Assembly (NCBI GenBank): GCA_964561935.1
Contig: CAZLQX010000002.1
Span: 119,930 to 183,929, forward strand
Reading direction: 5' to 3'
Length of the DNA: 64,000 nt
Source of the DNA: an uncultured Holophagales bacterium
Lineage (GTDB): Bacteria > Acidobacteriota > Thermoanaerobaculia > UBA5066
Positions within the stretch are counted from its first letter, which is position 1; every line of letters begins with the position of its first letter. Shown here one piece after another: positions 1 through 64,000 of the stretch. The position numbers and the translations under genes were made by a program. Under the pieces are notes generated by a model. It worked only from the letters and a program-made list of their open reading frames with translations. It was not told the origin of the DNA and made no database searches.

Positions 1-680
1 GACCCGAGCGGCGCCTCCATGACGTCGTAGTAGTCGCCCCCGGTCTTCTCGGCCGTCTCCTGCCAGGCCGCGAGCCTCAGGCCCGGGCTCTCGGGAAGGC
101 GCTTCGGGCGGAGGTTCTCCTGGATCCTCCGTGCGAGCTCGATCTCGCTCGCCATCCTCAGTCGCTCGCGCTCCCCTTCGAGGAGCCGCTGCGTCTCGAG
201 GGCGAGGGCGGCGTGGGAGCCGAGGGCGCGGAGCGCCTCGGCGTCGTCCGCGTCGAACAGGACGTCCCCCTTCTTGTTCATGGCCTCGATGACGCCGACG
301 ATCGCGCCGGACGGCGTGACGAGCGGAACGCAGAGGATGCTCCGCGTCCGGAAGCCCGTCTTCCGGTCGACGTCCTGCGAGAACCGCGGGTCCTCGTAGG
401 CGTCGGCGATCGCGATCGTCTCGCCGGTTCTGGCGACGATGCCCGCGATCCCGAAGCCGGGCGGGAGCCGAATGTCCGTCGAGTCCTGCGCGACGCGCGT
501 CCAGAGGCTGCCGTCGACCTCGAGGAGGAAGAGGCTCGTCCGGTCCGCGTCGACGAGGCGGCTCGCCGAGGCGACGATGAGCTCGAGGAGGGGCTGGAGC
601 TGCCGCACGCCGGTCATCGCCTGCGCGACCTCGAGGAGCGTGCGGAGGTCCTGGAGCCTCTTCTCGACCGTGGATGCCAT
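1..680 (-). CDS. GAF-domain SpoIIE/PP2C-family (RsbU-like) Ser phosphatase, 3' end truncated by window edge
   Basis: Not in the ORF track. Manual translation from ATG at 680 gives MASTVEKRLQDLRTLLEVAQAM...DAYEDPRFSQDVDRKTGFRTRSILCVPL (GAF), then EIELARRIQENLRP...AAWQETAEKTGGDYYDV (SpoIIE N-terminal ELxxARxIQ and GGDYYD motifs). Confidence 0.85.
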   Translation of the reverse strand, partial: MASTVEKRLQDLRTLLEVAQAMTGVRQLQPLLELIVASASRLVDADRTSLFLLEVDGSLWTRVAQDSTDIRLPPGFGIAGIVARTGETIAIADAYEDPRFSQDVDRKTGFRTRSILCVPLVTPSGAIVGVIEAMNKKGDVLFDADDAEALRALGSHAALALETQRLLEGERERLRMASEIELARRIQENLRPKRLPESPGLRLAAWQETAEKTGGDYYDVMEAPLG

Positions 681-726
681 CGGTGCGCGCGACATGTTAC
701 TTTCGCCGGTCGGGGGTTTGGACCGC

Positions 727-2988
727 ATGATCGACACGGTGAAGCGAATCCTGACCGGAGCCCGGGGGGCGGGACGGAGCGCCCTCCTCGAGCACGAGGT
801 CTACGAGATCCTGGCGGCCGCGGGGCTCGACGTCCCGCGGTTCGCGTTCTGGGACGGGGAGCCGGCGGGCGAGGCGCCGGCCGCCGTCGCCGCGCTCCTG
901 GCCTCAGGGACGGCCGAGGTCGTCCTGAAGATCGTCTCGCCCCGGATCCTCCACAAGTCGGACGTCGGCGGGGTCGCGATCGTGGCCGCCGAGCCGGCGG
1001 CCGTCGCTGCGGCGGCCCGGAAGGTCTGGGACGACGTGGGACGGCGGATGCCGGAGGCGACGCGCGCGGGCGTCCTCGTCGTGGAGAAGGTGAAGACGAA
1101 AGGGGGCTCCCCGGCCTCCGAGACCCTCCTTTCCCTCAAGCAGGACCCGGCCTTCGGGCCGGTCCTCGTCCTCGGCCTCGGCGGAGTCCTGACGGAATGG
1201 TTCGGGGCCGCCACGGGAGGGACCTCGACGGTCGTCCTTCAGCCCGGCCGGGTCCGCGAAGGGCTCGAGCGGGCGGTCGCGACGCGGCCGGCTGCCGCGC
1301 TCCTCTTCAAGCCGAGCCGCCTCCACGATCGGGCCCCGCTCGACCTCGCCGCCACGGCGGAACGGCTCGAGAAGCTGGGCGCCGTCGCGACGGCGTTCGG
1401 AGAGGGAGCCCAGGCCGGCGAGGCCGACCCCATCACGCTCGAGGAGCTGGAGGTCAACCCGCTCCTCCTCGCCGCCGACGGGCGCTGGATCGCCGTCGAC
1501 GGGAAGGGGAGCCTGGGCCGCTCGACGGCGACGCTCCCGAAGCGGCCGCTCCGGAAGGTGAAGAACCTCCTCGAGCCGAAGTCGGCCGCCGTCCTCGGCG
1601 CCTCCGCGACGGCGATGAACCCGGGCCGGATCATCCTCCGGAACCTGAAGCTCTCCGAGGGGGTCCGCTACGGACACATCTGGGCGGTCCACCCGAAGGA
1701 GGAGGCGATCGACGGCATCCCGTGCGTGAAGACGGTCGCCGAGCTGCCGCAGAAGGTCGACGTCGCGGTCGTCTCGATCCCGGCGGAGGGGGCGCGCGAC
1801 GCGATCCGCGCGCTCTGCGAGACGGGAAAGGCGGAGTCGATCATCCTGATCCCGGGCGGCTTCGCGGAGACCGGGAAGAAGGCGCTCGAGGAGGAGATCG
1901 TCTCGATCCTCCGCGCCTCGCGCTCCCGGGCCGACGAGGGGCCGGTCCTCGTCGGCGGGAACTGCCTCGGGATCGTCTCGAAGCACCAGTACAACACGTT
2001 CTTCCTGCCGCAGTACAAGCTGCCGTTCCACGACGCACCGGGCGACCGGCTCCTGGCCGTCAGCCAGAGCGGCGCCTACCTCGTCTCGCTCACGTCGAAC
2101 CTGGACGGGATCATCTTCCCGAAGGCGTCGATCTCGTACGGCAACCAGATGGACCTGACGATCTCCGACTTCCTCGAGGCGGCTCTCGAGGATGACGGGG
2201 TGGACGTCGTGGCCTGCTACGTCGAGGGGTTCAAGCCGCTCGACGGGACGCGCTTCGTCGACCTCGCGCGGCGCCTGCGCGAGAAGGGGAAGAGGGTCCT
2301 CGCGTTCAAGGCGGGGAAGACGCCGCTGGCCGCGAAGGCGACGCAGAGCCACACCGCCTCTCTCGCGGGGGACTACGCGGTCGCCGAGGCCCTCATGAAG
2401 GGGGCCGGCATCGTCGTCGCCGAGACCCTCGACATGCTCGAGGACTACACGAAGGCGTTCACGATGCTCTACGACCGGCTCCCGCGCGGGAACCGGGTCG
2501 CAGTCCTCTCGAACGCCGGGTTCGAGTGCTCCTCGGTCCTCGACAAGCTCTACGGCCTCGTCCCGGCGCCTCTGACCGACGAGACGAAGGCGAAGCTCGA
2601 GGCCTGCCTGCCCGGCGTCGGCCACGCGGGGAACCCCGCGGACGCCACGCCGATGGCGACGACGGCGCAGTTCGTCGCCGCCGCGCAGGCGATGGTCGAC
2701 GACCCGAACGTCGACCTCCTCCTCGTCTCGCCCGTCCCGGTCACGCCCGCCCTCGACAATCTCGCGCCCGACCTCTCCGGCACGCACCGCGAGAACATCC
2801 ACTCGCCCGGCTCGCTCCCGAACGGCCTCCTGGAACTCTTCCGGGGGACGACGAAGCCGGTCGCCGTCGCGGTCGACTCGGGGCGCCTCTACGACGACTT
2901 CGTCTTCGTCCTCCAGCGGGGCGGCATCCCCGTCTGGCGGAAGATCGACCGCGCCTCCCGCGCGCTCTCGGCGCTCGCCACGCTCTGA
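727..2988 (+). CDS. ADP-forming acyl-CoA synthetase (acetate--CoA ligase family), ATP-grasp (beta) domain fused N-terminal to CoA-binding/ligase (alpha) domains
   Basis: Motifs LLEHEVYEILAAAGLDVP, LKIVSPRILHKSDVGGV, LEELEVNPL, SAAVLGAS, GPVLVGGNCLG, VSQSGA, SYGNQMDL, SHTASLAG (phospho-His), GNPAD; start set at ATG 727. Confidence 0.85.
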   Translation: MIDTVKRILTGARGAGRSALLEHEVYEILAAAGLDVPRFAFWDGEPAGEAPAAVAALLASGTAEVVLKIVSPRILHKSDVGGVAIVAAEPAAVAAAARKVWDDVGRRMPEATRAGVLVVEKVKTKGGSPASETLLSLKQDPAFGPVLVLGLGGVLTEWFGAATGGTSTVVLQPGRVREGLERAVATRPAAALLFKPSRLHDRAPLDLAATAERLEKLGAVATAFGEGAQAGEADPITLEELEVNPLLLAADGRWIAVDGKGSLGRSTATLPKRPLRKVKNLLEPKSAAVLGASATAMNPGRIILRNLKLSEGVRYGHIWAVHPKEEAIDGIPCVKTVAELPQKVDVAVVSIPAEGARDAIRALCETGKAESIILIPGGFAETGKKALEEEIVSILRASRSRADEGPVLVGGNCLGIVSKHQYNTFFLPQYKLPFHDAPGDRLLAVSQSGAYLVSLTSNLDGIIFPKASISYGNQMDLTISDFLEAALEDDGVDVVACYVEGFKPLDGTRFVDLARRLREKGKRVLAFKAGKTPLAAKATQSHTASLAGDYAVAEALMKGAGIVVAETLDMLEDYTKAFTMLYDRLPRGNRVAVLSNAGFECSSVLDKLYGLVPAPLTDETKAKLEACLPGVGHAGNPADATPMATTAQFVAAAQAMVDDPNVDLLLVSPVPVTPALDNLAPDLSGTHRENIHSPGSLPNGLLELFRGTTKPVAVAVDSGRLYDDFVFVLQRGGIPVWRKIDRASRALSALATL

Positions 2989-3008
2989 CCGGCGGACACG
3001 AAGAGGGA

Positions 3009-3043
3009 AAGGCCCCGGACGGCGTCTTGCCGTCCGGGGCCTT
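3009..3043. terminator. GC-rich 15-bp hairpin between convergent genes (probable bidirectional terminator)
   Basis: aaggccccggacggc-gtctt-gccgtccggggcctt, perfect inverted repeat between stops at 2988 and 3070. Confidence 0.7.
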
Positions 3044-3069
3044 CGTCTCTTCCGCGGGACGGTCGCGAC

Positions 3070-4488
3070 TCAGAGGCCGTAGTAGAGCTCGATCTCGTAC
3101 GGGTGCGGGCGGTTCCGCACCTCACGGTCCTCGGTCCGCTTCTTCTTCGCCCAGCGCTCGAGGAGGTCGTCGTTGAAGACGCCCCCCTCGAGGAGGAACG
3201 CGCGGTCGGCCTCGAGCGCCTCCATGGCCGCCTCGAGCGAGGTCGGGAGCGCCTTGATCGTGGACCGCTTCTCGGCGTCCCAGGAGAAGATGTCGTCGTC
3301 GAGAGGGCCGAAACCGAGCGCGGTCGGGTCGAGCCCCTTCCGGATGCCGTCGATTCCGGCGAGGAGCTGCGCGGCGATCGCAAGGTAGCCGTTCGCTGTC
3401 GCGTCGGGGGGGCGGAACTCGAAGCGGGCGTTGTCGGGACGGTTCGCGTACTTCGGGATCCGGATCGCCGCGCTCCGGTTGCCGAGCGAGAAGATGGCGC
3501 TGATCGGCGCCTCGTAGCCCGGGACGAGGCGGCGGTAGGAGTTCGTCGAGGGGTTCGTGAACGCCATGACGGCGCCGCCGTGCTGAAGGAGTCCGGCGAT
3601 GTACGCGCGCTCCGCGGCGCTGGAGGAGCCGTAGCCCTGCGCGTCGTAGAAGAGGTTCTTTCCCCCCTTCATGAGGCGCTGGTGGAAGTGCATCCCCGAT
3701 CCCGCCTCGCCATAGAGCGGTTTCGGCATGAAGGTCGCGGTCAGGCCGAGCTGCGTCGCCGTCATCCGCGTGACGTACTTGACGATCATGATGGCGTCGG
3801 CCGCCTTCATCATCGGCAGGATCGGAATCTCGATTTCGCACTGGCCGGGGCCGCCCACCTCGTGGTGGTGGTACTTCACGTCGACGCCCATCTGCGCGAG
3901 GTGTTTGCAGACGCGCGTCCGGAAGTTGAAGAGGCGGTCCTGCGGCGGGATCGCGTGGTAGCCGCCGTGCCTCGGGATGTTGTAGCCGGTGCCGAGCTCG
4001 TGAGAGTTCCAGTCCCCCTCGGACGACTGCACGCGGTAGGAGGCGACGTTCATCCCGTTCTCGTACGAGACGCCGTCGAAGACGTAGAACTCGAACTCCG
4101 GGCCCCAGAAGCTCTCGTCGGCGACGCCGCTCGCCCGGAGGAACTCCTCGGCCCGGCGGGCGATGGAGCGCGGATCGTACGGAAAGAGCGCCCGCGTGTC
4201 GGCCTCGAGCGTCGTGCAGATGAACGACAGCGTCGGGACCTCCCAGAACGGGTCGAGGAAGCCCGTACCGAGGTCGGGGACGAGGGCCATATCGCCCGAG
4301 CTGACCGACTTGAAGCCGACGCTCGAGCCGTCGAACCCGACGCCCTTCTCCATGAGGGCGGGGGTGAAACCGGAGGCGGGGATCGTGACGTGGTGCCAAC
4401 GGCCCCACAGGTCGCAGAACTTCAGGTCCACCATCTCGACGGACCGCTTCTCGACGAAGGACTTCGCCTCGCTGAAGTCGCTGAACAT
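3070..4488 (-). CDS. glnA: Glutamine synthetase type I
   Basis: DLKFCDLWGRWHH, FDGSSV, GPEFEFYVFD, HHHEVG, TATFMPKP, GSGMHFHQ, FTNPSTNSYRRLVPGYEAP, NRSAAIRIP, RFEFRPPD; start ATG 4488. Confidence 0.97.
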   Translation of the reverse strand: MFSDFSEAKSFVEKRSVEMVDLKFCDLWGRWHHVTIPASGFTPALMEKGVGFDGSSVGFKSVSSGDMALVPDLGTGFLDPFWEVPTLSFICTTLEADTRALFPYDPRSIARRAEEFLRASGVADESFWGPEFEFYVFDGVSYENGMNVASYRVQSSEGDWNSHELGTGYNIPRHGGYHAIPPQDRLFNFRTRVCKHLAQMGVDVKYHHHEVGGPGQCEIEIPILPMMKAADAIMIVKYVTRMTATQLGLTATFMPKPLYGEAGSGMHFHQRLMKGGKNLFYDAQGYGSSSAAERAYIAGLLQHGGAVMAFTNPSTNSYRRLVPGYEAPISAIFSLGNRSAAIRIPKYANRPDNARFEFRPPDATANGYLAIAAQLLAGIDGIRKGLDPTALGFGPLDDDIFSWDAEKRSTIKALPTSLEAAMEALEADRAFLLEGGVFNDDLLERWAKKKRTEDREVRNRPHPYEIELYYGL

Positions 4489-4657
4489 GACGGGTCTCTC
4501 TCCCTTCGGCCCGCCGCGTACCCCGCCGCGGCGCGGCCGGTCATGGTACCGCCGGAGGAGGCGGGATGTCTTCCCGGTCCGTTCCGGGCAGGCCCGGGAC
4601 CGACTGCTACGATCTCCCTTTCGGAGTCCCCGGGGCCGGGGACCCGCGGAGGAGACG

Positions 4658-5047
4658 ATGCCGATGGAGATGAGGTTCCCCGGAGGTGTGGCGGTCGAGG
4701 CCCACCACGCGGGTATGACGATGCACACGGACCAGCCGGTGAAGGCCGGAGGAGGCGGAAGAGCGCCAGCTCCGTTCGACCTGTTCCTCGCCTCGATCGG
4801 AACCTGCGCCGGCTTCTACGCGCTCCGGTTCTGCCAGGAACGCCACATCCCGACCGACGATCTCGCGATGACGATGGACTGGGAGCGCTCCCCGGAGACG
4901 AAGCTCATCACGCGGATCCGGATCGACGTGAAGCTCCCGACCGCCTTTCCCGAGAAGTACCGCGGGGCGATCCTCCGGGCGATCGACCAGTGCGCCGTCA
5001 AGAAGCACCTCGTCGAGCCTCCGAAGATCGAGGTCGCGACCGTCTGA
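4658..5047 (+). CDS. OsmC/YcaO-like OsmC family protein
   Basis: MHTDQP...GGGGRAPAPFDLFLASIGTCAGFY...IDQCAVKKHL (two conserved Cys); SD GGAGGAG upstream. Confidence 0.85.
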   Translation: MPMEMRFPGGVAVEAHHAGMTMHTDQPVKAGGGGRAPAPFDLFLASIGTCAGFYALRFCQERHIPTDDLAMTMDWERSPETKLITRIRIDVKLPTAFPEKYRGAILRAIDQCAVKKHLVEPPKIEVATV

Positions 5048-5048
5048 C

Positions 5049-5630
5049 TCAGGGCCGCGCGATGAGACGCCTCATCGTCCCGCTCGCGCGGCGCGACCCC
5101 TCCTCGACGCGGAATCCCGCCGCCCGCACCGTCGCCTCCGTGTCCCGGTTCGGCCGGCAGCCGCCGGTGAACCGGGTCCAGAGAGGCTGAGCGAGGTCCT
5201 GCAGGGACGCGTGCCAGCCGGTCGTCGCGCGGACGTGCTCGAGGACTCTCAGCGTCCCGCCCGGCGCGAGCACCCGCCGCAGCTCGCCGAGCGCCTGCTG
5301 CGGGTCCTCGACGGAGCAGAGGACGAGCCCGGAGACGGCTGTGTCGAAGGCGCCGTTCCGGAAGGGGAGCCGCTCCGCCACGCCGAGGACGAGCGGCACC
5401 CCGGATGCCCGGCGGCGGGCCGCCCGCAGGTTCTCGATGCAGGGGTCGATGCCCGTCGCCTTCGCTCGCCGGTCGTAGAGCGGGAAGCTGCGGCCCGTTC
5501 CGCAGCCGAGGTCGAGGACGCGGCCGGTGGCCCCTGCCGCGAGCCATCGTCGCCAACGGCCGAGTCCGGTTGCCTCGAGGAGGGCGAGCCCGGCGTCGTA
5601 GAGGAACGGGACCTGCTCGACCCCCCTCAT
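5049..5630 (-). CDS. Class I SAM-dependent methyltransferase
   Basis: VLDLGCGTG, AERLPFRNGAFDTAV, LRRVLAPGGTLRVLEH, FTGGCRPNRDT. Confidence 0.85.
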   Translation of the reverse strand: MRGVEQVPFLYDAGLALLEATGLGRWRRWLAAGATGRVLDLGCGTGRSFPLYDRRAKATGIDPCIENLRAARRRASGVPLVLGVAERLPFRNGAFDTAVSGLVLCSVEDPQQALGELRRVLAPGGTLRVLEHVRATTGWHASLQDLAQPLWTRFTGGCRPNRDTEATVRAAGFRVEEGSRRASGTMRRLIARP

Positions 5631-5694
5631 CCGGTCAACAGGGCTGCCAAGGTCCTGCGGACGGACCCATCGTCGCCGCGACGGGATCGTCGCG

Positions 5695-6183
5695 TCACGA
5701 GAGCCTCTCGAACACCCCGAGTCCCCGGTTCTTCCGGACGTCGTTCCACGGGAAGTACATGCCGTTCATCGCGACGTAGACGCCGTGAGGAAGGACCTGG
5801 ACGAACGAGAGGGCGCTCCCGAGGTTGAAGAGCCCGTCCGAGCTCCCGAAGGCGTACGGGATCATGGCACCGGTGAGGACGATCGTCTTCGGGAGCCCCG
5901 CGGCGCCGAGGACCTTCGCCGTCTCGGCCATCGTGTCGGTCCCGTGCGTGACGACGATCTGGTCCTCCTCCGACTTCCGGCAGACCTCCTTGACGATCTC
6001 CCGGTCGGAGTCGGTCATCTCGAGGCTGTCGACCATCATGACAGTCCGGACGCGCGTCTCGAGCCGGCAGCGCCCGAGCTTCAGCATCTCGTGGACGTGG
6101 GTGTCGTGGAAGTAGAGCCGGCCCGCCAGCTCGTCGTAGTCCTTGTCGAACGTGCCGCCGGTGATGAGGAGCTTGATGGCCAT
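5695..6183 (-). CDS. Asparaginase N-terminal-domain-only protein
   Basis: ITGGTFDK and VTHGTDTM catalytic Thr motifs, IVLTGAMIP; only 162 aa. Confidence 0.85.
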   Translation of the reverse strand: MAIKLLITGGTFDKDYDELAGRLYFHDTHVHEMLKLGRCRLETRVRTVMMVDSLEMTDSDREIVKEVCRKSEEDQIVVTHGTDTMAETAKVLGAAGLPKTIVLTGAMIPYAFGSSDGLFNLGSALSFVQVLPHGVYVAMNGMYFPWNDVRKNRGLGVFERLS

Positions 6184-6340
6184 CGGGACCCCCGGCCCCG
6201 ATGATAGCGAGGCGGTCGCGGGCAACGGGGCCGGCGGGGTCCTGTTTTTTCTTGAAGCGACCCGGGAACTCCGCTACGTTCGGGTGTCGCCGGAAAGAGG
6301 ACGGAAGCTGGGGGCCCGGGGCCCCGGAGGGTGTGAGCAC

Positions 6341-7207
6341 ATGAAGACGGGGAAGGCGGTCGTCGCGCTGATCGGGCTCCTTGCCCTCGCGTCCCCTCCC
6401 GCGGACGCGCAAGGGAAGGCCGGGACTTCCGTGAAGAAGTTCAAGTTCCGCGGGGGGAAGATCGAGACGGGGATGCTCTACACCTACGTCCGGTCGGACC
6501 TCAACGCGACGAAGACGGGGAGCGTCCTCGTCTACGTCCCCGACAAGCGCCGCGTCGAGATCCTGAAGGTCACGCCGGGCCAGGACGGGGCGGTACTCCT
6601 GACCGGCGAGATGAACTGGGACGCCTTCACGCTCAGGAGCTTCGAGCTCTGGCGCGAGGGGAGGGACGGGGGCCGGCGACGCCTCGCGACGGGGAGCTTC
6701 TCGGAGGACGCCTTCACGATGACGGTGGAGGACCCCTCCCTCTACAGGGGCTCGCAGGGGGCGGCGACCTTCTCGGTGCCTCTTCCGCACGTCCCGGCAC
6801 ACATCTACAGCCTCGACTTCGTGACGCTCGGCCTCGCGATGCGCCACTTCGCGGATCCGGCGGGCTCCGCCGAGATCGGGGTCCTCACCGAGAACCTCGG
6901 CGTCGGGCCGGAAAGCCCGAATTTCATCGTCCCGGCGGGGAAAGTGAAAATCGCCTACGTCGAAGAAGTCGACCGGGACGGAATCCCCTGTCTGAAGTAC
7001 CAGGTGACCGGGCCCGCCCTGGGCGACCAGGAAGGGCTGATCTGGCTCCACCAGGAAAAGGGGTACATCCAGGACGCCGAGATCCCGGTTCCCTCCAGCC
7101 CGGACTGGCCCGACGTGAAGATCACGCTCCGAAGCGCGGAGAAGGTGTCGGAGGGGGACTGGCCGATCCGTCGGAGCCTCGAGATCTCGACCGCCACCGG
7201 TCGCTAG
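6341..7207 (+). CDS. Hypothetical secreted protein
   Basis: GGAGG SD; signal-peptide-like MKTGKAVVALIGLLALASPPADA; codon usage typical of the window; no family recognised. Confidence 0.7.
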   Translation: MKTGKAVVALIGLLALASPPADAQGKAGTSVKKFKFRGGKIETGMLYTYVRSDLNATKTGSVLVYVPDKRRVEILKVTPGQDGAVLLTGEMNWDAFTLRSFELWREGRDGGRRRLATGSFSEDAFTMTVEDPSLYRGSQGAATFSVPLPHVPAHIYSLDFVTLGLAMRHFADPAGSAEIGVLTENLGVGPESPNFIVPAGKVKIAYVEEVDRDGIPCLKYQVTGPALGDQEGLIWLHQEKGYIQDAEIPVPSSPDWPDVKITLRSAEKVSEGDWPIRRSLEISTATGR

Positions 7208-7230
7208 GGGAGGCCCTCCGGAGTCTGCCG

Positions 7231-7262
7231 ACGCCCCCGCCGACCCGCCGTCGCGGGGGCGT
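7231..7262. terminator. Hairpin between convergent genes
   Basis: acgccccc-gccgac-ccgcc-gtcg-c-gggggcgt imperfect inverted repeat between stops at 7207 and 7290. Confidence 0.5.
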
Positions 7263-7289
7263 GCCCGTCCTCGCGCGGCGGCCCGGGCC

Positions 7290-8447
7290 TCAGCCTTCCC
7301 TCGCCCGCCACGAGTCGTGGTAGTAGGGCTCCTCGAGGGCGAGCGCCTGCCTCGTGAGCCGCAGCGGCAGGAAAGTGTCGACCATGACCGCGAGCTCGTC
7401 CGTCGAGCGCGTCCCGATCGAGGCCTCGTAGGCCCCCGGATGCGGACCGTGCGGGATGCCGGCCGGATGGAGGGACAGCGCCTTCGGCCCGACGCCGCGT
7501 CGGCTCGTGAAGTTGCCGCGAACGTAGTAGATGAGCTCGTCGCAGTCGACGGAAGAGTGGGGGTACGGGCAGGGGATCGCCTCGGGATGGAAGTCCGTCA
7601 CGCGCGGGACGAAGGAGCAGACGAGGGCGCCCCGCGCCGCGAACGTCGCGTGGATCGTCGGGGGGAGGTGGACGAGACCGGTCTTCGGCTGGAACGCGAG
7701 GATCGGGAAGGCGAAAGGCCAGACGGTCCCGTCCCAGCCCACGACGTCGAAGGGGGACGCGGCCGGCTCGCGGAGGACGAAGCGATCCCCCCTCTTCACG
7801 AGGACGCGCTCGGGCCCTGGGCGCGTGCCGCGGAAGTCGGGGCGCCGGAAGTCCCGGTGCGTGTAGGGGGCGTCCATTCGGAGCTGGCCGACCGGGTTGC
7901 GGTACTGCAGGGGAACGTGGAGCCCGCCGCGGAGCTCGAACGCGATGCCCGTGAGCCGCTCCCCGATCCGCCAGCGGTGGACGACGCCCCGCGGGACGAG
8001 GACGTAGTCGCCCTCGACGACCGGGAGGTCGCCGAAGGGAGTCTCGAGCGTCGCCGACCCGGAGAAGACGTAGAGCAGGTCGTCGCCGTCGCCGTTTGCG
8101 AAGCCGGTCGCAGTCGGACCCCCGGCAGGGAGGTCGAACAGCGAGACGACGACGTCGGCGTTCCCACAGACGGGAGTCCACCCTTCCGGAGCCCCCTCCC
8201 CGAGCACGAGACGCCTCCGGAGCGGCTGGTCGTCGGCCCAAACGGGAACCGCCCGGTCGAGGGGACCCGGCTCGGCGGGCCCGATCGACCGGTCCGTCAT
8301 CGGCGGGCCCTCGTGGTAGAGGATCGAGAACTCGCCGTCGAAGCCCTGACGGGTGAAGCACTCCTCCTGGTAAAGGGCTCCGGAGGGGGAGCGGAAGGCG
8401 GTGTGGGGCTTGCCCGGCACCGCGCCGAGCTGCATTCGGTCGATCAT
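7290..8447 (-). CDS. hmgA: Homogentisate 1,2-dioxygenase
   Basis: GFDGEFSILYH, NGDGDDLLYV, HLPPTIHATF, CSFVPR, PYPHSSVDCDELIYY, LHPAGIPHGP, TDELAVMVDTF. Confidence 0.92.
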   Translation of the reverse strand: MIDRMQLGAVPGKPHTAFRSPSGALYQEECFTRQGFDGEFSILYHEGPPMTDRSIGPAEPGPLDRAVPVWADDQPLRRRLVLGEGAPEGWTPVCGNADVVVSLFDLPAGGPTATGFANGDGDDLLYVFSGSATLETPFGDLPVVEGDYVLVPRGVVHRWRIGERLTGIAFELRGGLHVPLQYRNPVGQLRMDAPYTHRDFRRPDFRGTRPGPERVLVKRGDRFVLREPAASPFDVVGWDGTVWPFAFPILAFQPKTGLVHLPPTIHATFAARGALVCSFVPRVTDFHPEAIPCPYPHSSVDCDELIYYVRGNFTSRRGVGPKALSLHPAGIPHGPHPGAYEASIGTRSTDELAVMVDTFLPLRLTRQALALEEPYYHDSWRAREG

Positions 8448-8448
8448 G

Positions 8449-9624
8449 TCAGCCGACCACCTCGAGCGGGCTCGGCTCGCTGCCGGGCTCGCTCCGCTGC
8501 GCGGCCTCGATCGACTCGAAGAGGGCCCGGAAGTTCCCGTAGCCGAACCCCTTGTCCCCTTCGCGCTGGATGACCTCGTAGAAGAAGGGGCCGGCGCGGT
8601 GGTCGCCGTAGAGGGCGCCCGCGTCGAGCATGAAGATCTGGAGCATGTAGCGGTCGTCCTTGCCGTCGACGAGGACGTGGTTCCTCCGGAGCCCGTCCAT
8701 CGGCTCCTTCACGTTCGAGACCTTCACGGACGCGAGGCGGGACGGGAGCCGGTCGTAGTAGGCCGGAGGCGCCTCCAGGAACTTCACGCCGCGATCGCGG
8801 AGGCTCTCGACGGCGGGGAGGATCTCCTTCACGAGGAGGGCGACGTGCTGTACGCCGGCGCCGTGGTGGTCCTCGCAGAAGCGGTTGATCTGACTGTCCC
8901 GGAAGAAGGGGCGCATCGGCTCGTTCGTGGCGAACTTGATCCCGCTCGAAGGGTCGGCCATCACGATCGACCGGAGCCCCGATCCGGTCATCGCACGGCC
9001 CCCGTCGACCTCCGCCGTGTGGAACTCGACGTCCCAGTAGCGGATGAAGCCGAGGACGTCGCGGTACCAGTTGACGACCGGGAGCATCGTCCAGGCGTTC
9101 GACGTGACGTGGTCGATCGTCGCAAAGCCGTGTGGGTTATCGGCCGGCACGCCGTCGCCGACAGGCTCGAAGTCGGGGGCGAACGCCGGGTAGGCGCCGC
9201 GTCGCTCGATGAAACGGAACGTGACGTCGCCGAGCGGCGTCGCGATCGAGAAGGTCCGGAAGTAGCCTCCTCCCTCCTCGTGCGTCTGCACGTCCGTCAG
9301 GAAGGTCGCCCCCCGCGGCTCGAGGAACCTCCAGGCGGCGTCGATGTCGCGAACGCGGAAGGCGAGGGAGGAGACGCCGTCGGGGTGGACGCGCAGCCAG
9401 CGGGCCGCGCGCGAGTCCGGGCGGGCCGGCGTCGAGACGAGGACGCGGACCTGGCCGGCGCCGAAGACGCTCGCCTCCTCGCCCCCCTTCTCCACCTTCG
9501 CCCGGGAAGCGCGGGCGACCTCCGTGAAGCCGAGCGCCTCGGTGTAGAAGCGGCGGCTCCGCTCGAGGTCGCCGACGACGAAATGGAAGCTGTCATACCC
9601 GACGATGCCGAGGTCCTGGCTCAT
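8449..9624 (-). CDS. hppD: 4-hydroxyphenylpyruvate dioxygenase
   Basis: IDHVTSN, SGLRSIVM, IKFATNEP, SQINRF..DHHGAGVQHVAL, YMLQIF, FFYEVIQREGDKGFGYGNFRALFESIE. Confidence 0.95.
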   Translation of the reverse strand: MSQDLGIVGYDSFHFVVGDLERSRRFYTEALGFTEVARASRAKVEKGGEEASVFGAGQVRVLVSTPARPDSRAARWLRVHPDGVSSLAFRVRDIDAAWRFLEPRGATFLTDVQTHEEGGGYFRTFSIATPLGDVTFRFIERRGAYPAFAPDFEPVGDGVPADNPHGFATIDHVTSNAWTMLPVVNWYRDVLGFIRYWDVEFHTAEVDGGRAMTGSGLRSIVMADPSSGIKFATNEPMRPFFRDSQINRFCEDHHGAGVQHVALLVKEILPAVESLRDRGVKFLEAPPAYYDRLPSRLASVKVSNVKEPMDGLRRNHVLVDGKDDRYMLQIFMLDAGALYGDHRAGPFFYEVIQREGDKGFGYGNFRALFESIEAAQRSEPGSEPSPLEVVG

Positions 9625-9631
9625 GAGAAGG

Positions 9632-9637
9632 ATTCTA
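9632..9637 (-). promoter_or_regulatory. -10 box TAGAAT 7 nt before hppD ATG (leaderless promoter candidate)
   Basis: Minus strand reads TAGAAT-ccttctc-ATG; no SD. Confidence 0.55.
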
Positions 9638-9706
9638 GGGTGGATCCCCCGGGGACGGGCGGCGCCCGGGACGGCCGGGCCAACGACGGCCGGCTGCCGG
9701 TGTCCG

Positions 9707-9712
9707 TAGAAT
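9707..9712 (+). promoter_or_regulatory. -10 box TAGAAT 6 nt before xerD GTG (leaderless promoter candidate)
   Basis: TAGAAT-cgggcc-GTG; no SD. Confidence 0.55.
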
Positions 9713-9718
9713 CGGGCC

Positions 9719-10645
9719 GTGGAGGCGCCTCGGCCGGAGTCCGCCCCGAGCGAGTTTTTCCTCCGCGACTTGCCTCTGTTCCTCGACCACCTGGCCGTCG
9801 AGAAGGGGCTCGCGGAGAATTCCCTCGCGGCCTATCGGCGGGACCTCGGGGCTTTCGGGCGGCACCTCGACGCGGAGGGCCTCTCAGCGGCGGACGTCGC
9901 CCGAGAGGACCTCGTCCGGTGGTTCGGGCTCCGGCGGTCGCAGGGAGCCTCGCCCCGCTCCCTCGCGCGCGCGACGTCGGCGCTCCGCGGCCTCTTCCGG
10001 TTCCTGTTCGCCGAGAAGAGGGTCCCCTCCGACCCGACCTCCGGCCTCGAGAACCCGCGCCGCTGGACGACCCTGCCGAAGCTCCTCTCCCGCGCGGACG
10101 TCGAGGCGCTCCTCTCGGCGCCCGACGTCGAGACGCCCCGGGGCCTTCGCGACAAGGCGATGCTCGAGCTCCTCTACGCCTGCGGCGTGCGGGTCTCGGA
10201 GCTCGCGTCCCTGCGGCTCTCGTCGCTCCACCTCGCCGACGGATTCCTCGTCGTGAAGGGGAAGGGTTCGAAAGAACGCGTCGTCCCCGTCGCGGACTCC
10301 TCCGCACGGTGGGTCGCGCGGTGGATCTCGGGCCCACGCGCCGCGAAGGCGGAGGCGATCGCTTCGCCGTTCGTCTTCCCGGGACTCCGGGGGCGCCCCG
10401 TCACCCGGCAGACCGTCTTTCTCGCGCTGAAGGGGGCCGCCCGAAAGGCCGGCCTCGACCCCGAGGCGGTCTCGCCGCACGTCCTGCGTCACTCCTTCGC
10501 GACGCACCTCGTCGACGGCGACGCGGACCTCCGCGCCGTGCAGATGATGCTCGGACACGCGAGCATCGCCACGACGGAGGTCTATACCCACGTCTCCCGC
10601 GCCCGCGCCCGCCGCGTCTACGACCGGAGCCATCCGCGTGCGTAG
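9719..10645 (+). CDS. xerD: Site-specific tyrosine recombinase XerD
   Basis: VEKGLAENSLAAYRRDL, RDKAMLELLYACGVRVSEL, KGKGSKERVVP, SPHVLRHSFATHL..DADLRAVQMMLGHASIATTEVYTHV (R-H-R-H-Y catalytic residues intact). Confidence 0.9.
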   Translation: MEAPRPESAPSEFFLRDLPLFLDHLAVEKGLAENSLAAYRRDLGAFGRHLDAEGLSAADVAREDLVRWFGLRRSQGASPRSLARATSALRGLFRFLFAEKRVPSDPTSGLENPRRWTTLPKLLSRADVEALLSAPDVETPRGLRDKAMLELLYACGVRVSELASLRLSSLHLADGFLVVKGKGSKERVVPVADSSARWVARWISGPRAAKAEAIASPFVFPGLRGRPVTRQTVFLALKGAARKAGLDPEAVSPHVLRHSFATHLVDGDADLRAVQMMLGHASIATTEVYTHVSRARARRVYDRSHPRA

Positions 10646-11330
10646 CCTCGCCCGGCTCCTGCTCGCTCTCCTCCTCGCGTCCGCTCCGGCGCGGGGCGCC
10701 CTCGTCGTCCTCGAGGAGGGGCGGCATCTCAAGGTGACCGCCTTCGAGCTCGTCGGGGGGGACCGGATCCGGGTCGTCCTTCTCGGTGGAGGAGAGATGA
10801 CTCTGCCGATCGAGAGGGTCGAGCGGATCGTGGACGACGAGATCGACCCGTCCGCCCTCGAGCCGCCGAAGGCGCCCGCGCCGCCGGCTGCGGGGCCGCG
10901 TCCGTCCGTCCGGGCCGTCTCGGGACGTCCGCACGGCGCGCCCGCGCGATGGGCAGCCCTCGTCGAGTCGGCTGCCGAGGCGCATCGCCTCGACCCCGCC
11001 CTCGTGGCCGCCGTGATCCGAGTGGAGTCCGCGTGGAAGCCGCGGGCCGTCTCTCCGAAGGGGGCCCGGGGCCTGATGCAGCTCATGCCGGCCACGGCGA
11101 AGAGGTTGGGCGTGAAGAGAGCGTTCGACCCCGCCCAGAACGTCCGCGGAGGGGCGCTCTACCTTTCGCGCCTCGCGGAACGCTTCGGCGAGCGGGAGCC
11201 GGAGAAGATCCTCGCCGCCTACAACGCCGGCGAGGAGGCGGTCGAGACCCACGGCGGGATCCCGCCCTACCGCGAGACGCGGGAGTACGTCCGGAAGGTC
11301 ATGGCGCTCTGGACGGGCGCGGCTTCCTGA
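10638..11330 (+). CDS. Lytic transglycosylase (SLT domain), secreted
   Basis: Signal peptide; AVIRVESAW, SPKGARGLMQLMP, LAAYNAGE, PPYRETREYVRKV; overlaps xerD stop by 8 nt. Confidence 0.9.
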   Translation: MRSLARLLLALLLASAPARGALVVLEEGRHLKVTAFELVGGDRIRVVLLGGGEMTLPIERVERIVDDEIDPSALEPPKAPAPPAAGPRPSVRAVSGRPHGAPARWAALVESAAEAHRLDPALVAAVIRVESAWKPRAVSPKGARGLMQLMPATAKRLGVKRAFDPAQNVRGGALYLSRLAERFGEREPEKILAAYNAGEEAVETHGGIPPYRETREYVRKVMALWTGAAS

Positions 11331-11338
11331 CCGGCCCC

Positions 11339-11344
11339 TATACT
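11339..11344 (+). promoter_or_regulatory. -10 box TATACT 6 nt before GTG 11351 (leaderless promoter candidate)
   Basis: TATACT-cgcccc-GTG. Confidence 0.5.
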
Positions 11345-11350
11345 CGCCCC

Positions 11351-11911
11351 GTGTTCCGGACCGCCCGCGGTTTCCTCGTGCTCGCGCCTCCCGCGTTCGT
11401 CGCCGGGCTCCTCGCGTTCCTCTCGGCGAGGCCCCGTGCCGTGACGACGTTCGTCGTCTATCCGTTCCTCGCAGACGTCCTCGGGTCCGGGCTTCCGCGC
11501 TCGCACGCCGCGCGTTTCGTCGTCGTCGCGACGCTCTTCTTCGTCGTCCCGTATCTCATCGCCGGTGTCCTCGTCTTCCTCGCCGATGTCGGTGCCTCGG
11601 CGTTCGCCTCCCTCTGGAGACGCGACCGCCGGGCTCCTGCGGCGGAAACGAGGCCCCGGATCCTCTCGCCGGAGTCGTTCGCGACCCTCGTCGCGGGCTC
11701 GATCCTCCTTGCCGCCGTCGCGGGGCTGAAGCTCCCGGGCGTCGCGCACGGAGGCGAGCTCCCGGGGGGCGTGAACGTCGCCCCGGCATTCGTCGCGGCG
11801 ATCCCGTTCGCCGCGCTCGGAGGAGGAGTCCTCCTCGCGGCCCTCGCGTCGGTGCCGCGCGCCGTCGCGCGGGCCGTACGGCGGGGGGAGGGGCCGGAGC
11901 GCGGGCTATGA
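11351..11911 (+). CDS. Hypothetical multi-pass membrane protein
   Basis: Three or four hydrophobic segments in the 3' part of ORF 10949..11911; fills the slt-guaA gap; start chosen by the -10 box. Confidence 0.6.
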   Translation: MFRTARGFLVLAPPAFVAGLLAFLSARPRAVTTFVVYPFLADVLGSGLPRSHAARFVVVATLFFVVPYLIAGVLVFLADVGASAFASLWRRDRRAPAAETRPRILSPESFATLVAGSILLAAVAGLKLPGVAHGGELPGGVNVAPAFVAAIPFAALGGGVLLAALASVPRAVARAVRRGEGPERGL

Positions 11912-11912
11912 T
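11907..11912 (+). promoter_or_regulatory. -10 box TATGAT 6 nt before guaA GTG (leaderless promoter candidate)
   Basis: TATGAT-cgcggc-GTG; no SD. Confidence 0.55.
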
Positions 11913-11918
11913 CGCGGC

Positions 11919-13460
11919 GTGACGCCGCCTGCTTTCGACACCGTCGTCGTCCTCGACTTCGGTTCCCAGTACACGCAGCTCATCGCCCGCCGGATTCGCG
12001 AAGCGCGGGTCCGCTCCGTCGTCCTGCCGTTCTCGACGCCCGCGGCCGAGATCGCCGCCCTCGGGCCGAAGGGAATCGTCCTCTCCGGGGGGCCCTCGAG
12101 CGTCTACGACGCGGGCGCTCCACGGGGCGACGACGGGGTCTTCGAGCTCGGCGTCCCCGTCCTCGGTCTCTGCTACGGGATGCAGCTCATGGCCCTCCGC
12201 GCCGGCGGCCGGGTCGGTCGGGCGGCCGGCCGCGAATACGGGCGGGCCGCCGTCGACGTCGCCGGGGGGCGGCTCCTGCGGGGCCTGGGGCCGTCGGAGA
12301 CGGTGTGGATGAGCCACGGCGACCACGTCGAGGCCGTCCCCGAGGGGTTCACGGTCACGGCCCGGACGACGAACGCCCCCGTCGCCGCCTTCGAGGACGT
12401 CGAGCGCGGGCACTACGGACTCCAGTTCCATCCCGAGGTCCACCACACCGAGCACGGCGCCGCGATCCTGGAGTCGTACCTCCGCGACGTCTGCGGCTGC
12501 GCGCCGACCTGGACGATGGCGGGCTTCCGGACGTCGGCCGTCGAGAAGGTCCGCGAGACCGTGACCGAGGGCGTCGTCCTCGGCGCGCTTTCCGGGGGCG
12601 TCGACTCGACGGTCGCGGCGGTCCTGATCCGCGAGGCGGTCGGGGAACGGTTCCGGGGCGTCTTCGTCGACACCGGGCTCCTCCGGAAGGACGAGGGGCG
12701 CCACGTTCTCGAGGCGTTTCGGCACCTCGGTCTCCCCGTCGCCGGGGTCGACGCGTCGGACCGCTTCTTCGCGGCCCTCGCCTCCGTCGAGGATCCCGAG
12801 CGGAAGCGGAAGATCATCGGCGGGCTCTTCATCGACGTCTTCACCGAGAACGCGAAGGTCGTCGACGGCGCGGCCTGGCTGGCGCAGGGGACGCTCTACC
12901 CGGACGTGATCGAGTCCGTCTCGATCCACGGCCCGTCGGCGGTCATCAAGACCCACCACAACGTCGGGGGCCTCCCCGAGAAGCTCGGGTTCCGTCTCGT
13001 CGAGCCGCTGCGGGAGCTCTTCAAGGACGAGGTCCGTCGACTCGGCGAGGAGCTCGGGATCCCGCGCGACATGCTCTATCGGCACCCCTTTCCGGGACCG
13101 GGCCTGGCGGTCCGGATCCCGGGCGCGATCACCCGCGAGCGGGTCCGCATCCTCCAGGAGGCGGACGCCGTCTTCATGGAGGAGCTCCGGGCCTCGGGCG
13201 ACTACGACCGGACCGCCCAGGCCTTCGCCGTCCTCCTGCCCGTCCGCTCGGTGGGCGTCATGGGAGACGGCCGGACCTACGAGAACGTCGTGGCGCTCCG
13301 GGCCGTCACGACCGTCGACTTCATGACCGCGGACTGGGCGCGACTCCCGCACGACCTTCTCGACCGGGTCGCGCGGCGCGTCGTCGGCGAGGTCCGGGGC
13401 GTGAACCGCGTCGTCTACGACGTCACCTCGAAGCCGCCCGCGACGATCGAGTGGGAGTGA
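11919..13460 (+). CDS. guaA: GMP synthase (glutamine-hydrolysing)
   Basis: LDFGSQYTQLIARRIRE, LGLCYGMQL, WMSHGD, LQFHPEV, LSGGVDS, QGTLYPDVIES, IKTHHNVGGLP, RHPFPGPGL, VYDVTSKPPATIEWE. Confidence 0.98.
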   Translation: MTPPAFDTVVVLDFGSQYTQLIARRIREARVRSVVLPFSTPAAEIAALGPKGIVLSGGPSSVYDAGAPRGDDGVFELGVPVLGLCYGMQLMALRAGGRVGRAAGREYGRAAVDVAGGRLLRGLGPSETVWMSHGDHVEAVPEGFTVTARTTNAPVAAFEDVERGHYGLQFHPEVHHTEHGAAILESYLRDVCGCAPTWTMAGFRTSAVEKVRETVTEGVVLGALSGGVDSTVAAVLIREAVGERFRGVFVDTGLLRKDEGRHVLEAFRHLGLPVAGVDASDRFFAALASVEDPERKRKIIGGLFIDVFTENAKVVDGAAWLAQGTLYPDVIESVSIHGPSAVIKTHHNVGGLPEKLGFRLVEPLRELFKDEVRRLGEELGIPRDMLYRHPFPGPGLAVRIPGAITRERVRILQEADAVFMEELRASGDYDRTAQAFAVLLPVRSVGVMGDGRTYENVVALRAVTTVDFMTADWARLPHDLLDRVARRVVGEVRGVNRVVYDVTSKPPATIEWE

Positions 13461-13461
13461 G

Positions 13462-13487
13462 GGCCGTCCGGACGCGCCCGGACGGCC
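13462..13487 (+). terminator. 10-bp hairpin immediately after guaA
   Basis: ggccgtccgg-acgcgc-ccggacggcc; no U-tract. Confidence 0.45.
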
Positions 13488-13491
13488 GGAG

Positions 13492-13520
13492 TTGACATCC
13501 GGCCGTCGGCGTGTTGTCCT
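13492..13520 (+). promoter_or_regulatory. sigma70-type promoter for the RRM gene
   Basis: Perfect -35 TTGACA (13492-13497), 17-nt spacer, extended TG plus weak -10 TGTCCT (13515-13520). Confidence 0.55.
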
Positions 13521-13649
13521 GTTCACGATCCGTTCCGTCTCCGACCGGCGGTGAGGACGGTGACGATGTCTCCCCGTCGGCCCGAATTCGCGCCGACCCC
13601 GCAGAACCGCTCGCTCCGGCGCGCGACGAACAAGGAACCCGAGATCGAG

Positions 13650-13997
13650 ATGAAGCTCTACGTCGGAAACCTCCCCTACACGATCGATGACAACTCCCTC
13701 CGCGGCCTCTTCGAGGGCTTCGGCGAGGTCCATTCCGCGCGCGTCGTGACGGACCGCGACTCGGGCCAGTCGAAGGGCTTCGGCTTCGTCGAGATGAACG
13801 ACGGCGAGGCTCAGAGCGCCATGAGCGCGTTGAACGGACAGGAGCAAGGCGGGCGGACGCTCCGCGTGAACGAAGCCCGTCCGCAGGAAGCGCGGACCGG
13901 CGGCGGCGGCGGGGGCCGGGGCGGCTACGGCGGCGGCGGGGGCCGGGGCGGTTACGGCGGCGGCGGCGGCTACGGCGGCGGCCGCGGCCGCTACTGA
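13650..13997 (+). CDS. RRM RNA-binding protein with Gly/Arg/Tyr-rich tail
   Basis: RNP2 KLYVGNLPY, RNP1 KGFGFVEM, GRTLRVNEARP, C-terminal GGGGGRGGYGGGGGRGGY repeats. Confidence 0.93.
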   Translation: MKLYVGNLPYTIDDNSLRGLFEGFGEVHSARVVTDRDSGQSKGFGFVEMNDGEAQSAMSALNGQEQGGRTLRVNEARPQEARTGGGGGGRGGYGGGGGRGGYGGGGGYGGGRGRY

Positions 13998-14023
13998 GCC
14001 AGGAAACGCCCTTCGAACCGGAC

Positions 14024-14056
14024 GGGCACGGTACGGCAGGACGCCGTGCCGTGCCC
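14024..14056 (+). terminator. 14-bp hairpin after the RRM gene
   Basis: gggcacggtacggc-aggac-gccgtgccgtgccc (one G-U pair). Confidence 0.5.
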
Positions 14057-14140
14057 TCGTCGTCGTCTCCCGTCGGGATCTCCGCGGCCGTGAGGCGGCC
14101 CGCGGCGTGTGACACGTCGCAGGTCCCCGGCGGGGGACTC

Positions 14141-14146
14141 TAGAAT
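14141..14146 (+). promoter_or_regulatory. -10 box TAGAAT 9 nt before dnaE ATG
   Basis: TAGAAT-ccgaccggc-ATG; no SD. Confidence 0.5.
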
Positions 14147-14155
14147 CCGACCGGC

Positions 14156-17100
14156 ATGCCCTCCGACTTCGTCCACCTCCACCTTCACACGCAATACTCC
14201 CTCCTCGACGGCGCGAACCGGACGAAGGACCTCATCCGGCACGTCAAGGCCCAGGGCATGGACTCCGTGGCCGTCACCGACCACGGGAACATGTTCGGGG
14301 CGTTCGAGATCCAGACGGAGGCGCTGGACGCGGGTCTCAAGCCGATCCTCGGGGTCGAGGCCTACATCGCCCCCGGCTCGCGGCACGACCGAGAGGCCGT
14401 GAAGACGGTCGACGGCGAGGGGAACAGCTACCACCTCACCCTGCTCGCCGAGAGCCCGGAGGGGTATCGCAACCTCTCCTACCTCGTCTCCGAGGCCTTC
14501 CTGAGCGGTTTCTACTACAAACCCCGGATGGACTGGGAGCTGCTCGAGAAGCACCACGAGGGGCTCATCGCCCTCTCCGGCTGCGTCAAGTCCGAGGTCT
14601 CCCAGCGCCTCCTCGCCGGCGACTTCGCGGGCGCGAAGCAGACGGCGCTGAAGTACCAGGCGCTCTTCGGGAAGGACCGCTACTACATCGAGCTGATGGA
14701 CCACGGTCTCCCGATCCAGCGACAGCTCATGCCGGACCTCCTCCGCCTCTCGCGGGAGACGGGCATCCCGGTCGTCGCGACGAACGACGCGCACTACCTG
14801 CGGCGGGTCGACGCCGAGGCGCAGGACGTCCTCCTCTGCATCGGGATGGGGAAGACCGTCCAGGACGCCAAGCGGATGAAGTTCTACAACTCGGAGTTCT
14901 TCGTGAAGAACCCCGGGGAGATGCGCGAAGCGTTCCTGGAGTGGTCCCTCGAGGCCGTGAAGAACTCGGCGGCCGTCGCGGACCGCGTCGCGCCGAAGGT
15001 CATCCTCGACACGGGCTACAAGATCCCGACGTTCCCGCTCCCCGAGGAGGCCGGCGGGCCCGACGAGTACCTCGCGGAGCTCGCCCGTGCGGGTCTCGAA
15101 GCGCGCCTCGCGCCCATCGCCGCTCTCCTCGCCGCCGGCCGGACGAAGCACCCCAGGAAAGACTACGACGAACGGCTCGAGTGGGAGCTCGGCGTCATCC
15201 GGAAGCTGGGGTTCTCGGCCTACTTCCTGATCGTCTGGGACTTCATCAAGTACGCGAAGGACAACGGCATCCCCGTCGGCCCGGGGCGGGGGAGCGCCGC
15301 CGGCTCGCTCGTGGCGTGGACGCTCGGGATCACGGACGTCGACCCGCTCCGCTACGACCTCCTCTTCGAGCGGTTCCTGAACCCCGACCGGGTCTCGATG
15401 CCCGACATCGACGTCGACCTCTGCGAGCGCCGCCGGGGTGAGGTCATCGAGTACGTCCGGCACAAGTACGGACGGGAGAACGTCGGCCAGATCATCACGT
15501 TCAACTCGATGAAGGCCCGCGCCGTGATCCGCGACGTCGGGCGGGCGCTCGACGTCCCCCTCGCGGAGGTGAACAAGCTCTGTTCGATGATCCCGGCGAA
15601 CCCGGGAAAGCCGACGACGCTCGCCGACGCCCGGAAGGGCGTGAAGGAGCTCGCGGACACGCTCGAGGGGAACGAGGGCTACCGGCGGCTCTTCGACCTC
15701 GCCGAGCGGCTCGAGGGAGTCTCGCGGCACGCGGGCGTCCACGCGGCCGGCGTCCTCATCGCACCGCGTCCGCTCGTCGAGTACCTGCCGCTCTACAAGA
15801 ACAACAACGACGAGATCACGACGCAGTTCGAGATGAAGTCCGTGGAGAAGATGAAGCTCCTCAAGATGGACTTCCTCGGGCTCATCACGCTCACGATCCT
15901 CGACGACGCGGTCCGCTCCGCGGAGAAGAGGACGGGGAGGCGAGTCGACCTGTCGGCGATCCCGCTGAACGACCCGGAGGTCTTCCGCCTCTTCTCCGAG
16001 GGACGGACGGACGGGATCTTCCAGTTCGAGTCGTCGGGGATGCGGGACCTCCTGCGACGTGTCCAGCCGAGCGTCTTCAGCGACCTCGCCGCGCTGAACG
16101 CCCTCTACCGCCCGGGCGCGCTCGACGCCGGGACCGTCGAGGTCTACATCGAGCGGCGCCGCGGTAAGAAATTCGACTACCCGCTTCCGCAGCTCGAGGA
16201 GATCCTGAAGGACACCTACGGGGTCCTCGTCTACCAGGAGCAGGTCATGCTCGCGGCCCGAGCCGTCGCGGGGTACACCCCGGGCGAGGCGGACCTCCTC
16301 CGGAAGGCGATCGGCAAGAAGGACGAGAACGCCCTGAAGGCCGAGGGCGAGAAGTTCATCAGGAAGGCCGTCGCGAGCGGGGTGCCCCGGAAGAAGGCTG
16401 AGGAGCTCTGGGAGCTGATCCTCCCGTTCGGCCGCTACGGCTTCAACAAGTCGCACTCGGTCGTCTACGCGCTCCTGGCCTACCGCACGGCGTGGATGAA
16501 GGTCCACTACCCGGTCGACTTCATGGCCGCCACGCTCACGGCCGCCTCGGGGAAGTCCGAGGACGTCGTCAAGTACGTGAACGCTTGCCGGGAGATGAAG
16601 ATCCCGGTCCTCCCGCCCGACGTGAACTCCTCGCAGCTCTCGTTCGCCCCGGACGGGGAGGCGATCCGCTTCGGGCTCGGCGCCGTGAAGGGCGTCGGCG
16701 AGGGGGCGGTGAACTCCGTCCTCGAGGCGCGCGCCGCCGACGGCCCGTTCGCGTCCCTCACGGACTTCTGCTGCCGCGTCGACGTGAGGCTGAACAACCG
16801 GAAGGTCGTCGAGGCGCTCATCCGTTCCGGCTCGTTCGACGCGCTCGGGAAGTCGAGGGCCGCCCTCGCCGCGGGCGTCGACTCCGCGATGGAGGTCGCC
16901 GTCGCGGAGAGGAAGTCGAGGGAGTCGGGCCAGGGGGGGCTCTTCGCCGACGAGGCGGCCTCCGATCACGCGGACCGTTTCCCGGACCTTGCGGAGTGGT
17001 CGCCCGACGAGAGGATCCGGTACGAGAAGGAGACCCTCGGCTTCTACATCACCGGGCATCCGCTCGCGCGCTTCGAGGAAGAGATCGGGCTCTTCGGCGA

Positions 17101-17695
17101 CGTCACCGCGGAGCGCGCCGCCGAGCGGGTCGACCAGAGCGTGAAGATCGTCGCCCTCCTCGCATCGCTCAAGAAGACGCAGATCAAGAAGGGGCAGAAC
17201 GAGGGGAAGATGATGGCGAAGGGGGTCCTCGAGGACCTCACGGGGTCGGTTCCCGTCACGATCTTCGCCTCGCTCCTGGAGCGCGTCGGCTCGTGGCTCG
17301 CCGAGGGACAGCCCGTTCTCGTGACCGGCGTCGTCCGCTCCTCGGCGTCGCCGGGGAGTCCTGAGCCGGAAGCCGAGGGCGCCCCCGTCCCCGTCGAGAT
17401 CATCGCCCGCGAGATTCAGCCCCTCGAGGGGATGCGGGAGGCCTCCGCGACGGGGGTCCGACTGCTGACGCCCGTTCCGGGGACGCTCGACGAGACGCTC
17501 GCGTCCGTGAGGGAGGTCCTCGAGTCTTCTCCCGGCTCCGTTCCCGTCTCGCTCGAGGTCCGTCGGGCCGGGCATTGGGAGGTCCGGGTCCGCGCCGCGG
17601 GCCGGCTCGCCGTCCGTCCGACGCCGGAGCTCACGCGCGGCCTGGAGCGCCTCCTCGGGCCGGGCTCCGTCCGGTACGACTACTCCCGTTCGTGA
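14156..17695 (+). CDS. dnaE: DNA polymerase III alpha subunit
   Basis: PHP FVHLHLHTQYSLLDGA, TDHGNMFG, VATNDAHY, GPGRGSAAGS, FERFLNPDRVSMPDIDVD, HAAGV, KMDFLGL, YGFNKSHS, OB-fold C-terminus. Confidence 0.98.
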   Translation: MPSDFVHLHLHTQYSLLDGANRTKDLIRHVKAQGMDSVAVTDHGNMFGAFEIQTEALDAGLKPILGVEAYIAPGSRHDREAVKTVDGEGNSYHLTLLAESPEGYRNLSYLVSEAFLSGFYYKPRMDWELLEKHHEGLIALSGCVKSEVSQRLLAGDFAGAKQTALKYQALFGKDRYYIELMDHGLPIQRQLMPDLLRLSRETGIPVVATNDAHYLRRVDAEAQDVLLCIGMGKTVQDAKRMKFYNSEFFVKNPGEMREAFLEWSLEAVKNSAAVADRVAPKVILDTGYKIPTFPLPEEAGGPDEYLAELARAGLEARLAPIAALLAAGRTKHPRKDYDERLEWELGVIRKLGFSAYFLIVWDFIKYAKDNGIPVGPGRGSAAGSLVAWTLGITDVDPLRYDLLFERFLNPDRVSMPDIDVDLCERRRGEVIEYVRHKYGRENVGQIITFNSMKARAVIRDVGRALDVPLAEVNKLCSMIPANPGKPTTLADARKGVKELADTLEGNEGYRRLFDLAERLEGVSRHAGVHAAGVLIAPRPLVEYLPLYKNNNDEITTQFEMKSVEKMKLLKMDFLGLITLTILDDAVRSAEKRTGRRVDLSAIPLNDPEVFRLFSEGRTDGIFQFESSGMRDLLRRVQPSVFSDLAALNALYRPGALDAGTVEVYIERRRGKKFDYPLPQLEEILKDTYGVLVYQEQVMLAARAVAGYTPGEADLLRKAIGKKDENALKAEGEKFIRKAVASGVPRKKAEELWELILPFGRYGFNKSHSVVYALLAYRTAWMKVHYPVDFMAATLTAASGKSEDVVKYVNACREMKIPVLPPDVNSSQLSFAPDGEAIRFGLGAVKGVGEGAVNSVLEARAADGPFASLTDFCCRVDVRLNNRKVVEALIRSGSFDALGKSRAALAAGVDSAMEVAVAERKSRESGQGGLFADEAASDHADRFPDLAEWSPDERIRYEKETLGFYITGHPLARFEEEIGLFGDVTAERAAERVDQSVKIVALLASLKKTQIKKGQNEGKMMAKGVLEDLTGSVPVTIFASLLERVGSWLAEGQPVLVTGVVRSSASPGSPEPEAEGAPVPVEIIAREIQPLEGMREASATGVRLLTPVPGTLDETLASVREVLESSPGSVPVSLEVRRAGHWEVRVRAAGRLAVRPTPELTRGLERLLGPGSVRYDYSRS

Positions 17696-18591
17696 CCGCG
17701 ACGGGCGCCGGGCCGGATCCGGGACTCCTCGGGTCGATCGCGGTGGCCGCGGTCGGCTCGGGGGCGGCCGCCTGGCTCGTCGGGGGGGCCGTCCGGGACC
17801 TGCTCCTCGGTCTTCCGGCGCGCGACCTCGACGTGGCGCTCGAGGGGACCGCGGAGGCCGCGGAGAGGACGACGGCCGCTCTCTCCGCAGAGGAGGGCTG
17901 GAGCTGCCGGGTCCGGCACGCCGCGTTCGGAACGGCGACGCTCGTCGGCCCGGACGGGACGAGAGTCGACGTCGCCGTGACGCGCGAGGAGACCTATCCG
18001 CGTCCCGGCGCGCTTCCGGTCGTTTCGCCCGGCGTCCCGATCGTGCGTGACCTGGCGCGCCGGGACTTCACGATCCACGCGATGGCCTTCTCCCTCGGCC
18101 CGGCCGGAGTCCAGGGGCCGCTCCTCGACCCGTTCGGTGGGCGAGCGGATCTCGACCGGAAGTCGGTCCGGCTCCTTCACGGGGGCTCCCTTGCCGACGA
18201 TCCGACACGGGTCTTCCGGGCCGCCCGCTACGCCGCGCGGCTCGGCTTCGAGCTGGAGCCCGGGTTCGCCCCGGCGATGGATCGCGCCGTGGTTTCGGAA
18301 GCGTTCGCGCGGATCTCGGGCGAACGCCTTCGCAGGGCCCTCGACGAGCTCCTCCTGGAGCAGAATCGATCCGTGGCGATCGGGATCCTCGTGAAGCTCG
18401 GGGTCTTCTCCACCGTCGTCGACGGCTGGGCGGTCGACGAGACCGCGGCGATCGCCGTGTCGGCGTCCGCCGGGACGACGGACGCATGGGCCCGTCTCCT
18501 GGCCACGACCCCCGACCCGACGAGGCGCCGAGTCGCGGGGAGGCTCCGGTTCCCGCGCGCCCTTCGCCGAGAGACGAGGTGCCTTCCGTGA
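17692..18591 (+). CDS. Class II tRNA nucleotidyltransferase (CCA/poly(A) polymerase family), short form
   Basis: LVGGAVRDLLLG, RDLDVA, FGTA, DLARRDFTIHAMA, LLDPFGGRADL, DDPTRVFRAARYAARLGF, RISGERL; GTG overlaps dnaE TGA. Confidence 0.88.
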   Translation: MTATGAGPDPGLLGSIAVAAVGSGAAAWLVGGAVRDLLLGLPARDLDVALEGTAEAAERTTAALSAEEGWSCRVRHAAFGTATLVGPDGTRVDVAVTREETYPRPGALPVVSPGVPIVRDLARRDFTIHAMAFSLGPAGVQGPLLDPFGGRADLDRKSVRLLHGGSLADDPTRVFRAARYAARLGFELEPGFAPAMDRAVVSEAFARISGERLRRALDELLLEQNRSVAIGILVKLGVFSTVVDGWAVDETAAIAVSASAGTTDAWARLLATTPDPTRRRVAGRLRFPRALRRETRCLP

Positions 18592-19292
18592 CGCCGGTTC
18601 CGGCTCTCCTCCTTCTGGCGATGACCGCGATCCCGCAGGACGCCCCTCGGACACACCTCTCCCCGGCGGCAGAGGCGGACGGGCCGTTGCGCCCTGAGGA
18701 CAAGACGCTGATCGCCTCGTTCGAGGTCGTGCAGGGGGAGGGGAGGGACCGGCTGTCGGTCTACCGCGACGGGACGCTCGCCCTCGCGAAGACCTACGCC
18801 GGCGTGCGAACGATCCGGAAGAAGGTCCTCTCCGAGGAAGAGGTCGACTTCGTCCGGCGCGTCAGCTCGGAGGCCCTCGCCCTGGACGTTTCGGAGTATC
18901 GCGTCGACGTCCTCGGCCGGACCGAGCGCCGGAGGTTCCGGATCGAGGTCGGCCGTCCCGGCGCGCTGCCCCGGGAGTTCGTCTTCGACGAGCTCGCGAG
19001 GGTTCCCCTCGCGCTCGGTCGAGCCCGGAGCGCGCTCGAGGACCTCCTCGGCCGCTTCGAGGAGAACGGCGCCTCGTCCGACGAGCTCTGGGACGCCTCG
19101 CCCCTTCGGCGCGGCGACGTCCTGACGCACCGATTCGACGGGAAACGGTACCGGATCGTCCGGGACGACGCCTTCGTGCGAAGCCTCGAGATGATCGACG
19201 AGGAGCGGGGCCTCCAGCGTCTCATCGTCCTCCGGGAGGACGTCCCGCGCCTCTTCCTTCCTCCGGCCGGAGGCGGCGGGAGGCCTCGTTGA
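18588..19292 (+). CDS. Hypothetical protein with N-terminal hydrophobic/signal segment
   Basis: GTGA overlap with the upstream gene and TTGA overlap with rsmD; typical codon usage; no family recognised. Confidence 0.65.
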
Positions 19293-19840
19293 TCCGCGTC
19301 GTCGCCGGCGAGCTTCGCGGGCGACGCCTCGCCGTCGGCCCCGGCGTGAGGCCGACGACCGAGAGGGCCCGCGAGGCGCTCTTCAGCATCCTCGGGGAGC
19401 GCGTCCGGGACGCGAGGATCCTCGACGCGGCGGCCGGCTCCGGGGCGCTCGGGTTCGAAGCCCTCTCCCGGGGAGCGCGGGAAGCGGTCTTCGTGGAGGC
19501 CGACCGTCGCGTCGGACGCGTCCTCGCCGCGAACGTCGAGGCGGCCGGCCTCGGGAGCCGCGCGCGGGTCGTCGCGCGGACCGTCGCAGCCTACCTCGTC
19601 GCGGAGCGGCCCTCGGGCTTCGACGTCGTCTTCTTCGACCCGCCCTGGGCCGACCCGGTCGCCGCGGAGCTCGACGGCCTCTGGAACGCTCTCGGACCGG
19701 GAGGGACCTTCGTCGTGGAGAGAGGGACGGGGGACGCCCCCTGGCCCGGCGCACCCTGGGCCCCGGACGCCCGCCGCTACGGGACGACGCATCTCTTCCT
19801 CTGGTCGCGGCCCGGTCCCGCCTCCCGGTCCGGTCGTTGA
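19289..19840 (+). CDS. rsmD: 16S rRNA (guanine966-N2)-methyltransferase
   Basis: [57 protein letters not shown]. Confidence 0.9.
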
Positions 19841-19914
19841 CCGGCCTCGACGGCGTCGATAGAGTCTCCGGCTCGACGCTCCTGCGAAGGGGGCGGTCCG
19901 GGGGAGACCGAGAC

Positions 19915-21081
19915 ATGGCGCTCTTGCGAACTCTCTTCACGTCCGAGTCGGTCACCGAGGGGCACCCCGACAAGATCGCCGACCAGATCTCCGACGGGAT
20001 CCTGGACGCGATCCTCTCCGACGACCCGGAGGGCCGGGTCGCCTGCGAGACGCTCGTCACGACGGGGACGGCGTTCATCGCCGGCGAGATCACGACGAGG
20101 ACGTATGTCGACATCCCGCAGGTCGTGCGCGACACGATCCGCGACGTCGGATATACGCGCGCCAAGTACGGGTTCGACTATCAGACCTGCGCCGTCCTCA
20201 CCTCGATCGACAAGCAGTCCCCCGACATCGCTCAGGGCGTCGACCCGGGCGGAGCCGGCGACCAGGGCCTCATGTTCGGCTTCGCCGTCCGCGAGACGGA
20301 GGAGCTGATGCCGCTCCCGATCACGCTCGCGCACCGCCTCACGATGCGCCTCGCCGAGGTGCGGAAGTCACACGAGCTGGAGTGGCTCCGGCCCGACGGG
20401 AAGAGCCAGGTCACGGTGGAGTACGAGGGGAGCCGTCCCGTACGAGTCGACGCGGTCGTCGTGTCGACCCAGCACGCCGAGACCGTGCCGACGCTCGAGC
20501 TCCGCGAGGCGATCCGGGAGGAGGTCATCCGGAGAGTCGTGCCCGCGGCGCTCCTCGACGAGAAGACGAAGCTCCACATCAACCCGACGGGGCGTTTCGT
20601 GATCGGCGGGCCTCAAGGGGACACGGGACTGACGGGGCGGAAGATCATCGTCGACACCTACGGGGGGATGGGCCGGCACGGCGGGGGAGCCTTCTCCGGG
20701 AAGGACCCGACGAAGGTCGACCGGTCGGCCTCGTACATGGCCCGCTACATCGCGAAGAACCTCGTCGCAGCCGGTCTCGCCGATCGCGTGGAGGTCCAGC
20801 TCGCCTACGCGATCGGCGTGGCGGACCCGGTCTCCGTGTACGTGGATACTTTCGGCACCGGGACGGTCGATCCGGAGCTCCTTCCCGCGCTCGTGAGGGA
20901 CCACTTTCGCCTCACCCCGAGAGGGATCATCGAAGCGCTGGACCTACGGCGTCCGATCTACAGGAAGACGGCCTCCTACGGGCACTTCGGACGACGCCTC
21001 CCGGAATTCACCTGGGAGCGGACGGACCTGGCCGAGGCGCTGGCGGGAGCGGCCGGTCTCGGCGCGCCGCCGCCCGGCTGA
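19915..21081 (+). CDS. metK: S-adenosylmethionine synthetase
   Basis: [84 protein letters not shown]. Confidence 0.98.
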
Positions 21082-21090
21082 CTGCGGCGC

Positions 21091-23406
21091 TCAGGTCCTC
21101 ACGCCGAGGAGGCCCCAGGCGGCGCACAGGCCGAAGAAGAGGTTCGCGCCCCACGCCGCGACGAGAGGGGGGAGCGAGCCGGACTCTCCCGCCTTCACGA
21201 GGGCCGCCCCGAGTATGAGGTAGACGAGGCCGAGAAGGAGGGCAATGCCGATCCCGGCAACGGCGCCCTTCCTGCCGTACCGGAACGAAAAGGGGAGTCC
21301 GACGAGAGTCAGGAGGAGCGGCGCGAGGACGATTGCGCTCTTCTGGTAGAGGCCCGTCGCGATCGCCGAAACGTCGGCGCCGGCTTTCCGGCGGGCCCTC
21401 ACGAACCGGGCAAGCTCGAGGCTGTCCATCTGGCGCGGGTCCGCCCGTCCGGCGAGGAAGGTCCGCGAAGCCTCGGGAGCCTCGAGGAACGTCGTCCCCG
21501 CCTGACGCAGGAAGAGGGACCCGCCGTCGCGGTCGAAGGTCCGGGTCCAGCCGTCGGCCAGGAGGATTCCGCGGCCCGGCACGACCCGCCCCCCGGCTCC
21601 GCGAGACTTCCGGAGGAGCCGGAACGTCTCCGGCTCCAGCTGAAGGACCGTGATGCCCGTGACGGACGACGTGCGGGGGTCCCAGGTTTCGGCCGAGAAG
21701 AAACGGCCGGACTCGCCGCGGAGGAACGAGCGCCAGGAGTCGGACGAGACGGCCGGAGGCTTGCCGACGAGGATCTTCTTCAGCCGCTCCGCTTCGGCTG
21801 CGGATCGGGGGACGACCCGCTCGGCGAAGACGAAGGCGGACGCACCCGTGACGACGGCCAGGACGAGGATGGACGCAGTCGCACGGAACAGGGAGACGCC
21901 GTTCGCGAGGAGCGCGGTCGTCTCGGCGGATCGGACGAGGCTTGCCACGGCGATGAGGGCGGCCGCCGAGAATGCGAGCGGGACCACGTCGACGAGGATC
22001 GGCGCGAGCTTCGCCTGGAAGTAGCCGAGGACCGCGGTGAGAGGGGGAGCGACCCTGGCGATCTCGTCCGAGATCTCCAGGTACTCGAAGAGAACGTAGA
22101 GGAGGAGGACGGAGAGGAGGACCAGGGCGAAGAGCCAGAGGAACCGTCGAGCCACGTAGCGATCCACGAGGCCCGCCCGGAGAGAAGCCGAGGAGCGCCG
22201 GGAGCGACGCACGACCGGGCGGTCCGCGGCGGCCGCACGCGGGCTGAGGCGGGCGGCGAATTCCGCGAGGGGCCGGGGGAGCTGTCCCTCGAAGACGGTC
22301 CGGTCTCGCCGGACCCTCGAGACCCCCCAGGCGCCGAGCGCGAGAAGGAGGAAGTTCGGAAGCCACATCGCGAGCCACGGGGACATCGTCCCTTTGAGGA
22401 CGCGGGCCTCGCCCGACGCGTAGAGGACGTAGTAACCGAGGACGATCGCCGTCGAGACCGCGAATCCCGCGGCGCGGCCACCGCGCCGGTTCACGACGCC
22501 CAGGGGCAGGCCGACGAGCCCGAAAACGAGGCAGGCAGCGGGGAAGGAGAACTTCTTGTGGACCTCGACCCACGACAGACGCGCGAGGGTCTCGTTGGGG
22601 GTCGTCCGAGCCCGGGCCACGAGCTCGGAAAGGGTCATCTCTCGTAACTGTTTGTCGGGTCGTGTCTTGGCGAATCTCTCCCGGGGATTCGTGTCATCGA
22701 GTAGGACTCTCTGCGTGCGATAGCTGGCACGGTCGTAGCCTCGCGCATCGCTCGTCGTATGGTGGGTGATCGCATCCTCGAGCCGAAGCCAGAGCCTTCC
22801 TTCCGTTTCCTCAAGCTCCAGCGCACCGCGGCGGGCAATCGTGATCCTCTCACCGTCCTCCGGGTTCGAGCTGTCGACGACGATGAGCCCTTCGAGGGTC
22901 TTCCGGTCGGTGGAAGCCCGTTCCACGTAGACCCTGCGCCCGGCCAGCTCCGGACTGAAGACTCCCGGCTGAATTCGCTGGGCGATCACGAACGTCGACA
23001 GCTGCAGCTTCATCCCGTACAGGATCCGGTTCGTCCGCGGGACGACCCAGGTCATGACGAGGCCCGTTGCGAGGGCGAGCACCGCGGCCAGGACTGAAAT
23101 CGGCCGGAACAGGGAGAGGAGGTCGACGCCGGCCGCGCGGAGGGCCACGAGCTCCGAGTCCTGGCTGAGGCGGCCAACGCCGACCAGGATTCCGAGCAGG
23201 AAGGCAATCGGAAGCGTGAGGACGACGATGTGGGGGGCCGAGAAGGCCAGGACCCGCACCGCGTCGAGGAGCGGTTGACGGCTCTGGACGAGCAGGTCGC
23301 TGAACTGCACGAGGCCGCGAATGAGCATGAAGCCCGTGTAGATTGCGAAAGCGACCGCCGTCGGAGCGAGGATTTCCCAAAATGCGTAGCGATCGGTCAG
23401 CTTCAT
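21091..23406 (-). CDS. Fused LptF-LptG LPS export permease (two YjgP/YjgQ repeats)
   Basis: First repeat: GRLSQDSELVALRAAG, EVHKKFSFPAACLVFGLVGLPLG, AMWLPN. Second repeat: LVDRYVARRFL, LVRSAETTALLANGVS, LVGLPFSF, PPLVAAWGAN. Confidence 0.88.
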   Translation of the reverse strand: MKLTDRYAFWEILAPTAVAFAIYTGFMLIRGLVQFSDLLVQSRQPLLDAVRVLAFSAPHIVVLTLPIAFLLGILVGVGRLSQDSELVALRAAGVDLLSLFRPISVLAAVLALATGLVMTWVVPRTNRILYGMKLQLSTFVIAQRIQPGVFSPELAGRRVYVERASTDRKTLEGLIVVDSSNPEDGERITIARRGALELEETEGRLWLRLEDAITHHTTSDARGYDRASYRTQRVLLDDTNPRERFAKTRPDKQLREMTLSELVARARTTPNETLARLSWVEVHKKFSFPAACLVFGLVGLPLGVVNRRGGRAAGFAVSTAIVLGYYVLYASGEARVLKGTMSPWLAMWLPNFLLLALGAWGVSRVRRDRTVFEGQLPRPLAEFAARLSPRAAAADRPVVRRSRRSSASLRAGLVDRYVARRFLWLFALVLLSVLLLYVLFEYLEISDEIARVAPPLTAVLGYFQAKLAPILVDVVPLAFSAAALIAVASLVRSAETTALLANGVSLFRATASILVLAVVTGASAFVFAERVVPRSAAEAERLKKILVGKPPAVSSDSWRSFLRGESGRFFSAETWDPRTSSVTGITVLQLEPETFRLLRKSRGAGGRVVPGRGILLADGWTRTFDRDGGSLFLRQAGTTFLEAPEASRTFLAGRADPRQMDSLELARFVRARRKAGADVSAIATGLYQKSAIVLAPLLLTLVGLPFSFRYGRKGAVAGIGIALLLGLVYLILGAALVKAGESGSLPPLVAAWGANLFFGLCAAWGLLGVRT

Positions 23407-23478
23407 GCGGCGGGCCCGAAGACGGGATCCAGGGTGGGTTATGGCTGCCGGAGTCTACCGTCTTCGTCCCGATCCGAC

Positions 23479-23506
23479 ACGTCCTATAAGAAATATTATG
23501 TTAAAT
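23479..23506 (+). other. dif: Chromosome dimer resolution site dif (XerC arm / 6-bp spacer / XerD arm)
   Basis: ACGTCCTATAA-GAAATA-TTATGTTAAAT. XerD arm is identical to E. coli dif (TTATGTTAAAT). XerC arm ends in the conserved ATAA and resembles B. subtilis ACTTCCTAGAA. Intergenic, single copy seen, only strongly AT-rich patch in the window. Confidence 0.9.
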
Positions 23507-23748
23507 ATCATCATCTCGCAGCCATATAGAATTCGGAAACGGCAATCCGGAAGGGGTCGGTTCCTCGTCTGCGCCGCTGCGCGACCTCACTCTGCGTCTG
23601 CACCGCGTCCGGCAAACGGTCCCAGGTCAAGCGGAGCGAGCCCTGGCCTGCGACGTTCAGGAAACCGCGGACGGCTCGTCGTTCGCGACCCCGAGGCGGC
23701 CGGCGCGCTGCCCGTGGCATTGGGCGTTCGCGGCCGGCCTCTCTCGAT

Positions 23749-24699
23749 CTAGAGATCAGGCTCTTCGGCCGAGCTTTCCGACTCGGCACCGGCCTTTCGG
23801 GACTTCGCAGTCCCTGGCTTCAGGAACCGGCCGTGCTCCTCGAGGTCGAGTTCCCCTGCGCCGATCCTCCGGACAAGCTCCCGCAGCGTCTGCAGGATTT
23901 CGGCCCGATCCGCGGTCGCACCCCTGAAGACGAGGCTCACGGCGTACTGCGACTCCGGAGGCTGGAAGTTGAGCTCGTACGCTTTCCTCAGGCTTCGGAA
24001 ACGGGCGCCCTCGGCATCAGGGACGCCTTCCTTTCGCACCGAGCGAACCGAGTCGCGACCGATCCCTTCTCCAGATTCGAAAGCGGCGATCGCCTCCAGC
24101 ATCGCCGGCTCGTTGGGGAGTCGCCCGACCTCGAGCAGGAACGACTTGGAGCGAATGTCGGCGCGCCGACATTCGTCCTTCACCCTGAGCGGAAGGCGAG
24201 AAAGCGAGAGCGTCTCGGTGACGGTGACTCTCGACTTCCCCACGGCCTTGGCGATCTGCTCGTGGGTATAGCCGTGACGGTCTTGCAGCGTCAGGTACCC
24301 GTCCGCTTCTTCCAGCGGACTCAGGTCCTTTCGCTGAAGGTTCTCGATGAGGGCGATTTCGACGACCTCGGCGTCGTTCACGTCCAGCACGATGCACGGA
24401 ACGTCGGCGAGGCCGGCCTCCATCGCGGCGCGAAAGCGGCGCTCACCGGAGATGATCGTGAAACGGCCCCCTTCGCGCGGTCGGACGAGGATAGGCTCGA
24501 GCACTCCCTTCGCTTCGATCGATGCCTTCAGGTCGGCAAGGTCCCCGAGGATGCTTCGAGGCTGATCCGGGTTCGCCTCGATCAGATTGAGCGCAATCCT
24601 CCGGCCGATCGAGATCTCCTCGCCGCGGAAGAGCTGGTCGACAAAGTGTGGATCGTGGCGCATTCGGGAAGTCTCGGGGAGACCACGGCGCTTAGACAC
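23749..24699 (-). CDS. parB: ParB/Spo0J-family protein (CTPase + HTH + C-terminal domain)
   Basis: IEANPDQPR, SIEAKGVLEPILVR, ISGERRFRAA (GxxRxxA), ALIENLQRKDLSPLEEA, HTH THEQIAKAVGKSR; overlaps parA stop. Confidence 0.92.
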   Translation of the reverse strand: MSKRRGLPETSRMRHDPHFVDQLFRGEEISIGRRIALNLIEANPDQPRSILGDLADLKASIEAKGVLEPILVRPREGGRFTIISGERRFRAAMEAGLADVPCIVLDVNDAEVVEIALIENLQRKDLSPLEEADGYLTLQDRHGYTHEQIAKAVGKSRVTVTETLSLSRLPLRVKDECRRADIRSKSFLLEVGRLPNEPAMLEAIAAFESGEGIGRDSVRSVRKEGVPDAEGARFRSLRKAYELNFQPPESQYAVSLVFRGATADRAEILQTLRELVRRIGAGELDLEEHGRFLKPGTAKSRKAGAESESSAEEPDL

Positions 24700-25447
24700 G
24701 TTCGAGGATCTCCTCGGTCAGGCTGTAGTACTCGGAGGCGGCCGTTGAACGCGGAGCGAAGGTGAAAATCGACTCCTTGTAGGCCGGGGACTCCTCGAGT
24801 CGAACCGACTTCGAGACCGTCGTCCTGAAGAGCTTGCCCTGGAACACGGTGTCGATCTGCTTCTGGATGTCGCGGCCGAGGACGGTTCGCTTGTCGTGCA
24901 GGGTGATGACGACGCCGAGGATCTGAAGAGAAGGATTCGGCCGGCTCTTGATCTTCTCGATCGTCTCGAGGAGGTCGTCCGTTCCCTCGAGCGCGAAATA
25001 CGAGGACTGGATTGGAATGATGATGTGGCTCGACGCGACCATCGCGTTCACCGTGATCATCCCGAGGGTCGGCGGCGTGTCTATGAGGATGGCGTCGTAC
25101 GACCCGGAGACCTCCCCCATCTTGTCCTTGAGCCGATAGTGCCCGTCGATCTCGCCGATGAGCTTCGACTCGACTTTCGCGAGCGAGATCTTCGCGGGCG
25201 CGACCGAGAGACCTGGGACGTTGGTCTCGCGGACGACCGAGGAAACGGTGACGTCGGGGTCGACGAGGACGTCGTACATCGATGCGCCGATCGTCCGCCG
25301 GTCGAGATAGGACATCGTCGAGTTGGCCTGCGGGTCGAGGTCGACGAGGAGTGTGCGGAGGTTCTTCTGGGCGAGTGCGGCGGCGACGTTGATGGCCGTC
25401 GTCGTCTTGCCCACGCCGCCCTTCTGGTTGGTGATCGCGATGATCAT
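24692..25447 (-). CDS. parA: ParA/Soj-family ATPase
   Basis: Deviant Walker A NQKGGVGKTTTAIN, LVDLDPQANST, ILIDTPPTLG, VNAMVAS, IPIQSSYFALEG, RLEESP. Confidence 0.93.
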   Translation of the reverse strand: MIIAITNQKGGVGKTTTAINVAAALAQKNLRTLLVDLDPQANSTMSYLDRRTIGASMYDVLVDPDVTVSSVVRETNVPGLSVAPAKISLAKVESKLIGEIDGHYRLKDKMGEVSGSYDAILIDTPPTLGMITVNAMVASSHIIIPIQSSYFALEGTDDLLETIEKIKSRPNPSLQILGVVITLHDKRTVLGRDIQKQIDTVFQGKLFRTTVSKSVRLEESPAYKESIFTFAPRSTAASEYYSLTEEILERV

Positions 25448-25458
25448 GGGAGGGGGCG

Positions 25459-25464
25459 AGGATA
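25459..25464 (-). promoter_or_regulatory. Possible -10 box TATCCT 11 nt before parA ATG
   Basis: Minus strand TATCCT-cgccccctccc-ATG; pyrimidine-rich leader with no SD. Confidence 0.35.
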
Positions 25465-25564
25465 CGGGGTGAAGGGCCGCGACTCAAGACGAACGACAAG
25501 TTCGCCACGGCGAGTCACCTGCGAAGCGCACCCAATCGCCTCGCAGGCCTGCCGGCCCAGGGCT

Positions 25565-26050
25565 TTACATCTTGTACTTGCCGAGCGACTCCGGGTCCGC
25601 CTGTTCAAGCCACTTCCGGAGCCGTTCGTGGTTCTGCGCCTCTGCGGAGTCGTCCTGGCTCCGGCTCTTCTCGAGGACGTCCTCCTCGACGAATAGAGGT
25701 GCGGATGTTCGCAGGGCGAGTGCGATCGCGTCCGACGGTCGGCTGTCGACGACGAGGGACCGTTCGCCGGCGAGGAGATGGAGCTCGGCGTGGAAGGTGT
25801 TCTCCTGGAGCTTCGTGATGACGACCCTCTCCACCGATCCCCCAAGCGAGACGATCGTCTCCTTCAGGAGGTCGTGAGTCATGGGGCGCGGAGTCCGGAC
25901 TCCCTCGAGCTGCAAGGCGATCGCGTTCGCCTCGAAGACGCCCACCCAGATCGGAAGGAAGTTCCGATCCTCGGCGTCGCGCAGGACGACGACGGGCATA
26001 TTGGCGATCGGATCGACGATCAGCGCCTTGACCTCCATTCTCAGCCTCAC
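25565..26050 (-). CDS. Bifunctional nuclease family protein (DUF151/BFN)
   Basis: PVVVLRD, FLPIWVGVFEANAIA, PRPMTHDLL, ENTFHAEL, DSRPSDAIALALRT; GGAGG SD before GTG. Confidence 0.9.
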   Translation of the reverse strand: MRLRMEVKALIVDPIANMPVVVLRDAEDRNFLPIWVGVFEANAIALQLEGVRTPRPMTHDLLKETIVSLGGSVERVVITKLQENTFHAELHLLAGERSLVVDSRPSDAIALALRTSAPLFVEEDVLEKSRSQDDSAEAQNHERLRKWLEQADPESLGKYKM

Positions 26051-26096
26051 GAAGACTCCCCTCCTTCCCCGAATGTGCGGACGCCGGCGGTTCGAA

Positions 26097-27503
26097 TCAA
26101 GCCGGGGTGCCCGATTCCCCGTCGGCAGGCCGGGAGACTTCCGTCCGGAGAGGACGGGCGAGGAGCGAATTCGCGAGACCGCGTTCGACGATCACCCGTA
26201 CGAAGGTCCCCGGGGGCGCCCCGGGAATCCCGTCGACATTCACGAGACGGTTGTCGGGCGATCGCCCGGAGACCCGGCTCCCCTTCTTGTCCCGTCCTTC
26301 GACGAGGACCTCGAGAACCTGCCCGACGAGGGCCTGGTTCGCCTGCAGCTGGATGCGCTGCTGGTGGTCGTTCAGGCGCGCCAGTCGCTCCTGCGCGACG
26401 GGAAGGGGAACGTCGAGCTGCCAGCGTGCGGCCGCGGTGCCGGGTCGCGGCGAGTACGTGAACGAGAAGACGGCAGCGAACCCGACCTCGTCGAGGAGCG
26501 ACAGAGTGGCCTCGAAGTCCTCCTCGGTCTCCCCCGGGAAGCCGACGATGATGTCCGTCGAGAGCGCGATGCCGGGGATGGCGGCACGGAGTCGCCGGAC
26601 GAGCGCGAGGTACTCCCCGCGCGAGTACTGGCGCTTCATCCGCCCGAGGATCCGGTCGCTCCCGGACTGGAACGGAAGGTGGAGCGCCGGGCATACGGCA
26701 GGGCTCTCGGCCATCGCGGCGACGAGATCGTCACCGAAATTCATCGGATGAGACGTCACGAATCGGAGGCGGCGGAGTCCCGAGAGGCCGGCGACCGCGC
26801 GGAGGAGCGCCGCGAAGCCCGCACCGGTCGTCGGGTCCGAGTACGCGTTCACCGTCTGCCCGAGGAGCTCGATCTCGACGACCCCTTGCGCGACGAGGCC
26901 GCGGCACTCCTCGACGACCTCCTCGAAGCGACGGCTTCTTTCGCGCCCGCGGGTCGTCGGGACGACGCAGAACGTGCAGTGCTTGTTGCACCCTTCGATG
27001 ACGGTTGCGGAGGCCCGGTGCGGAACGCTCCTCGCGACGGCGCCCGGGGTGTACGCCACCTCGTCGAGGTCGAAGGCGATCTCCACGGGTCGGTCGCCTT
27101 CCTCCCGGACTCTCCGGACGACCGCCGGGAGGAGCTCGATCCGACCCGTGCCGAGGACGAAGTCGACGGCGGGAGAGCGACGGAGTATCTCTTCGCCCTC
27201 CTGCTGCGCGACGCAGCCGCAGACCCCGAGCAGGAGGTCGGGCCGACCACGCTTGCGCACGGCGATCCGTCCGAGGTAGTCGTAGACCTTCTGCTCCGCC
27301 TTGTCGCGCACGGAGCACGTGTTCAGGAGAACGAGGTCTGCGTCGTCGACGGACGACGCTTCCAGATAACCCTCTCGAGCCATCAGGCCGACGAACCTCC
27401 GGCTGTCGAGCTCGTTCATCTGACAGCCCCAGGTCTCGACGAAGACCTTCCTGCCCTGGAGAGGTGCGCTCTCTCTGTTCGGCGCCGGCGCCGGGGTCCG
27501 CAT
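26097..27503 (-). CDS. miaB: tRNA-2-methylthio-N6-dimethylallyladenosine synthase
   Basis: TWGCQMNELDS, LNTCSVRDKAEQK, GVCGCVAQQEG, radical SAM EGCNKHCTFCVVP, HLPFQSGSDRIL, STDIIVGFPGETEEDF, TRAM domain. Confidence 0.95.
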   Translation of the reverse strand: MRTPAPAPNRESAPLQGRKVFVETWGCQMNELDSRRFVGLMAREGYLEASSVDDADLVLLNTCSVRDKAEQKVYDYLGRIAVRKRGRPDLLLGVCGCVAQQEGEEILRRSPAVDFVLGTGRIELLPAVVRRVREEGDRPVEIAFDLDEVAYTPGAVARSVPHRASATVIEGCNKHCTFCVVPTTRGRERSRRFEEVVEECRGLVAQGVVEIELLGQTVNAYSDPTTGAGFAALLRAVAGLSGLRRLRFVTSHPMNFGDDLVAAMAESPAVCPALHLPFQSGSDRILGRMKRQYSRGEYLALVRRLRAAIPGIALSTDIIVGFPGETEEDFEATLSLLDEVGFAAVFSFTYSPRPGTAAARWQLDVPLPVAQERLARLNDHQQRIQLQANQALVGQVLEVLVEGRDKKGSRVSGRSPDNRLVNVDGIPGAPPGTFVRVIVERGLANSLLARPLRTEVSRPADGESGTPA

Positions 27504-28177
27504 CAGCGGAGCCATCCGGGCGGCGCGCCGCTCTTGCGGGCCTCCTCCTCCAGATCGTCGAGCGCCTTGCCCGCGGCCGTCGCCTCGGCCTCGAGGCTCT
27601 TCACTCGCTCGCGGGCCTGGTCCCAGGCGGGCCGAATGACCCGCTCGCGGTAGTTACCGTCGCTCCATGCATAGAAGTCGTTCTCGAGGCGACGAGCCTC
27701 GGCCCGGGCCGTCTCGACGGCCGTCTTCGCCTCCTCGGCGCGCGCCCTCGCCGTCGCCGCCCTGTCCCGCCAGTCGGACTCCGTACGTCCGCTCCCGTCC
27801 CTGTAGTCGGCGACGGGGGCCGGAGTCGCTATGGCCCCAGCGGCGGTTTTCGGGGCGGTACCGGTGATCGTGATCGAGGGTCCCGAAGTCGATCGCTCCG
27901 TGCGGAGGAGGGACTCGTTGGTGATCACGATCCCCCCGCGCCTGGGCTCGTCCCGGCCCGAAGCGCTTTCTTGCGTCTTTCTTACGATGTCGGCAAGGGA
28001 GCCGCCGCCCGGCCCCGCGGCGGGCGTTGGAGACGTCGGGACCCCGAAACTCCCCCCACCCAGCTTCCGCGCCGTCTTCGGACGAGGGGTTGGCGTGGGC
28101 TTCGGGTCTTCGGCCCGCAGGGCGAACGCGGCGATCAGGACGGACGCGGCCAGAGGGAGCGCACGCGTTCTGCTCAT
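27503..28177 (-). CDS. Hypothetical secreted protein with Pro/Thr-rich linker and C-terminal coiled coil
   Basis: Signal peptide MSRTRALPLAASVLIAAFALRA; 'IVITNESL' segment; ESDWRDRA..coiled coil..LEEEARKSGAPPGWLR; 4-nt and 1-nt overlaps with neighbours. Confidence 0.7.
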   Translation of the reverse strand: MSRTRALPLAASVLIAAFALRAEDPKPTPTPRPKTARKLGGGSFGVPTSPTPAAGPGGGSLADIVRKTQESASGRDEPRRGGIVITNESLLRTERSTSGPSITITGTAPKTAAGAIATPAPVADYRDGSGRTESDWRDRAATARARAEEAKTAVETARAEARRLENDFYAWSDGNYRERVIRPAWDQARERVKSLEAEATAAGKALDDLEEEARKSGAPPGWLR

Positions 28178-28542
28178 GGTCTCGAGGTTCCTTCCCGGCC
28201 GTAGCGGTCCTCGAGCCGGACGACGTCGTCGAGCTCCGGGCTCGAGACCTCGACCACGAGGACGTCGGCCTCGTTCGCGAACATCCTGTGGCGCGTCCCC
28301 GGAGAGACGTGGAACGTCTCCCCGGGCTCGAGCGACAGGAGGACGCGCGCCCCGCCGGACTCGGTCTCCATCCCGAGCGTTCCCGAAAGGACGTGGATCG
28401 TCTCCTCCTTCCGGAGGTGGTACTGATACGAGAGGGTCTCGCCGGCGCGGATGGAGATGAGCTTCCCGGCGTAGCGCCCGTTCGCGGCGAAGATCCGTTC
28501 GCTTCCCCAGGGCTTCGGGACCACCTTGTCGATCGTCTTCAT
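28174..28542 (-). CDS. Cupin-domain protein (mannose-6-phosphate isomerase type II C-terminal-like)
   Basis: KPWGSE, LSYQYHLRKEET, PGTRHRM, VVEVSSPELDDVVRLEDRYGR. Confidence 0.85.
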   Translation of the reverse strand: MKTIDKVVPKPWGSERIFAANGRYAGKLISIRAGETLSYQYHLRKEETIHVLSGTLGMETESGGARVLLSLEPGETFHVSPGTRHRMFANEADVLVVEVSSPELDDVVRLEDRYGREGTSRP

Positions 28543-30326
28543 GGAGCCACCGCAGCCCGGGTCTCGGGGTCGCCGCTCAGGAGCGCCTCTGCCTCCCGCG
28601 CCAGAAGGGCGGCCACGTCGTCGGGCGTCGAGAGGGAAAGCGCGGCTCGTGCCATCCGCGCGGCGTCCGCCGCGGACGCGCAACGCGCAACGTCCTTCAG
28701 GAGGGGGACGGACCTCGGACCCATCGAGAACTCCCGGATCCCGAGGCCGAGGAGGAGAAGGAAGTGCGCCGGGTCTGCCGCCATCTCCCCGCAGACGGAG
28801 AGAGGCTTACCCGCTCTCGCCGCCGCCTCCTGAACCCGGGCGACGAGACGGAGGATCGCCGGGTGGTGCGGCCGGAAGATGTCGGAGACGGTCTCGTTCG
28901 CCCGGTCCGCCGCGAGCGTGTACTGGATGAGGTCGTTCGTTCCGAGGGAGAGGAAGTCGACCTCCGGCGCGATGAAGTCCGCCGTGACGGCGGCCGAGGG
29001 AACCTCGATCATCGCCCCGAGAGGCACGGCGTCGGGGACGGAGATCCCGCGGTCGAGGAGCTCCTGCCGCGCCTCCTCGACGAACGCACGGACGCGCCGG
29101 ACCTCCTCGACGCCGGCGACCATGGGGACGAGGATCCGCAGGTCTCCCTCCCCGGCGACCGAGAGGAGGGCGCGGAGCTGCGTTCGGAACATCTCGGGGT
29201 GGCTGAAGCAGAGCCGGACGCCGCGAAGCCCCAGGACCGGATTCTCCTCCGACCCGGCGAGGTGCCGGGCCCCCTTCTTACCCCCGAGGTCGTAGGTCCG
29301 GATGACGACGGGCCGGGGCGCGAGCCGCGTGACGACCTGCCGGTAGATCGCGGCCTGTGCCGTCTCGTCTGGGAACTCCACGCCCTCGGTCGAGAGGTAG
29401 AGGAACTCGGACCGGAAGAGGCCGACCCCGTCCGCACCGTACTCGAAGACGTCCGGGACCTCTCGCGCGAGCTCGATGTTCGCGCGGATCGCGACCTCCA
29501 CGCCGTCGCGGGTCCTCGCGAGCCCGGAGAGGCTCCGTTCCTTCAGCGAGACCTCTCGCGTCGCCTCGCGGCCCTGTCTCTCGCGGAAGAGCGTCAGCAC
29601 GTCCTCCGACGGCTCGCGCCAGACGACGCCGCTGCGGCCGTCGACGATGAGGCGGTCGCCGTCGGCGACGGACCCGAGGAGCCTCGGGACGGCGACGACG
29701 GCCGGGAGGCCGAAGGACCTGGCGAGGATCGCCGCGTGAGAGGTCTTCCCGCCGCGCTCCGTCACGAAGGCGACGACCTTCTCCCGCGGAATCCGGACGG
29801 CGTCCGAGGGTGTCAGCTCGTCCGCGACGAGGACGCAGGTATCCCCGGTCAGGAGCGCGAGCCGGTCGACGGCGGCGCCGCCTTCTCCGAGGCTGCGCTT
29901 CAGGATCGCGGCGACGTCGTCGAGGTCGGACGCGCGCAGCGCGAGCTCCTTGTCGGGGAGGTCCCGAAGACGAGCGGCGAGCGCCTCGGAGACGACCTCC
30001 ACGGCCCATTCCGCGTTCACCTTCTCGAGACGGACCTTCTTCTCGATCGGCCCGAGGAAGGACGGGTCCCTCAGGAAGAGAGCGTGCGCCTGGAAGATTG
30101 CGGCGTATTCGCGGCCGAGGCGGGCCTCGACCTGCCCCGCCATCTCCCCGATCTCGCGGATCCCCGATTCCACGGCCCGCTGCAGCCGCTCGAGCTCTGC
30201 CGGTACCTCCTCCGGGTCGAGCTCGCGGCGAGGCGTCGAGTCGGGTCGCCCGATCCAGACGACGGCCTGCCCGACGGCGATGCCTGGAGACACCGGGATT
30301 CCGGAGAGAGAGAGCGACCGCTTCAT
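28539..30326 (-). CDS. ptsI: PTS enzyme I (phosphoenolpyruvate-protein phosphotransferase)
   Basis: GIPVSPGIAVG, GGKTSHAAILARS (phospho-His), GVGLFRSEFLY, IRTYDLGGKK, EENPVLGLRGVR, GAMIEVPSAA, SLGTNDLIQYTLAADR, VCGEMA. Confidence 0.95.
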   Translation of the reverse strand: MKRSLSLSGIPVSPGIAVGQAVVWIGRPDSTPRRELDPEEVPAELERLQRAVESGIREIGEMAGQVEARLGREYAAIFQAHALFLRDPSFLGPIEKKVRLEKVNAEWAVEVVSEALAARLRDLPDKELALRASDLDDVAAILKRSLGEGGAAVDRLALLTGDTCVLVADELTPSDAVRIPREKVVAFVTERGGKTSHAAILARSFGLPAVVAVPRLLGSVADGDRLIVDGRSGVVWREPSEDVLTLFRERQGREATREVSLKERSLSGLARTRDGVEVAIRANIELAREVPDVFEYGADGVGLFRSEFLYLSTEGVEFPDETAQAAIYRQVVTRLAPRPVVIRTYDLGGKKGARHLAGSEENPVLGLRGVRLCFSHPEMFRTQLRALLSVAGEGDLRILVPMVAGVEEVRRVRAFVEEARQELLDRGISVPDAVPLGAMIEVPSAAVTADFIAPEVDFLSLGTNDLIQYTLAADRANETVSDIFRPHHPAILRLVARVQEAAARAGKPLSVCGEMAADPAHFLLLLGLGIREFSMGPRSVPLLKDVARCASAADAARMARAALSLSTPDDVAALLAREAEALLSGDPETRAAVAP

Positions 30327-30334
30327 GCGGACCG

Positions 30335-30340
30335 ATTGTA
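30335..30340 (-). promoter_or_regulatory. -10 box TACAAT 8 nt before ptsI ATG
   Basis: Minus strand TACAAT-cggtccgc-ATG within the 28-nt ptsH-ptsI gap; no SD. Confidence 0.5.
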
Positions 30341-30354
30341 GCCTCGACGGTGAG

Positions 30355-30624
30355 CTACTCCGACTCGTCGAACCGCCGCTCCACGAGGTCCGTGAGCGCC
30401 GACATCGCCTCCGCCTCGTCCACCCCTTCGGTCCGGACGACGATCGGCGTCCCCTTCCCCGCGGCGAGGAGGAGGAGACCGAGGATGCTCTTGCCGTCCA
30501 CGTCCTCCCCGTCCTTCGAGAGGGTGACGCGGGAGGCGTAGTGCGCCGCCGTGTGGACGAGCTTCGCCGCCGCACGGGCGTGGAGTCCGAGGCGGTTCTT
30601 CAGGACGACCGTCTTCTCGATCAC
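30355..30624 (-). CDS. ptsH: Phosphocarrier protein HPr
   Basis: GLHARAAA (His15), VDGKSILGLL (Ser46). Confidence 0.95.
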   Translation of the reverse strand: MIEKTVVLKNRLGLHARAAAKLVHTAAHYASRVTLSKDGEDVDGKSILGLLLLAAGKGTPIVVRTEGVDEAEAMSALTDLVERRFDESE

Positions 30625-31082
30625 GCCGAGCGCTTCTCCGTCTCCATGAGCTCCCCCGCCGCGACGATCGCCCGTCGCCCCTTCTCGACGAGGACGCGCG
30701 CCATCTCCGCGACGTCCTTCCCTTCCCGCGCGAGGGCCCGCGCCTTGACGACCATCGGGAGGTTCACTCCGGTCACGATCTCGACGTGCCCTTTCTGGAG
30801 GAACGCGAGGGCGAGGTTGGACGGAGTCCCGCCGAACATGTCCGTCAGCAGGACGACCCCTCGCCCCCGGTCCGCGCGGGCGATCGCCTTCTGGAGCCTG
30901 TCGCTCGCGTGCTCCGGCGCCTCGTCCCAGGCGAGGGAGAGGGACCCGAGGGGCTGGTCCCCCGCGTCGGACTCGAGGACCTGGACGGTCTCCCTCAGCG
31001 CGTCCGCGAGCGGCCCGTGCGAAAGGAGGAGGATTCCGACGTGTGCGGCCGCCCCGGAGCCGGGGCCGTCAGGGTGCTTCAT
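30621..31082 (-). CDS. PTS EIIA component, mannose/fructose family (stand-alone)
   Basis: ILLLSHGPLA, VLLTDMFGGTPSN, VTGVNLPMV. Confidence 0.9.
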   Translation of the reverse strand: MKHPDGPGSGAAAHVGILLLSHGPLADALRETVQVLESDAGDQPLGSLSLAWDEAPEHASDRLQKAIARADRGRGVVLLTDMFGGTPSNLALAFLQKGHVEIVTGVNLPMVVKARALAREGKDVAEMARVLVEKGRRAIVAAGELMETEKRSA

Positions 31083-31960
31083 GGTCCTTCTCGGATGTCG
31101 TCACGGTGGGCGACGCGGACGGGGTAGCCTGCTGCGGTCAGGTCGCGCCCGAGCCGCTCGGCGACGTAGACGGAGCGGTGGCGGCCGCCAGTGCACCCGA
31201 CACCGATCGTCAGGTACGCCCGGTTCTCGCGGCGGTAGTGCGGGAGGCAGAAGAGGAGGAAGTCGAGGAGCCGGCCGTAGAACGGCCCCGTGTCGCTCCC
31301 TTCCTCGACGAAGCGGGCGACGTCTGCGTCCCGGCCCGTGCGCGGGCGGAGCTCCGGGACGAAGTGGGGATTCGCGAGGAAGCGGACGTCGAAGCAGAGG
31401 TCGACGGACGGCGGCACCCCGTGCTTGAAGCCGAAGGAGACGATCGACACGGCGAGGATGCCGGGGTCGCCTGGCGCCCGGAAGTGCTCCGCGAGCGCCG
31501 ATCGGAGCTCGTGGACCGTCATCGCCGTCGTGTCGAGGACGAGGTCCGCCTTCTCCCGGATCTCGGCGAGGAGACTCCGCTCCCAGCCGATCGCGTCCGC
31601 GAGCGTCCTCTCCTGGGCGAGGGGATGCGGGCGCCGGGTCTCGGAGAACCTTCGCAGGATCGTCCCGTCGTCTGCGTCCAGGAAGACGACCGTGACGGGA
31701 AGGAGCGTCCGGAGCTCGTCGAGAAGCGCCGGGAAGGCGTCGGCGAACCCGGGGTTCCTCACGTCGAGGACGACCGCCGTCCGGCCGCGGGCGCCGCGCG
31801 CCGCCGCCGTCTCCTGGGCGAAGCCGCGGAGGAGCGAGAGCGGGAGGTTGTCGATCGTGTTGAAGCCGATGTCCTCGAGCGCGTGCGCCGCGTAGGACTT
31901 CCCCGACCCCGACAGTCCCGTCAGGACGAGGAGCCGGAGGTCGGTCGGGCCTTCGGTCAC
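31079..31960 (-). CDS. rapZ: RNase adapter RapZ (YhbJ/YvcJ family P-loop protein)
   Basis: LTGLSGSGKS, IDNLP, LDVR, RRFSETRRPHPL, SFGFKHGVP, FDVRFLANP, GCTGGRHRSV; GTG overlaps hprK stop. Confidence 0.93.
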   Translation of the reverse strand: MTEGPTDLRLLVLTGLSGSGKSYAAHALEDIGFNTIDNLPLSLLRGFAQETAAARGARGRTAVVLDVRNPGFADAFPALLDELRTLLPVTVVFLDADDGTILRRFSETRRPHPLAQERTLADAIGWERSLLAEIREKADLVLDTTAMTVHELRSALAEHFRAPGDPGILAVSIVSFGFKHGVPPSVDLCFDVRFLANPHFVPELRPRTGRDADVARFVEEGSDTGPFYGRLLDFLLFCLPHYRRENRAYLTIGVGCTGGRHRSVYVAERLGRDLTAAGYPVRVAHRDDIREGP

Positions 31961-32973
31961 GGCGCTCCCCCGCGGGCTCGCTTCCGGGGCGTCCGGCGCC
32001 GATCGCGGTCCGCCGCGCCCCTGCGCGCGATCTCCTCGTGGACCCGGTCCGCCATCTCGCGGGCCGCGTTGTAACCCCGCCTCTTCAGGAGGTGGTTCCG
32101 CGCGGCGATCTCGACGAGGAGGGCGACGTCGCGGCCGGTCGCGACGGGCATCCTCACGAGGGGGACGGGAACCCCGAGGATCGTCTCCTTCTCCTCGTCG
32201 AGCCCGAGCCTGTCGTACTCGACGCCCTCGACCCAGTGAGAGAGGCGTATCACGAGCTCCACCGTGTGCCGCTCGAGGACGGCCGCGACGCCGAAGAGGA
32301 GCGGCACGTTCACGATGCCGAGGCCGCGGAGCTCCATGTGATGCCGGATGACTCCGGCGGAGGAGCCGACGAGGGCGTCGTTGTGGAACCTCTTGACGAC
32401 GACGAGGTCGTCCGCGACGAGCCGGTGCCCGCGCTGGACGAGCGCGAGGGCGCACTCGCTCTTGCCGACCCCGGAGTCGCCGAGAAGCAGCGTGCCGAGA
32501 CCGCCGACCTCGACGAGGACGCCGTGCAGCGTGACACGCGGGGCAAGCGACTCCTCGAGGAACGCCGTGAGCCCCTCGATGACAGTGCTCGTGAGGCGAG
32601 GCGTCGCGAAGAGCGGGACGTCCCTCTCCTGGCAGAAGCGCCGGAGGGCCGCCGGCGGCCGGATCCCCTTCGTGACGACGACGCACGACATCCCGAGCGA
32701 GGTGAACGCGTCGAAGCGCTCCTTCACGACCTTCGGCGAGAGCGTCCGGAGGTAGTCGAACTCGCTCTCCCCGAGGATCTGCACCCGCTGCGCCCTCACA
32801 TACGGGAGAAAGCCGGCGATCGCGAGTCCCGGTTTCTGGACGCGGGGCCACTCGATCGGCCGGTCCAGGCCGGCGCGCCCCGAGACGAGCTTCAGCCCGA
32901 GCGGCGCCAGCGCGGGCGACTCGAGATCCGCCGCGCGAACGTGCGGCTTCGTCTCGGGGGGCGTCGGGAGCAT
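31957..32973 (-). CDS. hprK: HPr(Ser) kinase/phosphorylase
   Basis: RVQKPGLAIAGF, RVQILGESE, HGVLVEV.GLG.LL.GDSGVGKSECAL.LVQRGHRLVADD, MELRGLGIVN, GRDVALLVEIAARN. Confidence 0.95.
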   Translation of the reverse strand: MLPTPPETKPHVRAADLESPALAPLGLKLVSGRAGLDRPIEWPRVQKPGLAIAGFLPYVRAQRVQILGESEFDYLRTLSPKVVKERFDAFTSLGMSCVVVTKGIRPPAALRRFCQERDVPLFATPRLTSTVIEGLTAFLEESLAPRVTLHGVLVEVGGLGTLLLGDSGVGKSECALALVQRGHRLVADDLVVVKRFHNDALVGSSAGVIRHHMELRGLGIVNVPLLFGVAAVLERHTVELVIRLSHWVEGVEYDRLGLDEEKETILGVPVPLVRMPVATGRDVALLVEIAARNHLLKRRGYNAAREMADRVHEEIARRGAADRDRRRTPRKRARGGAP

Positions 32974-32980
32974 CGGAGGG

Positions 32981-33514
32981 CTAGACCGGCGTCAGGATGA
33001 CGACGGTGCCGTCCTTCCGGCGGTAGAGGACGCGGATCTGCATGTCGGAGGGATCGCGGTAGGCGAAGACCTCGCGCTTGCCGCGGTCGAAGGCGTGGAG
33101 GGCGTCCTCGTCGAACATCGGCCGCGCTTCGTACGTCTCGTTCCGCGGGGCCTTCTCGCGCGGCGCGACCGGCTTCTCGGCCGGGAGCGCGGCCTCCGGG
33201 CTCCGGACCCCGGAGGTCGTGTGCTTCTTCTCCTCCTTCACGCGAGCCTTCGTCTTCTTCGCCTGCGCGGCGACGCGGTCGAGGGCGTTCTGCGCGGCCG
33301 TGAGCTGGTCCGCGGCGACGGCCTCGGCGGCCCACGTTCGCTGGCGGGCCGAGATCGTCACCTCGACGAGGACGCCCCGCTTCTCGAGGCGGACGACGAC
33401 CTTCGCTTCTGCCTCCCTCGGGAGGACCTTCGAGAGCTTCTCGAGGCGCTTCTCGATCGTGTCCTTCGTCTTCGCGTCGACGGTGAGACGGCGGGCCGTG
33501 AGTTCGACTTTCAT
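32981..33514 (-). CDS. hpf: Ribosome hibernation promoting factor, long form
   Basis: Follows rpoN; sigma54-modulation N-domain plus C-terminal RPMFDEDAL...VLYRRKDG S30AE-type domain. Confidence 0.8.
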   Translation of the reverse strand: MKVELTARRLTVDAKTKDTIEKRLEKLSKVLPREAEAKVVVRLEKRGVLVEVTISARQRTWAAEAVAADQLTAAQNALDRVAAQAKKTKARVKEEKKHTTSGVRSPEAALPAEKPVAPREKAPRNETYEARPMFDEDALHAFDRGKREVFAYRDPSDMQIRVLYRRKDGTVVILTPV

Positions 33515-33548
33515 CGTGCCTCCTCGACGGTTCTCGGGGTCGCGGGCC

Positions 33549-35150
33549 TCACGCCGGCGCTCCGGCCGGCCCGCGCTCCACCTTTCGGATCGAGCTGGAC
33601 GGGATGTGGAGCTCCTCGCGGTACTTCGCCACGGTCCGCCGGGCGATGCGGATCCCCTCCCGGGCGAGGAGCTCCGACAGGCGCGCGTCCGAGAGGGGGT
33701 GGGCGGAGTCCTCCGCGTCGACGAGGGCCTTGATCTTCCCCTTGACGGCGAGGGAGGAGACGTCCTCTCCGGCCGAGGAGCTGATCGCCGAGTGGAAGAA
33801 GAACTTCATCGGCAGGAGGCCGCGCGGCGTCGCCATCCACTTGTTCGAGACGACGCGCGAGACCGTCGACTCGTGCATCCCGATGTCGTCGGCGACGTCC
33901 CGCAGGATGAGCGGCTTCAGGTGGGCGACCCCCCAGTCGAGGTACTCGCGCTGCTTCTTGACGATCGACTCCGCGACGCGGACGATCGTCCGCTTGCGCT
34001 GGTCGAGGCTCTTCATGAGCCACTGCGCCGCCCGCATCTTCTCGCGGAGGTAGCTCCTCCCCTCGCCGTCGAGAGGCCCGTTGCTCGACGCGAGGAGCCG
34101 CCGGTAGAAGGGGGACACGCGGAGGCGCGGGAGGCCGTCGTCGTTGAAGAGGACGACGTACTCGTCGTCGACCTTCACGACCTGGACGTCCGGCTCGACG
34201 TAGATCGTCCGGGTGGAGTCGTAGCGCCGCCCCGGCTTCGGGTCGAGGCGCCTCAGGACGTCCACGGCGCGCTGGAGCTCTTCCGGCGGCACCCCCATCT
34301 GGCGCGCGAGGACGGGCGGGGCCTTGCTCGCGAGGTCCGCGAGACGGTTCCGGACGAGCTCCTCCAGGAGCGGCGTCGCGACCTCCTCCTCGTGCGCCTG
34401 GATCAGCAGGCACTCCGCGAGGTCGCGGGCCCCGACTCCCGAAGGGTCGAACGACTGGAGGAGCGCGAGGGCCTCGACCGCGACGTCCTCGTCGCACGGG
34501 ACGCCGACGCAGACTTCGGGGATCGTGATCCGCAGATAGCCGTCCGCGTCGAGGTTCCCGATCATGAACGTGCAGGCCTCGCGCACGGAGGTGCTGGCCT
34601 CGGACACGCCGAGCTGCTCGGCGAGGTGCGCGTCGAGCCCCGGAGGGGCCTCGGCGCGATTCTCGAGGGAGTACTCCTCCCCCTCCTCGTCCATCCGTGG
34701 CGCCGTGGAGGAGGTCCCCTCGAGGTAGTCGCCGAAGTAGGACTCCAGGTCGATCGCCTCGAACGTCTCCCGTCCGGGCTCGGACGGGATCTCCGCCTCC
34801 GGGGTCCCCGGCGCCGGGAGCGGCGCGGGGGGCTCCTCGGCGTGAGGTGCTGCACCTTCCTCCCACGAACCGCCGGCCTCGCCCCCGTCCGGCGCGTCGC
34901 CCGCCGGTCCGACGCCCTCTCCCGGCTCGTCGCCCGCCTCCCGCGGCGCGCCCGGCTCCTCGCCGTCGGGACCGGCCGGCGACTCCTGCGGCTCGTCGTC
35001 CTCCAGGACCGGGTTCGCGACGATCTCCTGGTTGACGACGTCCTGGAGCTCCAAACGCGTCATCTGCAGCAGCTTGATGGCCTGCTGCAGCGTCGGCGTC
35101 ATGACGAGCCGCTGCGAGAGCTTGAGGGAGAGCTTCTGTTCGAGTCCCAC
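33549..35150 (-). CDS. rpoN: RNA polymerase sigma-54 factor
   Basis: LSQRLVMTPTLQQAIKLLQM, IGNLDADGYL, FDPSGVGARDLAECL, LKPLILRDVADDIGMHESTVSR, RpoN box ARRTVAKYRE. Confidence 0.97.
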   Translation of the reverse strand: MGLEQKLSLKLSQRLVMTPTLQQAIKLLQMTRLELQDVVNQEIVANPVLEDDEPQESPAGPDGEEPGAPREAGDEPGEGVGPAGDAPDGGEAGGSWEEGAAPHAEEPPAPLPAPGTPEAEIPSEPGRETFEAIDLESYFGDYLEGTSSTAPRMDEEGEEYSLENRAEAPPGLDAHLAEQLGVSEASTSVREACTFMIGNLDADGYLRITIPEVCVGVPCDEDVAVEALALLQSFDPSGVGARDLAECLLIQAHEEEVATPLLEELVRNRLADLASKAPPVLARQMGVPPEELQRAVDVLRRLDPKPGRRYDSTRTIYVEPDVQVVKVDDEYVVLFNDDGLPRLRVSPFYRRLLASSNGPLDGEGRSYLREKMRAAQWLMKSLDQRKRTIVRVAESIVKKQREYLDWGVAHLKPLILRDVADDIGMHESTVSRVVSNKWMATPRGLLPMKFFFHSAISSSAGEDVSSLAVKGKIKALVDAEDSAHPLSDARLSELLAREGIRIARRTVAKYREELHIPSSSIRKVERGPAGAPA

Positions 35151-35192
35151 GATGCGGGTGGAGAGCGCCGGTCGGCGTGATCTCTGTCGACG

Positions 35193-35198
35193 ATTCTA
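35193..35198 (-). promoter_or_regulatory. Possible internal -10 box TAGAAT upstream of rpoN, overlapping the lptB stop
   Basis: Minus-strand TAGAAT 42 nt before rpoN GTG. Confidence 0.35.
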
Positions 35199-35933
35199 GT
35201 CCAGCCGGAACCGGTCGCCGAGGTAGACGCGCCGCACCTCGGGGTCCTCCGAGAGCGTGACGGGAGAGCCCGTCCGGAAGATCTTTCCGGCGTTGATGAT
35301 GTAGCCGCGGTCGACGATCGCCAGGGTGTCCCGGACGTTGTGGTCGGTGATCAGGATCCCGATCCCGGACGTCGCGAGGTCCCGGATGACGTGCTGCAGG
35401 TCGAGGACGGTGATCGGGTCGATCCCGGCGAACGGCTCGTCGAGGAGGAGAAAGCGGGGTGAAAGCGTGAGCGCCCTCGCGATCTCGAGGCGCCGTCGCT
35501 CGCCGCCCGAGAGGGTGTCGGCGACGGACCCGGCCAGGTGCGAGAGCTTGAAGCGGTCGAGGAGCTCGTGGGCCTTCTCGAGCCGCTCGTTCCTCGGAAG
35601 GGGGAGCGTCTCGAGGATCGCGACGAGGTTCTCGAGCGCCGTCATCTTCCGGAAGACGGACGCCTCCTGAGGGAGGTAGCCGACGCCGCGGCGAGCCCTC
35701 CGGAACATCGGGAGCTCGGTGATCTCCTCCGCGTCGAGGAGGACGTGCCCCTCGTCGGGCTCGACGAGGCCGACGACGATCGAGAAGGTCGTCGTCTTGC
35801 CGGCCCCGTTCGGGCCGAGGAGCCCGACGACCTCCCCTCCGTCCACGTGAAGGGAGACGCCGTCGACGACGGCGCGTCCCCCGTACAGCTTTCGGAGCCC
35901 CTCCGCGGCGAGCCGCGGCTGCGTCTGGTTCAC
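35196..35933 (-). CDS. lptB: LPS export ABC transporter ATPase
   Basis: [63 protein letters not shown]. Confidence 0.95.
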
Positions 35934-37936
35934 GTCCCCTCCGGCCGGAGGACTCCCTGGCTCGGGATCCCCGGTCCCGTCTCCACGTCGACCCGTCCGC
36001 TCCCCCTCTGGAAGGTGAGGAGCGCTCCGGTCATCCGGTTCCCCTTGCCGTCGAGCGCCGTCGCGGGTTTCCCCTCCAGGGTGATCACCTCGGTCTGCGG
36101 CTTCCAGGTCGCCTTCGCGCCCTCGCCGCGTCGCCCGTCCGCGCGGTCCTCGACGACGACGTTCCCGCGAGCCTCGGCGTGGTCCACCGTCCGCTCCGGG
36201 CCGAGGACGACGTCCGTCACGTCGGCCTTCATCACCCAGGTGCCGGAGACGACGCTCGATGAGCCCTCGATCCTCAGGAGCCGCGCCGCCTCCCGATGCG
36301 TCAGGACGGCGCCCGTCGCCGTGACCGTCTCAACGGTCGAGGCCTTCGACTTCGGGTCGACCCTTCGCCTCCGGAGGACCGCCCGGACTTGTCCCTCGGC
36401 GCGGAGCGAGCGATCCCTGTCGTCGAGGAGAAGCGAATTCGCGCGGACCACGTTCTCCTCCTGCCACGCCGTCACGTTTCCGGTGAGCAGGATGGTCCGT
36501 TCCGGCGGGACGACCCGCAGGAAGTCGGACTCCGAGAAGATCGGCGCCTCGGAGCCACCGCCGAGGACCTCGGATCCCTCGCGCCCGCGGAAGGTGGTCT
36601 TCACCGTTCCGACACCCTCGATCCGCTCGTCGCGCCGGAACCAGGTCAGGACGTTCGCGGAGACCCGGGAGCGATCGTCTTCGTAGCGGGCGGGCTCGAT
36701 CTCGGTCCCGGCGAAGACGACCGATTCCTCGGTCCCGCGGAGCGTGGCGCGGGGGGCCCGGACCGTCGTCGTCCCTTCCGAGAGGGAGACGCCTCCCTCG
36801 AGGACTGCCGCCTCGAGGGTCCGCCCGTCCGGACCGAACGTGAGCTGGCCGCTCCCCGCCGCGAGGAGCCTCGCGGCGGGAGCCCTCGTCGCGCCGGGCC
36901 GCGGCGTCGAGGCCGACTCGGCGAGCGTGAACGCGCCGGGGACCTGGATGCGGACGAGCCGGCTTTCGGCGAGCGTCGCCTCGAAGCCGTCGGCGATCGC
37001 CCGTCGTGCGCCCGTCCCCTCCTCGGGCGGAATGTCGAGGAAGGCCGGGCTCCCCGAGAGCGAGAGCCGCCCGGGCTCGCCCGCCGCGTTTCGCAGAAGG
37101 TCGAGGATCTCCCCCCGTGCGCCGACCGGGACTCCGATCTCCGCTCCGGGGGCCGGCAGGAGGAGCGCCTCGACGCGCCCCCGCGCCGCGAGACGGTCTC
37201 CGCCCCCGACGATCTCGCGTTCCAGCTCGTCCCCGCGGACGAGGAGCTCTTCGGTCGTCAGGACGACGGCCCCGCGAGCCACGAGACCTCCACCCCGCCG
37301 GAGATCCACCTCGCGCGCCGCGAGGGAGATGCGCCGCCCGCGAGAATCGACGCCGCCGACGCGCACGTCCTCCCGGAACCGGACGATGCCCGCGGTCGTC
37401 TCGACCGAGCCGCCCCTCGCCGAGGCGACGAGGCGCCCGGCCTCGGCCGCGACCGGGCCTTCGGAGACGAGGGTTCGCGAGCCGGGGTCGTAGCGGAAGG
37501 AGACTGACCGGACGCCGAGGCCGCTCCCTTCGACCCGGACGCCGTCGAAGACGCGGAACGCCTTCGTCGCGGGGACGAACTCCGCTCGGGGCGCCTCGAG
37601 GACCGCGGCCCGCCCGCTCCCCGCGTCCTGCGTCCGGAACGTGACGTCCTTCAGCCGGAAGGTCCGATCGGCGCCCTCCGCGAAGGCGATCGCCTCCGCC
37701 GCGCGCAGCCGGTAGACCTCGCGGTCCCCTTCGCTCTCCGAGTAGTCGAACTCCTCGAAGCGGAGGCGGTCGCGCACGCCTTCCGCCTCGCGGAGGAGCG
37801 TCGCGGCGATCTCCTCCCGGGCCTCCTCCGTCCTCGCGCCCGATGGCCGGTAAAGGACGGCGAGGAAGAGCGGGAACCCTCCGCAGGCGAGCACCGCGAG
37901 GGCGGTCCGCAGTGTCCGGCGCGTCCCGCCCGTCAC
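35930..37936 (-). CDS. Long LptC/LptA(OstA)-like beta-jellyroll LPS transport protein with N-terminal membrane anchor
   Basis: 3' part of ORF 35930..39538. TM helix [18 protein letters not shown], LptC-like [15 protein letters not shown]..., C-terminal OstA-like LTGNVTAWQ and [17 protein letters not shown]; directly upstream of lptB. Confidence 0.75.
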
Positions 37937-39693
37937 GCCGCGTCCCTCCGGACGGCGTCGAGGACCGTCAGGACCGGGCGGCCGATCCAGGCGTCGTGGG
38001 CGAGGTTCGCGAAGACGTCCCATCGTCCCCGCCGCTCCGCCGAGGGAATCCTCGCGAGCGACCAGCCGACGGCGTCGAGTCGAGCCCCGTCGCCCTCGAA
38101 GGCGAGCCGGAGCCCGCGCTCGCCGACGGGCCGGGCGCGGCCGTCCCACTCGAGGGCGCGCAGCAGGAAGAGTGGCCGCGGGTTCCCCTGACCGTGGGGC
38201 TCGAGCCTCCCGAGCGCGGCGACGAGCTGCGGGGTCACCTCGGACGGCGACAACTCTGCATCCGCCTCGAAGACGACGCTCCACTCCGACTCGTCGCGCG
38301 CGGAGGAGAAGGCCGTCCGGGCGTCCTCCCGAAACGCCTCGTATCCCTCCTGGGGCACCGAGAGGCCGATCGCGGCGCGGTGTCCCCCGAACTCCGCGCC
38401 GTGCCGGCGCGCGACGGGCGCGATCCTCTCGTGGAGCGGCGTCCGACCCCAGGTCCGGCCGCTCCCGCCGACGCGGCCACCCTCGCGCGCGAGGAGAAGG
38501 ACGGGCCGGCAGACCTCCTGCGCGACCTTCGCGGCGGCGATGCCGAGGACGCCGCGATGCCAGCCTTCCGCCGGGTCCCCTGCCTCGACGACGAGGGAGT
38601 CCGCCGCGGGGTCGAACGTCCTCTCGAGCCTCGAGAGAGCCGCGGCGACGACGCGTTCCTGCATTCGCCGGCGCTCCGTGTTCGTCGCCTCGATCTCGTC
38701 GGCCAGGACGTTCGCCCGATCGACGTCGCCGGTCGTCAGGAGCTCGAGGGCGCGCTGGGCATGGTCGACGCGGCCCGCGGCGTTCAGCCGGGGGGCGATC
38801 CGGAAGGCGACGTCGTGGACGGAAGGGCTCTTCCCCGCCCGGACCGAGGCGCGCGCGAGGAGCGCGGCGAGACCCGGTGAGCGCGGCCCGGCCAAGCCCG
38901 AGAGGCCCCATGCCGCGAGAACCCGGTTCTCGCCGGTGAGAGGGACCATGTCGGCGATCGTCGAGAGTGCCGCGACCTTCGCGAGCGAGGCCATCCAGCT
39001 CTGGACGAGGTCGGTCCCGAGGCCGGCCCTCTCTCTCTCCGCCTCGAGGAGGGCCTGCGAGAGCTTCCACGCGAGTCCGGCGCCGGCAAGCTCCTTGAAG
39101 GGGTAGGGACAGCCGGGGAGCTTCGGGTTCAGGAGGACCGCCCCTTCGGGCAGCTCCTCCGACGGGAGATGGTGATCCGTGACGACGACGAAGACGCCGC
39201 GCGCAACCGCCTCCCGGATCGGCGCGACGGCGGTGATCCCGCAGTCGACCGTGACGACCCCCTCCGGGGCGTGCTCGTCGAGTGCCCGCCGGAGCGTCTC
39301 CGACCGGAGACCGTAGCCGTCTCGGAGACGATGGGGGATGAACGGTACGGCGTCCGCGCCGAGCCGCTTCAGGGTGGTCGTGAGGATCGCGAGGGCGCCG
39401 ATTCCGTCGCAGTCGTAGTCGCCGAAGACGACGACCCGGCCGCCGCGTCTCGCGGCGGCGGCGAGGAGCGCGACCGCCTCCCTCATCCCGCCCATGCCGA
39501 GCGGGTCGTGGAGCGCCGCGGGTCCCGGCTCGAGCCACATCCGCGCCTCGTCGGGCGTGAGTACGCCGCGAGCGGCGAGGACGCGCGCGAGCGGCGCCGG
39601 GATGGCGAGCTCCCGCGCGAGGCGCGTCGCGGCCTTCGCGTCGTGAGGCCGGACGGAGCGCGCGGCGGTCGGAAGCGGGAAGACCGGGCTCAC
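37933..39693 (-). CDS. recJ: Single-stranded-DNA-specific exonuclease RecJ
   Basis: VFGDYDCDG, IPHRLRDGYGL, VTVDCG, VTDHH, YPFKELAGAG, IADMVPLTGENR, IAPRLNAAGR, WHRGVLGI, FGGHRAAIG, EPHGQGNPRP. Confidence 0.93.
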   Translation of the reverse strand: MSPVFPLPTAARSVRPHDAKAATRLARELAIPAPLARVLAARGVLTPDEARMWLEPGPAALHDPLGMGGMREAVALLAAAARRGGRVVVFGDYDCDGIGALAILTTTLKRLGADAVPFIPHRLRDGYGLRSETLRRALDEHAPEGVVTVDCGITAVAPIREAVARGVFVVVTDHHLPSEELPEGAVLLNPKLPGCPYPFKELAGAGLAWKLSQALLEAERERAGLGTDLVQSWMASLAKVAALSTIADMVPLTGENRVLAAWGLSGLAGPRSPGLAALLARASVRAGKSPSVHDVAFRIAPRLNAAGRVDHAQRALELLTTGDVDRANVLADEIEATNTERRRMQERVVAAALSRLERTFDPAADSLVVEAGDPAEGWHRGVLGIAAAKVAQEVCRPVLLLAREGGRVGGSGRTWGRTPLHERIAPVARRHGAEFGGHRAAIGLSVPQEGYEAFREDARTAFSSARDESEWSVVFEADAELSPSEVTPQLVAALGRLEPHGQGNPRPLFLLRALEWDGRARPVGERGLRLAFEGDGARLDAVGWSLARIPSAERRGRWDVFANLAHDAWIGRPVLTVLDAVRRDAA

Positions 39694-40652
39694 CGGACGC
39701 CCGCGGCTCCCTCCCAGGCCCCGATTCGGCGGAATTTCGCGTAGCGGGCCTCGAGGAGCGCGTCGACCGGGAGCGCGGCGAGCCGGTCGAGGTGGCGCAC
39801 GACGGCCTGCCCCACGGCGTCGATCGTCGCCACGGGATCGGAGTGGGCGCCCCCGGGAGGCTCCGGGACGACCTCGTCGGCGACGCCGAGCGCCTTGCAG
39901 TCGGCGGCCGTCATCCTCATCGCCTCGGCCGCCTCGCGGGCCCGGGCCTGGTCCTTCCACAGGATCGCGGCGCACCCCTCGGGCGAGATGACCGAGTAGA
40001 CGGAATGCTCGAGCATCAGGAGGACGTCGGTCACGCCGATTCCGAGCGCCCCTCCGGAGCCCCCCTCGCCCGTCACCGTCGAGACGACCGGCACGCGGAG
40101 ACGCGACATCTCGAGGAGGTTCGTCGCGATCGCCTCGGAGACCCCCCGCTCCTCGCTGTCCATTCCGGGGTAGGCACCGGGGGTGTCGATGAACGTCAGG
40201 ACGGGGCGCCCGAACTTCTCGGCGAGCTTCATGACGCGCAGGGCCTTGCGGTAGCCCTCCGGCCTCGGCATCCCGAAGTTGCGCCGGATCTTCTCCTTCG
40301 TATCGCGCCCCTTCTGGTGGCCGACGACGGCCACGGCCCTCTGGCCTAGGAACCCGAAGCCGGCCACGATCGCCGGGTCGTCCGCGTAGGCCCGGTCGCC
40401 GTGCAGCTCGACGAAGTCGCGAAGGAGCAGCCGCACGTAGTCGAGCGTGAACGGGCGGGACGGGTGGCGCGCGACGAGGGTCTTCTGCCAGGGAGTGAGG
40501 TTCGCGTAAATCTCCCCCGAGAGCTTCACGAGCCGCTCCGAGAGCTTCCTCACGGCCTTCTCGCGGGCCGGGCTCGCGGGGTTCGCCCGGAGCCCGTCGA
40601 TGCGCGTCCGGAGCCGCTCCAGCGGCTCCTCGAATCGGTTGTCGGCGCTCAC
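39690..40652 (-). CDS. accA: Acetyl-CoA carboxylase carboxyltransferase alpha subunit
   Basis: LTPWQKTLVARHPSRP, ELHGDRAYADD, GHQKGRDTKE..RNFGMPRPEGYRKA, IDTPGAYPG, GEGGSGGALG, YSVISPEGCAAILW. Confidence 0.97.
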   Translation of the reverse strand: MSADNRFEEPLERLRTRIDGLRANPASPAREKAVRKLSERLVKLSGEIYANLTPWQKTLVARHPSRPFTLDYVRLLLRDFVELHGDRAYADDPAIVAGFGFLGQRAVAVVGHQKGRDTKEKIRRNFGMPRPEGYRKALRVMKLAEKFGRPVLTFIDTPGAYPGMDSEERGVSEAIATNLLEMSRLRVPVVSTVTGEGGSGGALGIGVTDVLLMLEHSVYSVISPEGCAAILWKDQARAREAAEAMRMTAADCKALGVADEVVPEPPGGAHSDPVATIDAVGQAVVRHLDRLAALPVDALLEARYAKFRRIGAWEGAAGVR

Positions 40653-40686
40653 TCCCGGAATGTACCAGACCGCGCCGCTTCGGCCG

Positions 40687-43098
40687 TCACAGGAGGCTCT
40701 GGGGGTCCCTGTCGAGGCGCGGCGGATCGGGCAGCGTCCGGAGGCGCTCCCCCGCCTCGGCGAGCGCCTCGCGCGAGTCGGACCTCGCGAGCAGCTGGAC
40801 GCGATAGAGCCCCTTCAGCCGTTCGAGCGGGGCGGGCGCCGGACCGAGCAGGCGGACGCGGGGAACGGAAGCGACCCTGGCGCGACCGGCGCGTGCCGCC
40901 GCCTCGGCCTCGCCGAGCTCCTTCGACGCCCAGGTCGCGAGGAGGAGGTGCGAGAACGGTGGGTAGCCGAAGGTCCGGCGGAACCGGAGCTCGCCCTCTG
41001 CGAACCGGCCGTGGTCCTGGGCGACGGCGGCGGCGATCGCCTCGTGCTCGGGTCGCGCCGTCTGGACGGCGACGACTCCGGGCCGCTCGCCCCGGCCGAC
41101 CCGCCCGGCTGCCTGCGTCACGAGCTGGAACGTTTTCTCCGCCGAGCGGAAGTCGGGGAAGGAGAGGAGCGCGTCGGCGTCGAGGACGGCGAGGACCGTC
41201 GCGTTCGGGAAGTCGTGACCCTTGGCGACCATCTGCGTCCCGAGGAGAGCGCGCGCCTCTCCCGACTCGAAGTCCGAGAGGACGCGCGCCGCTCCCCCGC
41301 GCCGCGCCGCGGCGTCCCGGTCGAGGACGGCGTAGGCGACTTTCGGGAAAAGCTCCTCGAAGCGTTCCGCGAGCCTCTCCGTCCCGAACCCGACGGGCAT
41401 CAGGACCTCCGACCCGCAGGCCGGGCATCTCCTCGGCCGCGGGACGAAGTCCCCGCAGTAGTGGCAGAGGAGACGCTCGCCCCGCCGGTGGTACGTCCGC
41501 GCGACCGAGCACGATCCGCAGCGGAAGTCGTGTCCGCAGGCGCGGCAGAGGAGCGACGGAGAGAAGCCGCGGCGGTTCAGGAGGACGATCGCCTGCTCGT
41601 CCTTCCCGAAGGCCTCGCGGAGGAGATCGACCGTTCGGGACGCGAAGAGGACCCGCCCGTGGTCGCCCGGGCGGGACGGCTCTCCACGCAGGTCGACGAC
41701 CTCGACCCGAGCGCGCCCCCGGGCCCCGGGGCGTCCCGGGAGGACGAGGCGCACGAGGCGCCCGTCCCGCGCTTCCTGCTCCTGCTCCATCGAGGGCGTC
41801 GCCGTCCCGAGGAGGAGGACCGCGCCCTCCCCGTGGGCCCGTACCCGCGCGACCGTCCGTGCGTCGTAGCGCGGGGCCTCGGCCTGCTTGTACGAGCCGT
41901 CGTGGGCCTCGTCGACGACGACGAGGCCGAGCCGCGGCAGCGGCGCGAAGACCGCGGAGCGCGGCCCGACGACCGCGTCGACCTCGCCCCGCCGGGCCCG
42001 CTCCCACGCCGCCGAGCGCTCCCCGTCGGAGAGCCCGCTGTGGAGGAGCGAGACCCTCTCGCCGAACCGCGCGACGACCCGGCGGATGAGCGCCGGGGCG
42101 AGCGCGATCTCCGGGACGAGCAGGATCCCCTGCCGGCCCCCCGCGCTCGCTCGCTCCAGCGCCGCGAGGTAGACCTCCGTCTTCCCGCTCCCCGTCACGC
42201 CGTCGAGGAGGAACCGCGCCTCTCCCCCGCGTGCGAGCGCCTCCGCGACGGCCTCGACGGCGAGCCGTTGGGCCTCGGTCGGGACGATCGGCGCCGCGGC
42301 CCGCGGCGGGAGGGCGTGGCGGGAAGCGTCCGCAGGCCGCTCCTCCTCGACCGCGGCGACGAGCCCGGACTTCTCGAGCGACGCGAGGACCGACGACGTC
42401 GCGCCCGACGCGCGCAGCTCGGCGGGCGAGGCGGGCCTACCGATCGCGGCGAGCGTCGCGAGCGCGGCCCGCTGCTTCGGCCGGCGCGCGAGGCGGGGGT
42501 CGTCCGGCGAGCCGCGCGCGACCCAGCTCCGCGTCCGGGGCGGGCGGGAGGCCCGGATCTCCTCCGACGGTATCCGGACGAGCCCCTCGTCGAGGAGCTT
42601 TCGGAGCGCCCTCGAGAGGCCGCGGCTTCCGAGGCGCCCGACGAGGTCGAGCGCCGTGGCGCGGCCGGAGGAGAGGAGCTCGGACAGGACCGCCGCCGCG
42701 AGGCCGTCGCCGACCCTCGCCCCTACGGCACGCGACGTCGGCGCGTAGGAGGCCTGTCCGATCTCCAGGAGCCGTCCGGGAACCGCGGCCCGCAGGAGCT
42801 CACCTGGCGGGGCGAAGTAGTAGGAGGCCGCCCGGAGGAGGAGGTCTATGAACTCGGGCTCGAGGAAGGGCCGCTCGTCGAGGAGGGCCAGGAGCTCCCT
42901 TTCCGTCCTCCCCTCCGGCGGCGGAGGAGGGTCGAGGGACGCGACGATCCCGGTCAGGAGCTTCGGGCCGAACGGGACCGCGACTCTCGTCCCGACGGCG
43001 GGCGACGACGTCTCCGAGGGAACCCGGTACGTCGCGAGCGAGGGGAGCCCGGACGGGACGAGGACCCCGACCCGCCGGACCGGATCGTCCGGGGTCAT
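40687..43098 (-). CDS. priA: Primosomal protein N' (replication restart helicase)
   Basis: LLDGVTGSGKTEVYL, LVPEIAL, VVVDEAHDGSYKQ, LLNRRGFS, two CxxC..CxxC Zn motifs, GFGTER, GTQMVAKGHDFP, QAAGRVGR, YPPF. Confidence 0.95.
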   Translation of the reverse strand: MTPDDPVRRVGVLVPSGLPSLATYRVPSETSSPAVGTRVAVPFGPKLLTGIVASLDPPPPPEGRTERELLALLDERPFLEPEFIDLLLRAASYYFAPPGELLRAAVPGRLLEIGQASYAPTSRAVGARVGDGLAAAVLSELLSSGRATALDLVGRLGSRGLSRALRKLLDEGLVRIPSEEIRASRPPRTRSWVARGSPDDPRLARRPKQRAALATLAAIGRPASPAELRASGATSSVLASLEKSGLVAAVEEERPADASRHALPPRAAAPIVPTEAQRLAVEAVAEALARGGEARFLLDGVTGSGKTEVYLAALERASAGGRQGILLVPEIALAPALIRRVVARFGERVSLLHSGLSDGERSAAWERARRGEVDAVVGPRSAVFAPLPRLGLVVVDEAHDGSYKQAEAPRYDARTVARVRAHGEGAVLLLGTATPSMEQEQEARDGRLVRLVLPGRPGARGRARVEVVDLRGEPSRPGDHGRVLFASRTVDLLREAFGKDEQAIVLLNRRGFSPSLLCRACGHDFRCGSCSVARTYHRRGERLLCHYCGDFVPRPRRCPACGSEVLMPVGFGTERLAERFEELFPKVAYAVLDRDAAARRGGAARVLSDFESGEARALLGTQMVAKGHDFPNATVLAVLDADALLSFPDFRSAEKTFQLVTQAAGRVGRGERPGVVAVQTARPEHEAIAAAVAQDHGRFAEGELRFRRTFGYPPFSHLLLATWASKELGEAEAAARAGRARVASVPRVRLLGPAPAPLERLKGLYRVQLLARSDSREALAEAGERLRTLPDPPRLDRDPQSLL

Positions 43099-43102
43099 CG
43101 CC

Positions 43103-43717
43103 TCAGGCCTTCGTCCCGAGACGCTCGTCCGGCTCCGGCCAGTCCCCGCCCCCTTCCTCGTCCCCGGCATCGACGTCGACGAACCGGCCCGCCAGAGGCT
43201 CCCAGCGGAAACGGCGAGAGACGTCCTGCTCGACGTCCTCGCTGACGACGAGGACGCTGCGGTCGACGCTCAGGTCCCCCGCCGAGAGCGCGAGGCCGCG
43301 CGCGACCCAGACGGCATCCGTGAATCCTCCCGGGGTCCCGAAAAAGGCCGCGACGTCGAAAAGCGGCTCCGGTCCGTCCCGCCGGACGAACGCCTGCGCG
43401 AAGTCGAGCCGGCCGTCGCCGTTCAGGTCGCCGCGGACGAAATAGGGGCTGTAGTCGCCGTAGAGCGTCCGGAGCTCGTCGCGGACGTCCGACCCGACCG
43501 CGTCGTTCCCGTTCGCCGGCCGCAGTCCGTCCGCGGCGGCGCCGGCGATCGCTGTCTCCTCGGCGGGCGTCCGATCCGCACGCGCCGCCGCGGTCTCGCG
43601 CGTCGCACCCCCGCTTTCGCTCGGCGGCGGCGTGGCGGGCCGCCGGATCGCGAGGACGACGGCCGCGGCTGCGAACGAGAGGACGAGGAGCCGGCCCGCC
43701 CAGCGTCCTCGGCTCAC
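43103..43717 (-). CDS. Hypothetical membrane-anchored/secreted protein with one DxNxDG (FG-GAP-like) motif
   Basis: TM/signal RLLVLSFAAAAVVLAI; RGDLNGDGRLDFA; GTGA overlap with udg. Confidence 0.65.
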   Translation of the reverse strand: MSRGRWAGRLLVLSFAAAAVVLAIRRPATPPPSESGGATRETAAARADRTPAEETAIAGAAADGLRPANGNDAVGSDVRDELRTLYGDYSPYFVRGDLNGDGRLDFAQAFVRRDGPEPLFDVAAFFGTPGGFTDAVWVARGLALSAGDLSVDRSVLVVSEDVEQDVSRRFRWEPLAGRFVDVDAGDEEGGGDWPEPDERLGTKA

Positions 43718-44478
43718 GGGACGCTTCCTTTCTTCCCGGGCACGGGGAGACCGAGCCTCCGGAGGACCTGCTGGAGGTCCTCCCAGGCCTCCTTCTTCCT
43801 TTCCGGCTGGCGAAGCAGGAAAGAAGGGTGGTACGTCGGCAGGACCGGGATGCCGTTCCGGCTCCCCCACTTCCCGCGGAGGCGTGTGATCGGCTCCTCC
43901 GTCTCGAGAAGGAAGTGGGCCGCGAACTTCCCGAGCGCCACGAGGACGACCGGCTGGACGAGCTCGATCTGCGCCTCGAGAAAGCGCCGGCAGGCCGCGA
44001 TCTCCGGCGGCTCGGGGTTCCGGTTTCCGGGCGGCCGGCACTTCAGGACGTTCGCGACGTAGACGTCCTTCCTCTCGATCCCCATCGCCTCGATCATTTT
44101 CGTCAGGAGCTGCCCCGCCCGGCCGACGAACGGGACGCCCGTGGCGTCCTCGTCCGCGCCCGGCGCCTCCCCGATGAACATGATCCGGCTCCGGCCCGTC
44201 CCGTCGGAGAATACGGTCTGGGTTCGCGTCCGGCAGAGGCCGCACGCCTCGCAGGAGGCGACGGCCTCGCGAACCGACGCAAGGTCCCCGAACGAAGGCG
44301 TCCCGGCGAGCGTCTCCGTCCCCGGGCTTCCCGCGGGCGGCGAGCCGTCGGCCCCGTGCCGGGATCGGCCGGCCGCGACGGCGGTCGCCCGCAGGTGCAG
44401 CTCCCGGACCCCGAGATCCCGGAAGTAGCCGAGCGCGGCGCTCAGGGGGTCGTCGCGGCGGGGGCGTCGTGCGGGCAT
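43714..44478 (-). CDS. Uracil-DNA glycosylase family 4 (Fe-S)
   Basis: CEACGLCRTR, FIGEAPGADED..GVPFVGRAGQLL, ANVLKCRPPGNRNP, CRRFL, PTYHPSFLLR. Confidence 0.93.
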   Translation of the reverse strand: MPARRPRRDDPLSAALGYFRDLGVRELHLRATAVAAGRSRHGADGSPPAGSPGTETLAGTPSFGDLASVREAVASCEACGLCRTRTQTVFSDGTGRSRIMFIGEAPGADEDATGVPFVGRAGQLLTKMIEAMGIERKDVYVANVLKCRPPGNRNPEPPEIAACRRFLEAQIELVQPVVLVALGKFAAHFLLETEEPITRLRGKWGSRNGIPVLPTYHPSFLLRQPERKKEAWEDLQQVLRRLGLPVPGKKGSVP

Positions 44479-45689
44479 CGCTCGTCGAGGAGCGCCGCGA
44501 GGCGCTCGAGGATGGTGGCGGCGACGACGGCCTTCGCCGCGCGGGGGACGGCGGTCGGCTCGGCCTCGCCGGCCGAGAGGAGGAGGACCTCGTTCTCCTC
44601 CGAGTCGAAGCCGACGCCCGGGCGGGAGACGTCGTTCGCGACGAGGAGGTCGGCCCCCTTGTCGAGGAGCTTCCGGCGGGCGTTTCCGGCGAGGTCGTCC
44701 GTCTCCGCGGCGAAGGCGACGACGACCTGACGGGACGTCCTGACGTCGCGGACTGCCGCGAGGATGTCGGGAGCGAGCGCGAGCCGGATCTCGGGGATGC
44801 CGCCGGCTCTCTTGATCTTCCTCGGCGTGAACGCCTCGGCCTGGAAGTCGGCCGGCGCGGCGGCCATCACGAGGGCGTCGGAAGCGGGAAGCTCGGCGAG
44901 CACCGCCTCGAGCATCTCGGCCGTCCGATCGACCTTCACGAGCCGGACGTTCGGCGGCGGGTCGATCGCGACGGGACCGCTCAAGAGGACGACTTCGGCC
45001 CCGCGCTTCTCGGCCTCGCGGGCCAGGGCGTAGCCCATCCTCCCGGAGCTCCGGTTCGTCAGGAAACGGACGGGGTCGATCGGCTCGCGGGTCGGGCCCG
45101 CCGTCACGACGACCCGGCGCCCCTGGAGGCTCCTCGAGACGCGAGCCGCGCCGAGGACGGCCTCGACGATCCGTGAGGGCGGGGCCATCCGGCCCGGCCC
45201 GACGTCTCCGCATGCGAGGTCGCCCGACTCGGGATCGACCACGACGGCGCCGCGCCCGCGCAGGATCCGGAGGTTCTCCTGCGTCGCCGGGTGGGCCCAC
45301 ATCCAGGTGTTCATCGCGGGGCCGACGACGATCGCGCGTCGGTGAGCGAGCGCGTAGGTCGAGAGCGCCTCGTCGCCGATCCCTCGCGCCAGCTTCGCGA
45401 GGACGTCGGCCGTCGCCGGCGCGACGGCAAGGACCTCTCCCCAGCGGGCGAGCTCGATGTGGTCGACCGCTCCGGAGGCGGGGTCCCAGAGATCTGCGAC
45501 GACCGGGGATTTCGAGAGGACGGAGAGCGTGAGCGGCGTGATGAACCGCTGCGCCGCGGGCGTCATGAGGACCCTCACGGTCGCGCCCGCGTCGACGAGA
45601 AGGCGGACGATCTCGGCGGCCTTGTAGGCCGCAATGCCGCCGCTGACGCCGAGGAGGACGCGCGGGGCCGGGGAGACGCCTCCGCTCAC
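44442..45689 (-). CDS. coaBC: Bifunctional phosphopantothenoylcysteine decarboxylase/synthetase
   Basis: GVSGGIAAYKAAE, FITPLTL, HIELARW, PAMNTWMW, LACGDVGPGRM, TAGPTREPIDPVRFLTNRSSGRMG, AAPADF, FAAET, LLVANDV. Confidence 0.96.
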   Translation of the reverse strand: MSGGVSPAPRVLLGVSGGIAAYKAAEIVRLLVDAGATVRVLMTPAAQRFITPLTLSVLSKSPVVADLWDPASGAVDHIELARWGEVLAVAPATADVLAKLARGIGDEALSTYALAHRRAIVVGPAMNTWMWAHPATQENLRILRGRGAVVVDPESGDLACGDVGPGRMAPPSRIVEAVLGAARVSRSLQGRRVVVTAGPTREPIDPVRFLTNRSSGRMGYALAREAEKRGAEVVLLSGPVAIDPPPNVRLVKVDRTAEMLEAVLAELPASDALVMAAAPADFQAEAFTPRKIKRAGGIPEIRLALAPDILAAVRDVRTSRQVVVAFAAETDDLAGNARRKLLDKGADLLVANDVSRPGVGFDSEENEVLLLSAGEAEPTAVPRAAKAVVAATILERLAALLDERCPHDAPAATTP

Positions 45690-45698
45690 GCCGGGACG

Positions 45699-46019
45699 TC
45701 AGGGAGTGATGAGCGGAAGCGGGTCGACCGGCTCGATCGCCGCGTCTTCGAGACCGTCCTCGAGCTCTCCCTCGGCCGACCGCTGGCCGAGCTGCCACTT
45801 CACGAAGCCGCCGGCGACCTCGTCGAGCGCGATCCGGGAGTACTTGGTGTGCTTCGTCTCGACCTTCGGCCGTGCCCCGAGCATGAGCTGCTCGGCGCGG
45901 CGGGAGGCGATGTGGACGAGCCGGAACTTCGACTCGATCTGGGGCGTCTGCGGGGTCGTCTCGGGGGATTCGGTCATCGGGCTGGCTCCGGTCTCGTCGT
46001 TCACTGTCGTCACTTCCAC
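45699..46019 (-). CDS. rpoZ: RNA polymerase omega subunit
   Basis: IESKFRLVHIASRRAEQL..IALDEVAGG; canonical gmk-rpoZ-coaBC order; start could be ATG 45977. Confidence 0.85.
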   Translation of the reverse strand: MEVTTVNDETGASPMTESPETTPQTPQIESKFRLVHIASRRAEQLMLGARPKVETKHTKYSRIALDEVAGGFVKWQLGQRSAEGELEDGLEDAAIEPVDPLPLITP

Positions 46020-46035
46020 CTTCGGCTCGGCCGCG

Positions 46036-46662
46036 TCACGCGGGGAACGTCCTCAGGATGGCCTCCAGGCGCTCCTGCCGCCGCCGGCGGCTCGACCGGC
46101 GCGCCACGACGATCGACCGCAACTCGTCCACGGCCGCGTCGAGGACGTCGTTGATTATCGCATAGTCGTACTCGCCGAACTCCGCGAGCTCCCGCGCGGC
46201 GGCTCCGAGCCTCCGTGCGATCGACTCCGGGCTGTTGTGGCCCCGGGTCCGGAGGCGCTCCTCGAGGACCTGCCGGGACGGCGGGAAGACGAAGACCTTC
46301 ACGACCTCCGGCATGCGCGACCGGACCTGCCGAGCCCCCTGGACGTCGATGTCGAGGACGACGTCGATCCCGGCCGCGAGCCGCGGCTCGACCTCCCCCC
46401 GCGACGTCCCGTAGCGGTGCCCGTCGTAGACGGCGTGCTCGAGGAACCCGTCGTGCGCGGCGAGCGACTCGAACTCGTCCGGGGCGACGAAGTAGTACTC
46501 CCGCCCGTGGACCTCGCCCGGACGCGGTGGCCGCGTCGTGTGGGAGACGGAGAAGTGGATCGTCCCGGCGAACGCCGGGTCGGCGAGGATGCGGCGGATG
46601 AGCGTCGTCTTCCCGGCCCCGGACGGGGAGGAGACGATGAAGAGGTCTCCGGCGGGTCTCAC
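46036..46662 (-). CDS. gmk: Guanylate kinase
   Basis: IVSSPSGAGKTTL, SVSHTTRPPRPGEVHGREYYFV, YGTS, LDIDVQGARQV, VFVFPPS, YDYAIINDVL. Confidence 0.96.
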   Translation of the reverse strand: MRPAGDLFIVSSPSGAGKTTLIRRILADPAFAGTIHFSVSHTTRPPRPGEVHGREYYFVAPDEFESLAAHDGFLEHAVYDGHRYGTSRGEVEPRLAAGIDVVLDIDVQGARQVRSRMPEVVKVFVFPPSRQVLEERLRTRGHNSPESIARRLGAAARELAEFGEYDYAIINDVLDAAVDELRSIVVARRSSRRRRQERLEAILRTFPA

Positions 46663-46664
46663 GT

Positions 46665-47534
46665 TTACTCCACGTTCTGGATCTGTTCCTTGAGCGCCTC
46701 CACGTCCGACTTCAGGTCGAGGAGGATGCGCGTGAGCGGGAGCTCGCGGGCCTTCTGGCTCGCGGTGTTCGCCTCGCGGTGGAGCTCCTGGGCGAGGACG
46801 TCGAGCCGCTTCCCGCAGGCGCTCGCGCCCGCGAGAAGCCGCCGCACCTCCACGAGGTGCGCCCGGAAGCGGTCGACCTCCTCCGTGATGTCGGCCCGGT
46901 CGGCGAGGAGCGCGACCTCCTGCGCGAGCCGGGCCTCGTCGAGTGGCACCCCCGCGGCGAGCTTCGCCACGCGCTCCCTCAGCTGCGCGAGGAGCCGCTC
47001 GGAAAGGCCCTCGCGTTCGGAGGCGACGCGGCCGATTGCCTCGTCGAGGCGGTCGAGGACCGCCGAGAGGGCAGAGCGGACGGCCTCCCCTTCGCGCCGG
47101 CGGGAGGCATCGAAGTCGGCGAGGGCGGCGGCCGCGGCCTCCTGGATCGCCCCGGCGAGCGACTCGCCGGCCTCGTCCTCGGCGACGCGGACGACGCCCG
47201 GGAGGGAGAGGAGATCGCGGGCCGACAGCCCCGTCGGGAGGTCGCGCTCCGCGGCGAGGGAGATCCACGTCTCGGCGTAGCGCGCGGCCGTCGCCCCGTC
47301 GATCGTCACGGCGGCCCCGGCGGGCCGCGTCACGCGGACCGAGAGGTCGACGTGTCCGCGGACGACCGTCGCACCGACGAGCTTCCGGAGCGGCGCCTCG
47401 AGCGCGCCGAGGTCGTCCCGCATCTTGAGCGCGAGGTCGAGGAAGCGGTGGTTCACGCTCCGGAGCGTGATCGAGATCTGGGTCCCGTCGGGCAGGGCGG
47501 CCTGGGCCCGCCCGAAGCCGGTCATCGACTTCAC
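46665..47534 (-). CDS. yicC: YicC/YloC family endoribonuclease
   Basis: SMTGFGRA, SVNHRFLDL, RGHVDL, RRREG, ADRADITEEVDRF, GKRLDVLAQELHREANT..K, KEQIQNVE. Confidence 0.92.
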   Translation of the reverse strand: MKSMTGFGRAQAALPDGTQISITLRSVNHRFLDLALKMRDDLGALEAPLRKLVGATVVRGHVDLSVRVTRPAGAAVTIDGATAARYAETWISLAAERDLPTGLSARDLLSLPGVVRVAEDEAGESLAGAIQEAAAAALADFDASRRREGEAVRSALSAVLDRLDEAIGRVASEREGLSERLLAQLRERVAKLAAGVPLDEARLAQEVALLADRADITEEVDRFRAHLVEVRRLLAGASACGKRLDVLAQELHREANTASQKARELPLTRILLDLKSDVEALKEQIQNVE

Positions 47535-49420
47535 GGTGTCTTTCCCTCCTCGAAGGCCGCGAGGTCGTGCAGCCTCCGGTAGACGCCCCCGAGGGCGAGG
47601 AGCTCGGAGTGGCGGCCCCGTTCGACGATGCCGCCGCGGTCGAGCACGACGATCTGGTCGGCCCGCCGGACGGTCGAGAGGCGGTGGGCGATGACGAGGG
47701 TCGTCCGACCGGCCATGAGCCGCTCGAGAGCCGCCTGGACGGCCCTCTCGCTTTCCGTGTCCAGGGCCGAGGTCGCCTCGTCGAGGATCAGGATCGGCGG
47801 GTCCTTCAGGAGCGCCCGGGCGATCGCGAGCCGCTGCCGCTGTCCGCCCGAGAGCCGCCCGCCCGCCTCGCCGACGCGCGTGTCGAGCCCCTTCGGCAGG
47901 GCGTCGACGAACTCCGCCGCGTTCGCCGCGGCGAGCGCTTCGCGGATCCGCGCCTCGGGGACCCCCTCGAGGCCGTACGCGACGTTCCTGCGCACGGTGT
48001 CGTCGAAGAGAACGACCTCCTGCGTGACGAGAGCCATGGCTCCGCGAAGCGACCCGAGCGTGACGTCGCGGACGTCCGACCCGTCGATCGCGATCCGCCC
48101 CGCCGTCACGTCCATGAACCGCGGGAGGAGGTTCGCGAGCGTCGTCTTCCCCGCTCCCGACGGGCCGACGAGCGCGGTCACCGAGCCGCGCGGGACGACG
48201 AGGTCGACGCCCGAAAGGACGTCGGGCCCGCCCGGGTAGGCGAACGAGACCCCTTCGAAGCGGACCTCCTTCTCGAACGGCCGTAGCGGCGCGGCCCCGG
48301 GCCGGTCGACGACGAGGACGGGGGCGTCCAGGACCTCGAAGAGGCGCCGCGCCGAGGCGAGAGCCTGCTGGAGCGCGAGGTTGATCCGCGTCGCCCGCTT
48401 GAAGGGCTGGTACATCATCACCAGCCCGACCCCGAACGAGATGAAGGCCCCGAGCGTCATCGTCCCGGCCTCGATACGCCTTCCCGCGTAGCCGAGGAGG
48501 ACGAGGAACGCGACGACCGAGGCGGTCTCCACGAGGGGCGACGACAGGGCCATGACTCCCGCGCCCTTCCGGAGGAGCCGGAACGTCCGCTCGTTGACTT
48601 CGCCGAATCGTTCCGCTTCGTAGCGCTCCGCCCCGTACGCCTGGACGACGCGGTGCCCGCGGAGCGTCTCCGAGAGGACACCCGTGAGGTCGCCCATCCG
48701 CTCGCGTCCCGCCTTGGAGATCCTGCGGAGCCGGTTCGCGATCAGGACGACCGGCACGACGATCGCGGGCGCGACGACGAGGGCGACGAGCGTCAGCTCG
48801 GGCGATCGCGAGACGACGAGGACCGACAGCCCGAGGAGAGTCGCGACCGACTGGACGAGGTCGGCGAGGTCCGTCCCGAACAGGCTCTGAATCCGGTCGA
48901 CGTCTCCCGTCACGCGGGAGATAAGGTCCCCCGACGGGTTCTTCGCGTGGAAGTCCCCGGACTGGCCGAGGAGCCTCTCGTAGACGACGCGGCGGACGTC
49001 CCTCACGAACGCGAGCCCGACGGCGTTGAAACGGTACTCGGCCGCGAAGGCGCAGAGGTTCTTCAGGACGAACGCGACGAGGAGGATGACCGGCAGGACG
49101 ACGCCTCGGTTCGACGGCGTGACGCCGAGGGCCTCCTGGAGGTCCCCGAGCCTGTCGTCGAGCCAGCGGATGACCGGCGTCTTCCTCGCCGCCTCCGCGG
49201 CCCCGAGCGCCTTCCCGAGTCCGCGCGCGGCCGGGTCGGCGGCGAGCTCCTGTTCCACTGCGGCGCTCTCGCCCGGCGAGAGGACCTGGTCGAAGAGCGG
49301 CCCGAAGAGGTAGGCCACGAGCGTCGTGAAGACCGCGACCCCGACCATCGCGAGGACGGCGACGAGCGCCGCCCTCGCGTGCGGCCGGAAGAGGCGCGCG
49401 AGGCGGACGAAGTCCCTCAT
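47531..49420 (-). CDS. msbA: MsbA-like lipid A/ABC exporter (TMD+NBD)
   Basis: TMD plus ALVGPSGAGKTT, VTQEVVLFDDT, LSGGQRQRLAIARA, LILDEATSALD, IAHRLST; adjacent to lpxB. Confidence 0.82.
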   Translation of the reverse strand: MRDFVRLARLFRPHARAALVAVLAMVGVAVFTTLVAYLFGPLFDQVLSPGESAAVEQELAADPAARGLGKALGAAEAARKTPVIRWLDDRLGDLQEALGVTPSNRGVVLPVILLVAFVLKNLCAFAAEYRFNAVGLAFVRDVRRVVYERLLGQSGDFHAKNPSGDLISRVTGDVDRIQSLFGTDLADLVQSVATLLGLSVLVVSRSPELTLVALVVAPAIVVPVVLIANRLRRISKAGRERMGDLTGVLSETLRGHRVVQAYGAERYEAERFGEVNERTFRLLRKGAGVMALSSPLVETASVVAFLVLLGYAGRRIEAGTMTLGAFISFGVGLVMMYQPFKRATRINLALQQALASARRLFEVLDAPVLVVDRPGAAPLRPFEKEVRFEGVSFAYPGGPDVLSGVDLVVPRGSVTALVGPSGAGKTTLANLLPRFMDVTAGRIAIDGSDVRDVTLGSLRGAMALVTQEVVLFDDTVRRNVAYGLEGVPEARIREALAAANAAEFVDALPKGLDTRVGEAGGRLSGGQRQRLAIARALLKDPPILILDEATSALDTESERAVQAALERLMAGRTTLVIAHRLSTVRRADQIVVLDRGGIVERGRHSELLALGGVYRRLHDLAAFEEGKTP

Positions 49421-50562
49421 GACGGCCCCGTGCCGAGGAGGGCGAGGAGGGCCTCGGCCGTTCTCTCCGGAGCTCCGGGCGGTCCGAGCTCCTCGCGGCC
49501 GAGGGCGAGGCGCCGGCGCGTCTCCGCAGCGCGCGCGGGCTCGTCGAGGAGCCGCGCGACCTCCTCGGCGACACGTTCCGGCCTCGCGTCCCCCTGGATG
49601 AGCTCGGGCACGGCCTGAGAGCCGTCGCCCGGGTCGGAGAGGATGTTCGCCATCGCGACGTTCGGCACCTTCACGAGGAGTCTCCCGAGGAGGTAGCTGA
49701 GCGTCGCGACGCGGTAGACGACGACCATCGGCACCCCGGTCAGGAGCCCCTCGACCGTGGCGGTCCCCGAGGCGACGAGGAGGGCGTCCGACGCCGCGAG
49801 GAGCGAGAGGTGAGGACCGGAAACGACGGTCCACCCCGCAAGCGCCTCCCCGGCGACCTCGCGCAGGAGCTCGTCGGGAACCGAGTCGGCCTTGACGAGG
49901 ACGACGTCGAGGTCGTTCCTGCGCGACGCGAGGATCCCGACGGCGTCCCGGAGGAGCGGGAGGAGCTTCCGGATCTCGCCGGCCCGCGAGCCGGGCATCA
50001 GGACGATCCGACGGCGGCCGGCGAGAGGCGGCGGGAACGGCTCCGCGAGCTCCCGCGCCGCCTCGTCGACGAGGGGATGGCCGACCCACGTCACGCGGTC
50101 TCCGAGGCCGCGCGCGTCGTACCACCTCTTCTCGAACCGGAAGAGCGTCAGGACGGCCCGCCCGATCCGCGCGATCGTCCGGGCGCGGCCGCTCCTCCAG
50201 GCCCAGACCTGGGGCGAGACGTAGAAGACGACCGGGACGCCGGCCTTCGCGAGACGCCGCGCGAGCGGGAGGTGGAAGTCGGGAGAGTCGATCAGGACGG
50301 CGGCGTCCACTCGCTGCGCGAGCGCTTCGCGCGTCATCTCCCTCATCAGGCGGTGCGCGAAGCGGACCTTCGCGAGCGCTTCGACGACCCCGATGATCGC
50401 GAGGTCCTTCTGGTGCGCGAGAAGCCTCATGCCACGCTCCGCGCAGCGGTCTCCGCCGAGGCCGACGGCCTCGAGCCCCTCGACCCGCGCCGCGAGGGCG
50501 CGGAGGAGCGCCGCGCCGTGCTGGTCGCCGGAGACCTCGCCCGCCGAAAGGAGGAGCCTCAT
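49417..50562 (-). CDS. lpxB: Lipid-A-disaccharide synthase
   Basis: SAGEVSGDQHGA, IDSPDFHL, YVSPQVWAWRSGR, WVGHPL, LMPGSRAGE, SGTATVE, PMVVVY, VPELIQ. Confidence 0.95.
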   Translation of the reverse strand: MRLLLSAGEVSGDQHGAALLRALAARVEGLEAVGLGGDRCAERGMRLLAHQKDLAIIGVVEALAKVRFAHRLMREMTREALAQRVDAAVLIDSPDFHLPLARRLAKAGVPVVFYVSPQVWAWRSGRARTIARIGRAVLTLFRFEKRWYDARGLGDRVTWVGHPLVDEAARELAEPFPPPLAGRRRIVLMPGSRAGEIRKLLPLLRDAVGILASRRNDLDVVLVKADSVPDELLREVAGEALAGWTVVSGPHLSLLAASDALLVASGTATVEGLLTGVPMVVVYRVATLSYLLGRLLVKVPNVAMANILSDPGDGSQAVPELIQGDARPERVAEEVARLLDEPARAAETRRRLALGREELGPPGAPERTAEALLALLGTGPS

Positions 50563-50566
50563 CCGG

Positions 50567-50758
50567 CTAGCGTCCTCCGACGAGCGACATCGCCCACGCG
50601 GCCGCGAGCGACCCGCCCACGATGGCGGACCACATCCTCACGAAGAACCGTCTCCGCGCGCGCGTCCCTTCCCTCCAGAGGAGGGCGAAGAAGGCCGCGA
50701 GGATCGTGCCGAGGACGACGACGTGGAGGAAATGGTCCGCGAAGGGGGACGCGTTCAC
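50567..50758 (-). CDS. Small two-TM membrane protein
   Basis: 63 aa, two hydrophobic helices; in operon context with a 4-nt overlap upstream. Confidence 0.6.
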   Translation of the reverse strand: MNASPFADHFLHVVVLGTILAAFFALLWREGTRARRRFFVRMWSAIVGGSLAAAWAMSLVGGR

Positions 50759-51138
50759 GGTCGCAGCTCCCCCGCGACGTCCCAGGCGTCGAGCGCGAGG
50801 AGGACGTTCAGGACGCCCGCGACGACGAGGTACGTCGTCGCGACCTCGAACGAGGGGCTCCCCGGGGCGCCGGATCCCGCTCCGAGGACACGGGCCGCAA
50901 GAACCGGTCCGACGACCGCGTGCGTCGCCGTCGTCGTCAGGAACCCGCCGACGCCCCGGCCCGGGAACGTCCCGAGCGCCCCTCCGAGGGCCAGCCCGAT
51001 CGCGAAGGCCGAGCCGACGAGAACGAGGAACGCGGCGCCGTCACGGCGCCGGCCCGCCCAGGCGTGCCCGAGACCGGGAACGAGGAGGGTGAGCAGCGCC
51101 GCGAGGAGGCGCGGGGCGGGCCGCGCGACGCGGGTCAG
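50755..51138 (-). CDS. Small membrane protein (DUF6677-like)
   Basis: LLVPGLGHAWAGRR...TTYLVVAGVLNVLLALDAWD in the 3' part of ORF 50755..51567; start uncertain (CTG overlapping HIT stop, or a nearby codon). Confidence 0.6.
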   Translation of the reverse strand: MTRVARPAPRLLAALLTLLVPGLGHAWAGRRRDGAAFLVLVGSAFAIGLALGGALGTFPGRGVGGFLTTTATHAVVGPVLAARVLGAGSGAPGSPSFEVATTYLVVAGVLNVLLALDAWDVAGELRP

Positions 51139-51638
51139 GGCGTCCCCTCCGGCGCGCCGAGGCGCGCGCGGAGCCGCCGGTAGGTGACGTCGAGGTCCTC
51201 CGGGACGACGCGCGTCCCGCCGACGACCGTCATGAAGCTCGTGTCGCCGTCCCAGCGTGGGACGACGTGCATGTGGAGGTGGCCGGGCACTCCGGCGCCA
51301 GCGCACTTCCCCAGGTTCAGGCCGGCGTTGATCCCCTGCGGGGCGTACTCCGCGCGGAGCGTCCCTTCGAGCCGCGCCGTCAGCTCGATGAGATCGGTGC
51401 GCTCCTGGGGCGTCAGGTCGGGAAGCGTGGCGCGGTGCGCGTAGGGCGCGACCATGACGTGACCGTTGGCGTAGGGATAGCGATTCAGCACGGCGTAGAC
51501 GAGCCGTCCCCTCTCGACGATCAGGGCCTCGGCATCGCCGAGGCCCGCGAGGTCGCAGAAGAGGCATCCGGACCCGCCGGACGGGGAGGTGGCGGTCAGG
51601 TACGTCATCCGCCAGGGCGTGAAGAGGACGTCGGTCAT
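51135..51638 (-). CDS. HIT-family hydrolase (Ap4A phosphorylase/hydrolase-like)
   Basis: LFTPWRMTY, CLFC, LNRYPYANGHVMVAPY, GINAGLNLG..AGAGVPGHLHMHVVPRW (HxHxH). Confidence 0.92.
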   Translation of the reverse strand: MTDVLFTPWRMTYLTATSPSGGSGCLFCDLAGLGDAEALIVERGRLVYAVLNRYPYANGHVMVAPYAHRATLPDLTPQERTDLIELTARLEGTLRAEYAPQGINAGLNLGKCAGAGVPGHLHMHVVPRWDGDTSFMTVVGGTRVVPEDLDVTYRRLRARLGAPEGTP

Positions 51639-52009
51639 CCCTCCGGCGGCGCCGGGATCGCCTGCGAGGCCGCCCCGGGCGACGGCGCCTCCTCGTTGAT
51701 GAGCTCCTTGAGCTTCTTGCCGGGCTTGAAGTACGGGACGAGCTTGGGCGGAACGTGGACCTTCACGCCGCTCTTCTTGGGGTTCCGCGCCACGCGGGCC
51801 CCTCTCTGGCGGAGCTTGAAGCTTCCGAATCCGCGCAACTCGATCTTCTGGCCCGCCCGCAGCGAGGCGATGATCCCCTGGAAAACCGACTCGACGACGG
51901 TCTCGGCCTGCTTTTTCGTCAGGTCCGCCGCGCGGGCGACCTCCTCGACGAGGTCGGCCTTGGTGGTCGTCTCCTCCGCCCGGCTGACGCCCTGGGTTTC
52001 GCGTTCCAT
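51635..52009 (-). CDS. ihfB: Integration host factor beta / HU-family protein
   Basis: TKADLVEEVA, KIELRGFGSF, ARNPKKSG, VPYFKPGKKLKELIN; canonical position after rpsA. Confidence 0.8.
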   Translation of the reverse strand: MERETQGVSRAEETTTKADLVEEVARAADLTKKQAETVVESVFQGIIASLRAGQKIELRGFGSFKLRQRGARVARNPKKSGVKVHVPPKLVPYFKPGKKLKELINEEAPSPGAASQAIPAPPEG

Positions 52010-52079
52010 CTCCTCCCCCCGGGGGGAGCGCCGGCCTGCCGGCGCCCCCCGCGGCGCCTCCTCGCAGGCGCCGCGTCCG

Positions 52080-53861
52080 TCAGTCGTCGGTCTTCGCGTC
52101 CTCTGCAGGAGCCTCGGTGTCCGGCTCGACGGGAGCCACGGCCGGAGGCTCGTCGCCCGGCGCGACGGAGGCCTCGGCCTCCGGAACGGTCTCCGTCGGC
52201 TCCCCCTCGGGAGCCGCGACCTCGCTCGGGTCGGGCTGCGGGACGTCCCTCATCGAGAGGCCGATCCGCTGCTCCTCCACCTCGATCCGCAGGATCCGAA
52301 CCCGGATCGCGTCCCCCTCGTGGAACTCGTCGGAGAGCTTCGCCCCGCGGAGGACGTCGGTCTCCGAGACGTGCATGAGGCCTTCGAGCCCGAGCGGCAG
52401 CCGCACGAAGACGCCGAAGTCGGCGACCTTCGCGACCTGCCCGTCGACGACGTCGCCGGGTTTGTGCTCGCGCGAGAACTCCTCCCACTCGTTCGGGCGG
52501 AACTCCTTGATGGAGAGGCTGATCCGCCGGTTCTCCACGTCGATCGCGGTGAGCACGGCCTGGATCTGGTCGCCCTTCTTGAGCACCTCGGAGGGGTGCT
52601 TCACCCGGCGGCCCCACGACATGTCGGAGATGTGGACGAGCCCGTCGATCCCCTCCTCGATCTCGACGAAAGCGCCGAAATCGGTCAGGTTGCGGACGAC
52701 GCCCTGGATCCGGTCGCCGATCCGGTACTTCTCGGCGAGCATCTCCCACGGGTTCGGCTCCGTCGCTCGGAGAGAGAGCGAAAGGCGGCGCGTCTCGGGG
52801 TTCACGTCGGCGATGACGGCCTCGACCGTGTCGCCGACCGAGAGGAGCTTCGAGGGGTTCTTGACCTTCTTCGTCCAGGACATCTCGCTGACGTGGATGA
52901 GGCCCTCGACCCCCTCCTCGAGCTCGACGAACGCGCCGTAGTCCGTCAGGGAGACGACCTTGCCGCGGACCCGGGCGCCGACCGGATAGTGCGCCGGGAG
53001 GTCCTGCCAGGGGTCGGGCTTGAGCTGCTTCATGCCGAGGGAGATGCGCCCGGAGTCGGAGTCGAACTTCAGGACGCGGACCTCGACCTCCTGCCCGACG
53101 TGGAGCGCCTCGGAGGGATGCCCAAGACGGCCCCAGGAGATGTCGGTCACGTGAAGCAGACCGTCGATCCCGCCGAGGTCGACGAACGCCCCGTACTCGG
53201 TCAGGTTCTTCACGACGCCGTGGAGCGTGCGGCCGTCGGCGAGCGCCTGCGCGGCCTCCGCCTTTTTCGCCTCGGCGACCTCCTCCATGAGGGCCTTGCG
53301 CGAGAGGACGATGTTCCCGCGCTTCTTGTCGAAGCTGACGATGCGGAACTCGAGCTCGCGGCCTCGGAGGACGTCGAGGTTCTTCAGCGGCCGGATGTCG
53401 GCGAGCGAGCCGGGGAGGAAGGCCCGGACGCCGATGTCGACGGAGAGTCCGCCCTTGACGCGCTCGAGGACCTTCCCCTTGACGGGCTGGTTCTCCTTGA
53501 AGGCGCCCTCGATGGCGTCCCAGGCCCGGATGCGGCGGGCCTTCTCATGGGAGAGGACGACGTACCCCGAGGAGTCCTCGCGGCGATCGACGATCGCGTC
53601 GATCTCCTGCCCGGCCTGCGGAAGGCGGTCCGGCGCGTGGGCGAACTCCGCGCGCGGGATCATCCCCTCCGACTTGTAGCCGATGTCGACGAGGATCTCG
53701 TCGTTCGTGACCTGGATGACACGCCCCCGGATCAGCTCTCCCTCGGCCAGGGAGCGCTCGCTCTCGGCGAGCAGCCTCGCGAACTCGCCGTTCGCGTCGG
53801 AAGCCTCCTCCGGCTTCCGGATGGGCGTGATCTTCTGGTCCTCCGACGGCATGAATTCCAC
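52080..53861 (-). CDS. rpsA: 30S ribosomal protein S1
   Basis: Repeated S1 domains (VDIGYKSEG, KGGLSVDIG.RAFLPGS, YGAFVDLGGIDGLLHVTD, YGAFVELEEGVEGLIHVSEMSW, FGAFVEIEEGIDGLVHISD); start may be ATG 53852. Confidence 0.97.
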   Translation of the reverse strand: MEFMPSEDQKITPIRKPEEASDANGEFARLLAESERSLAEGELIRGRVIQVTNDEILVDIGYKSEGMIPRAEFAHAPDRLPQAGQEIDAIVDRREDSSGYVVLSHEKARRIRAWDAIEGAFKENQPVKGKVLERVKGGLSVDIGVRAFLPGSLADIRPLKNLDVLRGRELEFRIVSFDKKRGNIVLSRKALMEEVAEAKKAEAAQALADGRTLHGVVKNLTEYGAFVDLGGIDGLLHVTDISWGRLGHPSEALHVGQEVEVRVLKFDSDSGRISLGMKQLKPDPWQDLPAHYPVGARVRGKVVSLTDYGAFVELEEGVEGLIHVSEMSWTKKVKNPSKLLSVGDTVEAVIADVNPETRRLSLSLRATEPNPWEMLAEKYRIGDRIQGVVRNLTDFGAFVEIEEGIDGLVHISDMSWGRRVKHPSEVLKKGDQIQAVLTAIDVENRRISLSIKEFRPNEWEEFSREHKPGDVVDGQVAKVADFGVFVRLPLGLEGLMHVSETDVLRGAKLSDEFHEGDAIRVRILRIEVEEQRIGLSMRDVPQPDPSEVAAPEGEPTETVPEAEASVAPGDEPPAVAPVEPDTEAPAEDAKTDD

Positions 53862-53919
53862 CTTCTCGAGGGCTCGCGGAGACGGCTCAAGGCTCTTGAG
53901 TTAGCGGCCCGAAACGGGA

Positions 53920-53948
53920 ATGTTAGACGGAGGCCCCCCGCAGGTCAA
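53920..53948 (-). promoter_or_regulatory. sigma70-type promoter for rpsA
   Basis: Minus strand TTGACC (53948-53943), 17-nt spacer, TAACAT (53925-53920); leader contains hairpin ctcaag-gct-cttgag (53886-53900). Confidence 0.65.
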
Positions 53949-54619
53949 CAGCCCGGCCTGCGCCGGACGAGGGTACACAGCCGGTCGGCGATCTCTTCCG
54001 CCCCCAGGTCGGACGTGTCGACGACGACGTACGTCTCGTCGCAGGTGAGCGGCGAGTCCGCGCGGGTCGAGTCGGCCCGATCCCGGGCCTCCATCTCCGC
54101 CCGGACGGCCGCAAGCTCCTGTGGCGTCCCCTTCCTCTCGAGCTCCTCGTACCGGCGGACGGCCCTCACCTCCGGGCGAGCCGTGAGGAAGAACTTCGCC
54201 GTCGCCTCCGGGACGACCTTCGTCCCGATGTCGCGTCCCTCGAGGACCCCCCCTCCCGCGAGGGCGAGCTCGCGCTGGCGGGCCGCGAGGCGGCGCCTCA
54301 CGCGCGGGACGGCGGCCACGGCCGACGCATAGCGCGAGATCTCGGGCTCGCGGATCTCGGCGGAGACGTCCGACCCGTCGAGAAGGACCCGGACGTCCCC
54401 GCCCGTTCCGGTCACGACGACGTCCGCCCTCTCCGCCAGCTCTCCGACCCGGTCGGGGTCGGAGATCGGAAGCGGCACGCCGGCCCGCCTCGCCAGGAGA
54501 CCGACGGCCCGGTACATCGCCCCTGTGTCGAGGTAGGGGACGCCGAGACGGGCGGCGAGCGCCCTTCCCACGGTCGACTTCCCGACACCCGAGGGTCCGT
54601 CGATCGCGACGACGATCAT
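53945..54619 (-). CDS. cmk: Cytidylate kinase
   Basis: VAIDGPSGVGKST, YLDTGAMYRAV, VLEGRDIGT, KFFLTA...R, RDRADSTRADSPL, VDTSDL. Confidence 0.96.
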   Translation of the reverse strand: MIVVAIDGPSGVGKSTVGRALAARLGVPYLDTGAMYRAVGLLARRAGVPLPISDPDRVGELAERADVVVTGTGGDVRVLLDGSDVSAEIREPEISRYASAVAAVPRVRRRLAARQRELALAGGGVLEGRDIGTKVVPEATAKFFLTARPEVRAVRRYEELERKGTPQELAAVRAEMEARDRADSTRADSPLTCDETYVVVDTSDLGAEEIADRLCTLVRRRPGC

Positions 54620-55758
54620 CCCGCCACGGCCGGGACCGCGCCGACGGAGATCCCGAGGCGTCCCGCGGCGAGGAGCTCGTCGAAGACCTCGAGGAAGCGG
54701 AGGTTCTCGACGTGCGTGCCGACGGAGACGCGGAAGGCGAGCGGGAACCCCCATCCCCCCATCGGACGGAGGATGACCCCCCGCCGCGCGAACTCGGGCT
54801 CGATCGGTCCGAACGGGACCGGAAGCTCGACGAGAAGGAAGTTTCCGAGGGACGGGTTCACCGTCGCGCCGCGCGCCTCGAGCTCGCGCCGGAGGAACGG
54901 ACGCTCCTCCCTCACGAGGGCGCACGCCCTCTCGCAGTGCGCGTCGTCGTCGAGCGCCGCGAGGGCGGCGGCCTGGGCGACGGCGGTCGTGTTGAAAGGC
55001 TCGCGGACCTTGTTCATCGCGGCCGCGACGTCCGGAGTCGTGAAGCCGTAGCCGATCCGGAAGCCGGCGAGCCCGTAGGCCTTCGAGAAGGTCCGGAGCA
55101 CGAGGACGTTGCGCCCCCTCCGCAGGTGGTCGAGGCCGTTCGGATAGTCCGCGGTCTCCCGCGCGAACTCGTGGTAAGCCTCGTCCACGACGGCGACGAC
55201 GTGCTCCGGGAGCCCCTCGAAGAAGCGGTCGAGGTCCGTCTGCGAGACGTACGCCCCGGTCGGGTTGTTCGGGTTCGCGATCGCGACGACTTTCGTGGCC
55301 GGTCCGACCCGCCGCTTGAGCGCGTCGACGTCCGGCACGTGGCCCGCTTTCGTCGGGACCTCGACGACGGTCCCGCCCGAGCGGCCGACCGCGACCGGGA
55401 ACATCCGGAAGATCCCCTGCGGGACGACGACCTCGTCCCCGGGGTCGACGAACGCGCGCATGCAGATGTCGATCAGCTCGGAGGAGCCGGAGCCGACGAC
55501 GACCTGCTCCTCCGGGATCCCGTGGCGGGCCGAGAGAGCGCGGCGCAGGAACGTCGCCGAGCCGTCCGGGTAGAGGCTCACGCCCGAGCAGGCCGCGACG
55601 GCCGCCGCGACGCCCTTCGGCGAGGGTCCGAGGGGGTTCTCGTTCGATGCGAGCTTCACCGCGCCGGTGATCCCGTACTCCCGCTCCACCTCCTCGATGG
55701 GGCGCCCGGGGACGTACGGGGCGAGCTTCGCGACGGACGGACGCGGAGACGGCTTCAT
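54616..55758 (-). CDS. hisC: Histidinol-phosphate aminotransferase
   Basis: YVPGRPIEEV, KLASNENPLG, YPD, GSGSSELI, ANPNNPTG, VVDEAYHEF, RTFSKAYGLAGFRIGY, RVSVGT. Confidence 0.92.
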   Translation of the reverse strand: MKPSPRPSVAKLAPYVPGRPIEEVEREYGITGAVKLASNENPLGPSPKGVAAAVAACSGVSLYPDGSATFLRRALSARHGIPEEQVVVGSGSSELIDICMRAFVDPGDEVVVPQGIFRMFPVAVGRSGGTVVEVPTKAGHVPDVDALKRRVGPATKVVAIANPNNPTGAYVSQTDLDRFFEGLPEHVVAVVDEAYHEFARETADYPNGLDHLRRGRNVLVLRTFSKAYGLAGFRIGYGFTTPDVAAAMNKVREPFNTTAVAQAAALAALDDDAHCERACALVREERPFLRRELEARGATVNPSLGNFLLVELPVPFGPIEPEFARRGVILRPMGGWGFPLAFRVSVGTHVENLRFLEVFDELLAAGRLGISVGAVPAVAG

Positions 55759-56558
55759 CACTCCTCCTTGCGGCGGCGCCGGGACGGCGCGCTCCTCATC
55801 TTCTTCGGCGACGGGGCGGGCTTCAGCGCCCGGAGCGCGGCGACCTCGGCCGGGGTCAGGTCGCGGAACCCGCCCGGCGGGATCCTCGCGTCGCGAATCG
55901 GCCCGATCGCGACCCTGCGGAGCTTCGAGACCCTGTGTCCGACGGACTCCATCATCCGCCGCACCTGACGGGATCGCCCTTCACCGAGGACGACGCGCAG
56001 CCAGGCGTTTCCCCCGACGCCGTCCCTCTCGGGCGTCGTCTCCATCAGCTCCACGGTCGCGGGGGCCGTCCGCACGCCGTCGAGGAGGACGCCGCGCGAG
56101 AGCTTCGCGATCTTCGCCGGCGTCGGGACGCCCGAGACCTTGACCTCGTACTCCTTCTGGCAGCCTCCCGAAGGGTGCGCGATCCGGTGCGCGAGCGCCC
56201 CGTCGTTCGTCAGGAGAAGGAGACCCTCCGAGTCGAAGTCGAGGCGCCCGACGGGGACGACGGGCTCGGAGACGCGCGTGCCGAGGAGAACGTAGACGGT
56301 GGGTCGGCGCTGCGGGTCCTCCCGGGTCACGACGACTCCGCGCGGCTTGTTCATCAGGATGTAGCGCGGGGCCGCCGCGACGCGGATACGCCTCCCGTCG
56401 ACCTTGACGTGGTCCACCGCCGGGTCGACCTTCGTCCCGAGCTCGGTGACGACCCGCCCGTTCACTGTCACGCGACCCTCGAGGATCATCTCCTCGGCTG
56501 CGCGGCGGGAGGCCACGCCGGCCGCCGCAAGGACCTTCTGCAGCCGTTCACTCGTCAT
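55758..56558 (-). CDS. rluB: 23S rRNA pseudouridine synthase (RluB family)
   Basis: ERLQKVLAAAGVASRRAAEE, NKPRG, PVGRLDFDSEGLLLLTNDG, EGRSRQVRRM, LRRVAIGP. Confidence 0.9.
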   Translation of the reverse strand: MTSERLQKVLAAAGVASRRAAEEMILEGRVTVNGRVVTELGTKVDPAVDHVKVDGRRIRVAAAPRYILMNKPRGVVVTREDPQRRPTVYVLLGTRVSEPVVPVGRLDFDSEGLLLLTNDGALAHRIAHPSGGCQKEYEVKVSGVPTPAKIAKLSRGVLLDGVRTAPATVELMETTPERDGVGGNAWLRVVLGEGRSRQVRRMMESVGHRVSKLRRVAIGPIRDARIPPGGFRDLTPAEVAALRALKPAPSPKKMRSAPSRRRRKEE

Positions 56559-57456
56559 GACGCTCCTCCGCGGCCGCCGGCCCGGCGACCTCGCCGTTCT
56601 CCTCCGACCGGGGCCCTGCGGGCGCTTCGTCCGCCGTCCCCGCCTCCCCGGCGCCCGCATCAGGTTCCGCCGCGGGCGCCTCGGCCGCTCCCTCGGAGAC
56701 CGGGGCCTCGGTCACCGGGCCTTCGACCTCCTCGACCTCTCCCGTCGCCTCGTCGACGTGGAAGAGCTCCGTCTGCGCGGGGTCGCTCTTCGGCGCCTCG
56801 AGGCCGTAGATCGCCTCGAGCTCCTCGGGCTTCGGCAGGTCTCCGAGCGCCTTGAGGCCGAAGTGGACGAGGAACTCCTTCGTCGTCTTGTAGAGGAAGG
56901 GGGTCCCGACGACCTCCTTGCGCCCCGCCGTCGTGATGAGCTTGCGGTCGAGGAGGGTCCGGATCGAGGACGAGGAGTTCACGCTCCGCAGCTCGGCGAT
57001 CTCGGGCGCCGTGACCGGCTGCCGATACGCCACGATCGCGAGGGTCTCGAGCGCCGCCATCGAGAGCTTCGTCTTCCCGTCCAGCCCGAGCAGCCGGCGG
57101 ACCGGGTAATCGTACTCGGGCCGCGTCACGAGGCGCACGCCCCCGGCGACCCGGTCGACGCGCACGCCGCGGCCGGCCGCGGCGCACGCCGCCTCCAGCG
57201 CGTCGACGGCCCGGCTCACCGCCTCTTCCGGCAGCTCCGCCGCCTCGGCGAGCTTGTCGAGGGGAACGGGCTTCGACGAGGCGAAGAGGAGCGCCTCGAC
57301 GAGCGGCAGCGCCTCCTCGAGGGGTCCGCCGGCCGCCTCGGTCCCCGGCCCTGCGACCTCGGGCTCCTCCGCTCCGGCGCTCGCGGCGGCCTCGGCCGCT
57401 TCCGCGGGGACGTCGGCCGGGACCTCCGGGTTCGTGTCGTCTCGCTCTTCCGTCAT
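56548..57456 (-). CDS. scpB: SMC-Scp complex subunit ScpB
   Basis: VEALLFAS, VAGGVRLVTRPE, LSMAALETLAIVAYRQPVTAPEIAELRSVNS, GTPFLYKTTKEFLVHFGL..L.DLP. Confidence 0.95.
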   Translation of the reverse strand: MTEERDDTNPEVPADVPAEAAEAAASAGAEEPEVAGPGTEAAGGPLEEALPLVEALLFASSKPVPLDKLAEAAELPEEAVSRAVDALEAACAAAGRGVRVDRVAGGVRLVTRPEYDYPVRRLLGLDGKTKLSMAALETLAIVAYRQPVTAPEIAELRSVNSSSSIRTLLDRKLITTAGRKEVVGTPFLYKTTKEFLVHFGLKALGDLPKPEELEAIYGLEAPKSDPAQTELFHVDEATGEVEEVEGPVTEAPVSEGAAEAPAAEPDAGAGEAGTADEAPAGPRSEENGEVAGPAAAEERHDE

Positions 57457-57460
57457 CGTC

Positions 57461-58267
57461 TCAGCGGTATTCCTCTTCGTAGCCTTCGAGCACGACCGTC
57501 TCGCCCGTCGGCTCCAGGTAGATCTCCCCGAACTCCTCGGCCTGGAGCGCCCGGACCAGGAGGAGGCGCAGGAGCTCGAGGACGGCGAGGAAGACGGCGA
57601 TCGCCTCCGCGCGTCCCGAGAGGCCCCGGAAGACCTCGGAGAGCGCGACGCGCCCGGTCTCCCGGACCCGTCCCGCCATCTCCTCCATCTTCTCCCGGAT
57701 GGAGAATCTCTGCGCCACGATCGCCATCGCCGGCGGGTTCAGCGCGCGATAGCGGTCCATCGCGGTCTTGAAGTGGGTCAGGAGGTCGAAGAGCGAGACG
57801 TCGGAGAGGTCCGTCTCCTCCTCCTCGGCCTCGGCCTCCGGCCGGTACGACGGGCGCGGGTAGAGCCCGACGCGCTCGACCTCGTAGACGTGGAGCGTCT
57901 CGGCGACCCCCTTGAACTTCCGGTACTGGAGGAGCCGCGCGACGAGCTCCTCGCGCGGGTCCGGCGCGTCCGCCCCGTCGACGGACGGAGCCCGCGGCAG
58001 CACCATCTGGCTCTTGATCTGCACGAGGAGCGCCTCGACGTAGAGGAACTCCGCCGCGACCTCGAGGTCGAGCTCCTGCATGAGCACGAGGTATTCGTGG
58101 TACTGCCGACAGATGTCGACGACCGGGATGTTCCGGAGGTCGATCTCGTCCTTGCGGATGAGGTGGAGCAGCAGGTCGAGGGGCCCCTCGAACTGCGGGA
58201 GATGCACCGGGTAGGGCTGGACGAGCTCCGCGCCCGGGGGGATCGGGATACGGATTCCTTCGGCCAC
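57461..58267 (-). CDS. scpA: Segregation/condensation protein ScpA
   Basis: FEGPLDLLLHLIRKDEID, QIKSQMVLP, DPREELVARLLQYRKFK, FLAVLELLR, QAEEFGEIYL. Confidence 0.95.
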   Translation of the reverse strand: MAEGIRIPIPPGAELVQPYPVHLPQFEGPLDLLLHLIRKDEIDLRNIPVVDICRQYHEYLVLMQELDLEVAAEFLYVEALLVQIKSQMVLPRAPSVDGADAPDPREELVARLLQYRKFKGVAETLHVYEVERVGLYPRPSYRPEAEAEEEETDLSDVSLFDLLTHFKTAMDRYRALNPPAMAIVAQRFSIREKMEEMAGRVRETGRVALSEVFRGLSGRAEAIAVFLAVLELLRLLLVRALQAEEFGEIYLEPTGETVVLEGYEEEYR

Positions 58268-58336
58268 GTCTCCCTCAGGCGGAGACCGCCGCGGGCGGCC
58301 TCCGGCTCTCCCGGCGGGCGAGGCGTCCGACCGTCA

Positions 58337-59332
58337 TCAGAGGAGCTTCATCGCGTCGGAGACGCCCTGCATCGTCTCGGTCGCGAGAGCGCGCGCCTTC
58401 GCGCCTCCCGCCTCGAGCACCTCGCGGACGAACCCCGGCCTCGCCGTGATCTCGGCCCGTTTCGCACGAACCGGCTCGAGGGCGGCGTTCATGTTCCGGA
58501 TCAGGTGCTTCTTGCAGTCGACGCAGCCGCGGGAGGCCGTCCGGCACTCCCGGTCGACGGCATCGACCTCCTCCTTCGGGGAGTAGAGCCTGTGGAACGG
58601 GAAGAGGTTGCACGTGTCGGGGTCGCCCGGGTCCGAGCGGCGCGCCCGCTTCGGGTCGGTCACCATCGACATGACCTTCTTCGAGACGTCCTCGGCCGAG
58701 TCCGAGAGCGCGATCGTGTTCCCGTAGCTCTTCGACATCTTCCGGCCGTCGAGCCCCGGGACCTTCGGCGTCTCGGTGAAGAGCGCCTGCGGCTCCGGGA
58801 AGACCTCGCCGTACATCCCGTTGAAGCGCCGGACGATCTCGCGGCAGATCTCGAGGTGGCTCTCCTGGTCCTTCCCCACCGGCACGTAGTGCCCGCGGTA
58901 GAGCGCGATGTCGGCGGTCATCAGGACCGGGTACCCGAGGAACCCGTAGGTCCCGAGGTCCTTTTCGCGGAGCTCCTGGAGCTGCTCCTTGTACGTCGGA
59001 ACGCGCTCGAGCCAGCCGAGCGGCGTGATCATGCCGAAGACGAGGGCGAGCTCGGCCGTCTGAGGCACCTGCGACTGGACGAAGACGACCGCCTTCTCCG
59101 GGTCGAGCCCGACCGAAAGCCAGTCCGTGACCGCCTCGAGCGTCGCCTCGCGGATCGCCGACGTGTCCGCGTAGTCCGTCGTCAGGGCGTGGAGGTCCGC
59201 CACGAAGTAGCGGCACTCGTACCGGTCCTGCAGGTCGACCCAGTTCTTCACCGCGCCCCAGTAGTTGCCGAGGTGGACGCGTCCCGTCGGGCGCAGGCCC
59301 GAGAGGACGATCTTCTTCGCCGGTTCGCTCAA
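58337..59332 (-). CDS. trpS: Tryptophan--tRNA ligase
   Basis: LSGLRPTGRVHLGNYWG, VADLHALT, YPVLMTADI, VPVGKDQ, GLDGRKMSKSYGN; TTG start overlaps the upstream stop. Confidence 0.96.
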   Translation of the reverse strand: MSEPAKKIVLSGLRPTGRVHLGNYWGAVKNWVDLQDRYECRYFVADLHALTTDYADTSAIREATLEAVTDWLSVGLDPEKAVVFVQSQVPQTAELALVFGMITPLGWLERVPTYKEQLQELREKDLGTYGFLGYPVLMTADIALYRGHYVPVGKDQESHLEICREIVRRFNGMYGEVFPEPQALFTETPKVPGLDGRKMSKSYGNTIALSDSAEDVSKKVMSMVTDPKRARRSDPGDPDTCNLFPFHRLYSPKEEVDAVDRECRTASRGCVDCKKHLIRNMNAALEPVRAKRAEITARPGFVREVLEAGGAKARALATETMQGVSDAMKLL

Positions 59333-60003
59333 GAGGGACCTCCGAGAAGGAGCTGGTAGACGAATCGCAGAGGCGGCCTCAGGAGGTACGAGAGACCCCC
59401 GGTGAAGATCGCCACGACGAGGAGGATGAACCCGTAGCGCCGCACCCACACGACCCCGCGGATCCAGCGGGCGGGGGCGAAGCTCTCGACGACGCCGAAG
59501 CCGTCGAGCGGCGGGATCGGGACGAGGTTGAAGATGCCGAGCGCGACGTTGACCGCGACCGAGTAGAAGGCGACGAGGAGGAGGGGGTAGAAGAGGGACG
59601 ACCGAAGGTCCGGACCGCCGGGCGCCGCGACCCGGAGGACGAAGAACGCCGCGGCGGCCGCGATCGCCACGACGAAGTTCGAGAGCGGCCCCGCCGCCGA
59701 GACGAGGAGGTTCGCCCTCCTCGGGTTCCGCACCCCGCGGAGCGACACGGGGACCGGCTTCGCCCAGCCGAAGACCGGAGCCCCTGTGAACGCGAGGAGC
59801 GCGGGGACGAGGAGGCTCCCGAACGGGTCGACGTGCTTGAGGGGGTTCAGCGTGATCCGTCCGAGGTCGCGGGCCGTCGTGTCGCCGCAGCGGAGCGCCA
59901 CCCAGCCGTGCGCGGACTCGTGCACGGAGACCGCGAACAGGAGGGCGGCCACCTGGATGACGATCTCGAGGACCTTTTCGGGAGAGACAGGAGCGTCGGG
60001 CAC
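59329..60003 (-). CDS. Site-2 protease family (M50) intramembrane metalloprotease
   Basis: VHESAHG (HExxH), TLNPLKHVDPFG, FGWAKPVP, SAAGPLSN, FNLVPIPPLDG (NxxPxxxLDG). Confidence 0.93.
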   Translation of the reverse strand: MPDAPVSPEKVLEIVIQVAALLFAVSVHESAHGWVALRCGDTTARDLGRITLNPLKHVDPFGSLLVPALLAFTGAPVFGWAKPVPVSLRGVRNPRRANLLVSAAGPLSNFVVAIAAAAAFFVLRVAAPGGPDLRSSLFYPLLLVAFYSVAVNVALGIFNLVPIPPLDGFGVVESFAPARWIRGVVWVRRYGFILLVVAIFTGGLSYLLRPPLRFVYQLLLGGPS

Positions 60004-60042
60004 GGCAGGGTCGTCCGAAGGCGCCCGATGCTACGTGCCGCC

Positions 60043-60423
60043 TCAGGAGGCGTCAAACGGCCGGCCCGCGGCGCGCCGCTCCGCGGCGAGCCCCTCCTCC
60101 ACCGTCGGGTAGTGACCGAACCGGCCCGCGGCGACGCTCTGCGCGAGGAACGGGTTCTGCTCGCCGACGCCCGAGAGCGCGAGGCTCCCGCCCGCCGCGA
60201 CGAAACGCCCCTGCTCGCGCATCAGGACGGCGACGATCGTCGTCGGCAGGGCCGTGCAGCCGGACAGGTCGACGACGCAGCGGAGGGCGCCGTTCTCGCG
60301 GGCGACGCGGAGGTACTCCGTGATCGTGGACGCTTCGGTGAGCGTCACGTCCCCACGGACCCTCAGGGCCGCGACCGCGCCGTCGGTATCGAGGGAGAGC
60401 TCCACGCCCGGAGGATGCCACAC
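60043..60423 (-). CDS. STAS-domain (anti-sigma-factor antagonist-like) protein
   Basis: 3' end of ORF 60043..62247: LRVRGDVTLTEA..L...VVDLSGCTAL..IVAVL....GGSLALSG..F.HYPTVEEGL matches STAS architecture; start GTG 60423 or 60405. Confidence 0.65.
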   Translation of the reverse strand: MWHPPGVELSLDTDGAVAALRVRGDVTLTEASTITEYLRVARENGALRCVVDLSGCTALPTTIVAVLMREQGRFVAAGGSLALSGVGEQNPFLAQSVAAGRFGHYPTVEEGLAAERRAAGRPFDAS

Positions 60424-60470
60424 GGGAGACCGAACGGGTCCCGGCCTCCCGCGGGCCCCGGCGGGAGCAC

Positions 60471-62573
60471 CTAGGCCGGAGTTCTGCGGAGGAGAAGCGG
60501 CTCCTCGAAGGGCGCGGCGATCCCGGCGTCCGCGAGGCGAGAGAGAGTCTCGCGGGCCCGCTCGAGGAGATCGCGGTCCGAGAACGGGTCGGCGAAGCGG
60601 AATGCGGGGAGCCCGCTCTGCCTCGTCCCGAGCGCCTCTCCCGGGCCCCGCATCCGCAGGTCCTCCTCGGCGACGGCGAACCCGTCGTCCGTCCGAGCGA
60701 GGACCTCGAGCCGCGAGCGGGCCGCGGGGGAAACCCCGGCTCCCGCGACGAGGACGCACGTCGAGGCGCGCGACCCGCGGCCGATCCGGCCCCGGAGCTG
60801 GTGGAGCTGCGCGAGACCGAACCGCTCCGCGTCCTCCACGAGGAGGAACGAGGCCTCGGGAACGTCGATCCCGACCTCGACGACCGTCGTCGCGACGAGG
60901 ACCTCGAGCGTTCCGTCCGCGAACTGGCGCATCGCGGCCTCGCGCGCCTCGGGCCGCATCTTTCCGTGGACCGCTCCGACTCGCCGTCCCGGCAGCCGCC
61001 TCGCGACCTCCTCGGTCCAGGAGACGACGGACCTCGCGTCGATCGTCTCCGACTCCTCGACGAGCGGCACGACGACGAACGCCCGGCCCCCCGTGGCGAC
61101 CTCCCGCGCCAGGTCGGAGTACGCCGCGTCGCGGTCCCGCTCGGCGACGACGCGCGTCGCGACCGGAGTCCTTCCCGGCGGCTTCTCCGCGATGGTCGAG
61201 ACGTCGAGGTCGCCGTGCAGGGCGAGGGCGAGCGACCTCGGGATCGGCGTCGCCGAGAGGACGAGGACGTGCGGGTGCTCCCCGCGCGCGGCGCCGCGGG
61301 CCGGGAGGGCGGCCCGCTGGGCGACGCCGAAGCGGTGCTGCTCGTCGACGACGACGAGGGCGAGGCGCCGGAACGCGACGGGCCTCTCGAGGAGCGCGTG
61401 CGTCCCGACGAGGAGGTCCACCTCTCCCTCCGCGAGGGCCGCGAGGAGCGCCGCCCGCGGCCGGCCGGTCACCCGTCCGGTCAGGAGGGCCGGGCGCGCT
61501 CCGGTTTCGGCGAGGAGGCGGGCCGCAGTTTCCGCGTGCTGCTCCGCGAGGAGCGTCGTCGGCGCCAGGAGAGCCGACTGGTATCCCCTTCCGGCGGCGA
61601 GGAGGGCCGTCAGGAGGGCGACGATCGTCTTCCCGCTTCCGACGTCTCCCTGGAGGAGGCGCGCCATCGGCCGTCCCGAACGGAGGTCCGCTCCGATCTC
61701 CCGGATCGCCTGCTTCTGGGAGAGGGTGAGCGGGAACGGGAGGACGGACGCGAGCTTCCTGCGGAGTACGGCGTCCGCTTCGATTCGGGGCGCGGGGCGC
61801 GCCGCCCGCTCCCGTCGCCTTCGGCCGAGCGCCGCCTGGAACTCCACGAGCTCCTCGAAGGCGAGGCGCCGCAGGTGGGGGGAGGTCCGCGTCTCCCAGG
61901 GCGCCACGTCGGCGGCACCTCCGGCGCTCCCCGGGAAATGGGCTTCCCGCAGGGACTCGACGAGCGGCGGCAGCTCGAGCGCCCCCACGACGTCCGCGGG
62001 GAGCCGCTCCGGGAGGAGCGGCGCAGCCTCGCGGAGGGCGCGCGCCACGAGGCGACGGCGGAGGCGCGGCGGGAGCCCGTGGAGGCTGCGGTAGATCGGG
62101 ACGACGCGGCCGACGGAGAGGGCGAGGTCCTCTTCCTCCTCCGGCGCCGCTTCGACGTGCGGCGACTCGAGGACGAGCCGCCGCTTCTCGACCGCGCGGC
62201 CGTGCGCAAAGAGGCGTGCCCCCGGGACGATCCACCTCGCGAGCCACGGCTGGGAGTAGAAGACGAGGCCCACCGAGCCGCTCTCGTCCTCGAGCGTCGC
62301 CTCGAAGATCGAGAAGCCGCGCCGGCGCGTCCTCACGAGGCGCGCGCCCGCGACGGTCCCCGCGACCGTCGCGGGCGGGCCGCCCGCGACGAGCTCCGCC
62401 GCTCGCGCGAACCGGCCCCGGTCCTCGAGACGGAGCGGGAGCTCGAGGAGGAGGTCGAGGACCGTCGCAAGGCCCGCCTCGCCGAGGGCGCGCGCCCTTG
62501 CCGGCCCGATCCCCGTCAGTCCGGCGAGAGGCGTCCCGGGGAGGAGCTCCCGACCGCGCGCGCCGCGCGCCAC
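60471..62573 (-). CDS. recG: ATP-dependent DNA helicase RecG
   Basis: RRLAFEEL, LPFPLTLSQ, MARLLQGDVGSGKT, LVVVDEQHRFGVAQR, LSATPIPRSL, HGKM, VATTVVEVGIDVP, AERFGLAQLHQLRGRIGRG, DLRMRGPGE..GTRQSG. Confidence 0.96.
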   Translation of the reverse strand: MARGARGRELLPGTPLAGLTGIGPARARALGEAGLATVLDLLLELPLRLEDRGRFARAAELVAGGPPATVAGTVAGARLVRTRRRGFSIFEATLEDESGSVGLVFYSQPWLARWIVPGARLFAHGRAVEKRRLVLESPHVEAAPEEEEDLALSVGRVVPIYRSLHGLPPRLRRRLVARALREAAPLLPERLPADVVGALELPPLVESLREAHFPGSAGGAADVAPWETRTSPHLRRLAFEELVEFQAALGRRRRERAARPAPRIEADAVLRRKLASVLPFPLTLSQKQAIREIGADLRSGRPMARLLQGDVGSGKTIVALLTALLAAGRGYQSALLAPTTLLAEQHAETAARLLAETGARPALLTGRVTGRPRAALLAALAEGEVDLLVGTHALLERPVAFRRLALVVVDEQHRFGVAQRAALPARGAARGEHPHVLVLSATPIPRSLALALHGDLDVSTIAEKPPGRTPVATRVVAERDRDAAYSDLAREVATGGRAFVVVPLVEESETIDARSVVSWTEEVARRLPGRRVGAVHGKMRPEAREAAMRQFADGTLEVLVATTVVEVGIDVPEASFLLVEDAERFGLAQLHQLRGRIGRGSRASTCVLVAGAGVSPAARSRLEVLARTDDGFAVAEEDLRMRGPGEALGTRQSGLPAFRFADPFSDRDLLERARETLSRLADAGIAAPFEEPLLLRRTPA

Positions 62574-62576
62574 GGC

Positions 62577-63359
62577 TCAGCTCTGAGTGACGCGGAAGGT
62601 CAGGTCGACGAGGCCGAACCGCAGGCGGTCGCCGTCGCGGAGAGGCGTCGGAGCGCCCGTCGCGAGACGCTTGCCGTTCACGAACGTGCCGTTCATCGTC
62701 CCGATCTCCTCGACGACCTGGAATCCGTCCTCCTCGCGCACGATCTTGGCGTGCCTGCGGGAGACGGAGCGCTGGCCGTCGAGGTGCGTCAGGTCGACGT
62801 CCGGCCGGATGCCGGTGACCGGGTCGATCCGGCCGACGAGCGTCTCCGCGTCGCGGTTCAGGTAGAACTCGTCGGCGCCGCCGTCGGCGACGAGGCGGTA
62901 GATCTCGTCCCGCGCCCCGACGCGCTCGAAGAAGTCGGAGGTCTCGTCGAGCGCCGGCGCCACGCCCGTCGACTGCTCGAGCAGCGCCGTCGTCTCGCGC
63001 AGCCGGCGCGAGAGCTTCCGGAGCATCCGGACGGCGATCTCGCCGTTGTTCCGGAGCATCTCGTCGAACGTCGACTGGTTGATCCTCACGAGCTCGACGT
63101 CGGTCCGCGCGAGCGCGTCCGCCGTCCTCGGCACGTCCTCCAGGATCGACATCTCGCCGAAGAAGTCCCCCTTCTCGAGGACGGAGAGGGTCTTCAGCTC
63201 GTCCTTCACCCTCTTCACGATCGCGACGGAGCCGGACTGGATGACGTACATCTCGGTCCCGACGTCCCCCTCGGAGAAGACGGTCGCCCCGGCGGAGAGG
63301 CGGACGATGTAGTCCTCGAAGGTCGCGGCACCGCCGCCCGACTTCAGCACGACTTTCAC
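62577..63359 (-). CDS. Cyclic-nucleotide-binding domain + FHA domain protein
   Basis: cNMP: VFSEGDVGTEMYVIQSG...GDFFGEMSILEDVPRTADA. FHA: LVGRID, VSRRHAKI, TMNGTFVNG, DGDRLRFG. GTG overlaps ldcA stop. Confidence 0.88.
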   Translation of the reverse strand: MKVVLKSGGGAATFEDYIVRLSAGATVFSEGDVGTEMYVIQSGSVAIVKRVKDELKTLSVLEKGDFFGEMSILEDVPRTADALARTDVELVRINQSTFDEMLRNNGEIAVRMLRKLSRRLRETTALLEQSTGVAPALDETSDFFERVGARDEIYRLVADGGADEFYLNRDAETLVGRIDPVTGIRPDVDLTHLDGQRSVSRRHAKIVREEDGFQVVEEIGTMNGTFVNGKRLATGAPTPLRDGDRLRFGLVDLTFRVTQS

Positions 63360-64000
63360 GAGAGGAACTCCTCCTCGAACGCGAGCGTCCGGCTCTCGCC
63401 GTCCCACGAGACCCGCGCCCCGAACGGGAGCGGGACGTTCGGCCCCGCGTGCCCGAACGGGAGGCCGGCGGCGACCGGGATCCCGAGCCGGGAGAGCCGG
63501 TCGTGCAGGAGGCGCCGGAGCCGCTCCGGGTCCTCCTCCCCTCCGAACGTCACACGTGTCATCGAGCCCGTGATGATACCGGCCAAACGTCCGGAGCGCC
63601 CGGACGAAAGGACCGTTCCGAGCAAGCGGTCGAGACGGTACGCCTCCTCCCCGATCTCTTCGAGGAAGAGGACCGCCCCCTCGAGATCGGGTTCCCAGGG
63701 CGTCCCTGCGAGCGCCGCGAGGAGCGAGAGGCAGCCGCCCACGAGCGGCCCCTCGGCCCGGCCGGGCACGAGAACCTCCGCGGCGGGGACCCCGAGACGT
63801 GTCGGACCTCGCCCCTCGAGGACGGCCGGGAAGAACTCGGACGTCAACGGGTCGAGGGGCCTCGAGAGCTCCGCGGCGACCATCGGTCCGTGGATCGAGA
63901 CGAGGCCGCAGGCCTCCCTGAGGTACGCCGAAAGCGCCGTCACGTCCGAGAAGCCGCAATGGAGCTTCGCCGTCTCCCGGAGCCGTCCCGCGGGGAGGCG
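63356..64000 (-). CDS. ldcA: LD-carboxypeptidase (S66 family), 5' end beyond window
   Basis: GFSDVTAL (nucleophile Ser), IHGPM, GGCLSLL, LFLEEIGE, PFGH. Confidence 0.9.
   Translation of the reverse strand, partial: RLPAGRLRETAKLHCGFSDVTALSAYLREACGLVSIHGPMVAAELSRPLDPLTSEFFPAVLEGRGPTRLGVPAAEVLVPGRAEGPLVGGCLSLLAALAGTPWEPDLEGAVLFLEEIGEEAYRLDRLLGTVLSSGRSGRLAGIITGSMTRVTFGGEEDPERLRRLLHDRLSRLGIPVAAGLPFGHAGPNVPLPFGARVSWDGESRTLAFEEEFLS

Follow-up and report, generated by a model that had tools for sequence, protein, structure and literature searches.

A chromosomal-type parAB operon with a centromere-like palindrome beside the dif site in Acidobacteriota

Chromosomal ParABS systems of type Ia, such as Soj/Spo0J of B. 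subtilis and T. thermophilus and ParAB of C. crescentus and M. xanthus, are treated as markers of the replication origin, and the position of parS sets both the locus that is segregated first and the place where SMC is loaded. They lie near oriC, dnaA or gidAB, whereas the parA-parB pair described here is next to dif, where transcription converges. The pairing is odd because such partition systems are normally found near the replication origin. In layout the locus resembles them closely. The parA-parB order and the deviant Walker A motif of ParA are the same, as is the arrangement of ParB (a basic peptide at the N-terminus, then the CTP-binding domain with GERRxRA/ENLQR, the HTH and a probable C-terminal domain), and a 16-bp palindromic site with 7-2-7 geometry and TGT...ACA ends likewise lies in or beside the operon. 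The site reads TGTTNCA-CG-TGAAACA in the known systems but TGTCGGC-NN-GCCGACA here, and the canonical ParB recognition helix has N and R where this one has E and S. The ParABS systems of secondary replicons (V. cholerae ParAB2/parS2, Burkholderia chromosomes 2 and 3) likewise combine a ParB with its own parS variant; they are located at secondary replicon origins, whereas the locus analyzed here lies among core chromosomal genes (dnaE, rpoN, miaB and lptFG).

Several described systems act at or near dif. MatP/matS of E. coli and ZapT of Caulobacter offer a possible functional analogy, i.e., a DNA-binding protein that marks the dif-proximal region, but their folds are unrelated and they have no ATPase motor partner, and no link to the divisome is visible here. 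In the XerS/difSL system of streptococci and the XerH/difH system of Helicobacter and Campylobacter a recombinase gene is found near dif, comparable to the xerD gene that lies 2–13 kb from dif or, in some classes, directly after parB in the loci studied here. Those systems use a single recombinase and an atypical dif, whereas the site here is of the classical 11-6-11 XerC/XerD type and its conserved partner gene is parB. The same three players, ParB (the SMC loader), XerD and the terminus, are linked in B. subtilis, where XerD/XDS unloads SMC at the terminus and the loader and unloader sites lie at opposite ends of the chromosome. Those sites are far apart, whereas here the candidate loading site and the XerD-binding site are separated by only ~670 bp.

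We analyzed a 64-kb stretch of an uncultured Holophagales genome (hereafter, the window), the relevant features of which are listed in Table 1.

Table 1 Features of the window around parAB and dif.
Feature	Position	Strand	Description
xerD-like tyrosine recombinase gene	9719-10645	+	308 aa; 12.8 kb from dif; Pfam Phage_integrase and Phage_int_SAM_1
metK	19837-21081	+	stop faces lptFG stop
fused lptF-lptG permease gene	21091-23406	-	Pfam LptF_LptG in two stretches, 1.3e-134; neighbor of parAB across dif
dif, XerC/XerD dimer resolution site	23479-23506	+	28 bp: ACGTCCTATAA (XerC arm)-GAAATA (center)-TTATGTTAAAT (XerD arm)
parB	23749-24699	-	316 aa; GTG start; ParB/Spo0J-type CTPase clamp protein
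candidate parS (ParB loading site)	24152-24175	.	perfect 24-bp palindrome CGAATGTCGGCGCGCCGACATTCG; inside parB codons 175-183 (DECRRADIR)
parA	24692-25447	-	251 aa; Soj-type ParA ATPase; from ORF and translation, Pfam and PDB matches
BFN-domain gene	25565-26050	-	Pfam
miaB	26097-27515	-	Pfam

An earlier note on this DNA, made from the sequence alone, had described parA and parB as intact genes that overlap by 8 nt and end about 240 bp from dif, among the core neighbors miaB and lptFG and with no flanking mobile-element genes. All of this was borne out by the ORFs, which place the end of the pair 242 bp from dif, by the motifs (KGGVGKT, GERRFRA, HTH and the basic N-terminal peptide) and by Pfam and TIGR00180 matches, and no transposase was detected. 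ParA, of the Soj/MinD superfamily, carries its deviant Walker A motif within NQKGGVGKTT (residues 8–17), matches Pfam AAA_31 (2.8e-56, 190.7 bits) and CbiA (1.1e-24), and has as best solved relatives in PDB a ParA (8ray, 1.1e-50), T. thermophilus Soj (1wcv, 1.1e-47) and H. pylori Soj (~1e-47). ParB matches ParB_N (4.4e-27), HTH_ParB (4.5e-14) and TIGR00180 (144.8 bits; cut-off 58.45), contains the CTP-binding motifs GERRFRA and ENLQRKD, and its relatives in PDB and Foldseek searches are T. thermophilus Spo0J and the ParB proteins of M. xanthus and C. crescentus (Foldseek 1e-14). Its N-terminus, MSKRRGLPE, is kept from residue 1 in 16 orthologues, which indicates that the GTG start and the overlap with parA are real, and we conclude that the two genes are translationally coupled. 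Residues 210–316, where a dimerization domain that closes the clamp would lie, have no Pfam match; they are conserved across the ParB family and include a beta-beta-alpha unit at 239–280 in the AF2 model, where pLDDT is only 60–73. From end to end the full-length ParB comprises a basic N-terminal peptide, the CTP-binding domain with GERRFRA/ENLQR, an HTH and a predicted C-terminal beta-beta-alpha unit.

Two specialized roles proposed in the earlier note, for proteins acting like Noc or MipZ in linking the terminus to the division site, were not supported. Noc of the Firmicutes (with its NBS sites) also has a ParB fold with an HTH that diverged toward a different palindrome, and the Noc model gave a similar score over the N-terminal and HTH parts. 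The score of 145.1 bits for TIGR04285 is below the cut-off of 315, and a cognate parA overlaps parB here. The sites that Noc binds occur all over the chromosome except in the terminus, in contrast to the candidate site here, which is beside dif. MipZ is a ParB-dependent ATPase that inhibits FtsZ; its family, PF09140, reached 49.6 bits with ParA over residues 2–153 only, compared with 190.7 bits for AAA_31, and the best structural matches are Soj and ParA.

The dif is the sole match in 64 kb even when three mismatches are allowed, and none of 100 shuffled sequences matched. It has the classical 11-6-11 layout, with the ATAA/TTAT inner palindrome and an XerD arm, TTATGTTAAAT, that is identical to the one in E. 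coli dif. The site is intergenic and forms the only conserved island in the spacer between parB and lptFG in an alignment of eight relatives. The dif that follows the parB stop appears bona fide. Its sequence matches the dif sites predicted for the Acidobacteria Koribacter and Solibacter and is of one family with them, and the predicted Solibacter dif lies 0.47 degrees from the GC-skew shift point of that genome (PMC3025954 supplement). The xerD-like gene scored 348.8 bits against NCBIfam PRK00283, over the cut-off, and 326 bits against the XerD model, slightly below its cut-off of 329.6. A xerD gene is near parB in other classes too, and is directly downstream of parB in Blastocatellia-type loci. 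Neither a second recombinase gene nor ftsK was found in the 64-kb window, and no second dif-like site or tRNA was detected at the locus. Promoter, terminator, Rfam and tRNA scans around the locus returned nothing informative.

The terminus-like setting assumed in the earlier note agrees with the local features, which are as expected for a terminus but not for an origin. On the + strand, ten genes (9.7–21.1 kb) run toward ~33 genes of the - strand (21.1–64 kb), the lptFG and metK stops facing each other and thus defining a convergence point 2.4 kb from dif, and the same convergence is seen in relatives. No DnaA box was found in the 64 kb, and scans of the window and of 85 related loci for motifs of dnaA (DnaA), gidA (MnmG), gidB (RsmG) and rpmH gave no match. 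Placement at the terminus is supported by the dif itself, the converging transcription, the lack of DnaA boxes and origin genes in the DNA searched, and the published dif predictions for Acidobacteria. Two further candidate signals were rejected as proof of a terminus. Raw GC skew was higher on the left, i.e., on the parAB side, than on the right in 25 of 30 loci, a comparison confounded by gene orientation. At four-fold-degenerate sites all genes showed the same slightly negative coding-sense skew on any side or strand, with no replication signal in high-GC lineages, so that the raw skew is explained as a gene-orientation effect; a left-over-right difference on the same strand was confined to the lower-GC loci L039 and L055. 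The KOPS-like motif GGGNAGGG points toward dif from both sides and keeps this polarity even within lptFG, the transcription of which runs away from dif. Synonymous-codon shuffling reproduced its counts inside lptFG (24 observed, 23.9 expected), and its polarity therefore gives no independent evidence, being accounted for by amino-acid and codon composition. Some G-rich octamers did occur more often than expected; these, however, had been picked from the very data set in which they were counted, and the orthologues are non-independent.

The earlier note had suggested following the parAB-dif linkage across Acidobacteriota, and the linkage is conserved far beyond the source genome. ParB profile searches (A3, Holophagales-type; A4, Terriglobia-type) matched only metagenome-assembled or metagenomic proteins, and parB coordinates were taken on long contigs of 2.3, 3.2, 4.5, 5.9 and 8.4 Mb. 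The order miaB-BFN-parA-parB is kept in every Acidobacteriota class sampled and in essentially all of the 80 best related loci; by gene order, these genes are a vertically inherited core block. The wider block rpoN-hpf-hprK-rapZ-PTS-miaB-BFN-parAB-lptFG-metK-dnaE is also syntenic, and the lptFG/metK arrangement beside dif recurs in relatives. Of 78 species-level loci, 43 had a PWM match for dif within 1.2 kb after the parB stop, at a median distance of 124 bp, and six more had one at another place in the locus (49 loci in total). The site was on the + strand in 35 loci and on the - strand in 13. It was absent within 10 kb in the other 29 loci (Blastocatellia, Terriglobia and some Vicinamibacteria), and generic scans for a divergent dif in Blastocatellia-type loci (ATAA-N6-TTAT plus TTTAACA) gave nothing consistent. 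The parAB-dif arrangement is conserved across several classes and thereby retained in much of Acidobacteriota.

No canonical parS (TGTTNCACGTGAAACA) was found in the 64-kb window at up to three mismatches, and related loci contained only a few scattered matches with two mismatches. A different palindrome stands in its place at the parAB operon. Its conserved core, TGTCGGC-NN-GCCGACA (24156–24171), is the center of the longest perfect palindrome of the window, and occurs once in the window and never in shuffled sequences. Related parAB loci, 1.35 Mb in all, contain 75 exact copies, whereas Markov simulations gave none. All of the 48 orthologues with the ParB motif C-R-x-A-D encode it by TGT-CGG-CNN-GCC-GAC, whereas background usage in the same genes is 14% for TGT, 24% for CGG, 39% for GCC and 69% for GAC. 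The central dinucleotide is free to vary, and the encoded amino acid changes along with it (R, L, H or Q). In lineages that do not have this ParB motif the palindrome is 80–190 bp upstream of parA, and in Blastocatellia loci up to four copies are spread over 15 kb around parAB. In a 'CREAG' subgroup, to which the only complete chromosome sampled belongs, no exact copy lies within 10 kb of parAB. The codon pattern indicates that the palindrome is under selection at the DNA level. Given that its 7-2-7 geometry and TGT/ACA ends are those of canonical TGTTTCA-CG-TGAAACA, it is very probably the parS of Acidobacteriota. The ParB recognition helix is also non-canonical (SRVTVTETLSLSRLP), with ...VTETLSLS... 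in place of ...VANxLRLL.... Neither the intragenic palindrome nor the altered helix was in the earlier note, and the literature searched yielded no description of the palindrome, the parAB-dif linkage or parS in Acidobacteriota.

The locus could be an extra pair dedicated to the terminus, as the earlier note had inferred, with a separate canonical ParABS near oriC segregating the origins. This would agree with the origin-proximal position of parS and parAB in nearly all studied bacteria (review PMC7333895) and with a ParB whose recognition helix has diverged and which reads a site of its own, as is often the case for Noc or chromosome-2 ParB. We consider it unlikely, however, in view of the core synteny block that contains parAB in every class sampled and of the closest solved relatives, which are primary chromosomal Soj and Spo0J/ParB. 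In addition, no second ParB-family match was found on the same contig in the best 80 loci, in a scan blind to distant paralogues, and canonical parS is absent from the window and, but for the few matches with two mismatches, from the related loci. An origin of parAB in an integrative element can be set aside with much more assurance. Some of the Xer-exploiting elements, which integrate at dif, carry parA and parB, so that dif here could be an attachment scar comparable to that of the gonococcal genetic island, and GC content is indeed 5–8 points lower over parAB (0.61–0.65 compared with ~0.70). But the GC3 of parA is 0.89, which is host-like, and with the synteny in relatives this indicates that the dip does not mark foreign DNA. 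The single dif-like site in 64 kb, the lack of integrase, phage or conjugation genes beside it, and an insertion-free order common to dozens of species across classes effectively refute such an element, and a foreign origin of parAB was rejected.

A more serious competitor is that the adjacency is passive, with ParABS working as elsewhere, dif sitting in a slowly rearranging block and a centromere tolerated anywhere. Synteny extends over the entire rpoN-to-dnaE region and not just parB and dif, the adjacency is lost in more than a third of the loci, and dif occurs in both orientations, all of which agrees with passive linkage. On the other hand, the short spacer persists while ParB identity fell to ~45% and the spacer sequence is otherwise unconserved, and xerD is often directly downstream of parB where dif was not found, which suggests a recurrent association of ParAB with Xer/dif. 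We regard passive linkage as less likely than not. The palindrome, in turn, might be a transcriptional operator or the site of another factor, with ParB loading sites elsewhere, possibly near oriC. Its position just upstream of parA in many lineages fits an autoregulatory operator; the window has only one copy, and the 'CREAG' subgroup has none near parAB. In the lineage of the window, however, the palindrome is 528 bp inside parB and ~1.3 kb downstream of the operon start, which makes it a poor operator. Its parS-like geometry and ends also count against this explanation, as do the Blastocatellia copies, the spread of which resembles centromere clusters, and B. subtilis has one parS inside spo0J. 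We consider an operator quite improbable.

The explanation we prefer, at a probability of roughly 0.55, is that the locus is the Acidobacteriota form of chromosomal ParABS, situated at the dif site of the chromosome instead of at the origin. The conserved, vertically inherited synteny, the proteins closest to Soj and Spo0J and the centromere-like site of its own favor the main chromosomal ParABS of the phylum over a second pair. In such a system the altered recognition helix would read the palindrome, and CTP-bound ParB clamps would be loaded at this site and, sliding across several kb, would cover dif. ParA would then move or position the ParB-coated region, making the dif/terminus region the actively partitioned or positioned locus as well as the point of any ParB-dependent SMC loading, and XerD/XerC at dif would work inside the ParB domain or at its edge. 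That ParB would bind the palindrome, spread over dif and be coupled in any way with Xer is what we infer from sequence. A more far-reaching version holds that in much of Acidobacteriota the sole chromosomal centromere is at the terminus, in parB near dif, that ParABS partitions or positions the terminus/dif region, that ParB-loaded SMC starts from the terminus and that ParB spreading is coupled to XerCD/FtsK dimer resolution. We put this version forward only tentatively, as something that may well prove wrong.

A phylum-wide, conserved juxtaposition of dif with parAB and its probable centromere would offer a natural exception to origin-marking ParABS, and if the terminus-centromere reading is true, it would invert the origin-centered organization of all model bacteria. 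It raises the questions of whether ParB coats dif, whether ParA and ParB act on the last-replicated locus, whether ParB cooperates with Xer/FtsK, and whether SMC is loaded at the terminus, since no position besides origin and terminus would still allow both arms to be zipped in register. Independently of dif, the candidate parS and the matching change in the recognition helix may represent a further example, new and easy to test, of a switch in ParB specificity, and a non-canonical parS would explain why searches with the canonical consensus possibly missed centromeres in Acidobacteriota genomes. The parAB-dif questions are experimentally approachable because the classes in which metagenome-assembled genomes show the arrangement include cultured relatives, i.e., Geothrix and Holophaga (Holophagae), Luteitalea and Vicinamibacter (Vicinamibacteria), and Thermoanaerobaculum.

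Re-examination of the parAB locus, for which the coordinates and features in the earlier note all proved correct, showed an intact, translationally coupled pair of a Soj-type ParA and a CTP-clamp-type ParB. ParA matched AAA_31 (2.8e-56) and also CbiA in Pfam, and its nearest solved structures were ParA 8ray (1.1e-50), T. thermophilus Soj 1wcv (1.1e-47) and H. pylori Soj. ParB matched ParB_N (4.4e-27) and HTH_ParB (4.5e-14), scored 144.8 bits against TIGR00180 (cut-off 58.45), and had T. thermophilus Spo0J, M. xanthus ParB and C. crescentus ParB as its top sequence and fold matches. Its AF2 model (mean pLDDT 67) contains an N-terminal domain, an HTH and a C-terminal beta-beta-alpha unit at residues 239–280. 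The ParB N-terminus (MSKRRGLPE...) is kept from residue 1 in 16 orthologues, so the parB start and its 8-nt overlap with parA are real. The region has a modest GC dip, and the GC3 of parA (0.89) is host-like. The Noc- or MipZ-like role once suggested for the pair was not upheld: ParB scored 145 bits against the Noc model, far below the cut-off of 315, and the solved proteins nearest to ParA are ParA/Soj rather than MipZ. Judged by its proteins, the locus is a chromosomal ParABS system.

Features of the window around parAB and dif (gene names from Pfam)
Feature	Position	Strand	Remarks
xerD-like tyrosine recombinase	9719-10645	+	12.8 kb from dif
Plus-strand genes in order	to 21081	+	xerD-like, SLT-domain gene, guaA, RRM protein, dnaE, CCA/polyA polymerase, rsmD, metK
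lptFG	21091-23406	-	fused lptF and lptG, 771 aa, two LptF_LptG domains
dif	23479-23506		ACGTCCTATAA-GAAATA-TTATGTTAAAT; 242 bp past the parB stop codon
parB	23749-24699	-	316 aa; GTG start
Longest perfect palindrome	24152-24175		CGAATGTCGGCGCGCCGACATTCG; inside parB
parA	24692-25447	-	251 aa; deviant Walker A NQKGGVGKTT
BFN (bifunctional nuclease, PF02577) gene	25565-26050	-	directly upstream of parA
ORF between miaB and cupin gene	27503-28177	-	224 aa; no Pfam/NCBIfam match
Minus-strand genes from the left		-	lptFG, (dif), parB, parA, BFN, miaB, two small genes, ptsI, HPr, EIIA, rapZ, hprK, hpf, rpoN, lptB, recJ, accA, priA, coaBC, rpoZ, ABC transporter, HIT-domain gene, HU, rpsA, aminotransferase, rluB, scpB, scpA, trpS, M50 peptidase, recG, cNMP/FHA protein
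dnaE, recJ, priA, HU, scpB-scpA, recG	14156-17695, 37933-43170, 51635-52009, 56548-58267, 60471-62573		chromosome-maintenance genes
Other perfect palindrome	47453-47470		TCACGCTCCGGAGCGTGA; 18 bp
Other perfect palindrome	57165-57184		CGCCGCGGCCGGCCGCGGCG; 20 bp, inside scpB

The 28-bp dif was the sole dif-like site in the 64 kb even with three mismatches allowed, and shuffled sequences gave none. Kono et al. predicted dif sites of the same sequence family in Koribacter (ATGTCCGATAACAGATATTATGTTAACT) and in Solibacter (ACTTCCGATAACGAATATTATGTCAACT, 0.47 degrees from the GC-skew shift point of that genome) (PMC3025954 supplement). ParB homologues number in the thousands; the best 120 are 62–100% identical and, where named, come from Thermoanaerobaculia or Acidobacteria. 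Two contigs of 2.30 Mb (85% identity) and 1.27 Mb (62%) share the gene order of the window, rpoN-hpf-hprK-rapZ-EIIA-HPr-ptsI-cupin-hyp-miaB-BFN-parA-parB-spacer-lptFG followed by the converging metK...dnaE, and both carry dif in the spacer. Across the parB–lptFG spacers of eight relatives, the dif 28-mer was the only conserved block in the alignment.

Species-representative genomes were scanned with a ParB family alignment, and the best 80 loci span Thermoanaerobaculia, Vicinamibacteria, Holophagales, Blastocatellia, Terriglobia and related groups. In tblastn searches of these loci with the window proteins, miaB-BFN-parA-parB was retained essentially everywhere. The synteny of parAB and dif across Acidobacteriota, which the earlier note proposed to test, was borne out in many of them. 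With a position weight matrix trained on first-pass sites (consensus AGTTAACATAA-TATATC-TTATCGGACGT), dif lay within 1.2 kb of the parB stop in 43 of 78 evaluable non-redundant loci (median 124 bp, range 21–1110) and elsewhere within 10 kb in 6; the link was lost in 29 with no dif detected within 10 kb, mostly Blastocatellia, Terriglobia and some Vicinamibacteria. The adjacency recurred on an 8.38-Mb contig. The Vicinamibacterales order is parB-dif-lptFG-metK-xerD, and where no dif was detected, as in Blastocatellia-type loci, xerD is often directly downstream of parB. As xerD is near parAB in several classes (loci L025, L034, L035, L039, L040, L042, L045, L046, L050, L052, L053, L056, L063, L066, L072 and L078), the recombinase gene travels with parAB across the phylum.

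The conservation of this parAB-dif(-xerD) neighbourhood is genuine and was not expected. Adjacency could nevertheless reflect passive synteny without functional coupling, as would fit a gene block that is syntenic throughout and the 29 loci that lack the link; against this, the spacer has stayed short and xerD recurs nearby. A mobile element exploiting Xer was rejected, given the single dif-like site and the lack of any transposase or phage gene in the window, which also carries no tRNA gene; the earlier observation that no mobile-element genes flank parAB stands. The pair had also been read as a second system dedicated to the terminus, with a canonical one at oriC. We somewhat disfavour this, as the parAB block has core synteny and both proteins are Soj/Spo0J-like.

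From its context, placement of the locus at the terminus is well supported, with a probability of roughly 0.8. It is established that dif sites are functional in the terminus region only. Transcription converges at the locus in the window and in its relatives; in the window, a run of ~10 genes on one strand meets a run of ~33 on the other, 2.4 kb from dif. No DnaA box (TTWTNCACA) was found in the 64 kb, and no origin-linked genes are present at the locus. Two compositional signals were discarded. In 25 of 30 loci the side with parAB had the greater raw GC skew, the plus-to-minus polarity of a terminus; at four-fold-degenerate sites, coding-sense skew was slightly negative in every gene on any side or strand, and the raw difference is thus an effect of gene orientation. 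Left-greater-than-right skew in genes of both orientations was confined to the lower-GC loci L039 and L055. Likewise, GGGNAGGG is oriented toward dif on both sides, including the lptFG interior, and synonymous shuffling gave exactly the observed counts.

Canonical parS (TGTTNCACGTGAAACA) was absent from the window even at three mismatches. The palindrome inside parB is single-copy there and absent from shuffles, and 75 copies of its 16-bp core, TGTCGGC-NN-GCCGACA, were counted in 1.35 Mb of related loci versus 0 in Markov simulations. All 48 non-redundant ParB orthologues with C-R-x-A-D at this position use the codons TGT-CGG-CNN-GCC-GAC, whereas the remaining codons of the same genes have TGT for 14% of Cys, CGG for 24% of Arg, GCC for 39% of Ala and GAC for 69% of Asp. 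At the two central bases variation is unconstrained (CGC, CTG, CAT, CAG, CGT), and the residue changes accordingly (R, L, H, Q); where the motif is missing, most orthologues have TGC. Where ParB has unrelated residues there (e.g. TVQALGI), the palindrome instead lies 80–190 bp upstream of parA. The frozen codons and this relocation indicate that the DNA, not the protein alone, is under constraint. In some Blastocatellia loci up to four copies are scattered across 15 kb around parAB. There are exceptions to the rule: no copy was found within 10 kb in the C-R-E-A-G subgroup (L021, L030, L033, L036, L051, L058, L073, L079) or in Terriglobia-type loci (L026, L027, L057). The former contains the sole complete chromosome sampled (OY970380.1), and four of its loci have dif ~3 kb away from parB, a gap wide enough for inserted DNA.

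We infer that the palindrome is the parS of this ParB family. Its place within a gene in the window, and the clusters of several copies elsewhere, speak against its being an operator instead of a centromere. Like canonical parS, it has 7-2-7 geometry and TGT/ACA ends, but its half-site is TGTCGGC instead of TGTTTCA. The recognition helix differs in parallel with this interior: it reads GKSRVTVTETLSLSRLP in the window and GK(A/E/S)RS(T/H)VAN(A/T)(L/M)RLLxLP in T. thermophilus, M. xanthus and C. crescentus. The system departs from known chromosomal ParABS in its candidate parS with matching helix and probably in its genomic position. The candidate variant is solid and new relative to the literature searched, in which no paper was found with the palindrome sequence or on parS in Acidobacteriota.

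In the mechanism we propose, ParB would load at the palindrome and, by sliding, spread to cover dif, ~670 bp off, and ParA would act on the ParB-DNA complex. The dif/terminus region would then be the actively positioned locus, and also any ParB-dependent SMC loading point; dif-bound XerCD may delimit the ParB domain or act inside it. We speculate that, by geometry, the terminus is the sole non-origin site from which bidirectional loop extrusion still aligns both arms.

Several further observations were made. The window is rich in chromosome-maintenance genes, and scpB-scpA (SMC kleisin partners) lie 33 kb from the candidate parS. The Blastocatellia locus L062 (516-kb contig) has four exact palindromes (4269, 7013, 10526 and 18811) over 15 kb around recN-miaB-BFN-parA-parB, resembling a classical multi-site centromere, with neither dif nor an origin gene within 10 kb. 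In essentially all Acidobacteriota loci the gene directly preceding parA is the BFN gene, and the lptFG fusion recurs in relatives (767–805 aa). Counterparts of the 224-aa ORF in the closest relatives have 232–264 aa and no Pfam on record. Fully syntenic Acidobacteriota-type loci were also found in MAGs labelled Acidithiobacillales, Heliomicrobium/Heliobacteriaceae, Acidimicrobiia and Polyangiaceae (L013, L025, L027, L038, L040, L052, L063), which are probably mislabelled or contaminated bins.
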